Virus record (IMG/VR): IMGVR_UViG_3300035208_000814
Source: an uncultured virus (IMG/VR IMGVR_UViG_3300035208_000814)
Lineage: Duplodnaviria; Heunggongvirae; Uroviricota; Caudoviricetes
DNA length: 64,000 nt
Direction: 5' to 3' (one strand)
Below the pieces are notes generated by a model, which worked only from the letters and a program-made list of their open reading frames with translations, had not been told where the DNA came from and searched no databases. Position 1 is the first letter of the stretch. Each line of letters begins with the position of its first letter. Of this stretch, positions 1 to 64,000 are shown piece after piece. The position numbers were made by a program, and so were the translations under genes.

Positions 1-207
1 GAGAAGATATTAGAGTTTACAGAGCAGATGAAAGATGATTTAATCTATGATATTGCCCATTTACGTAATGCCATCAAAACTAACAACTTCCCTAGAAAAT
101 GCTTTGATAAAAAACTATTCATATGCAACAAATGCGGGTATGCAGAGTCCGGGGTATTCAAATACTATGAAGATACCGATTGGGATTACCCCGATGGAGA
201 GGATTAA
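1..207 (+). CDS. C-terminal end of a truncated ORF, possibly a Cas4-like/PD-(D/E)XK exonuclease
   Basis: Frame 1 is open from the window edge to TAA at 205-207 and contains FPRKC...ICNKCGY, resembling the Cys-rich tail of viral Cas4-like nucleases. The catalytic part is outside the window. Confidence 0.35.
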   Translation, partial: EKILEFTEQMKDDLIYDIAHLRNAIKTNNFPRKCFDKKLFICNKCGYAESGVFKYYEDTDWDYPDGED

Positions 208-557
208 TGACTGGAAAATTTGATAGTGAAGATGCTAACCCCGAATTCAAACATATCTGTACATACTGTAAGATTGCTTTAAAACCCGCAGAGGTGGGTG
301 GATATATTGAAGGTCAATTTGCCGATTATATGGAAGGCAAAGAGATTGGTGAGATTGGGTTTAATCTTTGTACAGAGCATTGGGCAATACTAATGGATGG
401 TATGGGGATTGACATGACAGAAGCAATAGCCCGGAGACGAGTAATGGAGTCTATGATGAAAGAGGCCGATGCCGAAACATTATACTTAATAGCAATTAGC
501 CAAGACTTATCATCAATTCACGAAATAGACGATATGATAGGGGATTTGTATGAGTGA
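207..557 (+). CDS. hypothetical protein with CxxC...CxxH zinc-finger motif
   Basis: ATG at 207 overlaps the upstream TAA and follows GGAGAGG; motifs CTYC and CTEH. Confidence 0.6.
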   Translation: MTGKFDSEDANPEFKHICTYCKIALKPAEVGGYIEGQFADYMEGKEIGEIGFNLCTEHWAILMDGMGIDMTEAIARRRVMESMMKEADAETLYLIAISQDLSSIHEIDDMIGDLYE

Positions 558-1833
558 TGATGAACAGAGTAATACAGATAAAGAAGCAATCCAAGAAGTA
601 AAAGATGCCATTGACAAACATGAAGAGTCATTGGTTAAGCAGGAAGAGGCAGTTAACAAGATAAGTAATATAACCGATAAGAAGGTTACAGACAATGACA
701 GCAATACTAGTACCGATACCAAATCAACCTAAATGTACATCATGTCATAGTGGTGTGGAGAATAACAATAAGAACACCATTAAGGTACATGGGATTGAAA
801 TTATAGACGAGAATGGTAAGTCTAAAAGAATAAGTGGAGATATGATATTCTGTAATATATATTGTCTTAACACTTACATTATGTTACTAGGTAATGGAGA
901 TGAGTGATTCAAATGGAGATAATTAATGGTGTACCTGTAATATCAGTGGACGAAATATGTTGGTGTTGCGATATAACACATGAGGTACATTGTACAGTAA
1001 CGGATTGTCCATTCTATGGATTAGACGGTGCTATACTAAAAGAGATTCAGATGTGATAGTAATGATAGATGACTATGATAGTAGACCTGACATTAGACTA
1101 TGCAATAGAGTATTATTGACTGCTAAAGAGAATGATTTACGTAATGCATTTATCTCATTACATAATGGGGATTGTGAAGTAGTAATGCACATACACTTCA
1201 CTGGTATTGGGACGGCCGTAGTAATGAAATGTAAAACATGTAATTGTAAATCAGACATAACAGACTATGGAAGATGGTAACTAATGTGTGGAGATCCTAG
1301 TGATGACAATCTATACATTGGTAATGTAGATCAATATAGTAGGGGAGATGATAAAATTACTAATGCTAACGGTATTATAGATAAGATTAAGAAAACAATA
1401 ACTAATGATGTGTCTACACGTAAGTGTTTTGATGTTAATACTGGAGATTTAGTGGCTGTTAAGTTTGCTAGACATGCCCCATACGTACTGTGTTTTGTTA
1501 GAGGTATAGATACGGGTTCTATTAAACTTCAAGTTCATATGGAAGATGACATAACATTACTAGAGTCCGAAGATATTTATGAACTAGCAATACCAGAAGT
1601 TAAGACTATATATAATATAAAGAAACGATTGGGATGATATAATGACAATGGAGAGTAGTGTACATCATCAAGGTTGTGATTCATTTAACGTATCACAGTC
1701 TGAATTGTATGCATCATCATTAGACGTAGCATCTCTAGAGATACTAATACATAAGTTAACAGGTATGTATAATAGTAAATTAGAAATTGCACAGAGAGAA
1801 TACCGAATACAAAATATGATAGATTGGATGTGA
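550..1833 (+). other. run of small hypothetical ORFs (550-732, 695-907, 990-1280, 1284-1637, 1642-1833), several Cys-rich
   Basis: Tightly packed co-oriented ORFs; no family recognised. Confidence 0.55.
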
Positions 1834-1839
1834 TAATAC

Positions 1840-2178
1840 TTGAAGAAATATACATGTAATTTCTGTGGTACGTTCTTTAATGAAACAGATATAGACAACG
1901 GTGATATCTGTCCTGTATGTAATCACACCCTTAAACAGATGTGTGATGAGGATAAAGTATGTACTTGCATAGTAGAGATTACCGGGGGAGTTAATGTCTG
2001 TCCCACCTGTGGAGAATTTACCTGTCCGTGTGGTAGTCATTCGGTGGCAGTTGTATCCCGCGTAACTGGATATCTTGCAGAAGTAGATGGATGGGGGGCT
2101 GGTAAACGTGCCGAATTTATGGATAGAACTAGATACAATGAGACAGATGGATCTGTAGTTAATGATTATATAAAGTAA
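1840..2178 (+). CDS. stand-alone NrdD C-terminal (glycyl-radical) domain protein with multiple CxxC motifs
   Basis: SRVTGYL...WGAGKRAEFMDR matches the class III RNR glycyl-radical loop; only 112 aa. Confidence 0.85.
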   Translation: MKKYTCNFCGTFFNETDIDNGDICPVCNHTLKQMCDEDKVCTCIVEITGGVNVCPTCGEFTCPCGSHSVAVVSRVTGYLAEVDGWGAGKRAEFMDRTRYNETDGSVVNDYIK

Positions 2179-2191
2179 TGGAGAGGATAGA

Positions 2192-2452
2192 TTGATAACA
2201 ATTTTTACATTAGAAGTATGTCCTAATTGCGAGATATTAAAGCAGACATTGGACAGTAATAACGTAAAGTATAAGAAATTAGATGCTATGAGCGCAGAAG
2301 GTATTACCGAGATGCGTGTCAATGGTTGTTTTGCTATTGAAATGCCAGTAGTTATGATTGGAGATGGAGATAGATTCCTAGAACACGCTGATCTATTTCT
2401 AAATGGAGAGATATTACCATTGGCATTACAAACAATGAAGGATAGTGAGTAA
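2192..2452 (+). CDS. glutaredoxin/NrdH-like redoxin
   Basis: FTLEVCPNCEILK thioredoxin-fold CxxC, cis-Pro motif MPVV, and EMRVNGCF segment as recalled from methanogen homologues. Confidence 0.85.
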   Translation: MITIFTLEVCPNCEILKQTLDSNNVKYKKLDAMSAEGITEMRVNGCFAIEMPVVMIGDGDRFLEHADLFLNGEILPLALQTMKDSE

Positions 2453-2846
2453 AATGGATGTAATTAATAATAATACAGGAACAGGAACACAAACATCAGG
2501 TACGTATACATTCCCATATAGGACATATATACCGGACACCAGACCCCCATGTTTTAAACCAAAATGCGAATTATGTGCATATAATAGATGTTGTGCAAAT
2601 TCAATATATTCAATTGTAACTTGTACAACTAGCACATCATTCACAAGTAATGAAGCAAATATAGTATACAATCAGAAATACAACAATACGGATAGATGCC
2701 GATGATCACAGACCTAGACGATTACTCATTTGATAATAGAATAGAGTATTTTAAACAGTTTGTAGAAGAACATGAGGAACATTACCTATCGCATAGTGAT
2801 AATGTATTACCGGGAACACCTATCTATGATTGTAATGGATTCATAG

Positions 2847-3224
2847 TTGGGTTTAGATCATATTATACAGGGAGTGAATTCTATTACTCCTAAATCCATT
2901 TTAGAGTATTGTATTGAATGTAATATGATTGCTACATCTAAAGGATGGTGGGAGGATATCAATACGGTAGAGTTTGATGGTGAAACTGATGTATTCAATG
3001 ATTATATCTATGCTACTAAACTTGCCTTAATATCAAGTGAGGTATCAGAGGCTATTGAGGATTTACGGGCAGATGATATGACACATCTTGGGGAAGAGTT
3101 GGCCGACATCGCTATCAGACTCTTTGATTTCTCCCATCAGTTAGAAATTAATCTAGAGAGGGAGATTGATAGAAAGATGGAGATTAATAAGGGGCGACCT
3201 TACAAACACGGTAAGAGGTTTTAA
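2847..3224 (+). CDS. MazG-like nucleotide pyrophosphohydrolase
   Basis: [14 protein letters not shown]...[12 protein letters not shown]...[14 protein letters not shown]. True start is probably downstream, about 2874-2883. Confidence 0.85.
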
Positions 3225-3226
3225 TA

Positions 3227-3415
3227 ATGGTTAAGTATAGAAAGAAACCAATAGTTATAGATGCAGTACAATTAACCAGACCAGTAGACATCCACACACT
3301 AGAGGGAACTATGCGTGGGGATATTGGCGATTGGATTATAACCGGGGTTAATGGAGAACAATATCCATGCAAGCCCGATGTATTTGAAAAAACCTATGAG
3401 AAGGTAGAGGATTGA
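3227..3415 (+). CDS. conserved phage protein (PGDYG-like)
   Basis: [13 protein letters not shown]...TLEG...[25 protein letters not shown]. Confidence 0.8.
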
Positions 3416-3702
3416 TTATGGCGATTGATAAAGCACAGGAAATAGAAGTTAATCCGGTAATGGAAGCAACAGACTTTAATGGTATTGTAAAAGAAATAAC
3501 ACGATTGGGGGAGACTAAAAATGCAAAGTATAAAGACTCACCAATTAACATCCTACCTACATCCTACTGGTTAAATCAAATAGTTATTAAGGCATTGAGG
3601 GCAGAACAGTCTACAAATGAGGCAAATGCCGAAGAGGAGTTAACGGATGTGATTGTCTACTCAATCAGAACATTAATTAAGATTCGGGGAGGATCTAATT
3701 GA
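3412..3702 (+). CDS. DUF1599/nucleotide-modification-associated all-alpha NTP-PPase-like protein
   Basis: KNAKYKDS...IKALR...[10 protein letters not shown] pattern. Confidence 0.55.
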
Positions 3703-3850
3703 CCCGACAATATAAATATGTGTATTGCGAGAAATGCAAGGGGTTGGTCAGGGTATCGACATGTTACCGATGTTATTACTATGCAGAAGATGATGTATTT
3801 GAAATACAATGTAATTTCTTGGATAATTCAACTATAGAACCGGGGGATAC

Positions 3851-4573
3851 ATGAGTAAGAAGCATCCACGGGTTTATAACTACGAGAAGAAAGTATTAAG
3901 ATTGGGATGGCTATGGGATACTGATGCCCGTCACGATTTCCACATTAAATCTAAAGGGGCATTATATCAACAGATGGCAGAGGGTGACATCAATTGGACA
4001 ACATTATCCTCACTATTAATGGTAGATAAGAATTGGATTGAGATTAAGCCCAATGAGAAGATACCCCTAAACTATCATATGTTGAGAAGTGTATCTGATA
4101 GGTATATATCAGCACATACAAAATTCAAACCATCATTAACTGATCCAATAGCCTATGCTAAATACACGGCAATGAGAGCAGCCATACCCAAATTACGTAT
4201 ATTATTCCTAGCAATGTACAAAGATGACATAGCCTATACTTCACGATTTGGTGGGTGTATTCAATACATATTTGACCATCCAGAGGATTTTGCTAAACCT
4301 GATAAACTACCTGCTATTCAATCATTATATACGTGGTGGGAAGAAGAGGATTGGAGACCACGAACAAAACCAATCATTCGCTTTATGTTTGACAAGTTAA
4401 TCAAATACTATACACAAGATAACTTTGTTAAGCAATCCATAGATTTCATTATCAATGAATTACTAACACATAGAGCAGAATGGCAGAATCCAAATGGCAT
4501 ATTAAACCCGCCAAGTTGGTATCCTAGAGGGCAAGGTGGAATTAATTTTGTATTACATGGGAGGACATCATGA
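3851..4573 (+). CDS. hypothetical protein (Trp/Tyr-rich)
   Basis: 240-aa ORF, translationally coupled to its neighbours. Confidence 0.7.
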   Translation: MSKKHPRVYNYEKKVLRLGWLWDTDARHDFHIKSKGALYQQMAEGDINWTTLSSLLMVDKNWIEIKPNEKIPLNYHMLRSVSDRYISAHTKFKPSLTDPIAYAKYTAMRAAIPKLRILFLAMYKDDIAYTSRFGGCIQYIFDHPEDFAKPDKLPAIQSLYTWWEEEDWRPRTKPIIRFMFDKLIKYYTQDNFVKQSIDFIINELLTHRAEWQNPNGILNPPSWYPRGQGGINFVLHGRTS

Positions 4574-5124
4574 GTGACATAAATTTAGAAGAGTTATTAG
4601 CGGATTTAGAAATTGAAGATGAGTTATTGAATATAGGGGATAAGTTGGCAGATAGACCGGGACAAGATGCGTGGTTTAGAGACGGTCACATGATGGAGGT
4701 AGTTCTTAATATGGCAATGTCTACCAATCTTCAAATTGATAATGAACCGGGAACACATAAGCACAAAGCCTTTATCAACCTAATTAAATTAATGCAATTG
4801 GAATGTGCAAGAGATCCGTGGTGGTCTAGCAGATTAGGATGGCTAATGTGGTGGATGGCCTGTTATGCCCGATACGACAGTTACTATCCTCTCCAATGGT
4901 GTTTCCACTACGATCCACTAAACTTCTATAGAGTTGGTGAACCGTGGAGGCCAGTTGAATTATGCACCGTACCAAAGGGTGATCCATTTAACATTAGAGG
5001 TAATTGTGTAATTCATCCTGAGTGGTATTTAACACCACCAGTAGATGACACAATAAAAATAGATTCAACAGAACTAATGGAGGTAGACAATGGGAATGAG
5101 ATTTTGGATAACAACAAAGAATGA
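4570..5124 (+). CDS. hypothetical protein (Trp-rich), possible distant paralogue of 3851-4573
   Basis: 184-aa ORF with ATGA overlap; shares a D-x-x-aromatic-x-SR-x-G segment. Confidence 0.7.
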   Translation: MSDINLEELLADLEIEDELLNIGDKLADRPGQDAWFRDGHMMEVVLNMAMSTNLQIDNEPGTHKHKAFINLIKLMQLECARDPWWSSRLGWLMWWMACYARYDSYYPLQWCFHYDPLNFYRVGEPWRPVELCTVPKGDPFNIRGNCVIHPEWYLTPPVDDTIKIDSTELMEVDNGNEILDNNKE

Positions 5125-5599
5125 ACCTAAGTTCTCTCATCAAACACAGTTAATGAGATTTAATGAGAAGTATATGGACACATGGTTCTTTCAGGATGAG
5201 TGGGAAGAATTTGGACTATTAAACATATTAGGTTACAATCAGGAATATATAAAACGTAACTATCCAGATGGTATATCAGATAGTGACTCTCATATTTTAT
5301 TCAACAAAATCCTCTTTATAACAGAGGACGAAATGGAACAGCAATTCTTCAAGACATTTGACAGACCGACAACTTGGTGGGACAAATATCAGTTAGAAGG
5401 TATTAACTACATGCGACTAAAACAGAAGTATGCGAAGGAGTTAGACAGGGCAAGAATCACCTCAATCACCTGTGCCAATATGGAACTACCATCTGTGTAT
5501 TCTCAATGGTATTATTATCGTGATACAGTGGCCGTAAATCGCCCAGTTGTCTATGACAAAATATCCGGGGAGATCAGCAGGACAAGGGTTATACCATGA
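5090..5599 (+). CDS. hypothetical protein
   Basis: 169-aa ORF preceded by a GGAGGT RBS. Confidence 0.7.
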   Translation: MGMRFWITTKNEPKFSHQTQLMRFNEKYMDTWFFQDEWEEFGLLNILGYNQEYIKRNYPDGISDSDSHILFNKILFITEDEMEQQFFKTFDRPTTWWDKYQLEGINYMRLKQKYAKELDRARITSITCANMELPSVYSQWYYYRDTVAVNRPVVYDKISGEISRTRVIP

Positions 5600-6165
5600 A
5601 GGAAAAGAAGATTAGACATCACATGCCTATAGCATTAATAGATGTAGACAATACACTATGTGATTTTGCCACTCCACTATACAATGAACTAATCCAGACA
5701 CATCCCGACATCCCTATTGTATCTGAATGGCACAATTGGAGATTCTGGAAAGACCACATGGAACCTAAAGACTTCTACAATGCGGTTAATGTTGTACAGG
5801 GAGATTCTAGACTTTGGGAAGTGATTGAAGGGGCGTCAGAGTTATTATATAGGTTACGCACCCAATATCTAATAATCATAGCATCTCATCGGGCAAATAC
5901 ACCACAGACACACATTCAACTAATGGATTGGTTGTATCGCAATGATTTACCATACCATCAAATATACCTATCGTATGACAAAACCGTATTGTTTCCCCAA
6001 GTAGACTTTATAGTTGATGATAGTCCATCAATCTTAAGAAAGGCAGCAGCATACTATGGGAACAATCGTTGTGTATTTGGACTTAAATTTCCGTGGAACA
6101 AATGTATTATAGACAATGAGAATGTATGGTTAGTAGAGAGTTTACATCACATAATGGAGTTTTAA
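5596..6165 (+). CDS. HAD-family 5'(3')-deoxyribonucleotidase (NT5C-like)
   Basis: IDVDNTLCDF motif I, ASHR motif II, DK...FIVDDSP, FPWN. Confidence 0.85.
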   Translation: MKEKKIRHHMPIALIDVDNTLCDFATPLYNELIQTHPDIPIVSEWHNWRFWKDHMEPKDFYNAVNVVQGDSRLWEVIEGASELLYRLRTQYLIIIASHRANTPQTHIQLMDWLYRNDLPYHQIYLSYDKTVLFPQVDFIVDDSPSILRKAAAYYGNNRCVFGLKFPWNKCIIDNENVWLVESLHHIMEF

Positions 6166-6394
6166 GTATGAAGAAAGGTAGTGAAGATGCAATGGCAAAA
6201 GAAGAGATGAAGGAAAAGACTATGGGAAAGTGTAAGCCGGGGAAACCAAAGCCCAAGAAGTGAAGTATGCCATCTATAATAACATTATTTTTTTACATGA
6301 TAGCAATAGGAATACCGTGGGCTGTAGTATGCTATTTATCTATAGAGCATATTAAGAAGTGGCCATACCATAGATCATACAAGCGGGTGAAACA

Positions 6395-7036
6395 ATAGAA
6401 ATAATAGTGGATAGCAGAGAGCCGCCGAAATACAGTGAGTTCATCAAAAAATCATTCCCCAATGATAAAGTTATTGTTAAGAAACTAGATGAGGGGGATT
6501 ACGAAACATCCAAAGTGATTGTAGAGAGAAAGACAGTGGCAGATTTATACTCATCAATTGTAGGTACGAAGAATGAACCGGGGAGATTGTTTAATCAAGT
6601 CAGCAGATTATCAGGCCATACAGATAAAGTCATAGTTATTATGGTTACGGGAAATGTCAATGACTTCACAGATAGAATGAAGAAGTTACATGTTAATGTT
6701 AATCTCAATATAATCTATGGGGCTATGGCATCAATCTCATGTCGTGACCGTATTCACTTCTTGTGGTTTGATAATGAATGGAATGGTTTCATCACATTGA
6801 TTAACTTTATGCGTAAAGTTGACGATGGAGAATATATGATACCACATAGGCGAGAGCCAGATATGTTAATGGCCAAATATCTAAACATTCGTCCTAAAGA
6901 ATTCATAGAGATAAAGAATAAGTTTAAGTCACTTAAAGAACTTTCAGAAGCAACTGATCAAGAGTTAACTCAAATCTTTGGAGTTGGGAAAACAAAAGCA
7001 AAGCGTATACGGGAGTTGATGCACCAATGGGCATAA
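6395..7036 (+). CDS. ERCC4/XPF-type structure-specific nuclease with C-terminal helix-hairpin-helix
   Basis: IIVDSREP, GDY, VERKTVADL, GRLFNQ, and IFGVGKTKA HhH. Start is probably ATA at 6395 (the ORF track gives GTG at 6407). Confidence 0.9.
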   Translation: MEIIVDSREPPKYSEFIKKSFPNDKVIVKKLDEGDYETSKVIVERKTVADLYSSIVGTKNEPGRLFNQVSRLSGHTDKVIVIMVTGNVNDFTDRMKKLHVNVNLNIIYGAMASISCRDRIHFLWFDNEWNGFITLINFMRKVDDGEYMIPHRREPDMLMAKYLNIRPKEFIEIKNKFKSLKELSEATDQELTQIFGVGKTKAKRIRELMHQWA

Positions 7037-7051
7037 TGGAGGTGTGTATTA

Positions 7052-8209
7052 TTGACGTTAATGAGTATAGCGTTAAAGGAGATGAAGGAGAGGAAGGCGT
7101 ATCTTAGTGAAACATACACACCATTCTACACAATGTCCTACGCTATGCATTGCTTCAATCTACAGAATCAATTGAGGAAGTTTTACTATGAAGGTAAAAG
7201 GTTGCCGTCATTGCGTATGCACATTACCAACATGGCCCCTAGTGGATTCATGAAATCATATTACGGGGAGAACATGGGTACAGGTGATTATGCCATATTC
7301 AAAAACACAGGTATTCATATTGATCAGCGTCAGGAAATGTCTACAGCCGGATTGATTGGTACTAAACACTTTGCTGATGGAGTAACTGTAACTACTGAGG
7401 GCGTAGCAGAGAAGATGAAAGAGTCTATTCTTGTAGTAGATGAATTCAGTGGGGTTATTCAGTCATCAAAAATATCTTACAACTCCGCTATGGAATCACA
7501 GTTACTCGCACTACTTGACAGTGGATTAATCTATAAGACATTGGGTAGTGGTGAGATTGCATATAATTCCCAATTAACTTTGTGGAGTGGTATTCAGCCG
7601 GGGAAGATGGATTTAATGGGTGGTATTGCAAGGAGAACGGTGTTCTTATTGTTCATGCCAACTATGTCTGATAGTAGACATCTGGTTAATGCCCAGTATG
7701 CAGCACAGAATATGCCACCAGACGAGGGCAATATGGCATCTATTTGGACGAGAGTTGATGAATGGCATGACAAATTAAAATGTGTAGAGTCATTATCATT
7801 TGACGAATCAGTGCGGGAGATGTATGATAAATTAGGTGTCTATTGCTTTGAAGTCACATTATTCAATCGTATGGCATTAGCATATCACTTATCAACACAT
7901 GAACCAACACCTGACATTGTAGTTAATGTTGATGACAATAACTTCATTGAATTGGCCAAGAAAGCAAAGGAGTGGCGAGACAATATCATTCAGGGTGTCC
8001 CGTCATTACAATTAGCCAAGATGATCAAAAACAGTGGTAAGTATGATGATGAGAAGGATACCTTTACAATCAAGAAGAACGTATTGATTAAGGATGCAGT
8101 AATGTTAACATGGAATAGTGGGCAGGTTAATGACTTGCTAATAGAGATGATGAAGAATGGACAGGTTAAAGTTAATGGTAATGAGATTACACTATTATCA
8201 GAGAGGTAG
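7052..8209 (+). CDS. MCM-like AAA+ ATPase/helicase lacking the canonical N-terminal domain
   Basis: Walker A variant APSGFMKS, STAGLIG (MCM-like), Walker B LVVDEF, possible Arg finger IARR, winged-helix-like C terminus. Confidence 0.65.
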   Translation: MTLMSIALKEMKERKAYLSETYTPFYTMSYAMHCFNLQNQLRKFYYEGKRLPSLRMHITNMAPSGFMKSYYGENMGTGDYAIFKNTGIHIDQRQEMSTAGLIGTKHFADGVTVTTEGVAEKMKESILVVDEFSGVIQSSKISYNSAMESQLLALLDSGLIYKTLGSGEIAYNSQLTLWSGIQPGKMDLMGGIARRTVFLLFMPTMSDSRHLVNAQYAAQNMPPDEGNMASIWTRVDEWHDKLKCVESLSFDESVREMYDKLGVYCFEVTLFNRMALAYHLSTHEPTPDIVVNVDDNNFIELAKKAKEWRDNIIQGVPSLQLAKMIKNSGKYDDEKDTFTIKKNVLIKDAVMLTWNSGQVNDLLIEMMKNGQVKVNGNEITLLSER

Positions 8210-8377
8210 TCTATGAGTAATGATTATGATTTACGAGAGAGCAAAGTTGTATGCTTAAACTTCGGTTGTAGATATAACTTAAAGAATATATCTACAGAGC
8301 CAACTTGTAATTTCAAGATAGTATCATTAGATACATTTGGGCATTGTAGATTATATATACCTAAGGAGAAGATTTAA

Positions 8378-8674
8378 ATGCAGTATATAAACAAAGAGAA
8401 AACAGCCGCGATTTGTGGCATATGTGGAAATGTAACGCAAACTCAGAAAACCGTATTACCTAATGGCAATACCAGAATTAATCTTAACTGTGCCGTATGT
8501 GGTAGCCCGGATGTCGATGTAATTAAAGCACCACCCATAATGGAAGAGAAAATAGTTAATCCAGATATCCTTCCATTATCATCAGAGTTAAAAGAACAAA
8601 TTATAGAGATTGTAAACCCTATTGTATCACCAACAAAGAAAGGTAGAGGACGGCCCAAAAAGGTGAAAGGATAA
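8378..8674 (+). CDS. zinc-ribbon protein with C-terminal AT-hook
   Basis: CGIC...CAVC plus KKGRGRPKK. Confidence 0.7.
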   Translation: MQYINKEKTAAICGICGNVTQTQKTVLPNGNTRINLNCAVCGSPDVDVIKAPPIMEEKIVNPDILPLSSELKEQIIEIVNPIVSPTKKGRGRPKKVKG

Positions 8675-9123
8675 TGGGTAAGGTTACAACATCAGTATAT
8701 CTTGATAGTAACTTACTCGAGCAGATTGCTGAAAAGACTGATATGAATGTATCTACTGCCGTTAATGTAGCACTTGAAATGTTCTTGCGCTATGAAATGG
8801 ACGATACACTCCTTCATTTTAAATTAGATAGGATTGAACAAGAACACAATCTATTACAGATAGAGAAGCAGCAGATTGAAAATCGTATTACAAATCTCAT
8901 TAAATACAAAGAGACTGTGCAGAAAGAATACGATGATATTAAAAAACGTGATAGGGAGTTAGTATTAGTCAGATTACTTAATAATCAACTAATAACTTAT
9001 GACTATAATGAATTTGACATCATAGAAAATTATACGGATCTACTTAATGAAATGAAAGAGGTAAATCCAGAATTTAATCTAACTAAATATATCACACGTA
9101 TGAAGAAGATTATCAGTCAATGA
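8674..9123 (+). CDS. ribbon-helix-helix DNA-binding protein with coiled coil
   Basis: KVTTSVYLDSNLL...NVSTAVNVAL RHH pattern followed by heptad repeats. Confidence 0.65.
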   Translation: MGKVTTSVYLDSNLLEQIAEKTDMNVSTAVNVALEMFLRYEMDDTLLHFKLDRIEQEHNLLQIEKQQIENRITNLIKYKETVQKEYDDIKKRDRELVLVRLLNNQLITYDYNEFDIIENYTDLLNEMKEVNPEFNLTKYITRMKKIISQ

Positions 9124-9125
9124 TA

Positions 9126-9233
9126 ACTTTATTAAGGTTGAGATCATATATGTAGATGCACAACAACGACACGACAATCATAGAGGGTAAAAAATCATAC
9201 CTTCTGTTTTTGTTTTGTTAGGAGAGCGCACCT
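9126..9233 (+). ncRNA. TATA-preceded structured element, copy 1 (putative small RNA or leader)
   Basis: Intergenic. Hairpin AGAGGGTA/TACCTTCT flanked by CAACAAC/CACGACAA and TTTTGTTTTGTTAGGAG; a second copy lies at 37.2 kb. Confidence 0.5.
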
Positions 9234-9284
9234 ATTCTAATCAATTTAAGAGACATTTATAACAACGTAGCCGGAGGAAAACGT

Positions 9285-9515
9285 ATGCAGGTAGTAAATG
9301 ATAAGACCGTGATTTGCGGCAAGTGTGGGCATGTCAATGATGTGCGCCAACGAACCATAAGCAGAGGTAAAGTAGAATATTCATATGAATGTGATGACTG
9401 TGGATACAAAGCATCAGAAGTAAAAACTATACAGGCATTTGTAACAGTAACAAAAGGTGATACAACAGAAGTATTACCATCTGAAATATCTTCTACACGA
9501 AGATTCAAACATTAA
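9285..9515 (+). CDS. zinc-ribbon protein
   Basis: CGKC...CDDC; GGAGG RBS. Confidence 0.7.
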   Translation: MQVVNDKTVICGKCGHVNDVRQRTISRGKVEYSYECDDCGYKASEVKTIQAFVTVTKGDTTEVLPSEISSTRRFKH

Positions 9516-9516
9516 T

Positions 9517-9533
9517 CTTTTTTAAAAAAGTTA
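9517..9533. terminator. putative bidirectional T-tract terminator between convergent gene blocks
   Basis: TCTTTTTTAAAAAAG between the stop codons of the + and - blocks. Confidence 0.45.
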
Positions 9534-10310
9534 TTATTTTAAATTCGGACACTGAATTACTGCCGAATCATCTACTGTTATTTTATTTTCATCATCTATA
9601 TTGATGATTACCCATCCTAAATCTGACGGGGCAATTAAGTTCTTATCAACGGCATACGGGGTTTTGTGTTGCCAACCGGGGGTCATTACACCTGTCATAT
9701 ACTTATTACTGACTGATGTGTAAACATGATTGTGACTTAATACCAGTAGATCAACTTTACCATAGTAGTCACTTGCACCCTGAACTTCTTTCATCTTGGT
9801 TTCAATTGACGCGGCCTTATTCTTTGTATGCGCCGAGTGGTGATTGGCAAATATCCTGATACCCGCCATGTCCATTACTAACTCATCATGATAGGTGCAA
9901 TTACTACCCACTTTCTCCGCTATATCTTCCTCGGCAATTAAGTCCCGACCACAGTGATATCCAGTGCCTTTTGTCAAGTGAATCTCTGTGGAATTTGAGA
10001 AGTCACTAAAGTAATGTGCGGCCATTGATGTTTGTTCGTATGGATCATTAGAGCATACGTGCCCGATACCAAAGGGGTTTTTACCATCAACAATGTCACC
10101 ATTCCCAATTACATACCGAATCTTACGGTATCTATTCATCATATTTGCCCATAAGTTCTGATTATATTCTTGTATGTCATTCTGGAAAACATACTTGATT
10201 TTGCATCCTCTAGCATCCTTACCAATATGATCAGGATATAATAATCCCCAATTGCTCATAATGTGTGTATCTGATAACAGTAAAATCTGTTCCCTAATTT
10301 CAATTTCCAT
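9534..10310 (-). CDS. calcineurin-like metallophosphoesterase
   Basis: LSDTH, NGDIVDG, GTGYH, NHH and SHNH metal-binding motifs. Confidence 0.85.
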   Translation of the reverse strand: MEIEIREQILLLSDTHIMSNWGLLYPDHIGKDARGCKIKYVFQNDIQEYNQNLWANMMNRYRKIRYVIGNGDIVDGKNPFGIGHVCSNDPYEQTSMAAHYFSDFSNSTEIHLTKGTGYHCGRDLIAEEDIAEKVGSNCTYHDELVMDMAGIRIFANHHSAHTKNKAASIETKMKEVQGASDYYGKVDLLVLSHNHVYTSVSNKYMTGVMTPGWQHKTPYAVDKNLIAPSDLGWVIINIDDENKITVDDSAVIQCPNLK

Positions 10311-10336
10311 ATCTATTCCTCCATATTGAAAAATAC

Positions 10337-10654
10337 TTAATCTTTTTTGAGCAAGTCCAAAAGTTCTTTCAATTCTGGATCTAACTCTATTGTCTTATTC
10401 CTACATAGTATGGACACTAGAAGTATAAGAACCCTTCGGCTTGTTATTGAATACTCTCTATTATTCAGGGAGATTTTGACCAATCCTACCCAATCTGCTA
10501 TATCTTGATCTCCATATAATACCTTCTCATGTCTTTCTATTAACTTTACAAATCTGTTAACTACTCTTGCTAAATATAGAAGTGCAGCAACTAGTAATGA
10601 ACCAACTATTGTAACAGCAATCTTCCATACTCCATCATCCATTATATCAAACAT
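10337..10654 (-). CDS. small membrane protein (holin-like position)
   Basis: One N-terminal hydrophobic helix; lies at the end of the tail module. Confidence 0.5.
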   Translation of the reverse strand: MFDIMDDGVWKIAVTIVGSLLVAALLYLARVVNRFVKLIERHEKVLYGDQDIADWVGLVKISLNNREYSITSRRVLILLVSILCRNKTIELDPELKELLDLLKKD

Positions 10655-12114
10655 TATATATCCTCACTAAATATACTATAATATCCTGTAAAGTCAGAGT
10701 AACAGTAATGTCCTGTAGTTCCACATGCAATGAATGTGGGTGTACCAACTATATTTCCATTTAACGGATTTACTACAATCCTACATACCGTGTTTGCACT
10801 ACTAGCATATGGTTCTGCCCATATTATATTTTCATTATATGGATCTGCTGATATTCCATGATATGCGGAATAGGTTGATGGTAATAAGGTATTTTGCATA
10901 ATTACTAGATCATTGCATCTCACACAAGTAATATTTCGAGTACCAGCATTAATTATATACAAGTATTCAGTATATACTCCATTATTATTAAGACGCGCCA
11001 CACAACAACTATGTCCACCATGACCAATTGCAACACTACCAACATAACCACCGCTTGAGTTGTATTTATAAACATTGGAATATGATGGTCTTGGTCTATA
11101 CATATTTCCAAGTGAATCAATCGTTAATCCATATGCATATCCATTAGATGTTCCTCTTGCAGTAAATACATTGGTGTTTGGATTACATTCAATAAATGCA
11201 GTATTAACATCGGTTGTTGGTGTAAAGAATACCCTATCACTCACTGGATTATAAAGTGCTCCATACGCTTGTCCATTGATAGCAGGAACAAACTGAGTAA
11301 TAACATCGGTAACGCGATCAATCTTCCATGCAACCATCTGTGCCACACCATTTTTATTATAATACGAACCTACCCATATATTACCATCCTTATCACAGGC
11401 CATACCCCTAAGCCCCATGACAGTTCCAGAATATACATTTCCTGTTGAAGCAGCAAAATAGTTTATTGTAATTGATGCAGTTGTATCATAACCCAAACTA
11501 CCTAACTCAAAAGTATTACCACCGCCAATATTACATCCCGCAGTAATATCAACAGTTGCACCAACAGCAATATTATATCTAATTCCATGTCCAAAGCAAT
11601 ATAATGTAATCATGTGATCATGTGTATTTGTGGCAGTAACTGGTCCTGCTGGAATGGATGATATATACCATTGAACTGAACTATTACTCGTTGATTGAGA
11701 ATTTGAAAGTGGTGCTCCCTGATATATAGCACCGGGAATCCTAGATTCAGTCAATCCATCATGGCTTAAATGATATTCACGTAACACTCTACTATCAGAT
11801 CCCCATGCTTTTACATCAGTAGCACTGGAACTGGTATTTTGTTCCATATCAGTTCTATGATTATATATACCAATTTTAACAACGGTATTGATACCCCTAT
11901 TAGCAATCCATATATTGTCATCCTGATCAAAACAGGTTCGACTCGGTGATACAGTTGATATATAAGTATCGGGGGAAATTTTAAATCTTGCTATCTCTGA
12001 TTGAGTAATCAGACTAAAAAATGATACGGTATTAGACCAACTATTAGGGTTGATCATAATACCACTAACTCCTACACTACCTGAACTACCACGATATTCT
12101 CCTATCATTGTCAT
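10654..12114 (-). CDS. beta-propeller virion/adhesin-like protein
   Basis: Repeated blades such as CFDQDDNIWIAN, ACDKDGNIWVGS and TIDSLGNMY. Confidence 0.65.
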   Translation of the reverse strand: MTMIGEYRGSSGSVGVSGIMINPNSWSNTVSFFSLITQSEIARFKISPDTYISTVSPSRTCFDQDDNIWIANRGINTVVKIGIYNHRTDMEQNTSSSATDVKAWGSDSRVLREYHLSHDGLTESRIPGAIYQGAPLSNSQSTSNSSVQWYISSIPAGPVTATNTHDHMITLYCFGHGIRYNIAVGATVDITAGCNIGGGNTFELGSLGYDTTASITINYFAASTGNVYSGTVMGLRGMACDKDGNIWVGSYYNKNGVAQMVAWKIDRVTDVITQFVPAINGQAYGALYNPVSDRVFFTPTTDVNTAFIECNPNTNVFTARGTSNGYAYGLTIDSLGNMYRPRPSYSNVYKYNSSGGYVGSVAIGHGGHSCCVARLNNNGVYTEYLYIINAGTRNITCVRCNDLVIMQNTLLPSTYSAYHGISADPYNENIIWAEPYASSANTVCRIVVNPLNGNIVGTPTFIACGTTGHYCYSDFTGYYSIFSEDI

Positions 12115-12116
12115 AG

Positions 12117-13388
12117 TTATAAATCCCTTCTTACTTTACAATACATTGTATTTATAATATGTAATACCTTTCGTCCAATATCATAGAATGAATCAACAGA
12201 TGTATAATCCTCAGTTGAAGTATCACTTAACTCTATCGTATAATCAACTGCTATTGGGGTTGAATCATATGTAGTTGTTCCCGAATGATTTGTAACATAT
12301 ACTGTGAATTCTAATGGAGCATTACTATCTAATACATCATTGCGTATAAATTCCGGAGTTGATATATAACTACGTGTTACAGGTGTAGTGACTACAACAT
12401 CATCTATCCGGAAGTATATTGAATTGTCACTAGCATTATTATGACGGGTTTGAACACCGAATAGTATAGTAGTTGTTTGGGCAAATGTAACTGCCGAATC
12501 ATATATACCAACATCATCTGCTAATATAGTAATTTGTATTTGACTCGCTGATATACGTTCTATTGTTATATCATACTTAACGTATGGTGTATTCCATGAA
12601 TCCCCACAAGGTAATGAGCACAATTCATTTGTACTGCCTATACCAAATCCACAGAAATGCCCACCCCATGTAGTAGTACGCCATCTCTTTGCATATAGAG
12701 TTATATCATATATTACTGCATCACCATCTGGTAATTTAATAAATGCATGGTTTTGATCATATATATTAATACCCATTCCCTGAGTTCCCGCTTGATTAGA
12801 CCCCATAGAGTATGTCCCGGTACGAGGTACATATGTTGAAAATACTCCGGCTGTTCCTACATCCTGTTGTATATCCCATATATCAGTATCTACTATACCT
12901 GATTCCATTCCATCAGAATACACAACATCATGATCTAATACACTGTATTCATAAAATCCATCAGATATAACATATCCATCAGTAAATTCTACAATTATAT
13001 CTCCCGTTGGGGCATATAATCCACGGGTAACATCTCCTTTAAATGTCATCTCAATTGGTAAATCTATAGATGAACCATGTGTAGTTATAACTGTAGTATC
13101 ATAATCTATACTTAATATCTCTGGAAGATGTGATACATAATACTCCATAGATTTAGCAATAGTAGTAGCATATGTTAATATACAATATTGCAATTGCATA
13201 TTTTTGTAATTGGGGCCTGCCACATATCCCAATGTCATATCAACACTTGCATTAGTCATAACCGTATAATCAATAGATATATCTATAGTATTATTATCTA
13301 CCCCACAGTATTTACATGAAAATTGATTAACAATTGCCGTATCTCCAGCAAGTGTTATATCATCTAACCATAAACTACCATTAGCCAT
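12117..13388 (-). CDS. putative tail/receptor-binding structural protein
   Basis: Acidic, beta-rich, lectin-like segment (YSDGME...YFRIDDV); located in the tail module. Confidence 0.55.
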   Translation of the reverse strand: MANGSLWLDDITLAGDTAIVNQFSCKYCGVDNNTIDISIDYTVMTNASVDMTLGYVAGPNYKNMQLQYCILTYATTIAKSMEYYVSHLPEILSIDYDTTVITTHGSSIDLPIEMTFKGDVTRGLYAPTGDIIVEFTDGYVISDGFYEYSVLDHDVVYSDGMESGIVDTDIWDIQQDVGTAGVFSTYVPRTGTYSMGSNQAGTQGMGINIYDQNHAFIKLPDGDAVIYDITLYAKRWRTTTWGGHFCGFGIGSTNELCSLPCGDSWNTPYVKYDITIERISASQIQITILADDVGIYDSAVTFAQTTTILFGVQTRHNNASDNSIYFRIDDVVVTTPVTRSYISTPEFIRNDVLDSNAPLEFTVYVTNHSGTTTYDSTPIAVDYTIELSDTSTEDYTSVDSFYDIGRKVLHIINTMYCKVRRDL

Positions 13389-13798
13389 TACACTGCCCCC
13401 CGTGCTGTTATCGTAAATATTAAATCATATGTACCCGCGTCAGGGGGGAATTCAAGATTACTAAGTATTATATGTTCAGTTCTCCATTCACCAGTTCCTT
13501 CAAGTGATTGCCATAACAGGTTATCTCCAAGATATGCTGTACAGTAACATGATGAGTTAACATCTGATGTTCTCCATGCAAATGACAATGTCTCATTACC
13601 TACTATGGTAATTGATTGTGTTATTGAAGTTATAGCATTATAGGGATATGTTAATGTGTCAGTTGCATGTAAACATACACTATATGATCCAGAGTTATAA
13701 TATATATCTGATATATATGGATCACAATCACAGTTAGTATATCCTGTCCATCCTGTTAAGTCATTGGTCTCAAAATCACCGTTAACAATGTCAGTCAT
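13388..13798 (-). CDS. carbohydrate-binding-module-like (jelly-roll) protein
   Basis: IVNGDFETNDLTGW N-terminal motif typical of CBM4/9-like domains. Confidence 0.6.
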   Translation of the reverse strand: MTDIVNGDFETNDLTGWTGYTNCDCDPYISDIYYNSGSYSVCLHATDTLTYPYNAITSITQSITIVGNETLSFAWRTSDVNSSCYCTAYLGDNLLWQSLEGTGEWRTEHIILSNLEFPPDAGTYDLIFTITARGAV

Positions 13799-13816
13799 TA
13801 TTCAACTCCATTAGGA

Positions 13817-14122
13817 CTATGGTACTTCAAAGTCATCATATATTTTCCAGACAAATGCATCACAGAAGAACACTTTACCATCTGTCAAATACACCTTAAC
13901 ATGAACTGTGTAATCACCCGCTACATCCAAATCCCCATCTACTGTTTCGTAATCAATAATACTACTAATCTCACTGACTACTGTTATGGTATCTGGTGTC
14001 CATACTACTATTGAATCATTGGGTAATTTAACCCGGATGTCACATGACGCTGCATCTGTTAGATCATTCCTAACATTAATTGATAAGTCTGCCCCTATTG
14101 TACCTTTATAAACGTGAACCAT
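13817..14122 (-). CDS. BppU-like Ig-fold baseplate/tail protein
   Basis: VYKGTIGADL...VKLPND...YETVDGDLDVAGDY pattern. Confidence 0.55.
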   Translation of the reverse strand: MVHVYKGTIGADLSINVRNDLTDAASCDIRVKLPNDSIVVWTPDTITVVSEISSIIDYETVDGDLDVAGDYTVHVKVYLTDGKVFFCDAFVWKIYDDFEVP

Positions 14123-14158
14123 AATAATCTCCTAACCCCTATCTTTTTGTAATTGATG

Positions 14159-16021
14159 TTATCTTTTTGTTATTGGCGCGGTCAAATCCATAATACTATT
14201 CAACTTAGATATTATGTAGTATGTTATTGATAATATATTTATACTTATAACATTACTATTTAATTTCAAATTGACAGTATTTATAGTTGACATACCAATG
14301 AACTTCTGTGTCTGAATATTCTCTACTGTATTAAATGTTGTTTTACAAATACCCGATGATAGATTTGTTGATACTTCACTCTGTAATTCCCCCGATACGG
14401 TATATTCTATGTTCAATACCATATAACTCTCTGATTCTGTATTAAGAGCCAGATTGATAGTTACATCTTCATTCTCAATTATGTTAGCGTATTTTGTCTG
14501 TAGTGACTCACATTGCCCAACTACATATGATAATGACGATGTGACTGATTGTAATGATTGAATCGTATATTGTAATGATGTTGATATAGTTGACTTCTTA
14601 ACCGGGGAATATGTAAGTGATTGCTCAATAACATTAGGTGCTGATACATAATATGTTAACTCATGCTCAATGTTAAATACAACTTGCCGGACAGCATACT
14701 CAAGTGGTATATCATTAACATTAGTATGTGATACACAATACTTTGATGAGTAGTTTTTACTTTTGTGGGTTAATACCGTGTATCTCAGTTGTCTATATCT
14801 AGTGCGTAATCTGGATACATTGTACTTTAATATACTAGTTAATGATTTTGATGTTACTACACAATATGTCAGACTAGATGATACTTCATGTAATGTTGCA
14901 TTCTCAACAACACTATATGTTAACTCATACTTATTTTCAACTACCGAAGAAACATTATATGATAAGTTATGATCAATAATTGATGATGTGATTACCGTGT
15001 AAGAAATGTCATAGGGTAATTCATATGGCCGAGTTACCAAGTAGGCTAGATTTTGCTCTAGAGTGCCCGTAAATTGCACCGAATATTCCAAAGGTATTTC
15101 ACTGATCTTGCCCGTGGCAATCTTATATACTAATGAATACTCTACACTATCAGTTGTTACTACTGTATATACCAATGGTATCTGAATAATATCTGGTGTT
15201 ATAATTGTATAGGTAAGTGATAGTGATTTAGTGGTACTGGAAACAACTGTGTAAACCAACTCATAGTTGTCAATACTACTAGATACTACATAGTAGTGTA
15301 ATGGTAACTGATGGGTGTATACAACTAATACATTGTAAGTTAATGTGTGAGTTATTGCTTGAATATTCGCTGTAACAACGTAATCTAATAGTAATGTCTC
15401 AGTTGTTGATGTTACGACACTATACACCAACTGTTCAGTTATAGACACTAATGATGGAACACAGTATGTTAAACTATAATCCGCTATATCTGTTACTTTA
15501 ACTGCATATACCAACTGTATTTCAATAGGCGCAGTAGTGTACTGTACAGTATAATCTAATGGTATGTCCACACTAGATACTACTGATACATAGTAATCTA
15601 ATTGAATATCTATTGGGGCAATTGGTGTTATTACAGTGTATATTAATTCAGAATCTATAGTAGTGGTATCTATTATAGTATATTGTAATGTGTATTCTAA
15701 CGCGGGTATATCATTTAATATCTCGTACGTTAATGGTAATTGTATAGTATCTGATGTTATTACTGTGTAATGTAATGAGTAGTCAGTATCTCTATTAACT
15801 TTAACAGTATAGCATAATTCAGTATCATTACTAACTGTTGTCTTGACTATATACTGTAAAGAAGAAGTAATAGTATTTGTAGACGTAACAACATATAATA
15901 AGTCATTACTTTTTATAGTGGTAAATGATACTACATACGTTAATTCAGAAGATGTAGCACCCCCTATACGGTTAAATATAGTCTGGTTGAATACAGCCTG
16001 ATTAAAGTATGCATATGTCAT
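14159..16021 (-). CDS. repetitive tail-associated protein with about 15-aa L-x-Y-x-V repeats
   Basis: Dozens of tandem LxYxV/I units; N-terminal FNQAVFNQTIFN. Confidence 0.7.
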   Translation of the reverse strand: MTYAYFNQAVFNQTIFNRIGGATSSELTYVVSFTTIKSNDLLYVVTSTNTITSSLQYIVKTTVSNDTELCYTVKVNRDTDYSLHYTVITSDTIQLPLTYEILNDIPALEYTLQYTIIDTTTIDSELIYTVITPIAPIDIQLDYYVSVVSSVDIPLDYTVQYTTAPIEIQLVYAVKVTDIADYSLTYCVPSLVSITEQLVYSVVTSTTETLLLDYVVTANIQAITHTLTYNVLVVYTHQLPLHYYVVSSSIDNYELVYTVVSSTTKSLSLTYTIITPDIIQIPLVYTVVTTDSVEYSLVYKIATGKISEIPLEYSVQFTGTLEQNLAYLVTRPYELPYDISYTVITSSIIDHNLSYNVSSVVENKYELTYSVVENATLHEVSSSLTYCVVTSKSLTSILKYNVSRLRTRYRQLRYTVLTHKSKNYSSKYCVSHTNVNDIPLEYAVRQVVFNIEHELTYYVSAPNVIEQSLTYSPVKKSTISTSLQYTIQSLQSVTSSLSYVVGQCESLQTKYANIIENEDVTINLALNTESESYMVLNIEYTVSGELQSEVSTNLSSGICKTTFNTVENIQTQKFIGMSTINTVNLKLNSNVISINILSITYYIISKLNSIMDLTAPITKR

Positions 16022-16076
16022 GTTACACCATGTAGTATTTCATTAGTTCACATTGTATTGTGATTATTCTCTAGTA

Positions 16077-16349
16077 TTATCCAATCATACTTTGCCATTT
16101 CTTCTCAATCACTGTTCTCTCGTTGGAGATCAATGACTGTAATTTACCAATACGATTAATTGCATCCTCATCAAATGCTTTTAACTCCGCATCTCGTTCA
16201 GCACACAACTGTTGCCTACTCTCCTCTGCTGCTCTATTATCAAGGTCTGCTTGCCGTTCATCGAGGATAATTTGAATCTTATCCTCTAATTTGAGTTCTG
16301 AAAACTCTTTTGCCGTGATTGCTGTTGCTAGTTCTGTCATAATAATCAT
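16077..16349 (-). CDS. small coiled-coil protein
   Basis: Helical charged ORF downstream of the fibre genes. Confidence 0.55.
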   Translation of the reverse strand: MIIMTELATAITAKEFSELKLEDKIQIILDERQADLDNRAAEESRQQLCAERDAELKAFDEDAINRIGKLQSLISNERTVIEKKWQSMIG

Positions 16350-16864
16350 CCTACATTAATTGTCTGTTGCATACTGGGGTAATGAGTCATAAATGTCATA
16401 TCAATATTGGCATTGGGAGTCCAACTTGCCTCATTGTTTGTAGATTGATTGAAGCTACCACCCGCGTAAACATTAGAATTTCTATACCCAATTGAGTAGT
16501 AGTTATTATCTGTTTCTGATGTATTAGCATCTTTAACTACTATCCAGTATAGGGTTCCCGGTGTTACTGTGTATGCCATAGGTGCAAGATTTAATCCCAC
16601 GGGCAATGCTGTGAACTGGGCAATTGTGAGTGTACATGATGCTAGCACTGCCGCCGCAGGATTCCCGCTGTTATTCGCACGTAGAGATATCACAAAATTT
16701 CCGGGGCTTCCAGTCTGCCCAATTTTATAAAATGATATTCCAGTCAATGAAGGTTTTGTTGGAGTAAAAGACTGCGCTTGTACTATCTGGGAAACATATT
16801 TCCCAATAGCAAGCCCCGCGTTAGGGGATGCCTCAAGTGTGACTTGCACCTGATCAACTGCCAT
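16346..16864 (-). CDS. beta-sandwich adhesin-like domain protein
   Basis: AQSFTPT...VTPGTLYWIVV motif; a related domain occurs inside the neighbouring fibre. Confidence 0.6.
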   Translation of the reverse strand: MAVDQVQVTLEASPNAGLAIGKYVSQIVQAQSFTPTKPSLTGISFYKIGQTGSPGNFVISLRANNSGNPAAAVLASCTLTIAQFTALPVGLNLAPMAYTVTPGTLYWIVVKDANTSETDNNYYSIGYRNSNVYAGGSFNQSTNNEASWTPNANIDMTFMTHYPSMQQTINVG

Positions 16865-19800
16865 TACCTCACCCTCTCACAATGCATGGATAACGTGCAG
16901 CGTGTGATTGTTGTTACTGAATCCACTGCTATCTCAAGCACATCTCCCTTGTTCAGTGGGATTGCAAGTGTTCCTAAAGTCTGTGCCTGTTGATTCGTTG
17001 CTGCTATTGTCGGCTTACTCGCCCAAATCGTTGTAGTTGTTGGGAATCCAGAATATGCACATGAATGAACATCCACTACAATTGCCCCCGCTGCATCTCC
17101 TAACAGAGTCCATCCAGTCACCACACACTTCGATGGCACGGTAATGAATCCCTTTGATGCTACAGTTGGTGTTACCCCGCCACCATCTATGATAAACTGT
17201 ATATCAAATGATGAGTTGGGGATTAACGAATTGGCAATATCGCTGACTTTCCGGACCACATCATTAACCGTCTTTGCGAGGGATTGAAGCCTATACCAAT
17301 GAGTAACACTCATCTGGTGGGAGGGGTCCTTCGTTGCATCGTTGGCTACTCCATTGCTCGATAGATAGATGATATTTTTGGTGATGTTACTGAATGCAGT
17401 TGTCCCTTTGCCGACCAACCAAGTGACTCGCGGAACTGCCGTTGCTGTTGAAAGGGTCATGTATTCCCCATCGTTCAGGATGTAATTTCCGCCTTCTGTG
17501 CTACCCGTTCCACTTGCCTGACCATATAAGGTATCGGCTATCACAATGGCTATTGCGGGGTTCGTTTCCTGCGAGTTGTCTATCCTTATCGGGATTGCCT
17601 TGATAACTACTGCCGACGCATCGGTAAATTCCAGATGCGGGACTACTACGCCGTTGGAATTGCAGAACTTAATGAGCCTGAAGTAAATTCTGGTTGCTAC
17701 CGATGGCAAGATAACCTCATCACTGAACTGGTTTGTTGCGAGTGGGTAGACCTGCGGGACTGGAAGGGCTGATGTGTCGAGGTCTGCTTCGATTCGTAGA
17801 TTATCCAGTCTGATATACTGGTTTGTGGTGTCCTTTGAAATCCTGACGTAGAATGTTGTTAATCCCTTCGCAATATCCGAATAAAGTGCTGCGGTCTGTG
17901 CTGATGCTGATGTTGCGAGAGTCCATAGGGTTGTATAATTTACGTTATCAATCGAGATTTCGCACAGTCCACACGCAGAATTGTTATTAAACATTGTGGG
18001 AGTGATTATCAATCCCTTAATCGGGAGCAGGGTATTAACTTTGAATACTACATTTCGTGCCGTTGCTCCAGATGCTGATTGCAGACTTTCAAGGGTATTC
18101 GACCACGTCCAGCCGTTGACAACAACAGGACTAGTTGTTTCTCCTCCCGCACTTGCAGAATAAATATCGTTGAAATTCGCGTATGTGTTGAAGGGATTAA
18201 CATACAGATACTTCCCCTTATCCAGATCGATAATCGCCCCGCCGAGAATCCCGTCTGCATCGGCACTTAATGAGGTTTTAACACCGTTGCAGATTTGGGT
18301 ATAATTCTCTGTGGGTTTTGCGTAGTACTCGATGAATGAACAGGTTTCAAGGTCATGATCTGCCGTTCCTACAACTACCGTCCCGTCTGCTACTGATGAA
18401 TAAAGGTGGAAGTGATAAGCTCCGGTAGTCCATAAACAGGGAACAGTAAACTCCGTTATGGTAGTATTCGCAAGGGAGGCATTGGCAATTGTCTGTGATG
18501 CAATTACAGCATTTGTGGCATCGTGGACAACCATCGTCCAGTTACCAGTTCCTTTTGCAGTTACTTTCACTTTAATTGAATATACGTGGTTTTTCGTAGG
18601 GGTGAAGGTCTGCCGGTGTGTGGCTCCCTCGTTGACTGCATTAGTGAGATCGTAATGATATGCTGCTGCGAAGGTTGGATCAAGTGACTGATCTATACTA
18701 TCCGTAGACGTAACCCCGGTGATTGTGCTTAACAGGGGTGTCGGTATTGTGCCTGTGTATCCGGTGTCGGATATGACTTCTTCAAGTCGTACCTCATCGA
18801 ACCATGCGTCTGATACGTTTCCGGCTATAATGTTATATATAGAAAGACGTCCAAATTCGGCATCCGCATCCGAGGTAAATGTTACTGATAGATATGTCCA
18901 ATCGTTCGTTCCTGTTAATTTTGAAGTAAACACTTGCGTACCTAAAGATGCTGCAATATCATATTGTGCAAGACGTATGTAAACCGAATCTGCGGCTACG
19001 TTTATTGTTTTAACAAATGCACTTAATTTATATTTTACAGAGGGTTTGATTCTTATAGCATGTTTTGAAAAGTGTTCTGCGGTTAATATTGATACATTAA
19101 CATTTTCAATCTGGCATCTACCCGAAGTATCAACATTGGATAATTTAAAGGAAGTTTTACCAGAATATGAAACGGTAGGGTCAAATCGGCATGATGTAGT
19201 TCCAGCAGTAGTATAAAAAAACCATCCGTACTGTGTAATTGTATCACTTCCAGCAGCAGTTCCGTCAATCCATCTTGTTGCTATCTGTACTGCCGTGAAT
19301 GGTGGTGTAAGTTCAAAATCGCCATTAAACACTCCGCCTTTGCTTGCCGTTGTGGTTGCTATAACGGTGGGATGGGGTAATGTTAAATCAGTAACATGAT
19401 TGTCTACATACGCTTTTGTTGCCTGTTGTGTGGCAATCTTGCTATCTGAATTAGCCGCTAATGTTTCATCAGTATCAAGGTAAGTTGTTGGTATTTTAGT
19501 TGGATCAACCACCGTGCCCCATATTGGATCAGCACTTGCTCCCTGTGTTAGTAGTGCTTTCCCGGCTGTTGAATCTGGATTTAAGAACGTCCAATCTGTG
19601 CCATTATAGAAGAAAATCGCTCCCTGTGCTACGGCGGGAGGATTAACCGGGAAGTCTACATCGTCTAGATTTCCTAACGTCTGATAATCCCATGCGGGAA
19701 CGGTTGTCCCTTTCAGATACTTTGTTTTTGCAGATCCAACTATTGCACCGGGGGCTGATAGTATAATCCATTTAGTTCCATCCCAATATGCCATATCTCC

Positions 19801-20151
19801 TGTAGCGATAGGGGTAGGTAATGAAGATGAGACCCATGCACTCCATGATCCAGTATAATTTCTCATCCATATATGGGCAACTGTAGATTCAAGGTATATC
19901 TGTGTTATCATTCCAGAAGGTTCAGACTCCTTTGAAACATAGACAACTCCTTCATATAACGCATCTGTTGGTAGATTTAGATTATCACCATCAGTCCAAT
20001 AAATACCCGGCCCCGTAGCATCATTAAGATCAGAAGGATATCCGGCATATGCAATAAGACGAGTCTTTTGATCTACAGTCATATCATTCCATTTATTAGC
20101 AGTAATTATATCTACATTAGCAACCTGAGTCTCATCCCATATATCCGTCAT
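16864..20151 (-). CDS. large tail fibre/receptor-binding protein
   Basis: 1095 aa; ATQQATKAYVD fibre motif, NGDFE CBM-like domain, mosaic composition. Confidence 0.75.
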   Translation of the reverse strand: MTDIWDETQVANVDIITANKWNDMTVDQKTRLIAYAGYPSDLNDATGPGIYWTDGDNLNLPTDALYEGVVYVSKESEPSGMITQIYLESTVAHIWMRNYTGSWSAWVSSSLPTPIATGDMAYWDGTKWIILSAPGAIVGSAKTKYLKGTTVPAWDYQTLGNLDDVDFPVNPPAVAQGAIFFYNGTDWTFLNPDSTAGKALLTQGASADPIWGTVVDPTKIPTTYLDTDETLAANSDSKIATQQATKAYVDNHVTDLTLPHPTVIATTTASKGGVFNGDFELTPPFTAVQIATRWIDGTAAGSDTITQYGWFFYTTAGTTSCRFDPTVSYSGKTSFKLSNVDTSGRCQIENVNVSILTAEHFSKHAIRIKPSVKYKLSAFVKTINVAADSVYIRLAQYDIAASLGTQVFTSKLTGTNDWTYLSVTFTSDADAEFGRLSIYNIIAGNVSDAWFDEVRLEEVISDTGYTGTIPTPLLSTITGVTSTDSIDQSLDPTFAAAYHYDLTNAVNEGATHRQTFTPTKNHVYSIKVKVTAKGTGNWTMVVHDATNAVIASQTIANASLANTTITEFTVPCLWTTGAYHFHLYSSVADGTVVVGTADHDLETCSFIEYYAKPTENYTQICNGVKTSLSADADGILGGAIIDLDKGKYLYVNPFNTYANFNDIYSASAGGETTSPVVVNGWTWSNTLESLQSASGATARNVVFKVNTLLPIKGLIITPTMFNNNSACGLCEISIDNVNYTTLWTLATSASAQTAALYSDIAKGLTTFYVRISKDTTNQYIRLDNLRIEADLDTSALPVPQVYPLATNQFSDEVILPSVATRIYFRLIKFCNSNGVVVPHLEFTDASAVVIKAIPIRIDNSQETNPAIAIVIADTLYGQASGTGSTEGGNYILNDGEYMTLSTATAVPRVTWLVGKGTTAFSNITKNIIYLSSNGVANDATKDPSHQMSVTHWYRLQSLAKTVNDVVRKVSDIANSLIPNSSFDIQFIIDGGGVTPTVASKGFITVPSKCVVTGWTLLGDAAGAIVVDVHSCAYSGFPTTTTIWASKPTIAATNQQAQTLGTLAIPLNKGDVLEIAVDSVTTITRCTLSMHCERVR

Positions 20152-20160
20152 TATTTCCCC

Positions 20161-20547
20161 TCAATTAATTTTTATCTTATCCACATCATCCACAACTGCT
20201 ATTGAGCCATCCGGCATTATTGCCATTAATACCTTAACATTCCCCACTTGATATCCAAAACAATACAATCTAATTGTAATTTGATTAGGTGAACCAATAT
20301 GTAATTGAATGTTACGATAAAAATGTATTAATTTCATTCCCGGTTGAAATAACAAAGTAATAGGTGATTTGCCATTACTTACCATTGAGAATGATGCTAA
20401 CTTAAACTGATCAATCTCTCTGAATTGATGGAATGAATTATCAGAATCGTCAAACTGTTGTAATGATGTACCATCGGAATAATTGGCAATCCAACACCAT
20501 TGTTCCTTCTGCACTTCATCGGTATTATTGAAAAAATATTTAGTCAT
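20161..20547 (-). CDS. conserved hypothetical tail-region protein
   Basis: WIANYSDGTSLQQFD...LIHFYRN...YCFGYQ. Confidence 0.6.
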   Translation of the reverse strand: MTKYFFNNTDEVQKEQWCWIANYSDGTSLQQFDDSDNSFHQFREIDQFKLASFSMVSNGKSPITLLFQPGMKLIHFYRNIQLHIGSPNQITIRLYCFGYQVGNVKVLMAIMPDGSIAVVDDVDKIKIN

Positions 20548-20576
20548 TGTATTGACACCAACATATATCTATTGTA

Positions 20577-21083
20577 TTAGGCTATCTCATCATATGAATA
20601 TGACATTGTTGTAGTTGTACCTGCCACTGTATTAGCGTGAATAACTAACTGATGGATTATATAATCAGTGTATAATGCTGATCCAGTTAGAGTTAATTCC
20701 TCTGTTAATGACCCCTCATATCCTACATTGGCTGTTGCCGGGGATGCTGTTGGCATTGCATTATCTACATCTGTAATTGCCGTATTAACTGGTGTTGCAT
20801 ATGCTATTTCAGCGTAATCGGCGGTTGCTGCACCAGTCACATGAGTATCTCCACTAGTTAATGACCCTGTTCTCCACACCTTAAAGTTCTTAAGTTTAGT
20901 TGAACCCCCGGCGGTAGTTGCCCTAAATCTCTGGTATTTAGCATACGATCTTGTGCCTGCTGTGATGGGATAATCTGCTGCTGTCATATTAACAGTATCA
21001 GAACTACCCATGTTACAATTGGTAATGGCGGTTATTGTTTCTCCCGCCCCATTTGACTCTACAATATCTACTGTTGCTGCCAT
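20577..21083 (-). CDS. putative minor structural protein
   Basis: Thr/Ala/Gly-rich, ends in YSYDEIA; has its own upstream TATA-like sequence. Confidence 0.6.
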   Translation of the reverse strand: MAATVDIVESNGAGETITAITNCNMGSSDTVNMTAADYPITAGTRSYAKYQRFRATTAGGSTKLKNFKVWRTGSLTSGDTHVTGAATADYAEIAYATPVNTAITDVDNAMPTASPATANVGYEGSLTEELTLTGSALYTDYIIHQLVIHANTVAGTTTTMSYSYDEIA

Positions 21084-21205
21084 TTAAAATCACTAGTCCT
21101 AAATAATATCTTTATTTCCATCCTATATAACTGTTCTTCAATCATTCTCATCTGTCTCATCTAGAAGATACTCATTTAATATTACTAAATCTTCATACTT
21201 CATCA

Positions 21206-21700
21206 TTACCTCATCGTTATAATTGAATATGCTATATCAAACGATACTCCACCCACAGCCGCAAATGCACTGAACGTCTCCCTAGCCAATGTGATATCCC
21301 CGGATGTAGTTGCATTCTTATGAATCCCTACCTCTGTTATATCATGACTATTTGATGGTGTAAATGTTGTTCTAAATGTCACAGTGTCGTTTGTAGTAAA
21401 TGTTGTACTGATTATCTTACTTGTACACTGCACCCTCTCCACTTCACTCTCTAATTGTAAATCACTAGCCGATGGCGCGGTAGTTCCTGTACCATATGAT
21501 ATGTAATCATATCTAGCCGCTATCATGGCTGTTATATCTTCAATGCCTTTGTCCAGTAGAAGATCCGTGGCATAATTACCTATACCCATCCATGTCTTCA
21601 ATCTGTGTATTAAAGAGCATTCATCATACGTTTCACATACCACGGCATTATTCTGCGTGATAATAACTTTATCCTTACTTCTAAATCTATTAGTAATCAT
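21206..21700 (-). CDS. tail fibre/baseplate attachment protein
   Basis: YISYGTGTTAPSASDLQLESEVER...ITEVGI motif typical of tail-collar/fibre N-terminal domains. Confidence 0.7.
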   Translation of the reverse strand: MITNRFRSKDKVIITQNNAVVCETYDECSLIHRLKTWMGIGNYATDLLLDKGIEDITAMIAARYDYISYGTGTTAPSASDLQLESEVERVQCTSKIISTTFTTNDTVTFRTTFTPSNSHDITEVGIHKNATTSGDITLARETFSAFAAVGGVSFDIAYSIITMR

Positions 21701-23687
21701 AAACAATCCCCTGTCCTTTTACTATTGATACATTCTCATCAAATGACAAATATTTACCATATGTAGATACCCCGACATTACTATTTCCCTTACAGGTATA
21801 TCGTATTCGGTGAGGCCCCACTAACATGTTATCCAATGTAATTCCCAAGTCTGTCATAGTGTATGTTTTCCAAATATTCTTCTCTCTATCATAATACGTT
21901 GCCTCATCATCACTATCGTAAATTGTAATTTCATTGCCTACAGTAACAAATGTAGATGACCCTACTGACTGTGGAGACAGTAATTGCATTTTAACCTGTC
22001 CAGTAAATGCAAATAACTCATCAATTACTTCTCCATCGAAGTATACGGCAACTTTAATGAATAAGTCTTGTAATGTAGCGAATGTTCCATTACCACTATG
22101 AACCACTGTCATTTGAGGATTACTCATTGCGATATTGGCATGTTCACCGATAAACCACTTATGCGTTATGGTTCTGCGTATAGATGACGATGGTTGTAAT
22201 GTTCCATCATCAAACATCTCCAAATCTCCCCATGATGCATCCCAAGTTACCTGTGTACCCAAAACATTATATGCAACACCTGATTTAAATATGTATGTAG
22301 CCTCTAATTCTGCCCATTTAATAGACCACGGGAAGTATTCAGGTATTGGATCTCCCGATGCATCTACTATTAAATCATATACAATTGCTGTATTGGTTAC
22401 AGTTAAATCAGATGTGGGTGATGATGCTAACATGAAACAGGTAAAGTATCCCCCACCGTCTTTTCCCGGTGCAGTTAACGATGGTGTTATTGTTAAGTCT
22501 CCAAAGAATGTTACTCCTTCAATATTGAAATCTACATCGTGTGATGCCCCCCATGCAGATGAACCACCAGATAACAAGTCAGCCGATGCACAGGTAACAC
22601 TACCAATTGAAATCTCCTTGTTATTATATGCTACTACATCCCCATCTATGACACTTAATCTATCTGCTAATATATCAAAGATTGTAACATCTGCCGCACC
22701 AATTCCCACAGTTACTTTTTCAGTTGTAATTCTAACATCCTTAACCCCATATCCATTTGCTTGTGGGGTCATTCCAGATGCAGTATCCGATATAAATATC
22801 CTATCTCCCTCTTGGATCTTTAACATATTGAGGTCAATAGGGAATTCAATCTCATATCGGGATTTGATTTGTGAACGGTCATTGTATATTTTGTTGGCTA
22901 CGGCCTGTAACTCATCCTTATTCTGACATCCACTATATCGGTAACATAATGTACGGTTATCCGGGGTGATTGTTCCTGCTGTTGCCTTTAATGTCTTGTC
23001 ATCCCCATATACAACAATCCCATCTATTTTATAATTAATGCTACTCTCAACTACTTTAATTGATAATGGAACAGGCCAATTACTAAATGAGTTATTATAT
23101 TCCCCATATTTTAGTTGATTAATAGCATTAGCACCGGGATTTTGATACTGGAACCACAGTCCATATCCAAATTGACTTATAATAAGTCTTTGTAATGCTG
23201 ACCACACAGTACAAGAAGAGAACCCCATTGATGGAATTGCCGTTAGCCCATCAGGTAATTTAGATGATGCTGAATTAGTTATGTCTCTCCAATCTGACAT
23301 CCCTGATATAATAGTTGCTACATACTGCCCTAATGTCCTATTACCAATATCATTAAGAATATACACACCTGAAATGGCAGTTGATGACATATACTTATTC
23401 TTTAATTTAGCAGCAGGTTCTTGTACTTCTATCTCATATCGGGTCTTACCATCCACATTTCTATTTAATTGTTTGCACTGTGAGACATACCCGTAGAATA
23501 CAACTTGTTTCTGAATGTAATATATGGATAGAAATGAGTCTGTTACTACTGGAACGGGGGATATGAATGTAGCATAGTTTATATCCAGTAACTTCATCTC
23601 GATATTTGGTTCACTAATTAATACAAAGTCATTAGACCCATCGGACTTAAAATACCATGCGTTGTAATTTGCTGTTACTGCTGTCAT
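21690..23687 (-). CDS. baseplate hub / tail tip protein
   Basis: 665 aa, three genes after the tape measure; hub-like features (IVVYG, IQEGDRIFISD). Confidence 0.65.
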   Translation of the reverse strand: MTAVTANYNAWYFKSDGSNDFVLISEPNIEMKLLDINYATFISPVPVVTDSFLSIYYIQKQVVFYGYVSQCKQLNRNVDGKTRYEIEVQEPAAKLKNKYMSSTAISGVYILNDIGNRTLGQYVATIISGMSDWRDITNSASSKLPDGLTAIPSMGFSSCTVWSALQRLIISQFGYGLWFQYQNPGANAINQLKYGEYNNSFSNWPVPLSIKVVESSINYKIDGIVVYGDDKTLKATAGTITPDNRTLCYRYSGCQNKDELQAVANKIYNDRSQIKSRYEIEFPIDLNMLKIQEGDRIFISDTASGMTPQANGYGVKDVRITTEKVTVGIGAADVTIFDILADRLSVIDGDVVAYNNKEISIGSVTCASADLLSGGSSAWGASHDVDFNIEGVTFFGDLTITPSLTAPGKDGGGYFTCFMLASSPTSDLTVTNTAIVYDLIVDASGDPIPEYFPWSIKWAELEATYIFKSGVAYNVLGTQVTWDASWGDLEMFDDGTLQPSSSIRRTITHKWFIGEHANIAMSNPQMTVVHSGNGTFATLQDLFIKVAVYFDGEVIDELFAFTGQVKMQLLSPQSVGSSTFVTVGNEITIYDSDDEATYYDREKNIWKTYTMTDLGITLDNMLVGPHRIRYTCKGNSNVGVSTYGKYLSFDENVSIVKGQGIVYDY

Positions 23688-23691
23688 CTAA

Positions 23692-24201
23692 TTACCCCCA
23701 AAACCTAACTAATGTTAATTGCATATCTGCTACATTCATATATCCCTCTCTACTATTTATCAGTATCTTATCCACATACCAATATGAATTTGGCGGTAAT
23801 TTTGATATTGCGGGATGTGTTGGTAGATGTCCCATTTGTCCATTATTCCCTCTGGTAAATTGATTACTCTTAACCTCTAATAACATCCCACTGTCTACCA
23901 TTAGCCAACTGTATATTGGGTTACTATCACCAGATGCACCCATCGAGTCATCAGTCAACATTAGACTACATTGGATATCTACAGTCCACCCCTGCTGTCC
24001 CATAGGAACCCATACCGTTTTATATGCGCCCCCTGACTCTTTGTATGGCACTTGTACTTTATTACTAACACCACTATCTGTTAACCGTGTAATACCTAAT
24101 AGTGGATATGGAGATTGATTAGTGCGCTGTGCATAATTAAGTATTATTCCAGTTGGTGATTGTTCAGTACGTAGATTACACACTACAAATTCAACACCCA
24201 T
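23692..24201 (-). CDS. distal tail-like protein
   Basis: Position between the tape measure and hub genes. Confidence 0.5.
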   Translation of the reverse strand: MGVEFVVCNLRTEQSPTGIILNYAQRTNQSPYPLLGITRLTDSGVSNKVQVPYKESGGAYKTVWVPMGQQGWTVDIQCSLMLTDDSMGASGDSNPIYSWLMVDSGMLLEVKSNQFTRGNNGQMGHLPTHPAISKLPPNSYWYVDKILINSREGYMNVADMQLTLVRFWG

Positions 24202-24692
24202 TATAAATCCCTCCTGTATATAGTCAATTCTATTTCATAGAATAATTTACCACGCCGTTTAGTTCCGGGTTTAGATGTGTAATCTACAGTGTCCACCCAC
24301 CATTGACTACCCTCTGATAGTATGGCATTCCATGTTGGGAATCCAAATTGAACAATAACTAGTATGTCATTAGAGTATAGGCCATTCACTGTTATGTTAC
24401 CAGTTTGATACTGCTCTAATGTGTATGTTTCATCATCTAATTGACTTTGCTTATCAGCCTCCACTTCACATAATAACTTGACCACTGGCCCTATCATAGC
24501 GGAGGGGAGATAGATTGATTTAGTGGCATCTAATGGTATGTATGTCTTAACAGCCTGTTTACTAACACTAATAGACTTAATAAGGAAGATGGGTAATTCT
24601 AGTAAGTCTGCTGATGCTGATGTTATCGCCTGACCTGTCTTACTAGTCTCTATTCGGTAGTGGTGAAATAGTATGCCATTTGCTGTTATCAT
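24201..24692 (-). CDS. distal tail-like protein
   Basis: Immediately downstream of the tape measure; WWVD motif similar to the neighbour's WYVD. Confidence 0.5.
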   Translation of the reverse strand: MITANGILFHHYRIETSKTGQAITSASADLLELPIFLIKSISVSKQAVKTYIPLDATKSIYLPSAMIGPVVKLLCEVEADKQSQLDDETYTLEQYQTGNITVNGLYSNDILVIVQFGFPTWNAILSEGSQWWVDTVDYTSKPGTKRRGKLFYEIELTIYRRDL

Positions 24693-24694
24693 GA

Positions 24695-27600
24695 TTATAC
24701 TCCATGTCCAAATAATTCTCTCTTAATCTTTCTAATCATATCATCAGTTACAGATGAATCAGCATTACCATTGATTGTTATGTTGACTGTCACATTCTTA
24801 TTAGTTGATGATGCTGATGAACCACCAGATACAGACCTAACACCATTTATATTATTACTCAGTAAATTTCCCATTGAAGGGGTATTTGATGTAAGTGAAG
24901 ATAATGGTGATAATCCATTTCTCTCTCGTATTCTATCTACTTCGTCTTGCTGTTGCTGTGCATTTAATCTAGTATCTTTTTGTCCACGCGCGGGATCTAC
25001 TTTAGCATTACCTGTATAATCAGATGGTATTTCATAATCGTAATTCCTTGCGAATCCTGCTGCCCTATTTAACGCGGCCTGTCGTTCCACTTGTCTTGCA
25101 GCAATCTTTTCAGGGGTATTCTCTGCATTAATAGCAACATTCTTATTAGCAGTAATATTAGAATTCATTGCTTGTGCTTGTAGTATTACTGCTCTGGCTG
25201 CATCATCTGATTTCTTCTTTGCTGCGGCAGTTAACGCATCCTGTTTAACTTTCTCTGCTGCCTTTGCATCTGCGTCTTGCTTAATTGCAATATCAGCAAG
25301 AATCTTATCATATCCACCAGAGGAGTCAGTTTGTGTTACTCTATCTGTTCCCCATGCTGTATTTGTTGATGAACTATTATTTGTGATACCGTTAGATTCA
25401 TCTCTGGCTTTATACATTGCCCGTAATGCTTCATCACTCATACCATTTCGGCCATCTGATGTGGATGCATTACCATTTGCTGCTGCTAACTGGTTACGTA
25501 AGTTCTCATTGGTGTAAACTCCACCGTTGTATTTATTACTGTTGTATTTAGTGGGATTACCAAAGACATCTAACGGGCCAGAATATGCCTTACCACCTGC
25601 TGCCGCATTAGCCGCTATACCTGCTGCATTTTGGGGCATTGATCCAAATGTCGGTATCTGTCCATATCCTACCCCACCAATTATATTATCCTTAACACCA
25701 CCATAGTATGATACTGATGGTGCTGTTGGTGTAGATGTAGATGGATGATGCCATGATGTATCTCCTTCTATATCATTGGGATACGGGGTAGTTGGTGAGT
25801 ATTTACCTGCATCTGGTTTTACCGCATCGGGATTTAGTTTTGTTAAATCTATCGGGCCACCAGTTATAGGTGTAGATGTTTCAAAACCTCCACCACCCGA
25901 TACTACTGTAGTTGCATTAATACCTGTTGATTTGTTCGTATTAGTCTTTCTACCTGATATTGCCGATACACCACTTCCCCCTAATGTTCCACCTAACAAT
26001 TGATTATATGTATTGGATTGTTGCTTAGTTCTCTCTTTAATCTCTGTGTTCTCTTTTAATATATCTTTAAGGTATAATGCCATTTGTTTTTGAATACTAA
26101 TAGAACTAGATTCATTTTGTAGAGATAACATTCCCTGTTTGTTTAACTCACTAATATCTTGTGCATTAAGTACAATTTCAGCAGGATGTAAATATGCTAG
26201 TCCCTCTGATGATGTCTTACCTGCCTTTGAACCACCTGCAAATGCCCTATATGTCTGTGGGGTTGTTAATTGCGCACCATGACCATCTGATAGTTGCTTT
26301 GCCTGTGTTGGATCATATTTACCCATTCCTAACTGCTGTATAGTATCTACAATTTGACCATTCTTTGCTATGTATGCCTTTAAGAAATTAGATGAGTTTG
26401 GCCCTTTATTAAACGAACTTGCCATTGATCCGTCAATTGGAGATGCTGCATTTGCTCCCGGTGTCTTAAATAATTCAAGGAGTTTATCTAATGTACTTGC
26501 TGAATCCTTTGTATTATCTGCAATATCCTTATTTCTATTGGCTATCTGATCTAGTGCTGTATCTCCGACATTACCAGTTAATCCCTGTTCCATCTGTTGT
26601 GTTCGCTTAACTACATCGGGGTTGTATCCAGATGCTATTCTTTCCCCGGCGAAATTAACCTGTGCTCCTGCTATCTTCCATGCCTTTGCAGCACCCATTG
26701 GGTCTCTTACACCAACACCGATTGCTGCAAGTGCTTGTAATGCAGGGCCAAGTGTCACTAATATTATATCGCGTATAATGCTAAACTTCTCTTTAAATGT
26801 TGCACCCATATTCTGTAGTTGATTTGTAATACCCATTGAATCCATTATGTTTACAACCGCAACACCAATAGTTAATCCGGCTAGGAATGCTCCGGCATAC
26901 ATCAATCCGGCTTTAAGTCCCTGTGCTTTTATTGATGAGTCAGGGATTAATATGGTCTGCCCAGTTTCCTTGCCTCTACTTGCTAACTTATCTGCAACCT
27001 TAACACCATTTATTAACTCTGTTACAGTTAATACCCCGGTCATTACGTAGTATAACCCTTTAGCAACACCTAATACGGTTGCAAGTCCCTTAGCCATTGA
27101 TGCTATAGATGACATAATTGATAATACGGGCATTGCTACTAAACTCATTGTCCATAAGAAGGCAAGTGCTCCTGCATTTGGTATTACCCAATCTTTGATT
27201 ATACCACCGATGAATTTAACAGCATTAATAATTCCCGGTAGATTGTCTCTAAATGCAAGAATAATACCTTTCATTAAGTCAAACATTGCAGGGTCACTTA
27301 ATGTATCATATACAATCTGAACAATATCTTGGATTGCTTTCCACACATCTTTATTTAACATGAGTTTCGCGCCGAATGTACCTAATGCACCCTGCACTGA
27401 TGACATTGCCCACTGATACCGTCTTGCTCCCTCAACGACATCAGCCATTGACATTCCCATCTTGGTTAGGAATGTCTGCATCCCTGTACCACGGGTTTGT
27501 GCCATTGCAATTGACGTAATTAATGCTTCTGTATTAGCAAGTGGCCCTGTAACCATACCAATACCCTTTTGAAGCATCGTGACTAGACCCATTAATGAGA

Positions 27601-29899
27601 AGTATACTCCTAGAGATGACATGGCTAATGATGTGAATGTCCAAGACATCCTACCTAACACACCAGACTTGGAGGCTAATGAATCAATGATACCACCGAT
27701 ACCCTGTGCCTTCTTCTTCATATCATCCCCATCAGTCTTTAACATTCCCTGTTTTGGGTATAGTGGAGATAGATACTTTTGAACAGGATCAGTGTATTGT
27801 TTCTTATCTGACAGACCCATTGCGAGATAATTTTGGTAATTCTCATTTTGTCTACCTACTAAATCCTGATGACCCATCATTCCCATTAGGGTTGTATCAG
27901 GATGAGTCATTAGTTTTAATTGCTGCGCTCTCTTCTTCTGTTGTGCTTTAACTTGTGCGTCAGTCCAACCAATCTGGAATGGCTTTAGATTTGCTCCCCG
28001 GAATAAGTCATCCCCATAGTCGCCTTGTGCCTTTCCTGTTGATAATATAGTAGATGTATCAGTGGGTTTAACAGTTAACATCGCAATACGTTTCTGTCTC
28101 TCGCGCTCATGTGCATCTACTGACTGTCTACCCCAATCTAAATTTATAGGCTGTAGTTGCTGTCTGAATAAATCCCCGCCTTTATTTCCATATCCATAGG
28201 ACTCTTTGGGTATCTTATTCTGCCAGTGAACACGCTGATTATTAATACCAGATAGTTGACCAGTTGGATCTTTCTGAAGAATAACCTTCGCGTCATCTAA
28301 TACTTTAGTTATAAATGTTTGTATATCAGTTATCTCTTTATCGTCTTCTATACTTTTAGCGGTAAGGAATTTAATCTTAGCAAATGTCTGTCCTTGCTTA
28401 TTAACACCTACTTTTTTATACTTAATATTATCAGTTATTGGTAGTAATGCCATTCTCATTTGTTTAAACTGGTTAAGGAATTCCTCTTGATTCCCCATTA
28501 ACATTCCAAAACTAAACTCTATTCTATCAGTTTCCCATGATGGTGTATGACCACCTTTTAATACATCATCTTGCTTTCTCTGCGCATTATCAATAGATTC
28601 TTGCGCTGTTCCACTCCACCACTTACCGGGGGTTGATGTAGAATACCCGGGACGCATTGGGGGAGGACTACCACCACTACCACCTACACTTGAAGATTTC
28701 TGTTTAATATATCGTAGTAGATTGTCTGGTGTTGATAGATGACTCTTCTTTGATAGAATATCAAGTGATGCTACTTGTTTATTAGTATGCGACTGTTTAG
28801 TATCATCAGTATCTCTTTCTGCTATAATATCAAATTCATGAATTAACTCTTTAATTTTATCAACGGGAGTATCAGTGAAGAATTTATTATTGAAGTATCC
28901 TGACTCCATTCCCCGAAATGACTTAATAGACTCTGACATCTTGGGTTTTAAGAATGAAGTTAACACTGCTAATGTCTCATGTAATGCATCTTCTGGATAT
29001 AGATTATCATTTTTTATTACACTTTCTGTCATCTGTTTAATATTGGGAAACTTATCTAGTGCGCGTAATATATCTTTAGGATTATACTTTGATCTAGTAA
29101 AATTAGAAGTATTCATGCGTTGTTGTTTGGGTAATACTCCTAGACCTTTCTTTAATATACTCTCCTTTAATCCCTCATCTATTAGATTCCAGTGTGTTGA
29201 CTCATGCTCAAATGTATTAGGACGTTCATGTAATGGATTAATTTGGAATACTTCGGGTGTAAGTGTAGTGGTGTCAAATCCTATTTTTCCTGCTGCATTA
29301 ATACGTGAGTTATGTCTTACAGGAATAGGTTTTGACGGTGCATTGGCAAACTTACCAAATTGACTAATTAACTCCTGATATCGTTTCTTATAGTCCTCTT
29401 GCTGTTTTTTATCAATACTAATACCAAAATCAAATACTCTTGCAGGATCTTCACTATATACATTATTGATTCTCCCCGGCCACAACTCTGACTTGCCTAA
29501 TACATCCTTGGGAACTCTCTTATATTTATACTCCTGCTCTATGGGCATACTAATAGATGTTCCACGTTTTTGTGTTGTAGTTCGTGGTACGGATGATGGT
29601 ATTGATGATACTCCTGTAGATGATGTTGATGATGTAACTGTGATATTGGCCTTCTTACGTAAATCTTCTAATTGCCGTTCAATAGCAGATAAGTTTCCTA
29701 TTGAGATGTTAATTTTAAAGTCTTTGCTGAATGAATCACGGATACTCTCTAACTGACCATTGATATTAGTCATATCCAATTGGGGAGTTATAACTATACC
29801 CTTTAATTCCTTGAGTGCTTTGTTTAATTTACCAACAGATGCATCTACATCTTTCATACTTGGTATTGTTAACTTAATATTAACTTCTCTATCTGCCAT
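24695..29899 (-). CDS. tape measure protein with an inserted zincin-like domain
   Basis: 1734 aa; canonical position after the chaperones; central hydrophobic helices; C-terminal NVTVNITINGNAD; HESTH motif. Confidence 0.85.
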   Translation of the reverse strand: MADREVNIKLTIPSMKDVDASVGKLNKALKELKGIVITPQLDMTNINGQLESIRDSFSKDFKINISIGNLSAIERQLEDLRKKANITVTSSTSSTGVSSIPSSVPRTTTQKRGTSISMPIEQEYKYKRVPKDVLGKSELWPGRINNVYSEDPARVFDFGISIDKKQQEDYKKRYQELISQFGKFANAPSKPIPVRHNSRINAAGKIGFDTTTLTPEVFQINPLHERPNTFEHESTHWNLIDEGLKESILKKGLGVLPKQQRMNTSNFTRSKYNPKDILRALDKFPNIKQMTESVIKNDNLYPEDALHETLAVLTSFLKPKMSESIKSFRGMESGYFNNKFFTDTPVDKIKELIHEFDIIAERDTDDTKQSHTNKQVASLDILSKKSHLSTPDNLLRYIKQKSSSVGGSGGSPPPMRPGYSTSTPGKWWSGTAQESIDNAQRKQDDVLKGGHTPSWETDRIEFSFGMLMGNQEEFLNQFKQMRMALLPITDNIKYKKVGVNKQGQTFAKIKFLTAKSIEDDKEITDIQTFITKVLDDAKVILQKDPTGQLSGINNQRVHWQNKIPKESYGYGNKGGDLFRQQLQPINLDWGRQSVDAHERERQKRIAMLTVKPTDTSTILSTGKAQGDYGDDLFRGANLKPFQIGWTDAQVKAQQKKRAQQLKLMTHPDTTLMGMMGHQDLVGRQNENYQNYLAMGLSDKKQYTDPVQKYLSPLYPKQGMLKTDGDDMKKKAQGIGGIIDSLASKSGVLGRMSWTFTSLAMSSLGVYFSLMGLVTMLQKGIGMVTGPLANTEALITSIAMAQTRGTGMQTFLTKMGMSMADVVEGARRYQWAMSSVQGALGTFGAKLMLNKDVWKAIQDIVQIVYDTLSDPAMFDLMKGIILAFRDNLPGIINAVKFIGGIIKDWVIPNAGALAFLWTMSLVAMPVLSIMSSIASMAKGLATVLGVAKGLYYVMTGVLTVTELINGVKVADKLASRGKETGQTILIPDSSIKAQGLKAGLMYAGAFLAGLTIGVAVVNIMDSMGITNQLQNMGATFKEKFSIIRDIILVTLGPALQALAAIGVGVRDPMGAAKAWKIAGAQVNFAGERIASGYNPDVVKRTQQMEQGLTGNVGDTALDQIANRNKDIADNTKDSASTLDKLLELFKTPGANAASPIDGSMASSFNKGPNSSNFLKAYIAKNGQIVDTIQQLGMGKYDPTQAKQLSDGHGAQLTTPQTYRAFAGGSKAGKTSSEGLAYLHPAEIVLNAQDISELNKQGMLSLQNESSSISIQKQMALYLKDILKENTEIKERTKQQSNTYNQLLGGTLGGSGVSAISGRKTNTNKSTGINATTVVSGGGGFETSTPITGGPIDLTKLNPDAVKPDAGKYSPTTPYPNDIEGDTSWHHPSTSTPTAPSVSYYGGVKDNIIGGVGYGQIPTFGSMPQNAAGIAANAAAGGKAYSGPLDVFGNPTKYNSNKYNGGVYTNENLRNQLAAANGNASTSDGRNGMSDEALRAMYKARDESNGITNNSSSTNTAWGTDRVTQTDSSGGYDKILADIAIKQDADAKAAEKVKQDALTAAAKKKSDDAARAVILQAQAMNSNITANKNVAINAENTPEKIAARQVERQAALNRAAGFARNYDYEIPSDYTGNAKVDPARGQKDTRLNAQQQQDEVDRIRERNGLSPLSSLTSNTPSMGNLLSNNINGVRSVSGGSSASSTNKNVTVNITINGNADSSVTDDMIRKIKRELFGHGV

Positions 29900-29967
29900 T
29901 TACATCATCACCATATATTTCTTACTTATATCATCAACACAATACGAAGATTACTATATTAAAAGAG

Positions 29968-30553
29968 TTAGTAGGGTTCTTGATCCCTATCTAACTTAAG
30001 AATTAGAGGCCATATCGTTGAGGATATTGCCAAATCAAATGAAAGTCTTTCTGCCCAATCCTCTTCTTCATTCCATGCGAAAAAGGAGGATGGACGTTGC
30101 CCCGTCATATAGGACAACATACCAATATTATCTAGTATTTTGTCGTTATCCTTACTCAACGAAGCGAAACAACTCTGAACCACCGAAGTTCACGGTAGTA
30201 AACATAGCAAGGAATAATGCATATACATCTTCTCCCGGCATTTCAGTTACAGGATATGGCCCATTAATGTAGATTGACGGTAATACTTTATCCATCCAGT
30301 TTTCCAGAGCATCATTGAATCTCTTCTGATCTCCGGGTGAAGTTATGGTATTCCCATCATCGTCTTTGACATTAGACTGTGGGATGGCACTTGTTACAAT
30401 TGTAAAGTGTGTAATACCTACTCTACCTACTGGTCTTTTCAATTCATATTGCCCATTTGCAGTCTCAATTGTATATCTTAACTTTAATGATGGTGTAGTT
30501 TTCTTAACTTCTTCTACAACCACTTCTGTTTCCTCTTTTGCTTTCTTAACCAT
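29968..30553 (-). CDS. tail assembly chaperone pair (G: 30152-30553; GT extension to 29968 via +1 frameshift)
   Basis: Two overlapping ORFs between the tail tube and tape measure genes; TTT-CGC at 30169-30164. Confidence 0.8.
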
Positions 30554-30624
30554 TGTAAATCTATCCTATACTTATATATTGTATTAACTTATATAAAAAA
30601 TGTATTGGTATTATCCTAGATTAT

Positions 30625-31644
30625 CTAGGATGCACCGGGATTAATGTAGAACGATGTTGCCGTTGGTACAATTACACGGTAGTTAATGGACTTCTCCCAC
30701 TGGTTACGTCCCTGCACACTTCTGTTAGACTCATTGAATACTACATCACCTGCTACGATAGCACCAACCTTGACACCATCTTTGTCATGTAGATCAATTG
30801 AGAATGCACCAGTGTATAACTCATTCTTAGATTCTGTACCTAATGTCTGTGTAACACCTGTTGCGGGTGCGGTAATTGAATGTACTGCATCTGATGTAGA
30901 ACCCACTAATACTGCCTTTAATTCAGACCATTCACCAGAACCTAATGTGATAGTTCCAGATGCCTCAGTCTGACCATTCATGTATAGACCCTGTAATAAA
31001 GGTGAACCGATGAAGTGGTAGTCCTGATCGAACTTACGGTCTAATCTTAACGTAATGGATTTAGCGGTAATTGGCGTATTATCTACCTTTACAATTGCAT
31101 TATACCAAATTGCAGGTGCATCTGCTGTTGGAGCAACTAACCATGCGGGTTCTACTTCTTGCCCCGGCGTAATCTCCACTGCATTCTTTCCAATCCATGA
31201 GATTTTTGTGGTAATGAACTGTCCTACGGATAGGTTAAATTCCATTGAAGAAATACCACAGCCCTTATACTGTGTCTGTCGTCCTGCCTGATCATCACCA
31301 ATTAAGAATGAGTATGATACAGGTGTATCTCCTAAGTAGTAGTTACCATCGGATGATGCAAACCCTAACATTGCTTCAAACAGTCTTGAGAAAGATGCGA
31401 ATCTTAATGTTGCATCAATTGTTCCCGATACTTTATATGCACCACCTACTGCGGCGGTTGCTACAGAGATATCAATTGCTTCCTCAAAAGCAGCGTTACG
31501 AGATACAGGATCACCAATACCAGTTACACGGATTTTATACCATGTAGCATTAGCACCAGATCCACCAGTACCGTAATCAGCAGCAGTTTGAGCAGTTTCT
31601 GAACTACCTTCTCTCTGTAGTGCTAAAAATCTTGTACTTGCCAT
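30625..31644 (-). CDS. major tail tube protein
   Basis: 339 aa beta-rich; synteny; YKGCGISSMEFNL segment. Confidence 0.8.
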   Translation of the reverse strand: MASTRFLALQREGSSETAQTAADYGTGGSGANATWYKIRVTGIGDPVSRNAAFEEAIDISVATAAVGGAYKVSGTIDATLRFASFSRLFEAMLGFASSDGNYYLGDTPVSYSFLIGDDQAGRQTQYKGCGISSMEFNLSVGQFITTKISWIGKNAVEITPGQEVEPAWLVAPTADAPAIWYNAIVKVDNTPITAKSITLRLDRKFDQDYHFIGSPLLQGLYMNGQTEASGTITLGSGEWSELKAVLVGSTSDAVHSITAPATGVTQTLGTESKNELYTGAFSIDLHDKDGVKVGAIVAGDVVFNESNRSVQGRNQWEKSINYRVIVPTATSFYINPGAS

Positions 31645-31678
31645 GTTGTTTCACTTCCATTGTAATCTTTACAATTAT

Positions 31679-32062
31679 TTATGTTAAATTTATAACTTCC
31701 CTGTAATAAAGTAATATGTTCACCCTATACAATTCACCTAAATCATCTGCCTGTGATGACACAAACTTAAATGTTGCCTTCCCCGGTTCAGTAGAATCAT
31801 GTACAATGTAATGCTCTAACTCATCTATTAAGTTCACAATCTGGTATGGTATTGAGTCTCCGTCCATTGTGTTATATTCGCATATGACGTACACATTAGC
31901 AATATAAGAGGCATTGGTTTCTACTTGAAGGTCAACATCCTCTAGACGTACTAACATCTCGTTATCAGCCAATACGGGCTTCTTAGTAGATGCTACTTTC
32001 CATCCCATCTTACCAAGTTGTTTACGGATGGATGATATCATTGTTGATTTTGTATTAACCAT
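31679..32062 (-). CDS. putative tail terminator
   Basis: Size and position directly upstream of the tail tube gene. Confidence 0.55.
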   Translation of the reverse strand: MVNTKSTMISSIRKQLGKMGWKVASTKKPVLADNEMLVRLEDVDLQVETNASYIANVYVICEYNTMDGDSIPYQIVNLIDELEHYIVHDSTEPGKATFKFVSSQADDLGELYRVNILLYYREVINLT

Positions 32063-32673
32063 CAGAACTCACTATCCAATAATTCTCTTAATTGCATATC
32101 GGCATCTTCAACAAATATATCGGCACAATTATCTGCTAGGATTTCTAACTGTTGGTCAACCTCATTCATAAAGACTGTCCACCAGATTTCCCAAGCGGCA
32201 TTTGTAGTAGGCCCACGTTGTCCTATTCCTACAGGAACTACACCAGAACGTCTAAACTTATTAAAGTCTTTCTGCCCTACAGTTTTAGCAGTTAACGACT
32301 TACGATAATCACCCGTCTTCCCATTGAAGTATACATATCTACCCGGAGATGTCCTAGTACCTCTACGTAAATACTCAATAAGATCGGTGTGTCTTGAACC
32401 ACCCTTTAACGGCACTAATATCTGTTTAGCACCTATTGTTATATTAGAGTAGTCTGATGACTTAAATTCAAGAGCATTACACAATCTTTGCCCTTTCATG
32501 TCACGCCATGCAACATACTGTCTCCACACACCCTTTAACTCAGGATAATTACTTTCGGTTTTAGAAAAGAACCGTTTAACATTGGATGTCCAGTATGACT
32601 CTAACCTATCGTACATTGCGTCTACCGCATATTTATATTCTGGATTGGTTAGGTTTTGCATCACAATAATCAC
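32062..32673 (-). CDS. putative neck/tail completion protein (HK97 gp10-like position)
   Basis: Basic protein with YLRRGT motif; synteny. Confidence 0.5.
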   Translation of the reverse strand: MIIVMQNLTNPEYKYAVDAMYDRLESYWTSNVKRFFSKTESNYPELKGVWRQYVAWRDMKGQRLCNALEFKSSDYSNITIGAKQILVPLKGGSRHTDLIEYLRRGTRTSPGRYVYFNGKTGDYRKSLTAKTVGQKDFNKFRRSGVVPVGIGQRGPTTNAAWEIWWTVFMNEVDQQLEILADNCADIFVEDADMQLRELLDSEF

Positions 32674-33092
32674 TCGTCATAATCAACTACAGTTGGTAGT
32701 AATGCCATTGGTGCAACTCTAGATAGTCGCTGATCATCTAAGTCAACTACCAGATTCTCGTCTAATCTCTCTAATGCAATGGGTTGAAGGAATGACAATG
32801 CCTTTAATCGTAGAGCATCCACTCTGGTCTTTGCTGCTGGGGGTAATGTTCCCTCTCGTCTCTCTGCTAATGTCGTATAATTGATATAGGCATAGTATGA
32901 GGCCAGAACAATATAGCACTTCGACATGTACACATCGGCAGTTGTAGTATCCAGATTCTGCGTGCAATATGCAGATGCCGTATCTAACTCATTGTATATT
33001 TGATCATCAGTTAAAAATGATATAGGGATGTCACTAAGGCCCATCCGTACATTCGGTATTAACGAGTATAAGTCTATTGCCATGTGTATCAT
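32670..33092 (-). CDS. head-tail adaptor
   Basis: VRMGLSD...LTDDQI helical adaptor pattern directly after the MCP. Confidence 0.65.
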   Translation of the reverse strand: MIHMAIDLYSLIPNVRMGLSDIPISFLTDDQIYNELDTASAYCTQNLDTTTADVYMSKCYIVLASYYAYINYTTLAERREGTLPPAAKTRVDALRLKALSFLQPIALERLDENLVVDLDDQRLSRVAPMALLPTVVDYDE

Positions 33093-33141
33093 CCTATTAT
33101 ATTAATATTATTACAGTTAAAAATTATAACAAGAATGGCGA

Positions 33142-34047
33142 TTATGCCACTCCTGTAATCACTACAACCCTTTCGTTGGTTGCTGCTGTTGATGGGGTTG
33201 TAGGTTCCGACTCAGGCATAATGAATGTCTTGAACAACTGTGTTAAGACGTACTGTTCACCAGTACCAATGATTCTCTGTGTTTCTGAGGTTGGAATTGC
33301 CGATCCACTGTACGTAATGTGCATACCAGTTTCCGGAGTGTTTAATACAACTAATGCTGATGTGGTTAACTGCCTTGTTGGATAGAAGTGAACCCCATAG
33401 TTCTGCTCAATAAAACCTTTTACAGTAGTGTTGGGATAGAAACCGTGGTTCATTGGCCTCATCATGTAACCTACAAGTCCCTGTGGGTAGAATACATTGA
33501 GAGAGTCTAAATCAGATTCAGTTAAGTATGTGTTAGTTAAGATGTTCTCGATTGCGGCTGAAATGTCGTCTGCCATCTTTGCAGGACTTGTTGAAGCGGC
33601 TGTATGCCAGTGTTCCCCGGCTGCAAATGAATATCCTGCACCTGTTACAAGTGTAGATTTGATATCAGTGTCTTTTGACCATGCAAGTCCACGGGCGGCT
33701 GCTTCAATAGACTGTCTAGTCTGGATGTCTGCCTGCATACGAGCCTTTGACTCATCAGTAACAAGAATCCTAATCTGTTCTTTCTTTAAGTTAGCAGTTA
33801 CATCGAACCATGTCATCATCTGATATGAAGATAATGCTCCTTCTGCAACTTCCTCTGCGTCAAACCGCCTCAGTTTGGGCATAGTTAACTTAATTTCAAG
33901 GGAGTCCATAGACTCTAACGGCAATGCATTCTTGAATACCATTAGTTCCTCGGCTCGTAGATATACTATCTGCCTAAGAATCTCGGTCTTAAGAATATTT
34001 GCATCAGAGGTAGTTGGCCCTGTTCCAAAGAATTTAGTGTTTTCCAT
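33142..34047 (-). CDS. major capsid protein (HK97 fold)
   Basis: About 301 aa from ATG at 34047 with GGTGA RBS; EEVAEGA E-loop motif; ends VVVITGVA; synteny. Confidence 0.85.
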   Translation of the reverse strand: MENTKFFGTGPTTSDANILKTEILRQIVYLRAEELMVFKNALPLESMDSLEIKLTMPKLRRFDAEEVAEGALSSYQMMTWFDVTANLKKEQIRILVTDESKARMQADIQTRQSIEAAARGLAWSKDTDIKSTLVTGAGYSFAAGEHWHTAASTSPAKMADDISAAIENILTNTYLTESDLDSLNVFYPQGLVGYMMRPMNHGFYPNTTVKGFIEQNYGVHFYPTRQLTTSALVVLNTPETGMHITYSGSAIPTSETQRIIGTGEQYVLTQLFKTFIMPESEPTTPSTAATNERVVVITGVA

Positions 34048-34057
34048 AATAATCACC

Positions 34058-34522
34058 TTATGCGGGGATATACCTCTTTGAGATACGCACAACCACAACA
34101 GTTCCTACTCCGGCTGTTGCATCTACGGCTGTCTCTGCTGTACCTACCTGCCAACATGCGGTTTCTGAGGTGTATTTGTCTACATACCCTGCGCCACCTG
34201 CTGCGGAATACACTTTAACCTTATCGCCTATTGCAATAGCGGTATTTGCTGTACCCACAACCATGTTTGCTTTCTGTCCTTCAATCAATGCATGAACACC
34301 GATACGTGCCCCTGCTTTTGCTGTTCCACCGTCTTGTGAGTAAGTCATGAAATTATCCTTACTTGAAACGTATGTGTAACCCATAGGTTCATCAGTTGAT
34401 GCCCCTAATAGATCCATTGTAGAATCAGCAGTAGTTCCCTTAAGTAACATACCCGCATATGGTACTGCACTTGTAATAGTATATGCAATTACCTGCGAAT
34501 CGTTATTAACTCCACCGGCCAT
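34058..34522 (-). CDS. capsid cement/decoration protein
   Basis: Ala/Gly-rich; AIAIGDKV...VGTAETA pattern; between protease and MCP. Confidence 0.7.
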   Translation of the reverse strand: MAGGVNNDSQVIAYTITSAVPYAGMLLKGTTADSTMDLLGASTDEPMGYTYVSSKDNFMTYSQDGGTAKAGARIGVHALIEGQKANMVVGTANTAIAIGDKVKVYSAAGGAGYVDKYTSETACWQVGTAETAVDATAGVGTVVVVRISKRYIPA

Positions 34523-34528
34523 TTTAAA

Positions 34529-35554
34529 TCATCTCGTATTTTTAATTAATTCTTCATATTTCGTCTTACTATACCCCAATGACTTTAGTGCTGCATCAAT
34601 ACTTGCATCTTTATCATTTGTCTGTGATGCTGTAGTAGTTGATTCTGTAGCGGCTGTCATTGGTCTTGTTTTAGCAAGTGTGCCCTTTAGTTTGCCTAAC
34701 ACTTCAAGTTTCTGCTCTACCCCAAGTCCTTTAACAATTGATGCGGGATCATCGACTCCAAGAGTCTTAATCTCATTCACTATGTTATTGTATTGTTCGT
34801 TTAGCATCTTCTCATTGTGTTTACTAAGTACTTCCACTTTGCTCTTATAGTCATCTAATTCCTTACGCATTGAATCTACATTGATGTCAATACTTGGTGT
34901 ATTAGCAACTACTGGTTTATCTACCGTAGGGGTAACAACCTGAGGAGCAGGTGATATCACTGTATCTTTAACTACAGTTTTCGTCTCTGTCTGACTACCA
35001 TTAGTGTCAGTTGAATTGTTGTTTTCATCTGTCATAGTGTTATCTACAGTATTATTGTCTGTACCTTTACTAAATACTATCGGTTCCATTGATACCTGTG
35101 TACCATCTATTGCTGCACCCATAGGTGAGTATGGTGACTGTACAAAAGCGATTTGCTTAATATACGCATTAGTTACCTTACCAGAGGCATCCTTCTCCTC
35201 TACGATTTCGGGAGATACATAATCATATCCTTCTGTGGTTATTTTCCTAATGGCATCTTTATCAAAATTGAAACCTTCGTATTTAAGGTCATCTTTGTTT
35301 TCATTCACTCCGAATTTATAGGCGAATCCAATAGCATCGTTACGTCCCGTCTTATGTGATAAAACAAATGGAACAGGCGACTTCGCATTATTAAAAAGCA
35401 TCTCTATATATTCAGGTGTGAAGTTGGTTGGCTCATCATTAGTTATAGTGCCCATATTAGTAGGTCTACTTCCTTTGAATGTTCCTTCCCGTATGGTAGT
35501 GCCAAATACTTTTAATACTTGTGAACTCTTCCAATCTATCTTGGATGCTGTCAT
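34529..35554 (-). CDS. prohead protease-scaffold fusion
   Basis: N-terminal PFVLSH...AIG...YVSPE...IAFVQSP protease motifs; C-terminal low-complexity coiled coil. Confidence 0.75.
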   Translation of the reverse strand: MTASKIDWKSSQVLKVFGTTIREGTFKGSRPTNMGTITNDEPTNFTPEYIEMLFNNAKSPVPFVLSHKTGRNDAIGFAYKFGVNENKDDLKYEGFNFDKDAIRKITTEGYDYVSPEIVEEKDASGKVTNAYIKQIAFVQSPYSPMGAAIDGTQVSMEPIVFSKGTDNNTVDNTMTDENNNSTDTNGSQTETKTVVKDTVISPAPQVVTPTVDKPVVANTPSIDINVDSMRKELDDYKSKVEVLSKHNEKMLNEQYNNIVNEIKTLGVDDPASIVKGLGVEQKLEVLGKLKGTLAKTRPMTAATESTTTASQTNDKDASIDAALKSLGYSKTKYEELIKNTR

Positions 35555-35639
35555 AATACACCAACCATAGTTATACTTGTGTCATTTACCATATATAATC
35601 TTTATCCTATATTATTAAATAAAAGAAGAGATAAGTTAT

Positions 35640-37151
35640 TTACTTATCTGTTCTAGTATTTTTTGTTGATTGATCATTACTATGCTGCACATCTGATTGA
35701 GGAGTCTGTGGGGGTTTTGCTCCTTTAGTGCCATCTACTCTATTACCGCTTGGTAATGCCGTCTGCTTCATATCCACTTCCTGTTTTGCCTTCTCCTTTA
35801 ACTCTGCTTTTTGCGTGTCTGTTAATGGTTTGTAACCATCCTCATCCCTGATTTCATCATCAGTGAATACTTTGAGTTGCCCCATGATTGCCATTTGCCG
35901 GAGTGTTTCTAACTTGGTTGCGGCCATGTTCATCTCAATCTTGATGTCCAGTTCATCTACGGGGAATGCAGAGTTAATCAATTTAAGTCTCTGTCTAATA
36001 TTTGAAAGGATAACTGGTTTGATTTTGCTACTAATCTGTACAATCTTCTGACTAACATAATTAGCAATAACTAATTCAGAGGCATACGATGATGTAGATT
36101 CCCCGGTAATCATAGATTTGGGCATGTTCATTGCTGTCCATATCTCCTGATTAATCTGATCAATTAGTTCATTAGTCTGCATGTATTGATTGTGACTCTC
36201 AATCATCTCGATTTTAACAGTGTCTAATGTGGCATAACCTTGATCTGACACTTGATTCTTTAATCCTGCACTATAAGACGTTAAGAACGCTACTGCTTCT
36301 GCATTTGCCGCTGCCCGTTTAGTATTGTTATCTCCAATGTATTTGTCAAGACTGAACATCTCGGATGATACTTGGTGATGTTCTCTAGGTACATTCTTAA
36401 ATCTCCACATGACATCAGCAAGGTTTGTCATTCTTTTACGCCAAATTGGCATTATTACTCTATGGAGAGGACTTGCGGAGTAAACACCAAAAGTCTGTCT
36501 TCCCCGACTATCATTCCAGAAAATCGGAGTGTCTTTGTACTTAATGTGTATAAATTTGTCTTTGTTAATAATTCTTTGCCCATATCTACCTTCATATAAC
36601 ACCAACTTATTTGCTTTCATTATAATATTTTCAGGGAATTCACCCCGTACTGCTGATACTATCCGTTGTTCATCATCCACCAATGTCACATATCTATTTG
36701 GTAATATATCTAATGTTAAATCCTCTGATTTCTCAATGAACAGATTACCGTATGTGTATAAGATTTCAGATAATACCTCTGCGTTATTTCTAAGTCCGAT
36801 TTCCTCTGCAAGATATCCGGCCTCTTTAATCATATCTTCCCGTAGTGTATCTAGTTTGTCCATGTCTCGTATTGCAAATTCCTTAAATGACTCCCCAACC
36901 ATAGTTGATATACGGTCAATTGACCCCCCAACTTCGGGTTCCCATACTAAAAACTGCTCATAAATCTGACACTCATCTAGATTTAAGAAATCACTTAACT
37001 CTAACCACTGTGCAATATACTCATTTTGCAAGGTTTTAGTAGCAGCAACCTTCTCCGATTGCGCCACAGTATTAGTTGACATTCGTAAGGATGCAAAATG
37101 CTTTATATGTGCTTCCTGTTGTCGTCTCACTCTATCCATCTTATTACTCAT
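35640..37151 (-). CDS. portal protein
   Basis: 503 aa after terL; YGNLFIE, FIHIK, GVYSASPL, FTDDEIRDEDGYKPL. Confidence 0.85.
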   Translation of the reverse strand: MSNKMDRVRRQQEAHIKHFASLRMSTNTVAQSEKVAATKTLQNEYIAQWLELSDFLNLDECQIYEQFLVWEPEVGGSIDRISTMVGESFKEFAIRDMDKLDTLREDMIKEAGYLAEEIGLRNNAEVLSEILYTYGNLFIEKSEDLTLDILPNRYVTLVDDEQRIVSAVRGEFPENIIMKANKLVLYEGRYGQRIINKDKFIHIKYKDTPIFWNDSRGRQTFGVYSASPLHRVIMPIWRKRMTNLADVMWRFKNVPREHHQVSSEMFSLDKYIGDNNTKRAAANAEAVAFLTSYSAGLKNQVSDQGYATLDTVKIEMIESHNQYMQTNELIDQINQEIWTAMNMPKSMITGESTSSYASELVIANYVSQKIVQISSKIKPVILSNIRQRLKLINSAFPVDELDIKIEMNMAATKLETLRQMAIMGQLKVFTDDEIRDEDGYKPLTDTQKAELKEKAKQEVDMKQTALPSGNRVDGTKGAKPPQTPQSDVQHSNDQSTKNTRTDK

Positions 37152-37179
37152 AATTATCTCCCACTAATCTTTATCATAG

Positions 37180-37280
37180 TGCTTATATATGTTGTGATCT
37201 AATATATACGTACCCCACGACAACAACATCAAGAAGATGATAATCTTTCATCTTCCTTTTGTTTTGTTAGGAGGGGCATG
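37180..37280 (+). ncRNA. TATA-preceded structured element, copy 2 (antisense to the late operon)
   Basis: Intergenic between terL and portal. Hairpin GAAGATGA/TCATCTTC with the same flanks as the 9.1-kb copy. Confidence 0.5.
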
Positions 37281-37307
37281 ACGTTTTAAACCTTTTATTA
37301 TTATAGT

Positions 37308-38804
37308 TTAAAAACAATGCACTATGGCTATATTCGGCCCCATTTTCTTCAGTTCTTTCGGGTCTTCCTCTCTACTTAAATACCAAATGCAGTTAGCAAC
37401 GGCATCAGAACAATCTTTTGAGCCACCAAACTTGTGATCTACTGATGGTATATTAGTCTGTTTGATTACCAACTCATTACACTCCTTCTCTACTACGGGA
37501 TGGTACACAACATTCAAGCCGTATTCCCCGCGATTCTCTTGTAACCCCCGCCACTTATCATAATCTTCTTTCTTTACAATGTGTTTCTCAGGAATTATGC
37601 CAAATTTCACTTCCACATCCTCAATTAGATTCTGGAACATCCAAGTGTCGTATACAAATGCCCCGATATTCAATTGTGATATTTTGGGGTATATAAACTT
37701 TTCTATATCTGATGGCTTAATATATACATCTCCCTCTTGCTTCTTAAATTGATGTACACCATCTATTACTATATTACCATTTGGCGAACGATATCCACAA
37801 GCAATACCAAACCCATCATTAACTGACGCGGGATCAATACTCATAACTCTAGTTGCAGTGTAATTAAAGGCTTTATCCCTAAATCCATCTAGTAACACAT
37901 TATTCATCGTTCTATCCAGTATAATTTTCTCGGGAAATTCCAACTCTCCAGCGGCCTCAGGTTGACATTCAAAGTCTCTATAGAATGTGGGCATATCATG
38001 TCCATACTCTTTCAATAGTAACTCTCTAGTTTGAGTTGGATTCATCTCCCATGTGGGGAATTGATACGCTAATGAATGATCGGGGTCACGTTTGGCATCC
38101 TCAAATAATCCTCTCATTATACCTGTTGCGCTTCTTGGTGAACTAATTGCAATTATATGACCATCAAGACCAAGTGTAGCAGTTGATTTAGATAATGACT
38201 CATAAACATTTTTAGCCCCTCTCTTCCCGGCTGTGGCCTCAAATAAGTCCAACTCATCAAATATTGCACATTTTACAGTTCTACCGACAATTGTGTTAGT
38301 CCATGAACCACCCACCATGAAGAATACATTTTTCTTATCACAGTGAATACGGTCATTTGCTATTCTAATGTCGGCCCAAGTGTTAAACCAATCTGACCCC
38401 TCTAGCATATTACAGCAATTAGAGAATACCCCATCGTCTGCCACTTCTTTACCAGTTGCAATTGTTATTAAGAATAGTGGTTGGTTCTTAAGTAATCCGT
38501 AATGTTTAGATGGATTTTCAATGGTGATGGTGTCAAATAACTCAAAACATGAAAGCATCGACGCTAAAGCCGTCTTTCCGCTACGCATGCCCGCAATGAG
38601 CGTTAATCGCTTAAACTGAGGCAAATTGGGGTTATATCGGGATCGGTAGAATTCCCTGACTATCTCTTCTTGTTTGGGGAATAACTTTTGATCTAGAACA
38701 TTCTCAATGAAATAAACGGGGTCTTTCTTACACTTCAACACTGTCTTCATGTATTCAAAGTAATCCCGGTTATCAGGCAATACCTCTTTCTTCTTTGTAA
38801 CCAT
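37308..38804 (-). CDS. terL: terminase large subunit
   Basis: Walker A AGMRSGKT, Walker B AIFDE, ISSP coupling motif, nuclease SIDPA and KDCSDA. Confidence 0.93.
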   Translation of the reverse strand: MVTKKKEVLPDNRDYFEYMKTVLKCKKDPVYFIENVLDQKLFPKQEEIVREFYRSRYNPNLPQFKRLTLIAGMRSGKTALASMLSCFELFDTITIENPSKHYGLLKNQPLFLITIATGKEVADDGVFSNCCNMLEGSDWFNTWADIRIANDRIHCDKKNVFFMVGGSWTNTIVGRTVKCAIFDELDLFEATAGKRGAKNVYESLSKSTATLGLDGHIIAISSPRSATGIMRGLFEDAKRDPDHSLAYQFPTWEMNPTQTRELLLKEYGHDMPTFYRDFECQPEAAGELEFPEKIILDRTMNNVLLDGFRDKAFNYTATRVMSIDPASVNDGFGIACGYRSPNGNIVIDGVHQFKKQEGDVYIKPSDIEKFIYPKISQLNIGAFVYDTWMFQNLIEDVEVKFGIIPEKHIVKKEDYDKWRGLQENRGEYGLNVVYHPVVEKECNELVIKQTNIPSVDHKFGGSKDCSDAVANCIWYLSREEDPKELKKMGPNIAIVHCF

Positions 38805-39329
38805 CTATTCCACCAACTTCGGGGTTACGTCAATTGTTTCCATTAAATCCAATACTTTCTTTTGGCACGTATCACAACCATCAGTTAATAGTAAGTTTGT
38901 GATTGCCAAGTATTTTTGATTGAGATTCTCAATATTGACCGTTATGGTTGAACTACTATTTCTACCTCGGAAACTTGTCTCTAATGATTCCACAGTAGCC
39001 CGGATTTCCCGTGATAGTTTAATGGACAACTCAATGTCCTCTCTACTCATGTTACCACTGGATGATGTAAATGCCAACCACCCATGTAGATAGCGTAGTT
39101 GTTTTAATAGTTCATTCATGAAGAAGTCCGGCGAGTTGAAGTTACCCTCCGCATCCTCTACTATCTCATGCTCATCCATATGTTGAGTTACATCTTTGGG
39201 ATGCATTTTAAAAAAGATTGCCGCCTCAGTTGTAGTTTTCTTGGCTAACATTATATCTTTAACCCAAATTCGCCCTACCTCTTTAGATAGACACATTGGG
39301 CATGATAAACTATCCATTATAACCTCCAA
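38805..39329 (-). CDS. putative terminase small subunit
   Basis: Directly upstream of terL; N-terminal CPMC...H...H, helical body. Confidence 0.6.
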   Translation of the reverse strand: MEVIMDSLSCPMCLSKEVGRIWVKDIMLAKKTTTEAAIFFKMHPKDVTQHMDEHEIVEDAEGNFNSPDFFMNELLKQLRYLHGWLAFTSSSGNMSREDIELSIKLSREIRATVESLETSFRGRNSSSTITVNIENLNQKYLAITNLLLTDGCDTCQKKVLDLMETIDVTPKLVE

Positions 39330-39395
39330 GTAATCATGTACTATATAATAGTATGTATAGTATATTTATAACTATGCTAAAAATAGAGGGGTTGA

Positions 39396-40043
39396 TTAAT
39401 AATTGTAGATTTTATGTAGAAGAGTTACATCCTCTACAGTAAACTCATAGTTACCCAGTATACTTGGATTTAATACCGAATTTGTACTATCTATATGCCC
39501 TGTTCCCATTGCGTGAGCCAGTTCATGTTTAATACAGTTTTCTCTCTCATTTGGATTTAGTGAGGACACCGTGGAGATGTAGACCATTACACACGGCGAG
39601 ATGTTACCAGTTTGATACCATCCTTCACTTGTCAGCCCTGCCCAATTAGACTCCCAAGTAAAACCCATGTTATCAGGGGTTGCAAATGTCAATAGGATGT
39701 CGGGCTTGCCCTTTAGTGGATCTACTACAATGAATCTCTCCCCTGTATTCTGCTCTAATTCAAACAGACACTCTTGGATGTATGATTCATCAGCGTCCGT
39801 ATATTCCCCCTTCCATGCTACTTTGATATCTGGTTGTGCCCAGTGAACATATCCATTAGGTACTACACCAATATACGGAGATGATACTACAGTTGCGGGA
39901 GTTATAGTGTGATTAAGTGGGGCTAGTATGAGGACAATTGACACTAGTATAATACCAAGTATAACGCCAATACCCATTAGTTTAGTTGATTTCAACATTG
40001 TTTTTGCCTCCATTAAAAGTTTAAATGATGATGATATCACCAT
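39396..40043 (-). CDS. membrane-anchored matrixin-like (metzincin) metalloprotease
   Basis: N-terminal TM helix; HELAHAMGTGH zinc motif; SVLNP at the Met-turn position. Confidence 0.85.
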   Translation of the reverse strand: MVISSSFKLLMEAKTMLKSTKLMGIGVILGIILVSIVLILAPLNHTITPATVVSSPYIGVVPNGYVHWAQPDIKVAWKGEYTDADESYIQECLFELEQNTGERFIVVDPLKGKPDILLTFATPDNMGFTWESNWAGLTSEGWYQTGNISPCVMVYISTVSSLNPNERENCIKHELAHAMGTGHIDSTNSVLNPSILGNYEFTVEDVTLLHKIYNY

Positions 40044-40717
40044 GAAAACTTAAAGATGCTCATCACATCTATGTTCCCCATAGCAGTATACGAGTTGCTG
40101 TATAACTTATCGCCTGTTTGTGTTAATGTCTTTACGGTGTTATCACCACAATTTGCAAGTTGTCCATACATTTCGTTAACGCTATTCCATACTGTTCCGG
40201 CTCCGTTACCATTTGCGGTTGACACATATCCAATATTAGATGTATCGGACTGTGATCCACCTAGATATTCGTATTGTGATCCGGTTTTAATTGACCCATA
40301 ATTTAACATGTAGTCTGATCCGGCGAATACCGATTTATAGTCTACGTTTGTGGGTGCACAATCACCTGTTAATTCTGGTGATGTTTCTGTTTTCTCTGGT
40401 GCGGTGACTTTTACACCCTGATACCCGATAGTTTCTAAATAATGGATATTTGAGCCCGTTATCTGCTTACTACCGACATATCCCGATGCCCCCTGATAGT
40501 TTGTACCTATGTACCGGCCATTTGTAGTGAATAATGAGTCACTATACATGTTCTTTGTCATTCCATCTGTACCTACAAGATTGGTCTGCCCGGAGACAAG
40601 CCCTGATCCTGTAATATCAACCTGATTAATTACGGTTGATGCAGAGGCAAATCCCACGAATATCATGAATGCGATGAGGACTGCCACTAATCCAATATCT
40701 TTTATGTAGTTTGCCAT
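40037..40717 (-). CDS. secreted Gly/Ser/Thr-rich protein
   Basis: Signal peptide ending ASA; beta-rich. Confidence 0.65.
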   Translation of the reverse strand: MANYIKDIGLVAVLIAFMIFVGFASASTVINQVDITGSGLVSGQTNLVGTDGMTKNMYSDSLFTTNGRYIGTNYQGASGYVGSKQITGSNIHYLETIGYQGVKVTAPEKTETSPELTGDCAPTNVDYKSVFAGSDYMLNYGSIKTGSQYEYLGGSQSDTSNIGYVSTANGNGAGTVWNSVNEMYGQLANCGDNTVKTLTQTGDKLYSNSYTAMGNIDVMSIFKFSW

Positions 40718-41059
40718 TTAAATCACCCTGAGTGGTGTAAATTGTGTGATACCCGATGCGATAATCTGCCCATGCATAGTGATTATTACCCACGTATCAT
40801 TGTCTGATGTCCATAATGAACCGTATTCTACTTGATTCATAGGTAAAGTCCAATAACCAGTACCTACGAATGTCCATTGATACGATTCAAATACGAAATC
40901 CTCTGTACCTTCCATTGGCATATATCTTACTTCTTTGTTTTCTGTTATTACTTTACCAACTGTATTCCCAAAAAGATTGGGAGTTGATATTGCGATAAAG
41001 ATTGCAAAGATTATAAGGACAATGCCACTTGCCACATATAATTTCTTCATTCTTATCAC
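40718..41059 (-). CDS. membrane-anchored hypothetical protein
   Basis: MKK plus hydrophobic N-terminal helix. Confidence 0.6.
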   Translation of the reverse strand: MIRMKKLYVASGIVLIIFAIFIAISTPNLFGNTVGKVITENKEVRYMPMEGTEDFVFESYQWTFVGTGYWTLPMNQVEYGSLWTSDNDTWVIITMHGQIIASGITQFTPLRVI

Positions 41060-41299
41060 TTGTTTTTGCCATTATGTTTTGCCAATTATTCCCATACGAT
41101 ACTACAATTATTTTGCAATTAATACGAGATTCTTTGACATTGGCGGTAATGAATTACGTTATTGTAACGCACTAGAGTCTTATGTCAAATACTATATTAG
41201 TGTTCACCTTATAAATATTTTAAGATAGTCTACACTATTAATCGTTGTAAAATCTATAAAAAGAGGAATTGGAGGTTTTGGGGGGAATGCTACTTCCAC

Positions 41300-41617
41300 T
41301 CACACTGGAGGATTGGTGTTAGTAGAAGTTTTCCCTCTTATATAAGTAGTTATAAACACATCAACGAATATAACAAGTGTGAAGTTCTCTCCCAAGAATG
41401 CTAGCATATCGGCCGTTGTACTGATTGCCCCGGACAGTGACATTGCCACCGACACAACAATAGATACAATGACGATTGGTAGGAACTTATTCATTTCAAA
41501 TGCTTCTGGGTTTGTCCCTAAAGACTTGGCGTAATACTTTAATGCCCCATAGAATCCCACCATCACGGCGGTAAATACAATGGGCAATGCTGCTATTAAT
41601 AGATCTATTTCAGTCAT
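41300..41617 (-). CDS. three-TM small membrane protein (holin-like)
   Basis: 105 aa with three hydrophobic segments. Confidence 0.6.
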   Translation of the reverse strand: MTEIDLLIAALPIVFTAVMVGFYGALKYYAKSLGTNPEAFEMNKFLPIVIVSIVVSVAMSLSGAISTTADMLAFLGENFTLVIFVDVFITTYIRGKTSTNTNPPV

Positions 41618-41678
41618 ACGTATAACCAGATAAATGTCTACTCTAAAGTATATAAACTATTCTATTATATTGTATAGT

Positions 41679-41695
41679 ATAAGTGTTTAAACCCT
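41679..41695 (-). promoter_or_regulatory. leftward BRE/TATA-like motif AGGGTTTAAACACTTAT
   Basis: Near-identical to the rightward motifs at 42024 and 43404. Confidence 0.5.
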
Positions 41696-42023
41696 AGTGT
41701 AGATTTGGGTGTGGAAAATCCCCGACTACCTTTACCTATATATTAGTGTGTAATTGATAATATCAGTCATCTCCAATCAACCCCAAGATAACTCATGGTG
41801 TATAAGTATTTAATACTAGAGTTTGATAAATGCCCCACCAAGGTATAGTAAGGCGATTAGTATAATTATTCAATCTCTATTATGTGACTTTTTCTCCCCG
41901 GCGCGGGCTTAGATTTCGATTTGCGACCTAAATTGAAGAGATTGATTCTAACCATTTGTGCAACTCTTTGTATACTGTAACGATTGACTAATGCTCAATG
42001 CTATGACACTATCGACACTAGAA

Positions 42024-42040
42024 AAGGTTTAAATACTTAT
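42024..42040 (+). promoter_or_regulatory. archaeal early promoter (BRE+TATA) AAGGTTTAAATACTTAT
   Basis: Exact 17-bp repeat at 43404; upstream of the first + strand ORFs. Confidence 0.7.
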
Positions 42041-42696
42041 CAGTCTAATAGTGTATTGTGTGAGATGTTTCACACCGGGGTCGCCAAGTTGTGTTAATGT
42101 ATATGTTAGGGTCATACCTACTATACATATCCCTAATTAGGGAAGGTGAATTAAAGTAATGACAACATACAGCAGAACAGATGATACTCTATACTCATCT
42201 ACTGGGTATATGGGAGATATAACGGGAGAGACGGAAACACACTATATAGTAAGGTGGTTCTTTAATCCCCGGAATGGTAACGGAATTGAGAACAGATCAT
42301 TTCTTAAATCAGAGGTGAAATGATGAAAACTAAAACCTCAAATAATTTTATCGTCTATACAGGACTATGTTGTATAGTGCTAATGTATGCAGTAGTAAGT
42401 GGAGTGATGATACTATGAGCACAAAATATAATGGTATCATAAAGACCATTAACCCAAAAACGGGTAAACCAATATCACGTATCATAGGGTATACAAATTA
42501 TACCGGAATGATGGATATGATAAACAAAGGCTCCTTATGCATATTCATCGAGGAGCCAACATCAAAAGGTGAGTCAGGGTATTGGTGTTACTTATGACAC
42601 TAATATCTATAGATCATGATAATAACTCATATATGGAGATAGATGAGTATGATCAAACCGTTGAATATGCTCAAGAATTATCAGAGGTAGAGATTT

Positions 42697-42942
42697 ATGG
42701 CTAACTATACAGGGAGATACAAAGCAGTATCATACCCTCTTATCGTTAAACAGTTAATCAGGATGAGAAAGTTAAGAGGCTCCCCTATACCTTTAAGCAG
42801 GTCTATATCGTTCATTGAAGATCAAACTGGTTTGACATTAGATAAGTCACGCATTAAGCGCGCCCTGATAAGTGTTAAACATCATGATGCCCTTCACATA
42901 CAAGAGAGTGATCATATCAAGGTAATAGACCTTATAGTGTAA
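42697..42942 (+). CDS. small basic hypothetical protein
   Basis: 81 aa; GAGGT RBS. Confidence 0.55.
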   Translation: MANYTGRYKAVSYPLIVKQLIRMRKLRGSPIPLSRSISFIEDQTGLTLDKSRIKRALISVKHHDALHIQESDHIKVIDLIV

Positions 42943-43020
42943 AAGGATTAAACCTTTTAGCACTTTATTTCAATATATCATAAGGTATTAAGACAAGTGT
43001 TTAAACTATTGAGACCAAAC

Positions 43021-43110
43021 CATTATATAGTAGGTGATAGAAATCGAGTAGTTTATATACAGTAAGTGACGAAATCATTATATAGTAGATATCATGGCAA
43101 AATCGGAGCG
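43021..43110. repeat. three imperfect tandem repeats TTATATA(C)AGTA-G...GAAATC
   Basis: Visible at about 43023, 43053 and 43078 in non-coding DNA. Confidence 0.55.
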
Positions 43111-43403
43111 AAAATAGTGGCGGTATTTAAGCCGGAAAAATCGGAGGCTAAATTGAAGAGATCGTTAAAACGAAGAATTGAGACGGAATTGCACATTCCC
43201 CGTTAATATAGCGTTAAAAGTCTAACAGAAAAAAATAAAAATTGTTAGAGTGCCGGAGGGGCATGAATAGGTAAGGTTTAAAACCTTCAGGTATCAAAAC
43301 ACAAATTACCCTCTAAACATCAAATAAGGCTCAAATTAGCCTTAAAAAAAAAATTAATTTGGTTTAATATTAATCATATCAAGATCATTAAGTGTTAAAA
43401 CAT

Positions 43404-43420
43404 AAGGTTTAAATACTTAT
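43404..43420 (+). promoter_or_regulatory. archaeal early promoter (BRE+TATA)
   Basis: Identical to 42024-42040; about 65 bp upstream of ORF 43484. Confidence 0.7.
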
Positions 43421-43483
43421 AAACCAATAGTAGTATGGGGAAATACAACCCTAAAAGTAAGAACTATCAAGGAGTTAAACACA

Positions 43484-43909
43484 ATGGCAAAAGCAAAAGT
43501 AAGCACTGAAACCAATGTATCACCAATGAACATTTCAAATGGTCTCTTCGGGGATATGTCTGAAGATGAAATGCGAGCACTGTATGAGCAGTCACAAACC
43601 GAAGTGGCCGAAAAGACACGCACCACTGAAGTCTCAATAGAATACATTAACGCAATTAACAGTGTATTCAACCTTGTAGGTAATGATAAAGAAATTCCAG
43701 TAGAGACAATTGCATTAATGATCACCAAGAAGAAACAAACAGAAGAAAATAACATCGCAACCAATGAAGGCCGCGATCCAGTTAAGTTATCTCACAAACC
43801 ATTGACCAACTCATTACGCAATTTCATTAAGCAGAATAAAACCGCTAAATCAATGTATACCTTAACAGAGGGAAGAAATCAAAAAGTATCAAAACTCCCT
43901 TCTTATTAA
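43484..43909 (+). CDS. early hypothetical protein
   Basis: 141 aa; strong promoter and AGGAG RBS. Confidence 0.7.
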   Translation: MAKAKVSTETNVSPMNISNGLFGDMSEDEMRALYEQSQTEVAEKTRTTEVSIEYINAINSVFNLVGNDKEIPVETIALMITKKKQTEENNIATNEGRDPVKLSHKPLTNSLRNFIKQNKTAKSMYTLTEGRNQKVSKLPSY

Positions 43910-44420
43910 ATTTCTTTATTTACTATCAGGTAATGTAGTTCAATCTACAATAGAGAATATAATAGATAACAAAGGAGATGATAACCGATGAAAGATGTAT
44001 TCATAAAAAGATCAGTTGATTGTAAAGTATTTGAGTACGTGTCATTAAATACCTGCTTATTATGTAGGTTTAATGGTAATGATGAGACATTTAATCATAA
44101 TGAATCATGTTGCGTCAAATGCAATTATCCTAATACAAAATAGCAGGAGATAACACTATGTTAATGAAAAAATCAAAATTGGTTAAGAAGTCTCAAACAT
44201 GTATGGCAAATGTAGATAACAATATAGATGTATTAGTATCATTTCAAAAACTATCAGCATTAACAAAACAGTATGCTGATCTTAAGTGCAAATAACTTTT
44301 AATTACCCTGAAATTTAGTGTGTATAATATCACCTTCCTTAAACCATATACACTAAACAGGAAAGTAATTTAACCATTTATCTATTGTATTGTAACAACC
44401 ATTAAGGAGAGGATTAAACT

Positions 44421-45398
44421 ATGTCTTCAACTGTTAACAATGTAGAGTCTAATGATCATATCAATTCTGATCATATAGACAGTCCTATTAAAGACAATAG
44501 GTATAATACATTAAGCGCAAAAATAATAGAGATCATAGAGTCATCGAATAGTCTACCATGGAGCCGTCCATGGACAATAGATTATAGTAGAGGCTCTATT
44601 AGTGGGACAGAAAGTAATCTATCAACTGGTAAATTCTACAGTGGAGTCAATACCATCATACTCGGATGGATAAGACAAGTTACGCCATCGTACCGCCCAT
44701 ATTGGATAGGATATAACCAATGTAAATCTCTTATTAAAGAGGGTAATTGTTCAGTCAATAAAGGATCAAAAGGCTATCCTATATTCTATCCTAAACTATA
44801 CAAGGATATAGATACCAATGGTAATGAGTATATGAAGTTAAGTGGCTTCGGGGTATCGTATGTATTTAACATCGCTCAAACCAATTATAACCTTGACTTA
44901 TTAGATGTTAAACCAGTAGATACAACTGAAGAAGTTAAGACACCTTCAACTATCATCGAGTGTGAAGATGTCATCAATAGATACAAGAATCACCCGATTA
45001 TTAGTGAAGTGGGTAACGAGGCAGTATATTACCCATCATTAGATTGTATTCATATGCCCAATAGAACACAATTTAAATCATTAAGTTGCTACTACAAAAC
45101 ACTATATCATGAGTTAACACATTCTACCGGACATCAGAGTCGATTGAATAGACCATTAAAAGGCCATTCAGATAAACTATCATATAGTAATGAAGAGTTA
45201 ATTGCAGAATTTGGATCGTGTTTCCTATCGTCAATTACAAAAATCAATTGTGAAGATGATGATATACGCAATAGTGCAGGATACATTGCATCATGGAAAA
45301 AATACATTAAGGCCGATCCAATGTGTTTACCCAAAGCGGCAGGAGCAGCAGAGAAAGCAGTGAAGTTCATGCTCAATGGTATTAACGAGGTGTCTTAA
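44421..45398 (+). CDS. ardC: ArdC-like antirestriction protein (ssDNA-binding domain + zincin)
   Basis: LPWSRPW, YSGVN, VNKGSKG, VFNIAQT, YYPSLDCIHMP, HELTHSTGH, YSNEELIAEFGS. Confidence 0.92.
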   Translation: MSSTVNNVESNDHINSDHIDSPIKDNRYNTLSAKIIEIIESSNSLPWSRPWTIDYSRGSISGTESNLSTGKFYSGVNTIILGWIRQVTPSYRPYWIGYNQCKSLIKEGNCSVNKGSKGYPIFYPKLYKDIDTNGNEYMKLSGFGVSYVFNIAQTNYNLDLLDVKPVDTTEEVKTPSTIIECEDVINRYKNHPIISEVGNEAVYYPSLDCIHMPNRTQFKSLSCYYKTLYHELTHSTGHQSRLNRPLKGHSDKLSYSNEELIAEFGSCFLSSITKINCEDDDIRNSAGYIASWKKYIKADPMCLPKAAGAAEKAVKFMLNGINEVS

Positions 45399-46004
45399 TG
45401 TATTACTGGATTGTTAAAGTATCCTACAACAAATACAACGATTTAGTGTATGAGACAATATCATACTCTACTGATCGTGATAATGCAATTAATGAGTTAA
45501 AGAGATTAAAAGCATTAAATGTATTTGAAACCCGATATACATATGAGTTTATGAATAGACCATATAAACCAGATATGGGAGTTGAGTTTTAATGTATAAT
45601 CATTATGACAATTCCAAATCATTCTCTATATGCATACCTAAATTACTAATGGTTAAAGAAGTAGCAACATCAATGGAAGCATATAGAATTGTAGACCATT
45701 ACAATCAATTAGGATATAAATGTAAGGTGATTAACTATGTGTAATATAAATCATGTAGCATTAAGAAATGATAACAGTTGTATTGAATTCAACTTAATAG
45801 ACGACTTAAAACATGAACATAATATCCATTTAACCTCAACCTCATGTAATGCATTACTATCATACTTATTAGATAACATGGGGGAGAATTAATTGTTAAT
45901 CATTAAGTGTGATAAACAGTTTAAAGACTGTCAAAACATACCATTGCATAACTGTATGTATGACTGTGATAATTCCCATGTAATAGACAATACGGAGACT
46001 AACA

Positions 46005-46394
46005 ATGACACGTAAAGCGGGATTTACATTCAATGACATCAAAACTCTAGTAGATGAACCATCATTAAAGGCCACTATTAAGAGTAGAGATCACGATGGT
46101 AACATTCGTGATATGATGAAATACTACAATAATGCAGTAGTCATCTATCTATTTGAAACCCCCATCGTAACCTATGACACAGAACTAGACAGACTAATAA
46201 TTAATAGTGGGGGTTATCATACAGTAACAACGTCTGCAAGTATTAATAAAGTCATTGGCATATTCGGCTATGCAGTATATCAAAAACACTACAAATGGTA
46301 TATTAGTGACTTTAACAAAAAAGAATCGTATGAGTATTATGATGGATTTATCATTGAGCGCGTTCTGACCAAATATCAAAGCATAATGGAGTGA
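46005..46394 (+). CDS. conserved phage early protein
   Basis: INSGGYHTVTT...IN...VYQKHYKWY resembles a widespread phage family of unknown function. Confidence 0.6.
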   Translation: MTRKAGFTFNDIKTLVDEPSLKATIKSRDHDGNIRDMMKYYNNAVVIYLFETPIVTYDTELDRLIINSGGYHTVTTSASINKVIGIFGYAVYQKHYKWYISDFNKKESYEYYDGFIIERVLTKYQSIME

Positions 46395-46401
46395 TTAAAC
46401 T

Positions 46402-47544
46402 ATGTCAACCAACAATGTAGAGGAATTTGTAGACAAGTGGATGAATGATGAACTCGGCCGTCAGACAAAACACGGTAGATGGTCTGTACTCGATCTTGGA
46501 GACATATCTGTATTGCGCTATGCATACAACAAATACAATTACAAATATGACAGTGAAGATGACATCGTATATGAGGAAGTAGCCTATAAGTTCACCACTG
46601 GCGGTATCCTTGTAAACTCTAATGAACTACATCATGCCGGGGTCAAATACGCATGGGGTAGACAACTTAATAGATACTCAGATCCGAGAACAGATGAACA
46701 AAAATACCTAGAGAATAATGGAGCAATACCATTCCCCTTCACACTATTCACTGAAACGGGCATGAGTGTAGTTAATTTCTCATGGATAGTAAAGCCAGTT
46801 GCAGAGACAGTAACACTAATAACAAAAGAGCAGATATATGAAACAACTGGATATGTAACTAAAGAGGTAAGTAGACCACGACATTTCACAGGTGCATGTG
46901 TATTTAAACTGGGAGAGGACACTTATCTATTTGATGTAGACAGACAGGAACTATCTCATGGAATATTCAATGCCTTCCTCACTAAACTACCCAGTAAAGC
47001 ATTTAGTATAGAAGAAGCATATGATGTATTAACTCCAACTGAAGTGTTGATTGCGCAAGAGAATGCAATAGATGTGAAGAGACAGGGGGAATTCTTCTTC
47101 ATTAAGCACAGTGATGAGTGTCCAGTATCAACATCACTAACAGCAGAGGAAAGAGAGGTAATTAAATTCCCACCGTCTAAAATAGGCTTTGGTCTATCTG
47201 CTAGTAGAATGAGATGGAATGAAGATAGTGAACCATATAGTATTCACGAGATCGATACTTCATTAAATACACCAGAGAGACAGGAATATCAAGAGGCTGC
47301 ATTAAAATATAAATCAGTATTAGATAAATTTAACAACATAAACCCAAAAGAAGGATCATTAGGTAAGTCTGCAACAGGCTCTCATACTGTATCCAAATAT
47401 GTATTACAAGACGACATAGCATATGTATCAGGAACAGTAAAACAATCCAGAAGAGAGCACGCCGATCTAATCCTTAAAGGATGGTATAGAGTAGTAGCAA
47501 ATACAGCAGTAACATCATGGACAATCACCGGGAAAATAGACTAA
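46402..47544 (+). CDS. hypothetical protein with RQG...H...EH motif
   Basis: 380 aa; KRQGEFFF, TGSH, REHADL. Confidence 0.7.
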   Translation: MSTNNVEEFVDKWMNDELGRQTKHGRWSVLDLGDISVLRYAYNKYNYKYDSEDDIVYEEVAYKFTTGGILVNSNELHHAGVKYAWGRQLNRYSDPRTDEQKYLENNGAIPFPFTLFTETGMSVVNFSWIVKPVAETVTLITKEQIYETTGYVTKEVSRPRHFTGACVFKLGEDTYLFDVDRQELSHGIFNAFLTKLPSKAFSIEEAYDVLTPTEVLIAQENAIDVKRQGEFFFIKHSDECPVSTSLTAEEREVIKFPPSKIGFGLSASRMRWNEDSEPYSIHEIDTSLNTPERQEYQEAALKYKSVLDKFNNINPKEGSLGKSATGSHTVSKYVLQDDIAYVSGTVKQSRREHADLILKGWYRVVANTAVTSWTITGKID

Positions 47545-47739
47545 ACAATAATCATAACATTTTTTGGTTCACTCCATAATGTTATATTAAACAATGCGTT
47601 TAAGGAGATGATAGTATGGTATTTATTGGTATAGACAAAAAACAGTCAGGGTATACTATTAAGATAGAATGTATACGAACTAAAGACCAATGTGACAGGA
47701 TTGTAGACTATATTACAGAAGTATGCGGTGAAACTATAT

Positions 47740-48378
47740 ATGATGACTAATGTATCAGGACAATCAGGATCATTATGGGTGACTGTTCATAAGAGTAGAA
47801 AACTTAATGGTGCTGAATCTGTAATGTCTGTATGCAATCAAAAGTGTGCATTTAAGTCATTCTGTTATAGTGAACATCTGCAAGCATTTCAAAAGTATTC
47901 TCGTAATAGAGCAGAGTTGAATTGTGTAGCACTTAAACAATCCCCATCTACATTTGTGGAGCCAAAATTTAATAGTGAAATAGTCCGATGGTTCTCTATG
48001 GGTTCATGTAATGGTGATAGAAATACACTATTAAACGTAATGACATCTATCCATATGAATCAACAGAGTAAACATGCCATATGGGTAGAGCCGCATTACT
48101 GGTTAATGGCTAATGAACTATTAAACCCCACTGAAGTTAACATCATATACAGTAATAAGGAACTAGATAGTATTAAACAAATAGAAGGGAGAGTGACATT
48201 TAATCTAGCATCATCCCACGACAAATGCAATAGTCTACTTAAAGAGAATCATAATGCAATACGCTGTAATAGACAGTGTAATGTATGTGGATGGTATTGC
48301 TACAAACAACCAGAGGGCATAGTAGTAGAGATTGTGAACACAAAGCATGGAGGGGTAGATAACTATGGTAAGGTATAG
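47740..48378 (+). CDS. gene-88-like Cys-rich (radical-SAM-like) phage protein
   Basis: SRKL...CNQKCAFKSFCYS...VRWFSMG...C-x3-CNVCGWYCY. Confidence 0.55.
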   Translation: MMTNVSGQSGSLWVTVHKSRKLNGAESVMSVCNQKCAFKSFCYSEHLQAFQKYSRNRAELNCVALKQSPSTFVEPKFNSEIVRWFSMGSCNGDRNTLLNVMTSIHMNQQSKHAIWVEPHYWLMANELLNPTEVNIIYSNKELDSIKQIEGRVTFNLASSHDKCNSLLKENHNAIRCNRQCNVCGWYCYKQPEGIVVEIVNTKHGGVDNYGKV

Positions 48379-48550
48379 AGTGGACTACAGTGAGCATAGA
48401 ATGATGAGTATTGAAATTGAGGCCGACACACCCGAAGAAGCAGAGAGAATTGTAATGGATGGCGAGGCTGATTACAACACATCACATGAAGATGATGCAG
48501 AGGTTGTAAGTGTAAATTATGTAGAAGAAATACCAGAGGATCAACTATGA
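48365..48550 (+). CDS. small acidic DpnD/PcfM-like protein
   Basis: IEIEADTPEEAERIV motif. Confidence 0.55.
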   Translation: MVRYRVDYSEHRMMSIEIEADTPEEAERIVMDGEADYNTSHEDDAEVVSVNYVEEIPEDQL

Positions 48551-51500
48551 AAGTAATAAACAATGAACAATTACATAAAACAACTATTAAACTACCGCAT
48601 GGAACTAACATACAAATACAACATAGTGCATTATGCAACGAGGTATACGTAACCACAACTGAGTTTAGTGAAGAGGGATTAATAGGCCAATATCAATTCA
48701 CAATAGACTGCATAACAGGTGAGTATCATAACATAACATCATCCAATATTGAGTCAATTAAGGAAGAGTGATAACATATGTTGTGTAGAGAACTTAAGCC
48801 ATTAAGACCACGTAACAAAAGATACATAGGTCACACCTATTGTCTAGCACACCCGATGATACAATGGATATCTGATGATGGACATTACGGTAGACACCTA
48901 TCAAGATCAGAGATGACAAAGGAGCAACGTATACTTAAGAAACGTGCTACAACAATCATGAATAGAGGATATAGTAATCGAGATATTCATTGGCACACCA
49001 ACATTACAGGTAAGTATAACAAAATTAAGTATACCAACAGAGTGAGGAGACTACATTGAATGTAGACGACTGTAAACTACTAATAAAGTTAGTAGATGTA
49101 GCAGAAGAATATGCACATAAACACTTCGGTGGTAACAAGCCGGAAGTTAAGGACGTATTCTATAATGACAAACACATAACAATTAACTTCAAGTGATTAC
49201 CATGACACATTGTAAATTATGTATACAGGATGACACATCGGGATTTGGATCATGTTGGAGATGTGCATTAGATGGACAGATGGTGCATGAGGACTGTGGA
49301 TGTGACGGTGAAGATTGTTGTGAGGTAAATGATGAGTGACTACATAAAATACAGTTGGGTGTATTGTCTAGAGAAATATCCTTCTGGTACAGTATCAGCA
49401 GGTGGCAAACTCTATAACATATCCATATACTCAATCTACCATAGAGTAATCATTACTAAATGGATATACACCAATCACAATGTAAAGCCATTTGATCTTG
49501 AAGACATAGTAACTAGATATTGCTCTTCACGGTCAGACACATGGGATGGGTGTGATTATGTTAACCACTATTGGCCTAACAATAGATTTGAACAAGATGA
49601 GTATAGTTGCCCATCAGATTTCGATCCAGAGTCTCCTGACTGTCCATTTGCAGAGGGGTTTAGAGAGTTACTAGAGTTACTGGATATACCAGTGGATGAC
49701 TATTACGAGGTGTTATAATGATAACTGTAATTGAATCAATAGTAATAGCACTTATAATATGTGGTGCGGGTATAGTAGGCTTTCTATGGGCATATGGATG
49801 GTGTAAATCCGGGGTGATTTAGTAATGAAGTTAACATGTAATTCACAACCGCCTGATACATTAGTTAACATAACACTAAAGAAAACTAATTGTAGTGTTG
49901 AAGTACAGGCTAATGGTATCACAATATACACTATCTATGATGATGGTACAGTCAAAGAGTTACATACCGATAGTACATTAGATATTCTACCATTGAAATC
50001 TATGGGGTTTATTATGCAAGTGTTTATAAGTGCCCATTCCGAGAAGTCATTCCATGTGTTATGCAGACATAGACGGGAGTAAATGATAACAGTGTAGAGT
50101 GGTATCAATGACACAATACTACATTCTAGTAAATCACGACAAGAATGAAAGAATTACTACAACTACAATGAGTGGAAGTGGAGATGGCCCTGCATTAATG
50201 TCAATGTTACAAAACGGCCTAACCGGGAGAATGTTAATACTTCTTCTAACCAATACCTCTAATATCAATTTAGGACACGATAGCGATGATGGTGACTTCA
50301 AAGCATACACTAACAAGGTAATGCCATATCTAGGGAGATGGTGTAAAGATGACATAGAATTAATAGGTGATTACAATGAGAACTATCGTGGTCTATGGCC
50401 ATTCAATCATTACACAGACATAACAAAAGATATGAGGATTGCTATGTACAGTCTAAACATACAAGCCTTTATAGATCATAGAACATTGAAACATTTATCT
50501 GACCAATATATTTTCGATGAATATATATTACCCGTCAGATAATAATATTCACAATTGCATAAAATCAAATCGGCAGGTTTATAAGGCTATACAACCTAAA
50601 TAGAGGTGTTACACTGACAAATCAAGATGATCTAAATAAACTACTAGATGAGTTTAAGCAAAGTATAGACAAGTTGAATGAAGATGGTTTACAAGATAAA
50701 CTAAACTATCTTAAATCAGACGACATCCTATCACTAAATATATCCACTGCATATCTAGGGTTGAGGAAGGTGCAACGCAATTTCGTGGCAATAGAACAAC
50801 TATGTAAATTTGCCAGTAGAGTTAAAATCCCATCGGGGAATAACAAGAACTAGGAGATGATACAATGACAGACACACCTAAAACTAAAACAGACACAGCA
50901 ACTGTTATCGCGGTAGCAGAGAAAGTAAAGAGAGATGAATTACTTGCTAAATTTATCACGGATAATAATAAACTTGACATGCCCGAATTCATCAATAAAC
51001 TTAAAGACAATAAAGACTTTACAGATATGGAGAAATACTCTGTAATGTGGACTACGGGTGCAATGATGGGGCGTGCTCAGGCAGTAGCCAAAATAGTCAA
51101 TAAAATATATAATATTGTAGATGACGAATAGATTATCTACCATTTTATATTGTATAGTCATAAGATACTAGGACTGTTCACACTTTATAGTGGATAACAT
51201 AATCGGAGAGGGTTAATTGTCTTATGGTATATGTAGAGTATGTGGGGGTAGTGTTGTTAAAGATTGGGGTGGAATTATAGGACAGTTTCATTGTGTAAAC
51301 TGTGGAGTATGTATCACTGTACCCGGTAGACGCACTAACTATAGAACGTCTGATGTGGCGAGAGTTATACGTTTAGCAATGCGTACATTAAATAGAGAAT
51401 CATGTGAGGTTAAACCACTAATGCGAGTTGTAAACAAAATGATGAATAATCAATGTCCAAAGGTCTCAAAGAGTCAGTTGGAGATGTATGGGATTATAGT

Positions 51501-52503
51501 AGTGAACAACCTAATCAAATGTAAATTATCATCAGAGATAACAAAGGAGTGATAATCATAAGCGATAAAGAAGAGGTAGCACATCAGCAATACCAACTGA
51601 AATACATCTATTACAATCGTCTGCATATAACAATACTACGTAATGGTATAACGTTCTATGCGGATATACGTGATAGAGCATACTGGCATAGTGAGATGTT
51701 GAGATGGGGTGAGACAACAGTAATGGTTGAGGATGACATAACATCAACCACACTTAATAAAATGATAACACTAATGAATGAGTTTAAGTGGACATCACAA
51801 CAAGCCAATGGTTTCATGTACACTCTCACAGGGCAACGTCACAATTTAAAGATAGGTCAAATGTACATTGAGGATTAACATGACTGATGTTGTTATACCT
51901 ATAACTACAAGAGAAATCGGTGGTATATGTATGGCTGTATGTCACCTTATGAATGTAGATAAATGTGCTGATTGTGATATACAACCAATTGCCATTGCAT
52001 CTGATAAGAACATAACACTAATACTACGGAGGTAATTTATGAGTGAAATTTCAAAATTAATTCATGAGATTGAGATTGCGGCTAATACCGTGAACACAAC
52101 AGAAGATGCGGCAATCGCAGTATTTGTAGAGTATGTAGATGAACGCTTAACAATGATAAGTAATGAACTATGGGGTTAAATTATGAGTAATGTAATTGGA
52201 AATAAAAAGAAAGTAACAGTTAAGACGATTGAAGAACAGATACCTATCAGTATTAGCCAATATGACTATGAACAGTTTAAACAATTCATGCAGAATAATA
52301 ACATAGATTACATATCACTAGTGAGAATAGTAGCAAAGTATGGATTCTCTTGTGCAGGTTCAGGTAAGCATGATGAGGGATGTGCAGAGTTTATACGTAC
52401 ATCACTATTCCTAATTACTAGTAACGGATTGAGAGATGAAACTAAACGTATTATGCGTAATGCACTTGATAGCGATCCAACATTCATACCCGATTACAAA
52501 TGA
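48547..52503 (+). other. array of small hypothetical early ORFs (e.g. 48547-48771, 48778-49059, 49329-49718, 49825-50082, 50099-50542, 50865-51131, 51217-51552, 51549-51878, 52183-52503)
   Basis: Co-oriented, most with GGAG/GGTG RBS. Confidence 0.6.
50614..50853 (+). CDS. hypothetical protein with CTG start (absent from the ORF track)
   Basis: GAGGTG RBS, 5 nt, CTG, then 79 codons (TNQDDLNKLLDEFKQ...) to TAG; TATA-like sequence at about 50578. Confidence 0.6.
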   Translation: MTNQDDLNKLLDEFKQSIDKLNEDGLQDKLNYLKSDDILSLNISTAYLGLRKVQRNFVAIEQLCKFASRVKIPSGNNKN

Positions 52504-52512
52504 GATGATTAA

Positions 52513-53169
52513 GTGAATAATGACTTAATGTTTAGTAGTGATAGAACGGACTGGGAGACTCCAAACCTTCTATATGACTACTTAAACACATACTTTGGCC
52601 CATTCAATCTAGATGCAGCAGCGTCAATGTATAATGCTAAATGTGCAGAGTACTTTACCAAAGAAGACAATGGACTATTATCTAGTTGGCAAGGCCACAA
52701 TGTCTACGTCAATCCTCCTTATGGTAGAGGCATAACAGGCAAGTGGGTTAACAAAGCCTATAAAGAAGTATATGATACTGCTATGTATAATAGTAGAATA
52801 GTAGTAGAGAAAGACTTTACAGTGGGGGATATGAAACCACCAACTAAAGTTACAATGCTTCTCCCGGCACGTACAGAAACAAAGTTCTTTAAGATGTGCG
52901 CTAATGCACAGCAAATCTACTTTATAACCGGGAGAATATACTTTGAATTAAATGGAGAGCAAATACTAAGTGAGAAAACAGGTAAGCCAACTCCCGCGCC
53001 ATTTCCATCGGTAATAGTAGTGTTTGATTCTGAACACATGTCTATCCCTCCCTCATGGGGCTTTATAGATGGTAAATCATTTAAAAAATCAACCCCAAAA
53101 CACAACGTAACCATAGAATGTGAAGGTGGTATATCCTGTGTGAAAGAGGCTGTAAATACCACTTCATAA
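52513..53169 (+). CDS. phage DNA N6-adenine methyltransferase (Dam-like family)
   Basis: DWETP, LDAAAS, YVNPPYG, LLPARTET, GRIYF, APFPS. Confidence 0.92.
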   Translation: MNNDLMFSSDRTDWETPNLLYDYLNTYFGPFNLDAAASMYNAKCAEYFTKEDNGLLSSWQGHNVYVNPPYGRGITGKWVNKAYKEVYDTAMYNSRIVVEKDFTVGDMKPPTKVTMLLPARTETKFFKMCANAQQIYFITGRIYFELNGEQILSEKTGKPTPAPFPSVIVVFDSEHMSIPPSWGFIDGKSFKKSTPKHNVTIECEGGISCVKEAVNTTS

Positions 53170-53417
53170 TTGAAGAGTGTGTCTATGCATTTCATGGAGA
53201 ATTCAAACCAATTATGTATTGTACATTATGTGGGAATACACAGGAGATAATTGATGAGTAAAGTGTCAACCCCACAACCTAAATCTTCTACTACATTAGA
53301 ATGTTACGGGAGAGGTATTAATATGGATGATGATATGTGTCAGCATTGTCCTGACTCATTGAATTGTCTATTAGAATGGAGAACAAAAAATAAAAATTAC
53401 TGGAGAGAACGATCATA

Positions 53418-54879
53418 ATGTCAGAGAAATGTCCTCATTTAAACTTCACACATGAAATCACCGATGATAAAATCACTGATGATACTTTATCAAAGCAATT
53501 TGGTTATGTAGAAGATTGGAATAACGATGGTAACATGCCACTTCCGGCAGTAGAAGTCCCATTGGATGACTTACTATTTAGGTTAAGTGGGACAATATAC
53601 ACGGCTAAACAATTTAGAAGTGGTAACTTATATGAGCAGAAAGGTTCGTATCGCTGTAACATATGGTTCTTTACATCAGAAACATATGCCTTACTTCAAA
53701 CACGACTAACTAAAGGCACAGAGACTGCTAAATATGAATATAAAGCATATAGAATCAAGGCATGTAAACATAATTACGTGTGTACAAAATGTGGGGAGAA
53801 ATTACCATGAGTGCAGATACTAATTTACAAGCATATAAAAAACAGAAAGAGATTATAAATGCATTGATTATTGCCAACAGTTCATTCAATGGATTGTGTT
53901 GCCCACCCGATAAACAAGGACAAATGAATGATCCAGATTTCGGTGTGTGTAGGGGATGTTTAGCCAGAGATGACGATACAAAATCCTGTATATTTGGTAT
54001 CATATCCGGGCACATCTCAACACTTCACAAGAGAGTGAATAAGTATATGGATGGCACACATCAATTTGACGACCTAAAACTAACAATTGGCAGGTATATC
54101 AAAGACAGCAAATTCACATGTAATGCCGATTGTGACACATGTGAGTTTAGAAGTCAAAACAAACACTGTATATTAAAAGGATGTATGAAATATGACTGAT
54201 AAATTATACATATGCCCAAGATCCCTTGAGTGTAATAGTAAAGGTAACTGTAATCATGTTAAACCCCATGTACACAATAAAACAAGTTGTGATTTATCAG
54301 GTGGTATGTGTGTACCATGTATAAAGTATGAAGAACAAAATGAAGATGATACTGTAATTATGTATAACTATGCAGTTACACTATTAACAAAAACCAGAGA
54401 GGATAGGATAAAAGTAATTGACTCAATTAGATCAATTAAATTTACTGAATGTGACACCATAGTTACATTAAATGATGGGACACAGGTTATATATCCAAGT
54501 AAGATTGTTAAATCCATACACGTAGAAGTCATACCGGGATGATATGATGACTGAACAATTATACATATGCGAACGTAGTGATGTTTGTGGAAATCCTGTA
54601 TGTTCGCACAGTAAGCCTCACGGTTATATGCAATGGTGTGGTACGATGAATTGTATGGGTATTAATGTAAAGTGTGTAAAATATAATGGAGATGATAAAA
54701 TGCAAATGGAAGTAGATACAGTTAAAGTTACAACAGTAGATGTTGATGTATGGCTTGTGAATAAAGATGGTAACATTTATGTCAAGTCATGTAAGAATGG
54801 AACAGAGAAATATGAATGTACACTACATAAAAATGGTGATATTAGTCTGGCAGCCTGTGGTAACTTCAATCACGAATAA
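53418..54879 (+). other. four small Cys-rich hypothetical ORFs (53418-53810, 53780-54199, 54192-54542, 54544-54879)
   Basis: ORF track; the last two share an N-terminal LYIC-x-RS...C-x-H-x-KPH domain. Confidence 0.65.
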
Positions 54880-54894
54880 CAACTATGGTGATAT

Positions 54895-56175
54895 ATGACG
54901 TACAATGCTTACATTACAAAGATAACTAATATCCATAAGCATCCTAATGCCGATAGGTTAGCACTAGGTAGTTGCTTTGGTAATCAGGTTGTAATTGGAC
55001 TGGACATTAAAGAGAATGACATTGGTATATATTTCCCCACGGACGGCCAGTTATCAATGGAGTTTATGAGTAATAATAATCTCGTTGGGAAAGTAGATGA
55101 GACAACGGGTGAGAGAACTGGTGGATTCTTTGATGAGAAAGGTAGAGTACGTACACAAAAATTCCGTAAGGAAAAAAGTGATGGATTCTGGATACCAATT
55201 AAAGCAATAGAATACACAGGGTATGAGTTAGGTGCTAATGACATTGGCAAACCCTTTACAGAATTAAATCACCATCACATCTGTAATAAATACGTAACAG
55301 AAAAGACACGTAACTCTAATGCTTTCCGAGATAAGAAAGAGCGTATCAAGAGTGCGTATCCAAATTTCCATAAGCACATCGACACTGAACAACTAATGTA
55401 TAATCTAGACAGAATTAACGAGGGCGATTATATTGTCATTACAGAAAAACTACACGGAACCAGTGGAAGATCAGCACACACTGATAAAGTTACTAAAGTA
55501 TCAGGCATCAAGGCTTTCATCAATAGGATACTTAAGAGAGCCTACTACAAACCTGAATCATCGTATGACTATGTATGCGGTAGCAGGAATGTCACCCTCA
55601 CCGAAATCTCAATCGACTATGCAGGAGATGAAGGGAGAGCGTATAGACAAAGTATTCATAGAAAGTTCCTAGATAAACTGCACAAGGGCGAGACTATCTA
55701 CTACGAGATTGTGGGGTGGACAAATCAAACATCACCCATAATGAATGAGTGTTCAAACAAGAAACTAAATGATAAGGAGTTTGTAAAGCAATATGGCGAT
55801 ACAACTATCTTCCATTATGGATGTGCCCCCGGTGAACAGTGTGTATATGTCTATAGGATAACACTAACTAACCCGGATGGTATCGAAATAGATTACTCAT
55901 GGGAGCATGTTAAAAGGAGATGTCAGCAACTAGATGTTAACCATGTCCCTGAATTATCATGTGGTATCATAGACAACAAACAGTCATTTGTAGACTCACT
56001 TGACGCAGCCGTAGACAGATGCTCATCACTATCCCCGGCACACATTATGGAAGGGATTGTAGTTAGAGTAGATGGTTCACAGTGGCTAGCCCTAAAGTAC
56101 AAATCCACAAATTTCAAGATTTTAGAGGGTATAATCAAGAGTGAAGATGTAATTGACATAGAGGAGAGTTCTTAA
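54895..56175 (+). CDS. ATP-dependent RNA ligase (DRB0094/Rnl2-like with N-terminal OB-type domain)
   Basis: HPNADRL N terminus; ITEKLHGTS adenylation motif; YYEIVG, EGIVVR, LKYK. Confidence 0.9.
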   Translation: MTYNAYITKITNIHKHPNADRLALGSCFGNQVVIGLDIKENDIGIYFPTDGQLSMEFMSNNNLVGKVDETTGERTGGFFDEKGRVRTQKFRKEKSDGFWIPIKAIEYTGYELGANDIGKPFTELNHHHICNKYVTEKTRNSNAFRDKKERIKSAYPNFHKHIDTEQLMYNLDRINEGDYIVITEKLHGTSGRSAHTDKVTKVSGIKAFINRILKRAYYKPESSYDYVCGSRNVTLTEISIDYAGDEGRAYRQSIHRKFLDKLHKGETIYYEIVGWTNQTSPIMNECSNKKLNDKEFVKQYGDTTIFHYGCAPGEQCVYVYRITLTNPDGIEIDYSWEHVKRRCQQLDVNHVPELSCGIIDNKQSFVDSLDAAVDRCSSLSPAHIMEGIVVRVDGSQWLALKYKSTNFKILEGIIKSEDVIDIEESS

Positions 56176-56520
56176 TGACATTACAGCGTAAACTTGAACG
56201 GCTAATATCCGAATTACAAGACATTAGAGATGAGTGTAGATACACTAATGAACAAGCACAGTTGGATGTATGTATTAATAGACTACAGGACATCTATATA
56301 ACATCAGATGGTGAATCATAATGTCAAACCAAGTGTTTTGCTCATGGGTTAATGCGCGTGTAGACAAAGATGATCTACATCCAATATGTTTTGACCACAT
56401 AGTATCCACTAACATCCTAAATGGAGAGGTAGATATGTCATGTTATCACTGTGAGTTATCACCTATGATCGCCAATGGTATGCCAATCAAAGACATGTTA
56501 CGGAATCTGAGAGGAGAGTA

Positions 56521-57198
56521 ATGACATTACCACCTAAATACCTATCAATACTACCCAAAAAATACACTGTATTGTCCCATAGTGAGGTGGGTAGTAGAAT
56601 GTGGGGGATGCATGATGAACATTCCGATTACGATGTTATTACTGTATACGCAGAGGATACCAAACGGATATTAAGCGGTTATAGCATAACCACTAATCTA
56701 CCCCAGTATCAGGCTGTTAAGGGCAAATACGACATTGACGAGCAATACTTTGAAATCAGCCACTTAATCAACCTAATCTGTAAAGGAAACTGCAATGCTA
56801 TTTGGGCAGTCACCACCCCAATTGTATATGACAACCTACCTATATTTGGGGAGATTCGTAATGCAATATGGGGTAAGTGTACAGTGTCAATGTATCCATC
56901 TATATTTGGTATGGCGGTATCTCAGTGGGCAGATGCAGAGAAGCGTAAGGATGTTAAATCCCCATTGAAGTCTAAATCTACGGCAATGCGTACACTACAA
57001 TATGGTAGAAATCTACTTGAAAAGAAACGTAATGTGTTTGATCCAGTAGTAATACGAGATTACACATTGGACGAATTTGATGCTACATTTATGGCATTAA
57101 ATAATGACGTATCATTATCTGATATACCAGACAAACTTGATGAAGAACCATTTAGGGATATCCTAATGGATTATAGAGTGGATCAACTAGACAGTTAA
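56521..57198 (+). CDS. Pol-beta superfamily nucleotidyltransferase (YcgL/NrdC.11-like)
   Basis: VGSRMWG...SDYD, and KGNCN. Confidence 0.85.
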   Translation: MTLPPKYLSILPKKYTVLSHSEVGSRMWGMHDEHSDYDVITVYAEDTKRILSGYSITTNLPQYQAVKGKYDIDEQYFEISHLINLICKGNCNAIWAVTTPIVYDNLPIFGEIRNAIWGKCTVSMYPSIFGMAVSQWADAEKRKDVKSPLKSKSTAMRTLQYGRNLLEKKRNVFDPVVIRDYTLDEFDATFMALNNDVSLSDIPDKLDEEPFRDILMDYRVDQLDS

Positions 57199-57656
57199 TG
57201 TGATACTATGGAAGAGAAGATAACTTGGGTAGAAGCATTTGCTAGTATAGATTGGGATGCACCACACTGGAAAGCACGCAGAGAATACTTTGAACACCTT
57301 AAAATTAAGAGACAGGAAAGATATAATGGGGAAAACAAAGATAACTGATTACTTATGTGTGTATTGCCGTATAATGTATTTTAAAGAGAGGCCAACTATA
57401 TGCCCTGAATGTGGAAAATCAGTATTTAAAGCAATTAAGAGGAAATCATGAGGGATAAAGACACGGGATGGAAGGCCATAACTAAAGATAAGTTACTATC
57501 TATACTTAACACATTACCTGATGATACCTTATTCTCTGTAGGGGAGATAACACGTAATATTGTCGTGTGGAAAGGAGTATGGCCGGATGAAGAATACATT
57601 GGACAGATTAATTTAATGACAGATGAGTTTGATGATCATACAGGAGTTGTTAACTA

Positions 57657-58094
57657 ATGGGATTATTTGACTGGTTAACAAACTCACCTAATTTCCAACC
57701 CGATAAAGAAATCAGGTATTATACAGATTATCGTAGTAATACTTACGAGGTAGATGATTACAAATATGGGGATACTAAACTATCAAAACGTAAAGTTGGT
57801 GATGTATACCAGATAGAGGTTAGGGAGTATGAGTCAGGCAAATTACACGTAGAAATTAAGAAGTCGATTGGATATGGGGGATATTGCAAAGATGCTGAAA
57901 AATGGTTTGACTCATTCAACTGTGATGATATTAAAGCCTTCTATGATGCCGTAGTTAATACCAGAATGAACAACAACATATCATGGCACGCATCATATGA
58001 ATTAGGTAGATTAAATGGACAACGTATACGTGACCAGAAAGAGTTAGAAGCCAAACCATATAGAGATAGACTTAAGAGGTGTTTAAATGATTAA
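57657..58094 (+). CDS. hypothetical protein, paralogue of 63397-63831
   Basis: FDSFNCDDIKAFYD versus FAGFNSDDVKKFYD. Confidence 0.65.
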   Translation: MGLFDWLTNSPNFQPDKEIRYYTDYRSNTYEVDDYKYGDTKLSKRKVGDVYQIEVREYESGKLHVEIKKSIGYGGYCKDAEKWFDSFNCDDIKAFYDAVVNTRMNNNISWHASYELGRLNGQRIRDQKELEAKPYRDRLKRCLND

Positions 58095-58380
58095 ACTATA
58101 CTTACTAATAGGTGCATTGCTGTTAATTGGCTGTATAGGGTATTGCCATGCCGATTCATCAAACACAATCAATGCGGCTACTCTATATAACAAAGTAGAT
58201 CCAGGATTCTTACAATATGACTATGAAGCAACAGTTATGTTACAATCATTATATTGGCAAAACAAAGAGATTATTGAACTAATGAAAGAACAGAATGAAT
58301 TACTACGAGAACAGAATGCAATGATGCGTAATGTAACATCACAATCACCGTTAGGATCATGGAGAGTGCATGTTGATTAA
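58087..58380 (+). CDS. secreted/membrane-anchored coiled-coil protein
   Basis: Signal-like N terminus; QNKEIIELMKEQNELLREQN. Confidence 0.6.
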   Translation: MIKLYLLIGALLLIGCIGYCHADSSNTINAATLYNKVDPGFLQYDYEATVMLQSLYWQNKEIIELMKEQNELLREQNAMMRNVTSQSPLGSWRVHVD

Positions 58381-58604
58381 TAAACCCTGTACACCCGGAT
58401 TAAAGTATCCAATACCAACCCCGCGTTGCTATGCTAATTATGAAAAGTGTGAAGAGTGTGAAAGTTGCATTTTATATGTGAAGTGTCTGACATTGTCGGT
58501 TGAATTAGCCTTGAATTGTCCTGATACCCTTCAAAAACGCCGCGATTCACTCCAAGAAGAATACCGGGAGGAACTATCCCTCTGTCATGAGCACGAATCA
58601 AATC

Positions 58605-58621
58605 AAAAGGGTTAAATACTT
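58605..58621 (+). promoter_or_regulatory. BRE/TATA promoter for the tRNA array
   Basis: AAAAGGGTTAAATACTT, similar to the early promoters; upstream of leader hairpins and the first tRNA. Confidence 0.7.
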
Positions 58622-58733
58622 TCAAGTCAATCTCTATGGGTAACGTCTGATTTCGGTCAGATGAGTTCAGGCGTTCAATCCAACAGTAAAAGTAACTAAT
58701 AACTACTTTTACTTTCGACAACATAATATACTT

Positions 58734-58806
58734 GGGATTATAGGGTAGTCAGGCATCCTTCCAGACTTGGACTCTGGAGACTGCGGTTCAATTCCGCGTA
58801 ATCCCA
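58734..58806 (+). tRNA. tRNA-Pro(UGG)
   Basis: Acceptor GGGATTA/TAATCCC; anticodon arm CCAGA-CTTGGAC-TCTGG; T loop TTCAATT. Confidence 0.9.
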
Positions 58807-58807
58807 T

Positions 58808-58940
58808 AGGGGAATGACGCATTAATGGTTAATGCACACATCATCCGATAAGTATATCCTCCGTAGATATATAAGTTGCTTGTTTGTGGTCTGTCTATAG
58901 ACGTATAGATGGTATTGGTTACAGTCCAATCATTCCCCTA
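58808..58940 (+). ncRNA. tRNA-like RNA A: extended acceptor, long D stem, long variable arm, enlarged anticodon arm
   Basis: AGGGGAATG/CATTCCCCT; GCATTA/TAATGC; T arm ATTGG-TTACAGT-CCAAT. Confidence 0.7.
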
Positions 58941-58952
58941 GTAGAAACGTAT

Positions 58953-59075
58953 GCGGGGATGGCTCAGTTTGGGAACAGCACATATCATGTCTTACTATCA
59001 ATTACTAGTATTGGCAATAGAGTGAGATGGTCAGAGTGTACATAATATGCGTGGGTTCAAATCCCACTCCCTGCG
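58953..59075 (+). ncRNA. tRNA-like RNA B with about 50-nt expansion of the anticodon arm (possible non-canonical intron)
   Basis: GCGGGGA/TCCCTGC-G; D arm GCT..GG..AGC; T arm GTGGG-TTCAAAT-CCCAC. Confidence 0.75.
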
Positions 59076-59080
59076 TTAAT

Positions 59081-59150
59081 GATTGTATCGCCAATGGTAG
59101 GCAAGCAGTCTCCAAAACTGCCGATGTGAGTTCAAGTCTTACTACAGTCA
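59081..59150 (+). tRNA. tRNA-Trp(CCA)
   Basis: GATTGTA/TACAGTC; GCAGT-CTCCAAA-ACTGC. Confidence 0.88.
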
Positions 59151-59154
59151 TTTT

Positions 59155-59227
59155 GCTAATGTAGCACAATTGGTAGTGTCCCATCCTGTTAAGATGGTGG
59201 TTGCAAGTTCGAGTCTTGTCATTAGCG
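59155..59227 (+). tRNA. tRNA-Asn(GUU)
   Basis: GCTAATG/CATTAGC-G; CCATC-CTGTTAA-GATGG. Confidence 0.9.
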
Positions 59228-59231
59228 TTGA

Positions 59232-59302
59232 ACATCATTAGTGTAGAGGTAGCACGATTCGTTTACACCGAATCAGAATAGGTTCGATTCCTGTATGATG
59301 TA
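59232..59302 (+). tRNA. tRNA-Val(UAC)
   Basis: ACATCAT/ATGATGT-A; ATTCG-TTTACAC-CGAAT. Confidence 0.88.
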
Positions 59303-59374
59303 TGTCGTGTAGTATATTGGCTAGTATTGTGGCCTCATAAGCCACGGAAGGAAGTTCGATTCTTCCCATGACAA
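59303..59374 (+). tRNA. tRNA with CAU anticodon (elongator Met or Ile2)
   Basis: TGTCGTG/CATGACA-A; GTGGC-CTCATAA-GCCAC; lacks the initiator GGG/CCC pairs. Confidence 0.85.
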
Positions 59375-59376
59375 TA

Positions 59377-59410
59377 TAATAGTTACAGAGATCATAACTC
59401 TGACTATTAG
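59377..59410 (+). ncRNA. armless mini-tRNA-like hairpin (7-bp stem, TA, anticodon-like arm with CAT)
   Basis: TAATAGT-TA-CAGAG-ATCATAA-CTCTG-ACTATTA-G. Confidence 0.5.
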
Positions 59411-59494
59411 AATGTATCTTAACTACATGTCACTGTTCCTCCGTAGAATATACTGAATGGTTAAGTGGTGTTACATACCAATATCAATGTAGTA

Positions 59495-59554
59495 AGGTTG
59501 ATCATTCAATTGGATAGGATTACGTAAATCAGGGTTCAAGTCCCTGTCAACCTT
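59495..59554 (+). ncRNA. tRNA-like RNA lacking the anticodon arm
   Basis: AGGTTGA/TCAACCT; D arm ATTC-AATTGGATA-GGAT; 9-nt linker TACGTAAAT; T arm CAGGG-TTCAAGT-CCCTG. Confidence 0.75.
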
Positions 59555-59555
59555 T

Positions 59556-59627
59556 GTGATTGTAAGGTAACAGTAAGCCTATCAGGTTGTGACACTGAAA
59601 GATGGAGTGCAACTCTCCACTATCACA
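59556..59627 (+). tRNA. tRNA-His(GUG), somewhat degenerate
   Basis: GTGATTG/CTATCAC with one mismatch; TCAG(G)-TTGTGAC-(A)CTGA; T loop TGCAACT. Confidence 0.7.
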
Positions 59628-59859
59628 TGCACTCGTTTCCCGATATATGTTCTGGTGCAGATTAGAAAATATATTACTCAGTATCATACGCATTTGAGTA
59701 TAAATATTGAAGTATGACGTAGCATGAGTAAACGTGATGATGACGCATGGTAACGAAATAAGAAGTCACCTTACTATATGGGCATACGCTGTATAGTTCG
59801 TAGTTCGGTATGTGAATCTCCCGCCAGAGAGAGCAGAACCAATATGTCTGGCAAAGTAA

Positions 59860-59932
59860 CCGTATGTAGTAGAGGGGTTAATACGATGGGCTGTAAACCT
59901 ATTGACCGCAAGTTCAAATCTTGCCATACGGA
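59860..59932 (+). tRNA. tRNA-Tyr(GUA), archaeal type
   Basis: CCGTATG/CATACGG-A (C1:G72); ATGGG-CTGTAAA-CCTAT; short variable loop. Confidence 0.9.
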
Positions 59933-60017
59933 TTGTCCATATGACATTACCCTGCATGGTGATTAATCTGGATGGGTGGGGAATAAGGTGTCAAGGAATA
60001 CCCATCATTATATTAGA

Positions 60018-60101
60018 GTGGTTATGCTAGAGTGGTCTATTAGGTACGGTTTAGACCCGTATGGTTTAGTACCTTCGTAAGTTCAAATCTTACTAACCAC
60101 A
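60018..60101 (+). tRNA. tRNA-Leu(UAG)
   Basis: GTGGTTA/TAACCAC-A; TACGG-TTTAGAC-CCGTA; long variable arm. Confidence 0.9.
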
Positions 60102-60189
60102 TTGGTAGTAGATGGGCATAAGGTATGAGGTAGAGCCTTAAATGTACAATCTTCCTCAATCTATTACCATTACTTGTATAGAAAATAAA

Positions 60190-60270
60190 GGGTGTATGCC
60201 AGAGCGGTTATTGGGCCAGACTTAAGATCTGGTGGTTAGTCCTTCACAAGTTCGATCCTTGTTACACCCA
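60190..60270 (+). tRNA. tRNA-Leu(UAA)
   Basis: GGGTGTA/TACACCC-A; CCAGA-CTTAAGA-TCTGG; variable arm. Confidence 0.92.
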
Positions 60271-60690
60271 TCAACCTTTAACTAGGTGATTAACTATGTC
60301 AATTAAACTTCCACTAACATCTAAATGTAGAATATCATATGATTTAAAATATGTTTTTAAATCAAGATATGATTATAAGTGTATATTAAAGGGATGGAGA
60401 ATAGGATACTTTAAAATAGTTAAGTGATTACTGTGAATACAGAAGAAAACTTACTACTACTAATATTGATGTTCTGTGTAATACCAATGATAATAGCAAT
60501 TATAACAACATATTATTATGTTAAATGGTTAAACAAGCATCACTTGTGATTAATTATGAGTAGAACTATAAGACATGGGGAGAGGACTTGTGGGCGATGG
60601 TGTCCGTGGTGTTATCCCAAAGAGTCTTATAATGGTTCTATTCGTATGAGACGTAGATTACAAATACATAGAGAATTAACAGAATATTTC

Positions 60691-60766
60691 ACTCCCGTAG
60701 TGTAACGCTGGTAAATCATCAAAGTCTTTGAAACTTTGGACGTAGGTTCAACTCCTGCCGGGAGAA
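60691..60766 (+). tRNA. tRNA-Gln(UUG)
   Basis: (A)CTCCCG/CGGGAG(A); AAAGT-CTTTGAA-ACTTT. Confidence 0.85.
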
Positions 60767-60779
60767 TTTAATAAATTAC

Positions 60780-60850
60780 TCACCTATAGAACAATGGCAG
60801 TTCACACTTCTTATAAGGGTGCTACGTGGGTTCAATTCCCTCTAGGTGAA
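60780..60850 (+). tRNA. tRNA-Ile(UAU)
   Basis: TCACCTA/TAGGTGA-A; CACTT-CTTATAA-GGGTG; T loop TTCAATT. Confidence 0.82.
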
Positions 60851-60877
60851 TGTAACCTCTAGATAGTAGGGGTTAAT

Positions 60878-60948
60878 GCACATATGGCAGATTGGATATG
60901 CGTTGGATTGCAGATCCGATAATGTAGGTTCAATTCCTACTATGTGCT
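60878..60948 (+). tRNA. tRNA-Cys(GCA)
   Basis: GCACATA/TATGTGC with U73; TTGGA-TTGCAGA-TCCGA. Confidence 0.9.
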
Positions 60949-60951
60949 TAT

Positions 60952-61025
60952 GGGGATATAATGTAGTCTGGATTGCATACCGGACTTTTAATCCGGTTGT
61001 ATGGGTTCAAGTCCCATTATCCCCG
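60952..61025 (+). tRNA. tRNA-Lys(UUU)
   Basis: GGGGATA/TATCCCC-G; CCGGA-CTTTTAA-TCCGG. Confidence 0.92.
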
Positions 61026-61101
61026 TTTATAATTTTAGTATCGTTATATGACCAGTGGGAACTATCCAAATTATTTCGTAAAGTAAAACGGAGAGGTTTA
61101 A

Positions 61102-61811
61102 ATGTCAAATGAAGAGAAATATGTAGTAGTGCCAATTGAATATGATGGAGAATTAGGACAGATTGACTTTGAATCATATAGTCACTCTACCATTGAAGCC
61201 ACACGGGAAGATATGGAAGAGAATATTGATCCTGATGACTATGAAAGAGTTGCAATCTGTAAAGTTATTGAAGTATTTAAGGCCGGAAAGTGGACATTAG
61301 AGGAAAAGTATTGTCCAGTGACGAAGAAGTAAATGGTATCTTCCATGATTAACGGTAGACTATATCGAGTATATACTGAACTTGGATGTACGATGATTGA
61401 AAACCCAATGTATATCATTGCTAACACTCTCGTTGAAGCAGATGAAAAAATGAAGACACAATGGAGGAACTTGGGGCAAACACCACCATCTACACATTCT
61501 ATTGATCTAGTTGCAAATATGGTGTATGATTAATGTATCAGCGTAATTATACATTCTCGCGGGATGCTAATAAAAAACAAGGTGTTATTAATGAGATTGG
61601 TGAAAACACACTAACCATTAGTAATTTTCAACACTACACGTATATGTTAAGCCCGAAATTACTATCAATGCTTGTACCGGGAGATGAGGTATTATACAAA
61701 ACTAATGCCCGAAACAATGAATTACTATTTGTCAAGGTGATTAAATGGAACAGAAAGTTGAGGAAACAACTGAAAGAATGTACTGTCCAACCTGTAAACT
61801 ACCCCGATTAA
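61102..61811 (+). other. three small hypothetical ORFs (61102-61332, 61333-61533, 61533-61811)
   Basis: Abutting co-oriented ORFs; the first has a GAGGT RBS. Confidence 0.6.
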
Positions 61812-61892
61812 CCTATAGAACAATTGGATGGTGGTATACATGGGTACGATGTTTCAAGTGTGATAATGCAGTAACTTGTCAGGAGATAACAT

Positions 61893-63221
61893 ATGACTAA
61901 TCTATTTGATCTAATATACATGGCTGATGCCTACAAGTACACTCATTACAAACAGTATCCACCGGGAATACAAAATGTCTATAGTTACTATGAATCTAGG
62001 GGAGGACGTTGGCCTAACACTGTATTCTTTGGATTACAATACTTCCTAAAGCGATACCTAGTTGGGCAAGTTATAACTCAACAGATGATTGATGAAGCAG
62101 AGCCTAGTATCAATGCTGTATTTGGACATCAATACTTCAGCAGAGAAGGTTGGGAGTATATTATTGACACGTACAAGGGACGATTACCAGTTACAATTAG
62201 GGCAGTTGAAGAGGGTTCTATCAATCCAACTAGAACAGTCCTAATGAACATAGTTAATAATGACACTGAATGTTATTGGTTAACCAATTACCTTGAAACA
62301 CTATTGAGCAATCTATGGTATCCATGCACTGTAGCAACTGAATCCTATCAAATCAAAAAGTTATTACAAACCTACTATACTAAAGCAAACCAACAGATGA
62401 ATGGTATAGAGTTAAATGACTTTGGTATGCGGGGATGTAGTTGTCCAGAGCAAGCAGCCATTGGTGGTATGGCACACCTCACATCCTTCATAGGAACAGA
62501 TAACATATTGGGTATTCAAGCCGCTAAAAAGTATTACAATGCAACTCAACCCATAGGTGTTAGTGTGGCAGCAGCCGAACATAGCACGATAACAGCATGG
62601 AGTAGAGAGCGAGAGGCAGATGCATACCTAAACATGATAAGAGTCTATCCAGATGATGCTATACTCTCTCTAGTGTGTGATAGTTATGACACAGAGAATG
62701 CATTAGAGAACATCTTTGGATGGGAACTATACGAGTGGATAATGCATCACAGTGGCAAAGTAGTTATGCGCCCTGACAGTGGTGATCCATGTGCAATGTC
62801 CATGTTAACCCTAGAGAAACTTCATAATCTATTCGGTGCAGAGAAGAACAAAGCCGGATACAATGTGTTAAATCCTCATGTTGGAGTTATCTATGGAGAT
62901 TCCATTGATTATGAAACCATTAAGAAAATAATGGACAATGTAGTATTAGCGGCGAAGTATGCACCGTCTAACATTATCTTTGGTAGTGGTGGAGGACTCC
63001 TTCAAAAGTTAAACAGAGACACAAATCAATACGCATTTAAATGCAGTGCAGTTAGAGTGTATGATAAGTGGGAAGATGTTTGTAAAACCCCAATTACTGA
63101 TCCCAATAAGAGAAGTAAAGCCGGGAGAGTTGGAGAGGACTTACCAATAGTCTTTGACAGTGGTAAACTATTACGTGAAACAACATTCGATGAGATTAGA
63201 AAGAAGTTGGAAGTGACATAG
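61893..63221 (+). CDS. nadV: nicotinamide phosphoribosyltransferase (NAMPT)
   Basis: DAYKYTHYKQYP, FFGLQY, WYPCTVAT, NDFGMRG, AAEHS, CDSYD, RPDSGDP, FGSGGGLLQ, RDT...AFKCS. Confidence 0.95.
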   Translation: MTNLFDLIYMADAYKYTHYKQYPPGIQNVYSYYESRGGRWPNTVFFGLQYFLKRYLVGQVITQQMIDEAEPSINAVFGHQYFSREGWEYIIDTYKGRLPVTIRAVEEGSINPTRTVLMNIVNNDTECYWLTNYLETLLSNLWYPCTVATESYQIKKLLQTYYTKANQQMNGIELNDFGMRGCSCPEQAAIGGMAHLTSFIGTDNILGIQAAKKYYNATQPIGVSVAAAEHSTITAWSREREADAYLNMIRVYPDDAILSLVCDSYDTENALENIFGWELYEWIMHHSGKVVMRPDSGDPCAMSMLTLEKLHNLFGAEKNKAGYNVLNPHVGVIYGDSIDYETIKKIMDNVVLAAKYAPSNIIFGSGGGLLQKLNRDTNQYAFKCSAVRVYDKWEDVCKTPITDPNKRSKAGRVGEDLPIVFDSGKLLRETTFDEIRKKLEVT

Positions 63222-63396
63222 ATGAAACGATGGGTGACTATTAGAAACAAATGTGAGTATGCCGACATTATAACAGGTGTATGCAGAGTTAAGAAATCTA
63301 ATGTACATTGCAGCCCGGAGAGGATTGCAGAGTTAAATTGTGAGAGTAGAATTGCTCGCATGGAATATCTAAATGAAGAAGTAACAGAGGGATAAT

Positions 63397-63831
63397 ATGA
63401 ACTTAAAGAACATGATTATGGGCAAGTCAGCAATGATTTGTGAAACGAAGGCCGAAGTTGGAACAGAGACATTTAAGTATGATGTATATGGAGTATACAA
63501 CGTAACTAATCCAACAGCAGTTGTAAAGCAGAAGACCTATGATATAGGGATTGAAGGGTATGCAGACAAAATCGTAGTGAAGATCCTTGAACACAGTAAG
63601 TTGGGTGTACATTATGAAGTTAAACGTCAGGAGTTTGCCGGATTCAATAGTGATGATGTCAAGAAATTCTACGATGGTTTCATTGAGAGTAAGCGTAATG
63701 AATACTCCGAAATTACCAAGACATCAAAGGCCGAATATGAGAAGGCCACAATGGAGAAGAATGCAGTTAAAGTTTACGAACAGAATTTAGTGGCATTAAT
63801 AGCACAGATCCAGAAAGGAAAGTTAAACTAA
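63397..63831 (+). CDS. hypothetical protein, paralogue of 57657-58094
   Basis: Shared FxxFNxDDxKxFYD motif. Confidence 0.65.
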   Translation: MNLKNMIMGKSAMICETKAEVGTETFKYDVYGVYNVTNPTAVVKQKTYDIGIEGYADKIVVKILEHSKLGVHYEVKRQEFAGFNSDDVKKFYDGFIESKRNEYSEITKTSKAEYEKATMEKNAVKVYEQNLVALIAQIQKGKLN

Positions 63832-63850
63832 TTAATACGGAGAGATTAAA

Positions 63851-64000
63851 ATGAAGATTGGTAACATGGAATTAAGTGGCATTACTAAGGTAATGTTCTA
63901 CCGGAAGAATCTTTTTGAACGAATGCCCACTGGAAAGGGTGGTTTCTACTGGTTTGATGCCAAGAGATGTAAATTCATTAGCGACAGGGACATTGTAGAG
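63851..64000 (+). CDS. start of a hypothetical ORF running off the window
   Basis: GGAGAG RBS, ATG at 63851, open to the window end. Confidence 0.55.
   Translation, partial: MKIGNMELSGITKVMFYRKNLFERMPTGKGGFYWFDAKRCKFISDRDIVE

What the first reader, a model, noticed from the sequence alone, without database searches (positions are those of the whole stretch)
58605..60270. tRNA operon interleaved with remodelled tRNA-like RNAs: candidate decoy or anti-defence RNA system
Seen: behind one TATA promoter, canonical tRNAs alternate almost without spacers with non-canonical units. Three keep paired acceptor, D and T arms but have a rebuilt anticodon domain (two expanded, one deleted). One keeps only acceptor+anticodon. 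Several are other closed hairpins. Random decay would not be expected to leave acceptor and T stems perfect while changing only the anticodon domain. Established: viral tRNAs and RNA ligases counter host anticodon nucleases, and RNase P/Z recognise the acceptor-T elbow. Inference: tRNA scaffolds are used to cut non-translating RNAs (nuclease decoys, synthetase/EF1A sponges or antisense RNAs) out of the precursor.
Basis: partly seen in the sequence, partly recalled or inferred. Interest (0 to 1): 0.85.

Follow-up and report, generated by a model that had tools for sequence, protein, structure and literature searches.

The report
tRNA look-alike RNAs in phage tRNA array
An uncultured tailed phage carries, packed between its ordinary tRNA genes, three genes shaped like tRNAs but unable to read codons; such extras have been known since phage T4, and their role is still unknown.

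Summary
The window is a tailed phage of bacteria, not an archaeal virus. Bases 58.7-61.0 kb hold 13 canonical tRNA genes, 9 of them inside the finding.

Three tRNA-shaped units lack a usable anticodon arm:
- Unit A (58809-58939): a class-II-like cloverleaf with a 52-nt rod in place of the anticodon arm.
- Unit B (58953-59076): Rfam tRNA 33 bits, with 66 nt in place of the anticodon arm.
- Unit C (59495-59554): 33.5 bits, with the anticodon arm deleted.

A fourth unit, D (59422-59494), and most of the "closed hairpins" are weak. The "one TATA promoter" is not confirmed.

New here:
- B carries G3·U70, the alanine identity pair. In my calibration set it occurred in 7 of 8 tRNA-Ala and 0 of 243 ordinary non-Ala tRNAs.
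- The loop CUCCGUA caps hairpins in both A and D.
- B's insert folds no better than shuffled sequence.

I found no orthologues; two public runs hold identical DNA. Covariation therefore cannot be tested, and selection is not shown.

Best reading (0.4): non-decoding tRNA mimics cut from the array transcript by RNase P and RNase Z, like T4 RNA C and RNA D. Disrupted pseudogenes remain a serious rival (0.3). The decoy or anti-defence role is only suggested by context.

Earlier notes of this scan describe similar units on other phage DNA.

The parts
54895..56175 (+). RNA ligase gene (context)
   Evidence: PF09414 RNA_ligase E 3.5e-9; phrog_968 E 1e-65. 44% aa identity to the RNA ligases of Bacillus phages Kirov and PBC2.
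56521..57198 (+). RlaP-family nucleotidyltransferase gene (context)
   Evidence: PF10127 RlaP E 7.2e-13; phrog_388. RlaP is described as RNA-ligase-associated in PMC7824862 (passages read).
58616..58732 (+). Leader with two strong hairpins ahead of tRNA-Pro
   Evidence: MFE -28.8 kcal/mol, z -4.76, 0 of 200 shuffles fold as well. No promoter-like or terminator-like site is called here.
58734..58806 (+). tRNA-Pro(UGG)
   Evidence: ARAGORN; Rfam 57.7 bits.
58809..58939 (+). Unit A: 131-nt class-II-like tRNA-shaped RNA. It has an 8-9 bp acceptor, a D arm, a 52-nt irregular rod capped by the 7-nt loop CUCCGUA, a variable hairpin, and a T-like arm with the deviant loop UUACAGU.
   Evidence: 11-bp perfect closing repeat. 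Fold z -4.14. Rod z -2.55, variable hairpin z -3.0. ARAGORN -i draws a cloverleaf with an 8-bp acceptor and a 42-nt 'intron' at a non-standard place. No Rfam hit.
58953..59076 (+). Unit B: 124-nt tRNA-shaped RNA with alanine-type acceptor (G3·U70) and a canonical T arm. 66 nt stand in place of the anticodon arm.
   Evidence: Rfam tRNA 33.1 bits with [66] in place of [17]. G3·U70 calibration. The insert alone folds no better than shuffles, z -0.10.
59081..59374 (+). tRNA-Trp(CCA), Asn(GUU), Val(UAC), Met(CAU), 0-4 nt apart
   Evidence: ARAGORN; Rfam 45.7-64.2 bits.
59377..59408 (+). Hairpin after tRNA-Met
   Evidence: Fold of 59375-59421: -9.7 kcal/mol, z -1.85, 10 of 200 shuffles fold as well. 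Weak.
59422..59494 (+). Unit D: 73-nt stretch closed by a 7-bp stem, with an inner hairpin bearing the same CUCCGUA loop as unit A. Doubtful as a unit.
   Evidence: Fold z -0.21. The 11-mer TCCTCCGTAGA occurs only here and in A in the whole window.
59495..59554 (+). Unit C: 60-nt tRNA without an anticodon arm. It keeps the acceptor, D arm and canonical T arm; the palindrome UUACGUAA stands where the arm was.
   Evidence: Rfam tRNA 33.5 bits with [0] in place of [13]. mascRNA model 20.4 bits, below its cut-off of 42.5. Own model R1 gives 24.5 bits, E 5.8e-6.
59556..59627 (+). tRNA-His(GUG), with U rather than G at position -1
   Evidence: Rfam 45.1 bits; ARAGORN -ps90.
59629..59859 (+). 231-nt spacer with no significant structure and no credible ORF
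   Evidence: z +0.29. No tRNA-like hit with filters off.
59860..60270 (+). tRNA-Tyr(GUA), Leu(UAG), Leu(UAA), separated by 85- and 88-nt spacers. The second spacer holds a hairpin at 60103-60168.
   Evidence: ARAGORN. Spacer folds: 59933-60017 z +0.73; 60103-60168 z -2.53.
60296..60705 (+). Three small ORFs (43, 41, 49 aa) between the two halves of the array
   Evidence: ORF listing with upstream sequence. No credible family: one weak Pfam match far below cut-off for the 41-aa ORF, none in PHROGs.
60691..61025 (+). tRNA-Gln(UUG), Ile(UAU), Cys(GCA), Lys(UUU)
   Evidence: ARAGORN; Rfam 45.5-65.1 bits.
61893..63221 (+). Nicotinamide phosphoribosyltransferase gene (context)
   Evidence: PF04095 E 1.2e-43; phrog_448 E 1e-138.

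Best explanation
Units A, B and C are non-decoding tRNA look-alikes. They are transcribed with the phage's 13 real tRNAs. The host's tRNA-end enzymes cut them out: RNase P at the 5' end and RNase Z at the 3' end, followed by CCA addition, since no gene in the array encodes CCA. This would give stable small RNAs of about 131, 124 and 60 nt. They are the counterpart, in an unrelated phage, of the T4 small RNAs RNA C and RNA D.

They cannot pair with codons on the ribosome. What they can still do is occupy proteins that recognise the acceptor/T-arm part of a tRNA. Unit B also keeps the one feature alanyl-tRNA synthetase needs (G3·U70), so it may even be charged.

Shown: the shapes, the spacing, the alanine-type pair and the gene neighbourhood. 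Inferred: transcription, cutting, stability, charging and any target.
For: - Acceptor, D and T parts of B and C align to the Rfam tRNA model at 33 bits, with only the anticodon arm replaced or missing.
- A is closed by an 11-bp perfect helix and folds far better than shuffles.
- The units abut real tRNAs by 0-13 nt, like the genes of a polycistronic tRNA precursor.
- G3·U70 in B. Among 255 ARAGORN tRNAs of the window and 80 loci (duplicate contigs included), this pair occurs in 7 of 8 tRNA-Ala, 3 of 4 CUA suppressors and 0 of 243 others. The array has no canonical tRNA-Ala.
- The loop CUCCGUA with its closing pair is identical in A and D while the flanking stems differ. The 11-mer occurs nowhere else in 64 kb.
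- Precedent. In T4, rnaD (119 nt) and rnaC (139 nt) follow tRNA-Arg by 1 and 6 nt, and rnaC carries a canonical T arm. Their function is still called unknown (PMC9697503, passage read).
- Arrays of distant ligase-bearing phages also hold tRNA-shaped genes that ARAGORN rejects: 10 of 15 examined.
Against: - There is no orthologue, so there is no covariation and no proof of selection. Two runs hold identical DNA.
- B's 70-nt insert folds no better than shuffles (89 of 200 fold as well), and B as a whole has z -1.5.
- C's junction palindrome is what a simple deletion of the hairpin tip would leave.
- A's T loop departs from the consensus, and A gets no Rfam hit.
- B's discriminator is G, whereas the Ala tRNAs displayed have A.
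- D and several 'hairpins' are not better than chance.
Confidence: 0.4

Rival explanations
1. Disrupted tRNA genes on their way out. B would be a tRNA-Ala hit by a 50-60-nt insertion. C would be a tRNA that lost the tip of its anticodon hairpin by slippage. A would be a class-II tRNA with an insertion. They may still be cut out of the transcript, but they do nothing.
For: - B's insert has no significant structure (z -0.10).
- C keeps a perfect palindrome at the junction, as a hairpin deletion would leave.
- B's D stem has a C·C mismatch, and A's T loop is deviant.
- There is no conservation evidence at all.
- The array lacks canonical Ala and Ser tRNAs, as expected if those genes were the ones broken.
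Against: - All remaining stems of A are perfect: 11-bp closure, 7-bp apical hairpin, 7-bp variable hairpin, 5-bp T stem. The acceptor and T arms of B and C are intact too.
- No other tRNA debris is detectable in the 231-, 85- and 88-nt gaps with filters off.
- The loop motif is shared by A and D.
- Phage genomes shed useless DNA quickly (general knowledge, inference).
- A recent event would explain the intact stems equally well, so these points are weak.
Confidence: 0.3
2. One reading: the units are decoys or sponges. They would draw off host tRNA-cutting defence nucleases or other tRNA-binding proteins, working together with the neighbouring RNA ligase and RlaP repair genes.
For: - Neighbourhood: RNA ligase + RlaP 1.5 kb upstream; NAMPT downstream; ArdC-like, Gad1-like and Dam genes in the same block.
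- The tips of A and D carry one identical 7-nt loop with U at the second place, like an anticodon loop.
- The real tRNAs include Lys, Tyr, Asn, His and Gln, which are known nuclease targets (own knowledge).
Against:
- No such RNA decoy for an anticodon nuclease turned up in my paper searches. These cover only the held library.
- The B tip loop rests on a fold that is not better than chance.
Confidence: 0.15
3. A and B are working tRNA genes with intervening sequences that are removed at the RNA level, like the 'enigmatic introns' of Lak megaphage tRNAs. This would give tRNA-Ala and a class-II tRNA.
For:
- Phage tRNA introns are in print (PMC6784885, abstract and passages read).
- Distant ligase-bearing phages hold 5 distinct insert-bearing tRNA genes in 9 loci.
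- The array lacks Ala and Ser tRNAs.
Against: - The ARAGORN isotypes contradict the bodies: B has Ala identity, and A is class II while Thr is class I.
- The A insert lies at 32/33, not a known intron site.
- No cut of B restores an NGC anticodon loop next to its 5-bp stem (by inspection).
- In the relatives the insert sits inside an intact 5-bp anticodon stem after CUU and carries a conserved hairpin with loop GGCAGNA (12 copies). The window has no such hairpin (0 copies).
- I saw no bulge-helix-bulge motif (by inspection).
- No splicing endonuclease is among the window ORFs scanned (18 ORFs of 218 aa or more across the window, and 28 ORFs in 43.5-63.8 kb).
Confidence: 0.1

Closest known systems
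Phage T4 small stable RNAs RNA C (species 1, 139 nt) and RNA D (species 2, 119 nt) in the T4 tRNA cluster
   Same: - Non-tRNA genes of 119-139 nt that abut a tRNA gene by 1-6 nt inside a phage tRNA cluster. A is 131 nt and B is 124 nt.
- rnaC has a canonical T arm near its 3' end and folds strongly (z -4.6).
- The function is unknown (PMC9697503).
   Different: - No sequence likeness was found: blastn of A and B against 50,697 phage records gave only short T-arm matches.
- T4 has no anticodon-arm-less 60-nt unit like C.
- T4's RNAs are experimentally seen, whereas these are predictions.
Insert-bearing ('intron') tRNA genes of large gut phages: Lak megaphages (PMC6784885) and the ligase-bearing contigs L010, L011, L015, L066
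   Same: tRNA genes in phage arrays whose anticodon region carries 47-76 extra nt. These phages also encode a homologue of the window's RNA ligase (35-41% identity).
   Different: There the 5-bp anticodon stem is intact and a normal loop can be restored. Most inserts share a hairpin with loop GGCAGNA. A and B have none of these features.
tmRNA tRNA-like domain
   Same: B has G3·U70, a canonical T arm, and no usable anticodon arm.
   Different: B has no pseudoknots and no credible tag reading frame. At 124 nt it is much shorter than tmRNAs (hundreds of nt, as recalled). ARAGORN, which searches for tmRNA, finds none. B keeps a full D arm.
mascRNA / MEN-beta tRNA-like small RNAs and herpesvirus MHV68 tRNA-miRNA units (eukaryotic; own knowledge)
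   Same: These are tRNA-shaped RNAs with a reduced anticodon arm that are cut out by RNase P and RNase Z and are not used in translation. C matches the mascRNA model over its acceptor and T arm.
   Different: The score of 20.4 bits is below the family cut-off of 42.5, so this is an analogy only. They belong to a different domain of life.
8/4 and 9/3 'allo-tRNAs' and irregular tRNA polycistrons (PMC5389517)
   Same: A has an 8-9 bp acceptor helix and a long variable arm. That paper reports 8/4 tRNA-Ser and tRNA-His in phage tRNA clusters, and polycistrons of irregular tRNAs (abstract and passages read).
   Different: Allo-tRNAs keep a normal anticodon arm. A has a 52-nt rod instead and a 5-bp T stem.

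Membership tests
Canonical tRNA (Rfam RF00005) | 7-bp acceptor stem plus T arm with a GTTCNANNC-type loop | tested here: met
   B and C align over these parts. A has the helices, but its T loop is UUACAGU and it has no Rfam hit.
Canonical tRNA (Rfam RF00005) | 5-bp anticodon stem with a 7-nt loop at the standard distance from the elbow | tested here: not met
   B has 66 nt in place of 17. C has 0 nt in place of 13. A has a 52-nt rod.
Canonical tRNA (Rfam RF00005) | Score at or above the gathering cut-off (29 bits) | tested here: inconclusive
   B scores 33.1 and C scores 33.5 bits, but only in the permissive searches. Neither was listed in the whole-window gathering search. A scores nothing.
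T4 RNA C / RNA D kind (tRNA-cluster small stable RNAs) | Gene of about 120-140 nt directly abutting tRNA genes in a phage tRNA cluster, on the same strand | tested here: met
   A is 131 nt, 2 nt after Pro. B is 124 nt, 4 nt before Trp. T4 layout.
T4 RNA C / RNA D kind (tRNA-cluster small stable RNAs) | Sequence homology to T4 rnaC or rnaD | tested here: not met
   blastn of A and B against the phage collection, which holds T4, gave no such match.
T4 RNA C / RNA D kind (tRNA-cluster small stable RNAs) | Accumulates as a discrete stable RNA in infected cells | not testable with these tools
   No RNA run is listed for this DNA.
Intron-bearing tRNA (archaeal bulge-helix-bulge type, or phage Lak type) | Removing one continuous insert restores a standard anticodon stem-loop that fits the body's identity | tested here: not met
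   The ARAGORN -i solutions give isotypes at odds with the bodies, and a 32/33 insert site for A. No NGC loop can be restored for B (inspection).
Intron-bearing tRNA (archaeal bulge-helix-bulge type, or phage Lak type) | Shared insert hairpin (5 bp + GGCAGNA loop), seen in 4 of the 5 distinct inserts of the ligase-bearing relatives | tested here: not met
   0 copies in the window, against 12 in the relatives' arrays.
tmRNA | G3·U70 alanine identity pair in a tRNA-like domain | tested here: met
   B: G3 pairs with U70. Calibration.
tmRNA | Tag reading frame with resume codon, and pseudoknots | tested here: not met
   ARAGORN tmRNA search of the window finds none. No tmRNA family appears among the Rfam matches, which were listed up to E = 10.
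mascRNA-menRNA (RF01684) | Score at or above the gathering cut-off (42.5 bits) | tested here: not met
   C scores 20.4 bits, E 0.22.

The most novel reading that the evidence does not exclude
The array is an RNA-level counter-defence island. A, C and the CUCCGUA-loop hairpins would be matured by RNase P and RNase Z into stable tRNA mimics. B would be an alanine-accepting mimic, a tRNA body that can be charged but cannot decode. Together they would titrate host tRNA-directed defence nucleases or other tRNA-binding factors, while the adjacent RNA ligase and RlaP enzyme repair the real tRNAs.
Probability: 0.15. Interest if true: 0.8.

Novelty: new variant of a known kind. Interest (0 to 1): 0.45.

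Why it matters
Small non-tRNA RNAs inside phage tRNA clusters have been known since T4's RNA C and RNA D, and nobody knows what they do. This locus adds three clean and differently built examples next to RNA-repair genes: one with the anticodon arm deleted, one that is alanine-type with an insert, and one that is class-II-like with a rod.

Unit B gives a sharp, cheap test: does AlaRS charge it, and does that depend on G3·U70? If such RNAs prove to be chargeable or protein-titrating mimics, that would explain a recurrent feature of large-phage genomes and add an RNA layer to phage counter-defence. If they are dead genes, the locus is ordinary.

Tried and rejected
SEARCH FOR ORTHOLOGUES
- Megablast and blastn of the array against the phage collection gave no match.
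- Unit A gave one 20-nt chance match, and unit B gave only T-arm matches.
- Protein-anchored scans of viral contigs with RlaP and NAMPT found nothing.
- The ligase scan of viral contigs found 19 loci at 33-41% identity.
- The metagenome scan found 59 loci. The only near relative is L020, which is identical and ends inside tRNA-Val. The next best (L021 57%, L022 56%, L024 50%) have no tRNA near the ligase.
- Exact 21-nt patterns from A and C found nothing in viral contigs.

SEQUENCING RUNS
- No RNA holder is listed.
- Contigs of X1 and X2 are identical to the window over 58000-61600. The only differences listed come from unrelated short contigs at conserved tRNA parts.

IDEAS TESTED AND DROPPED
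- Anti-Shine-Dalgarno or antisense idea for the CCUCC loop: its complement is not enriched in the window (7 matches with up to 2 mismatches, against 9.2 expected).
- Chance of the shared 11-mer: 9 of 100 shuffles give 2 or more matches with up to 1 mismatch in the whole window. The repeat is suggestive, not proof.
- Inverted repeat flanking the array (58613-58633 with 61160-61180, 76% complementary): judged to be chance.
- YrlA and tRNA-Sec: no Rfam hit on the units at E up to 10.
- Ligase and RlaP against solved structures by sequence: nothing.

TOOL AND LIBRARY LIMITS
- No whole genome is held for this window.
- The T4 genome review PMC150520 is not held. A T4 RNA review (PMC3014915) had nothing on RNA C/D in the passages shown.
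- My model R1 sees B only through its T arm (14.6 bits), so it under-detects units with large inserts.
- In one search I searched 54 of the 78 fetched loci. I left out L020 (the same phage) and 23 short contigs.
Full report
WHAT THE WINDOW IS

The window is part of a tailed phage of bacteria.
- It encodes a large terminase (37308-38804, phrog_17415/phrog_9) and a tail tube protein (30625-31644, PF18906).
- On the + strand from about 42 kb it has a dense block of small early-type genes.
- That block holds an ArdC-like anti-restriction protein (44421-45398), a weak Gad1-like match (43484-43909), a Dam methylase (52513-53169), an RNA ligase (54895-56175; PF09414, phrog_968 E 1e-65), an RlaP-family nucleotidyltransferase (56521-57198) and NAMPT (61893-63221).
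- The ligase is 44% identical to those of large Bacillus siphophages such as Kirov and PBC2. PBC2 has the same order, ligase ... NAMPT, but no tRNA array between them.
- RlaP enzymes are described as partners of RNA ligases in RNA repair in jumbo phages (PMC7824862, passages read).

THE CANONICAL tRNAs
- ARAGORN finds 12 tRNAs between 58733 and 61025.
- Rfam finds these and a thirteenth at 59556-59627, which ARAGORN at a lower threshold calls tRNA-His(GUG).
- Nine lie in the finding's coordinates: Pro, Trp, Asn, Val, Met, His, Tyr, Leu(UAG), Leu(UAA).
- Gln, Ile(UAU), Cys and Lys follow after three small ORFs.
- None encodes CCA.
- There is no tRNA for Ala, Ser, Thr, Arg, Gly, Asp, Glu or Phe in the window.

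THE NON-CANONICAL UNITS

Unit B (58953-59076)
- It aligns to the Rfam tRNA model over the acceptor, D arm, T arm and 3' strand at 33.1 bits, with 66 nt where the 17-nt anticodon arm should be.
- Its third acceptor pair is G·U.
- I calibrated this pair on the 255 tRNAs that ARAGORN calls in the window and the 80 loci held (duplicate contigs included). G3·U70 occurs in 7 of 8 tRNA-Ala, 3 of 4 CUA suppressors (identical copies) and 0 of 243 others.
- B is therefore an alanine-type body. Alanyl-tRNA synthetase reads this pair and not the anticodon (established knowledge).
- Its discriminator is G, while the Ala tRNAs displayed have A.
- With the tRNA helices fixed, the insert can be drawn as one long irregular rod whose tip reads UUGGCAA, an Ala(GGC)-like loop.
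- However, the insert alone folds no better than shuffled sequence (z -0.10; 89 of 200 shuffles fold as well). I give that drawing little weight.

Unit C (59495-59554)
- It aligns at 33.5 bits with the central 13 positions of the anticodon arm simply absent. My own tRNA model gives 24.5 bits.
- It keeps a GG-containing D loop and a canonical T arm.
- Where the arm was stands the perfect palindrome UUACGUAA. This is what the two strands of a stem leave if the tip is deleted.

Unit A (58809-58939)
- It has no Rfam hit, but it is closed by an 11-bp perfect helix.
- It folds as a cloverleaf (z -4.1) with a D arm, a 52-nt rod (z -2.55), a 7-bp variable hairpin (z -3.0) and a 5-bp T-like arm with the deviant loop UUACAGU.
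- The 8-9 bp acceptor and long variable arm recall the irregular 8/4 tRNAs reported from phage clusters (PMC5389517, abstract and passages read).

Unit D (59422-59494)
- It has a 7-bp closing stem, but its fold is no better than chance (z -0.2).
- Its one notable feature is an inner hairpin with the same 7-nt loop and closing pair as the tip of A.
- The 11-mer TCCTCCGTAGA occurs exactly twice in 64 kb, at these two tips. Nine of 100 shuffles give two or more matches with up to 1 mismatch.

Spacing
- Spacing is tRNA-like around these units: Pro-2 nt-A-13 nt-B-4 nt-Trp, and D-0 nt-C-1 nt-His.
- Elsewhere there are gaps of 47, 231, 85 and 88 nt.
- Only the leader (z -4.8) and 60103-60168 (z -2.5) fold significantly. 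59629-59859 and 59933-60017 do not.
- No sigma-70-like promoter is called just upstream of the array, and the number of promoter-like sites equals the shuffled expectation.

COMPARATIVE EVIDENCE

None could be obtained for these units.
- The phage collection has no DNA match.
- Viral contigs have only ligase relatives at 33-41% identity, and no exact match to 21-nt pieces of A or C.
- The metagenome scan returned one identical contig that ends inside tRNA-Val (L020), and relatives at 57% identity or less whose contigs show no array near the ligase.
- Two public runs of two studies hold the stretch without a single difference. No RNA run is listed.

WHAT THE DISTANT RELATIVES SHOW
- I ran a tRNA covariance model built from 34 phage tRNAs over 54 of the 78 fetched loci. 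It found 260 matches.
- Ten of these matches span 115-150 nt.
- In L010/L062, L011/L012/L016/L066, L015 (two genes) and L066 (a second gene), the 5-bp anticodon stem is intact and 51-76 nt sit inside the loop (alignments shown for three of them; sequences of all).
- Most of these inserts share a hairpin of 5 bp with loop GGCAGNA. It has 12 copies on the array strand with stem variants that keep pairing, and none in the window.
- These resemble the 'enigmatic introns' of Lak megaphage tRNAs (PMC6784885).
- A and B do not fit this pattern. No cut restores a loop that suits the body, and the ARAGORN solutions (A as Thr with an insert at 32/33, B as Ser) contradict the bodies.
- The relatives also hold other tRNA-shaped genes that ARAGORN rejects even at a low threshold (10 of 15 examined). 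One is a 115-nt unit in L007 with a rebuilt middle, and another is an 86-nt unit conserved between L025 and L026.
- Odd tRNA-shaped genes are thus common in such arrays. Earlier notes of this scan say the same for other phages; I treat those notes as leads only.

PRECEDENT
- In T4, rnaD (119 nt) and rnaC (139 nt) follow tRNA-Arg by 1 and 6 nt.
- rnaC carries a canonical T arm and folds strongly.
- A 2022 study still calls them RNAs of unknown function (PMC9697503, passage read).
- That RNase P accepts many tRNA-like substrates is reviewed in PMC11143913 (passages read).

READING
- The most likely account (0.4): A, B and C are transcribed with the tRNAs, freed by RNase P and RNase Z, given CCA, and persist as non-decoding tRNA mimics. 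Only the shapes, the spacing, the alanine pair and the neighbourhood are shown. Everything else is inference.
- The main rival (0.3): they are recently disrupted genes. B would be a tRNA-Ala with an unstructured insertion, and C a hairpin deletion.
- Splicing to working tRNAs (0.1) fits poorly.
- The antisense idea for the CCUCC loop found no support.

VERDICT
- The kind is known from T4 RNA C/D and from phage tRNA inserts. This is a new variant, with one sharp testable feature: alanine identity of unit B.

Noticed in passing
L010 2447-2578 (= L062), L011 2704-2826 (also L012, L016, L066), L015 426-558 and 2862-2984, L066 947-1096: Distant ligase-bearing gut-type phage contigs hold tRNA genes with 51-76-nt inserts inside an intact anticodon stem. 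Most inserts share a hairpin of 5 bp with loop GGCAGNA (12 copies; stem variants keep pairing), and several end in ACCA just before the second exon. By eye the spliced loops would read Lys(UUU), Gln(UUG) and Leu(UAA).
   Followed up: partly
L009, L060 and L061, each at 2514-2588: The amber-suppressor tRNA(CUA), which ARAGORN labels 'Pyl', carries G3·U70 in 3 of 4 copies. These phages would then read TAG as alanine.
   Followed up: no
window 59555-59628: The phage tRNA-His has U, not G, at position -1 and A as discriminator. This is an atypical His design like that reported for some phage clusters (PMC5389517).
   Followed up: no
window 43484-63221: Early block rich in counter-defence-type genes: Gad1-like (weak), ArdC-like metallopeptidase, Dam methylase, RNA ligase + RlaP, and NAMPT. 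PBC2 shares the ligase ... NAMPT order but has no tRNA array there.
   Followed up: partly
window 60296-60705: Three small ORFs (43, 41 and 49 aa) split the tRNA array. The first has a good ribosome-binding site and the second looks membrane-spanning. The third overlaps the start of tRNA-Gln by 15 nt.
   Followed up: no
L025 7533-7618 and L026 7495-7580: An 86-nt tRNA-shaped gene with a rebuilt anticodon region is kept almost unchanged in two related contigs. Its middle starts with the same 9 bases (GGGAGTGCA) as the insert of L010.
   Followed up: no
window 60851-60877: A tight 9-bp hairpin lies between tRNA-Ile and tRNA-Cys (z -3.3).
   Followed up: no
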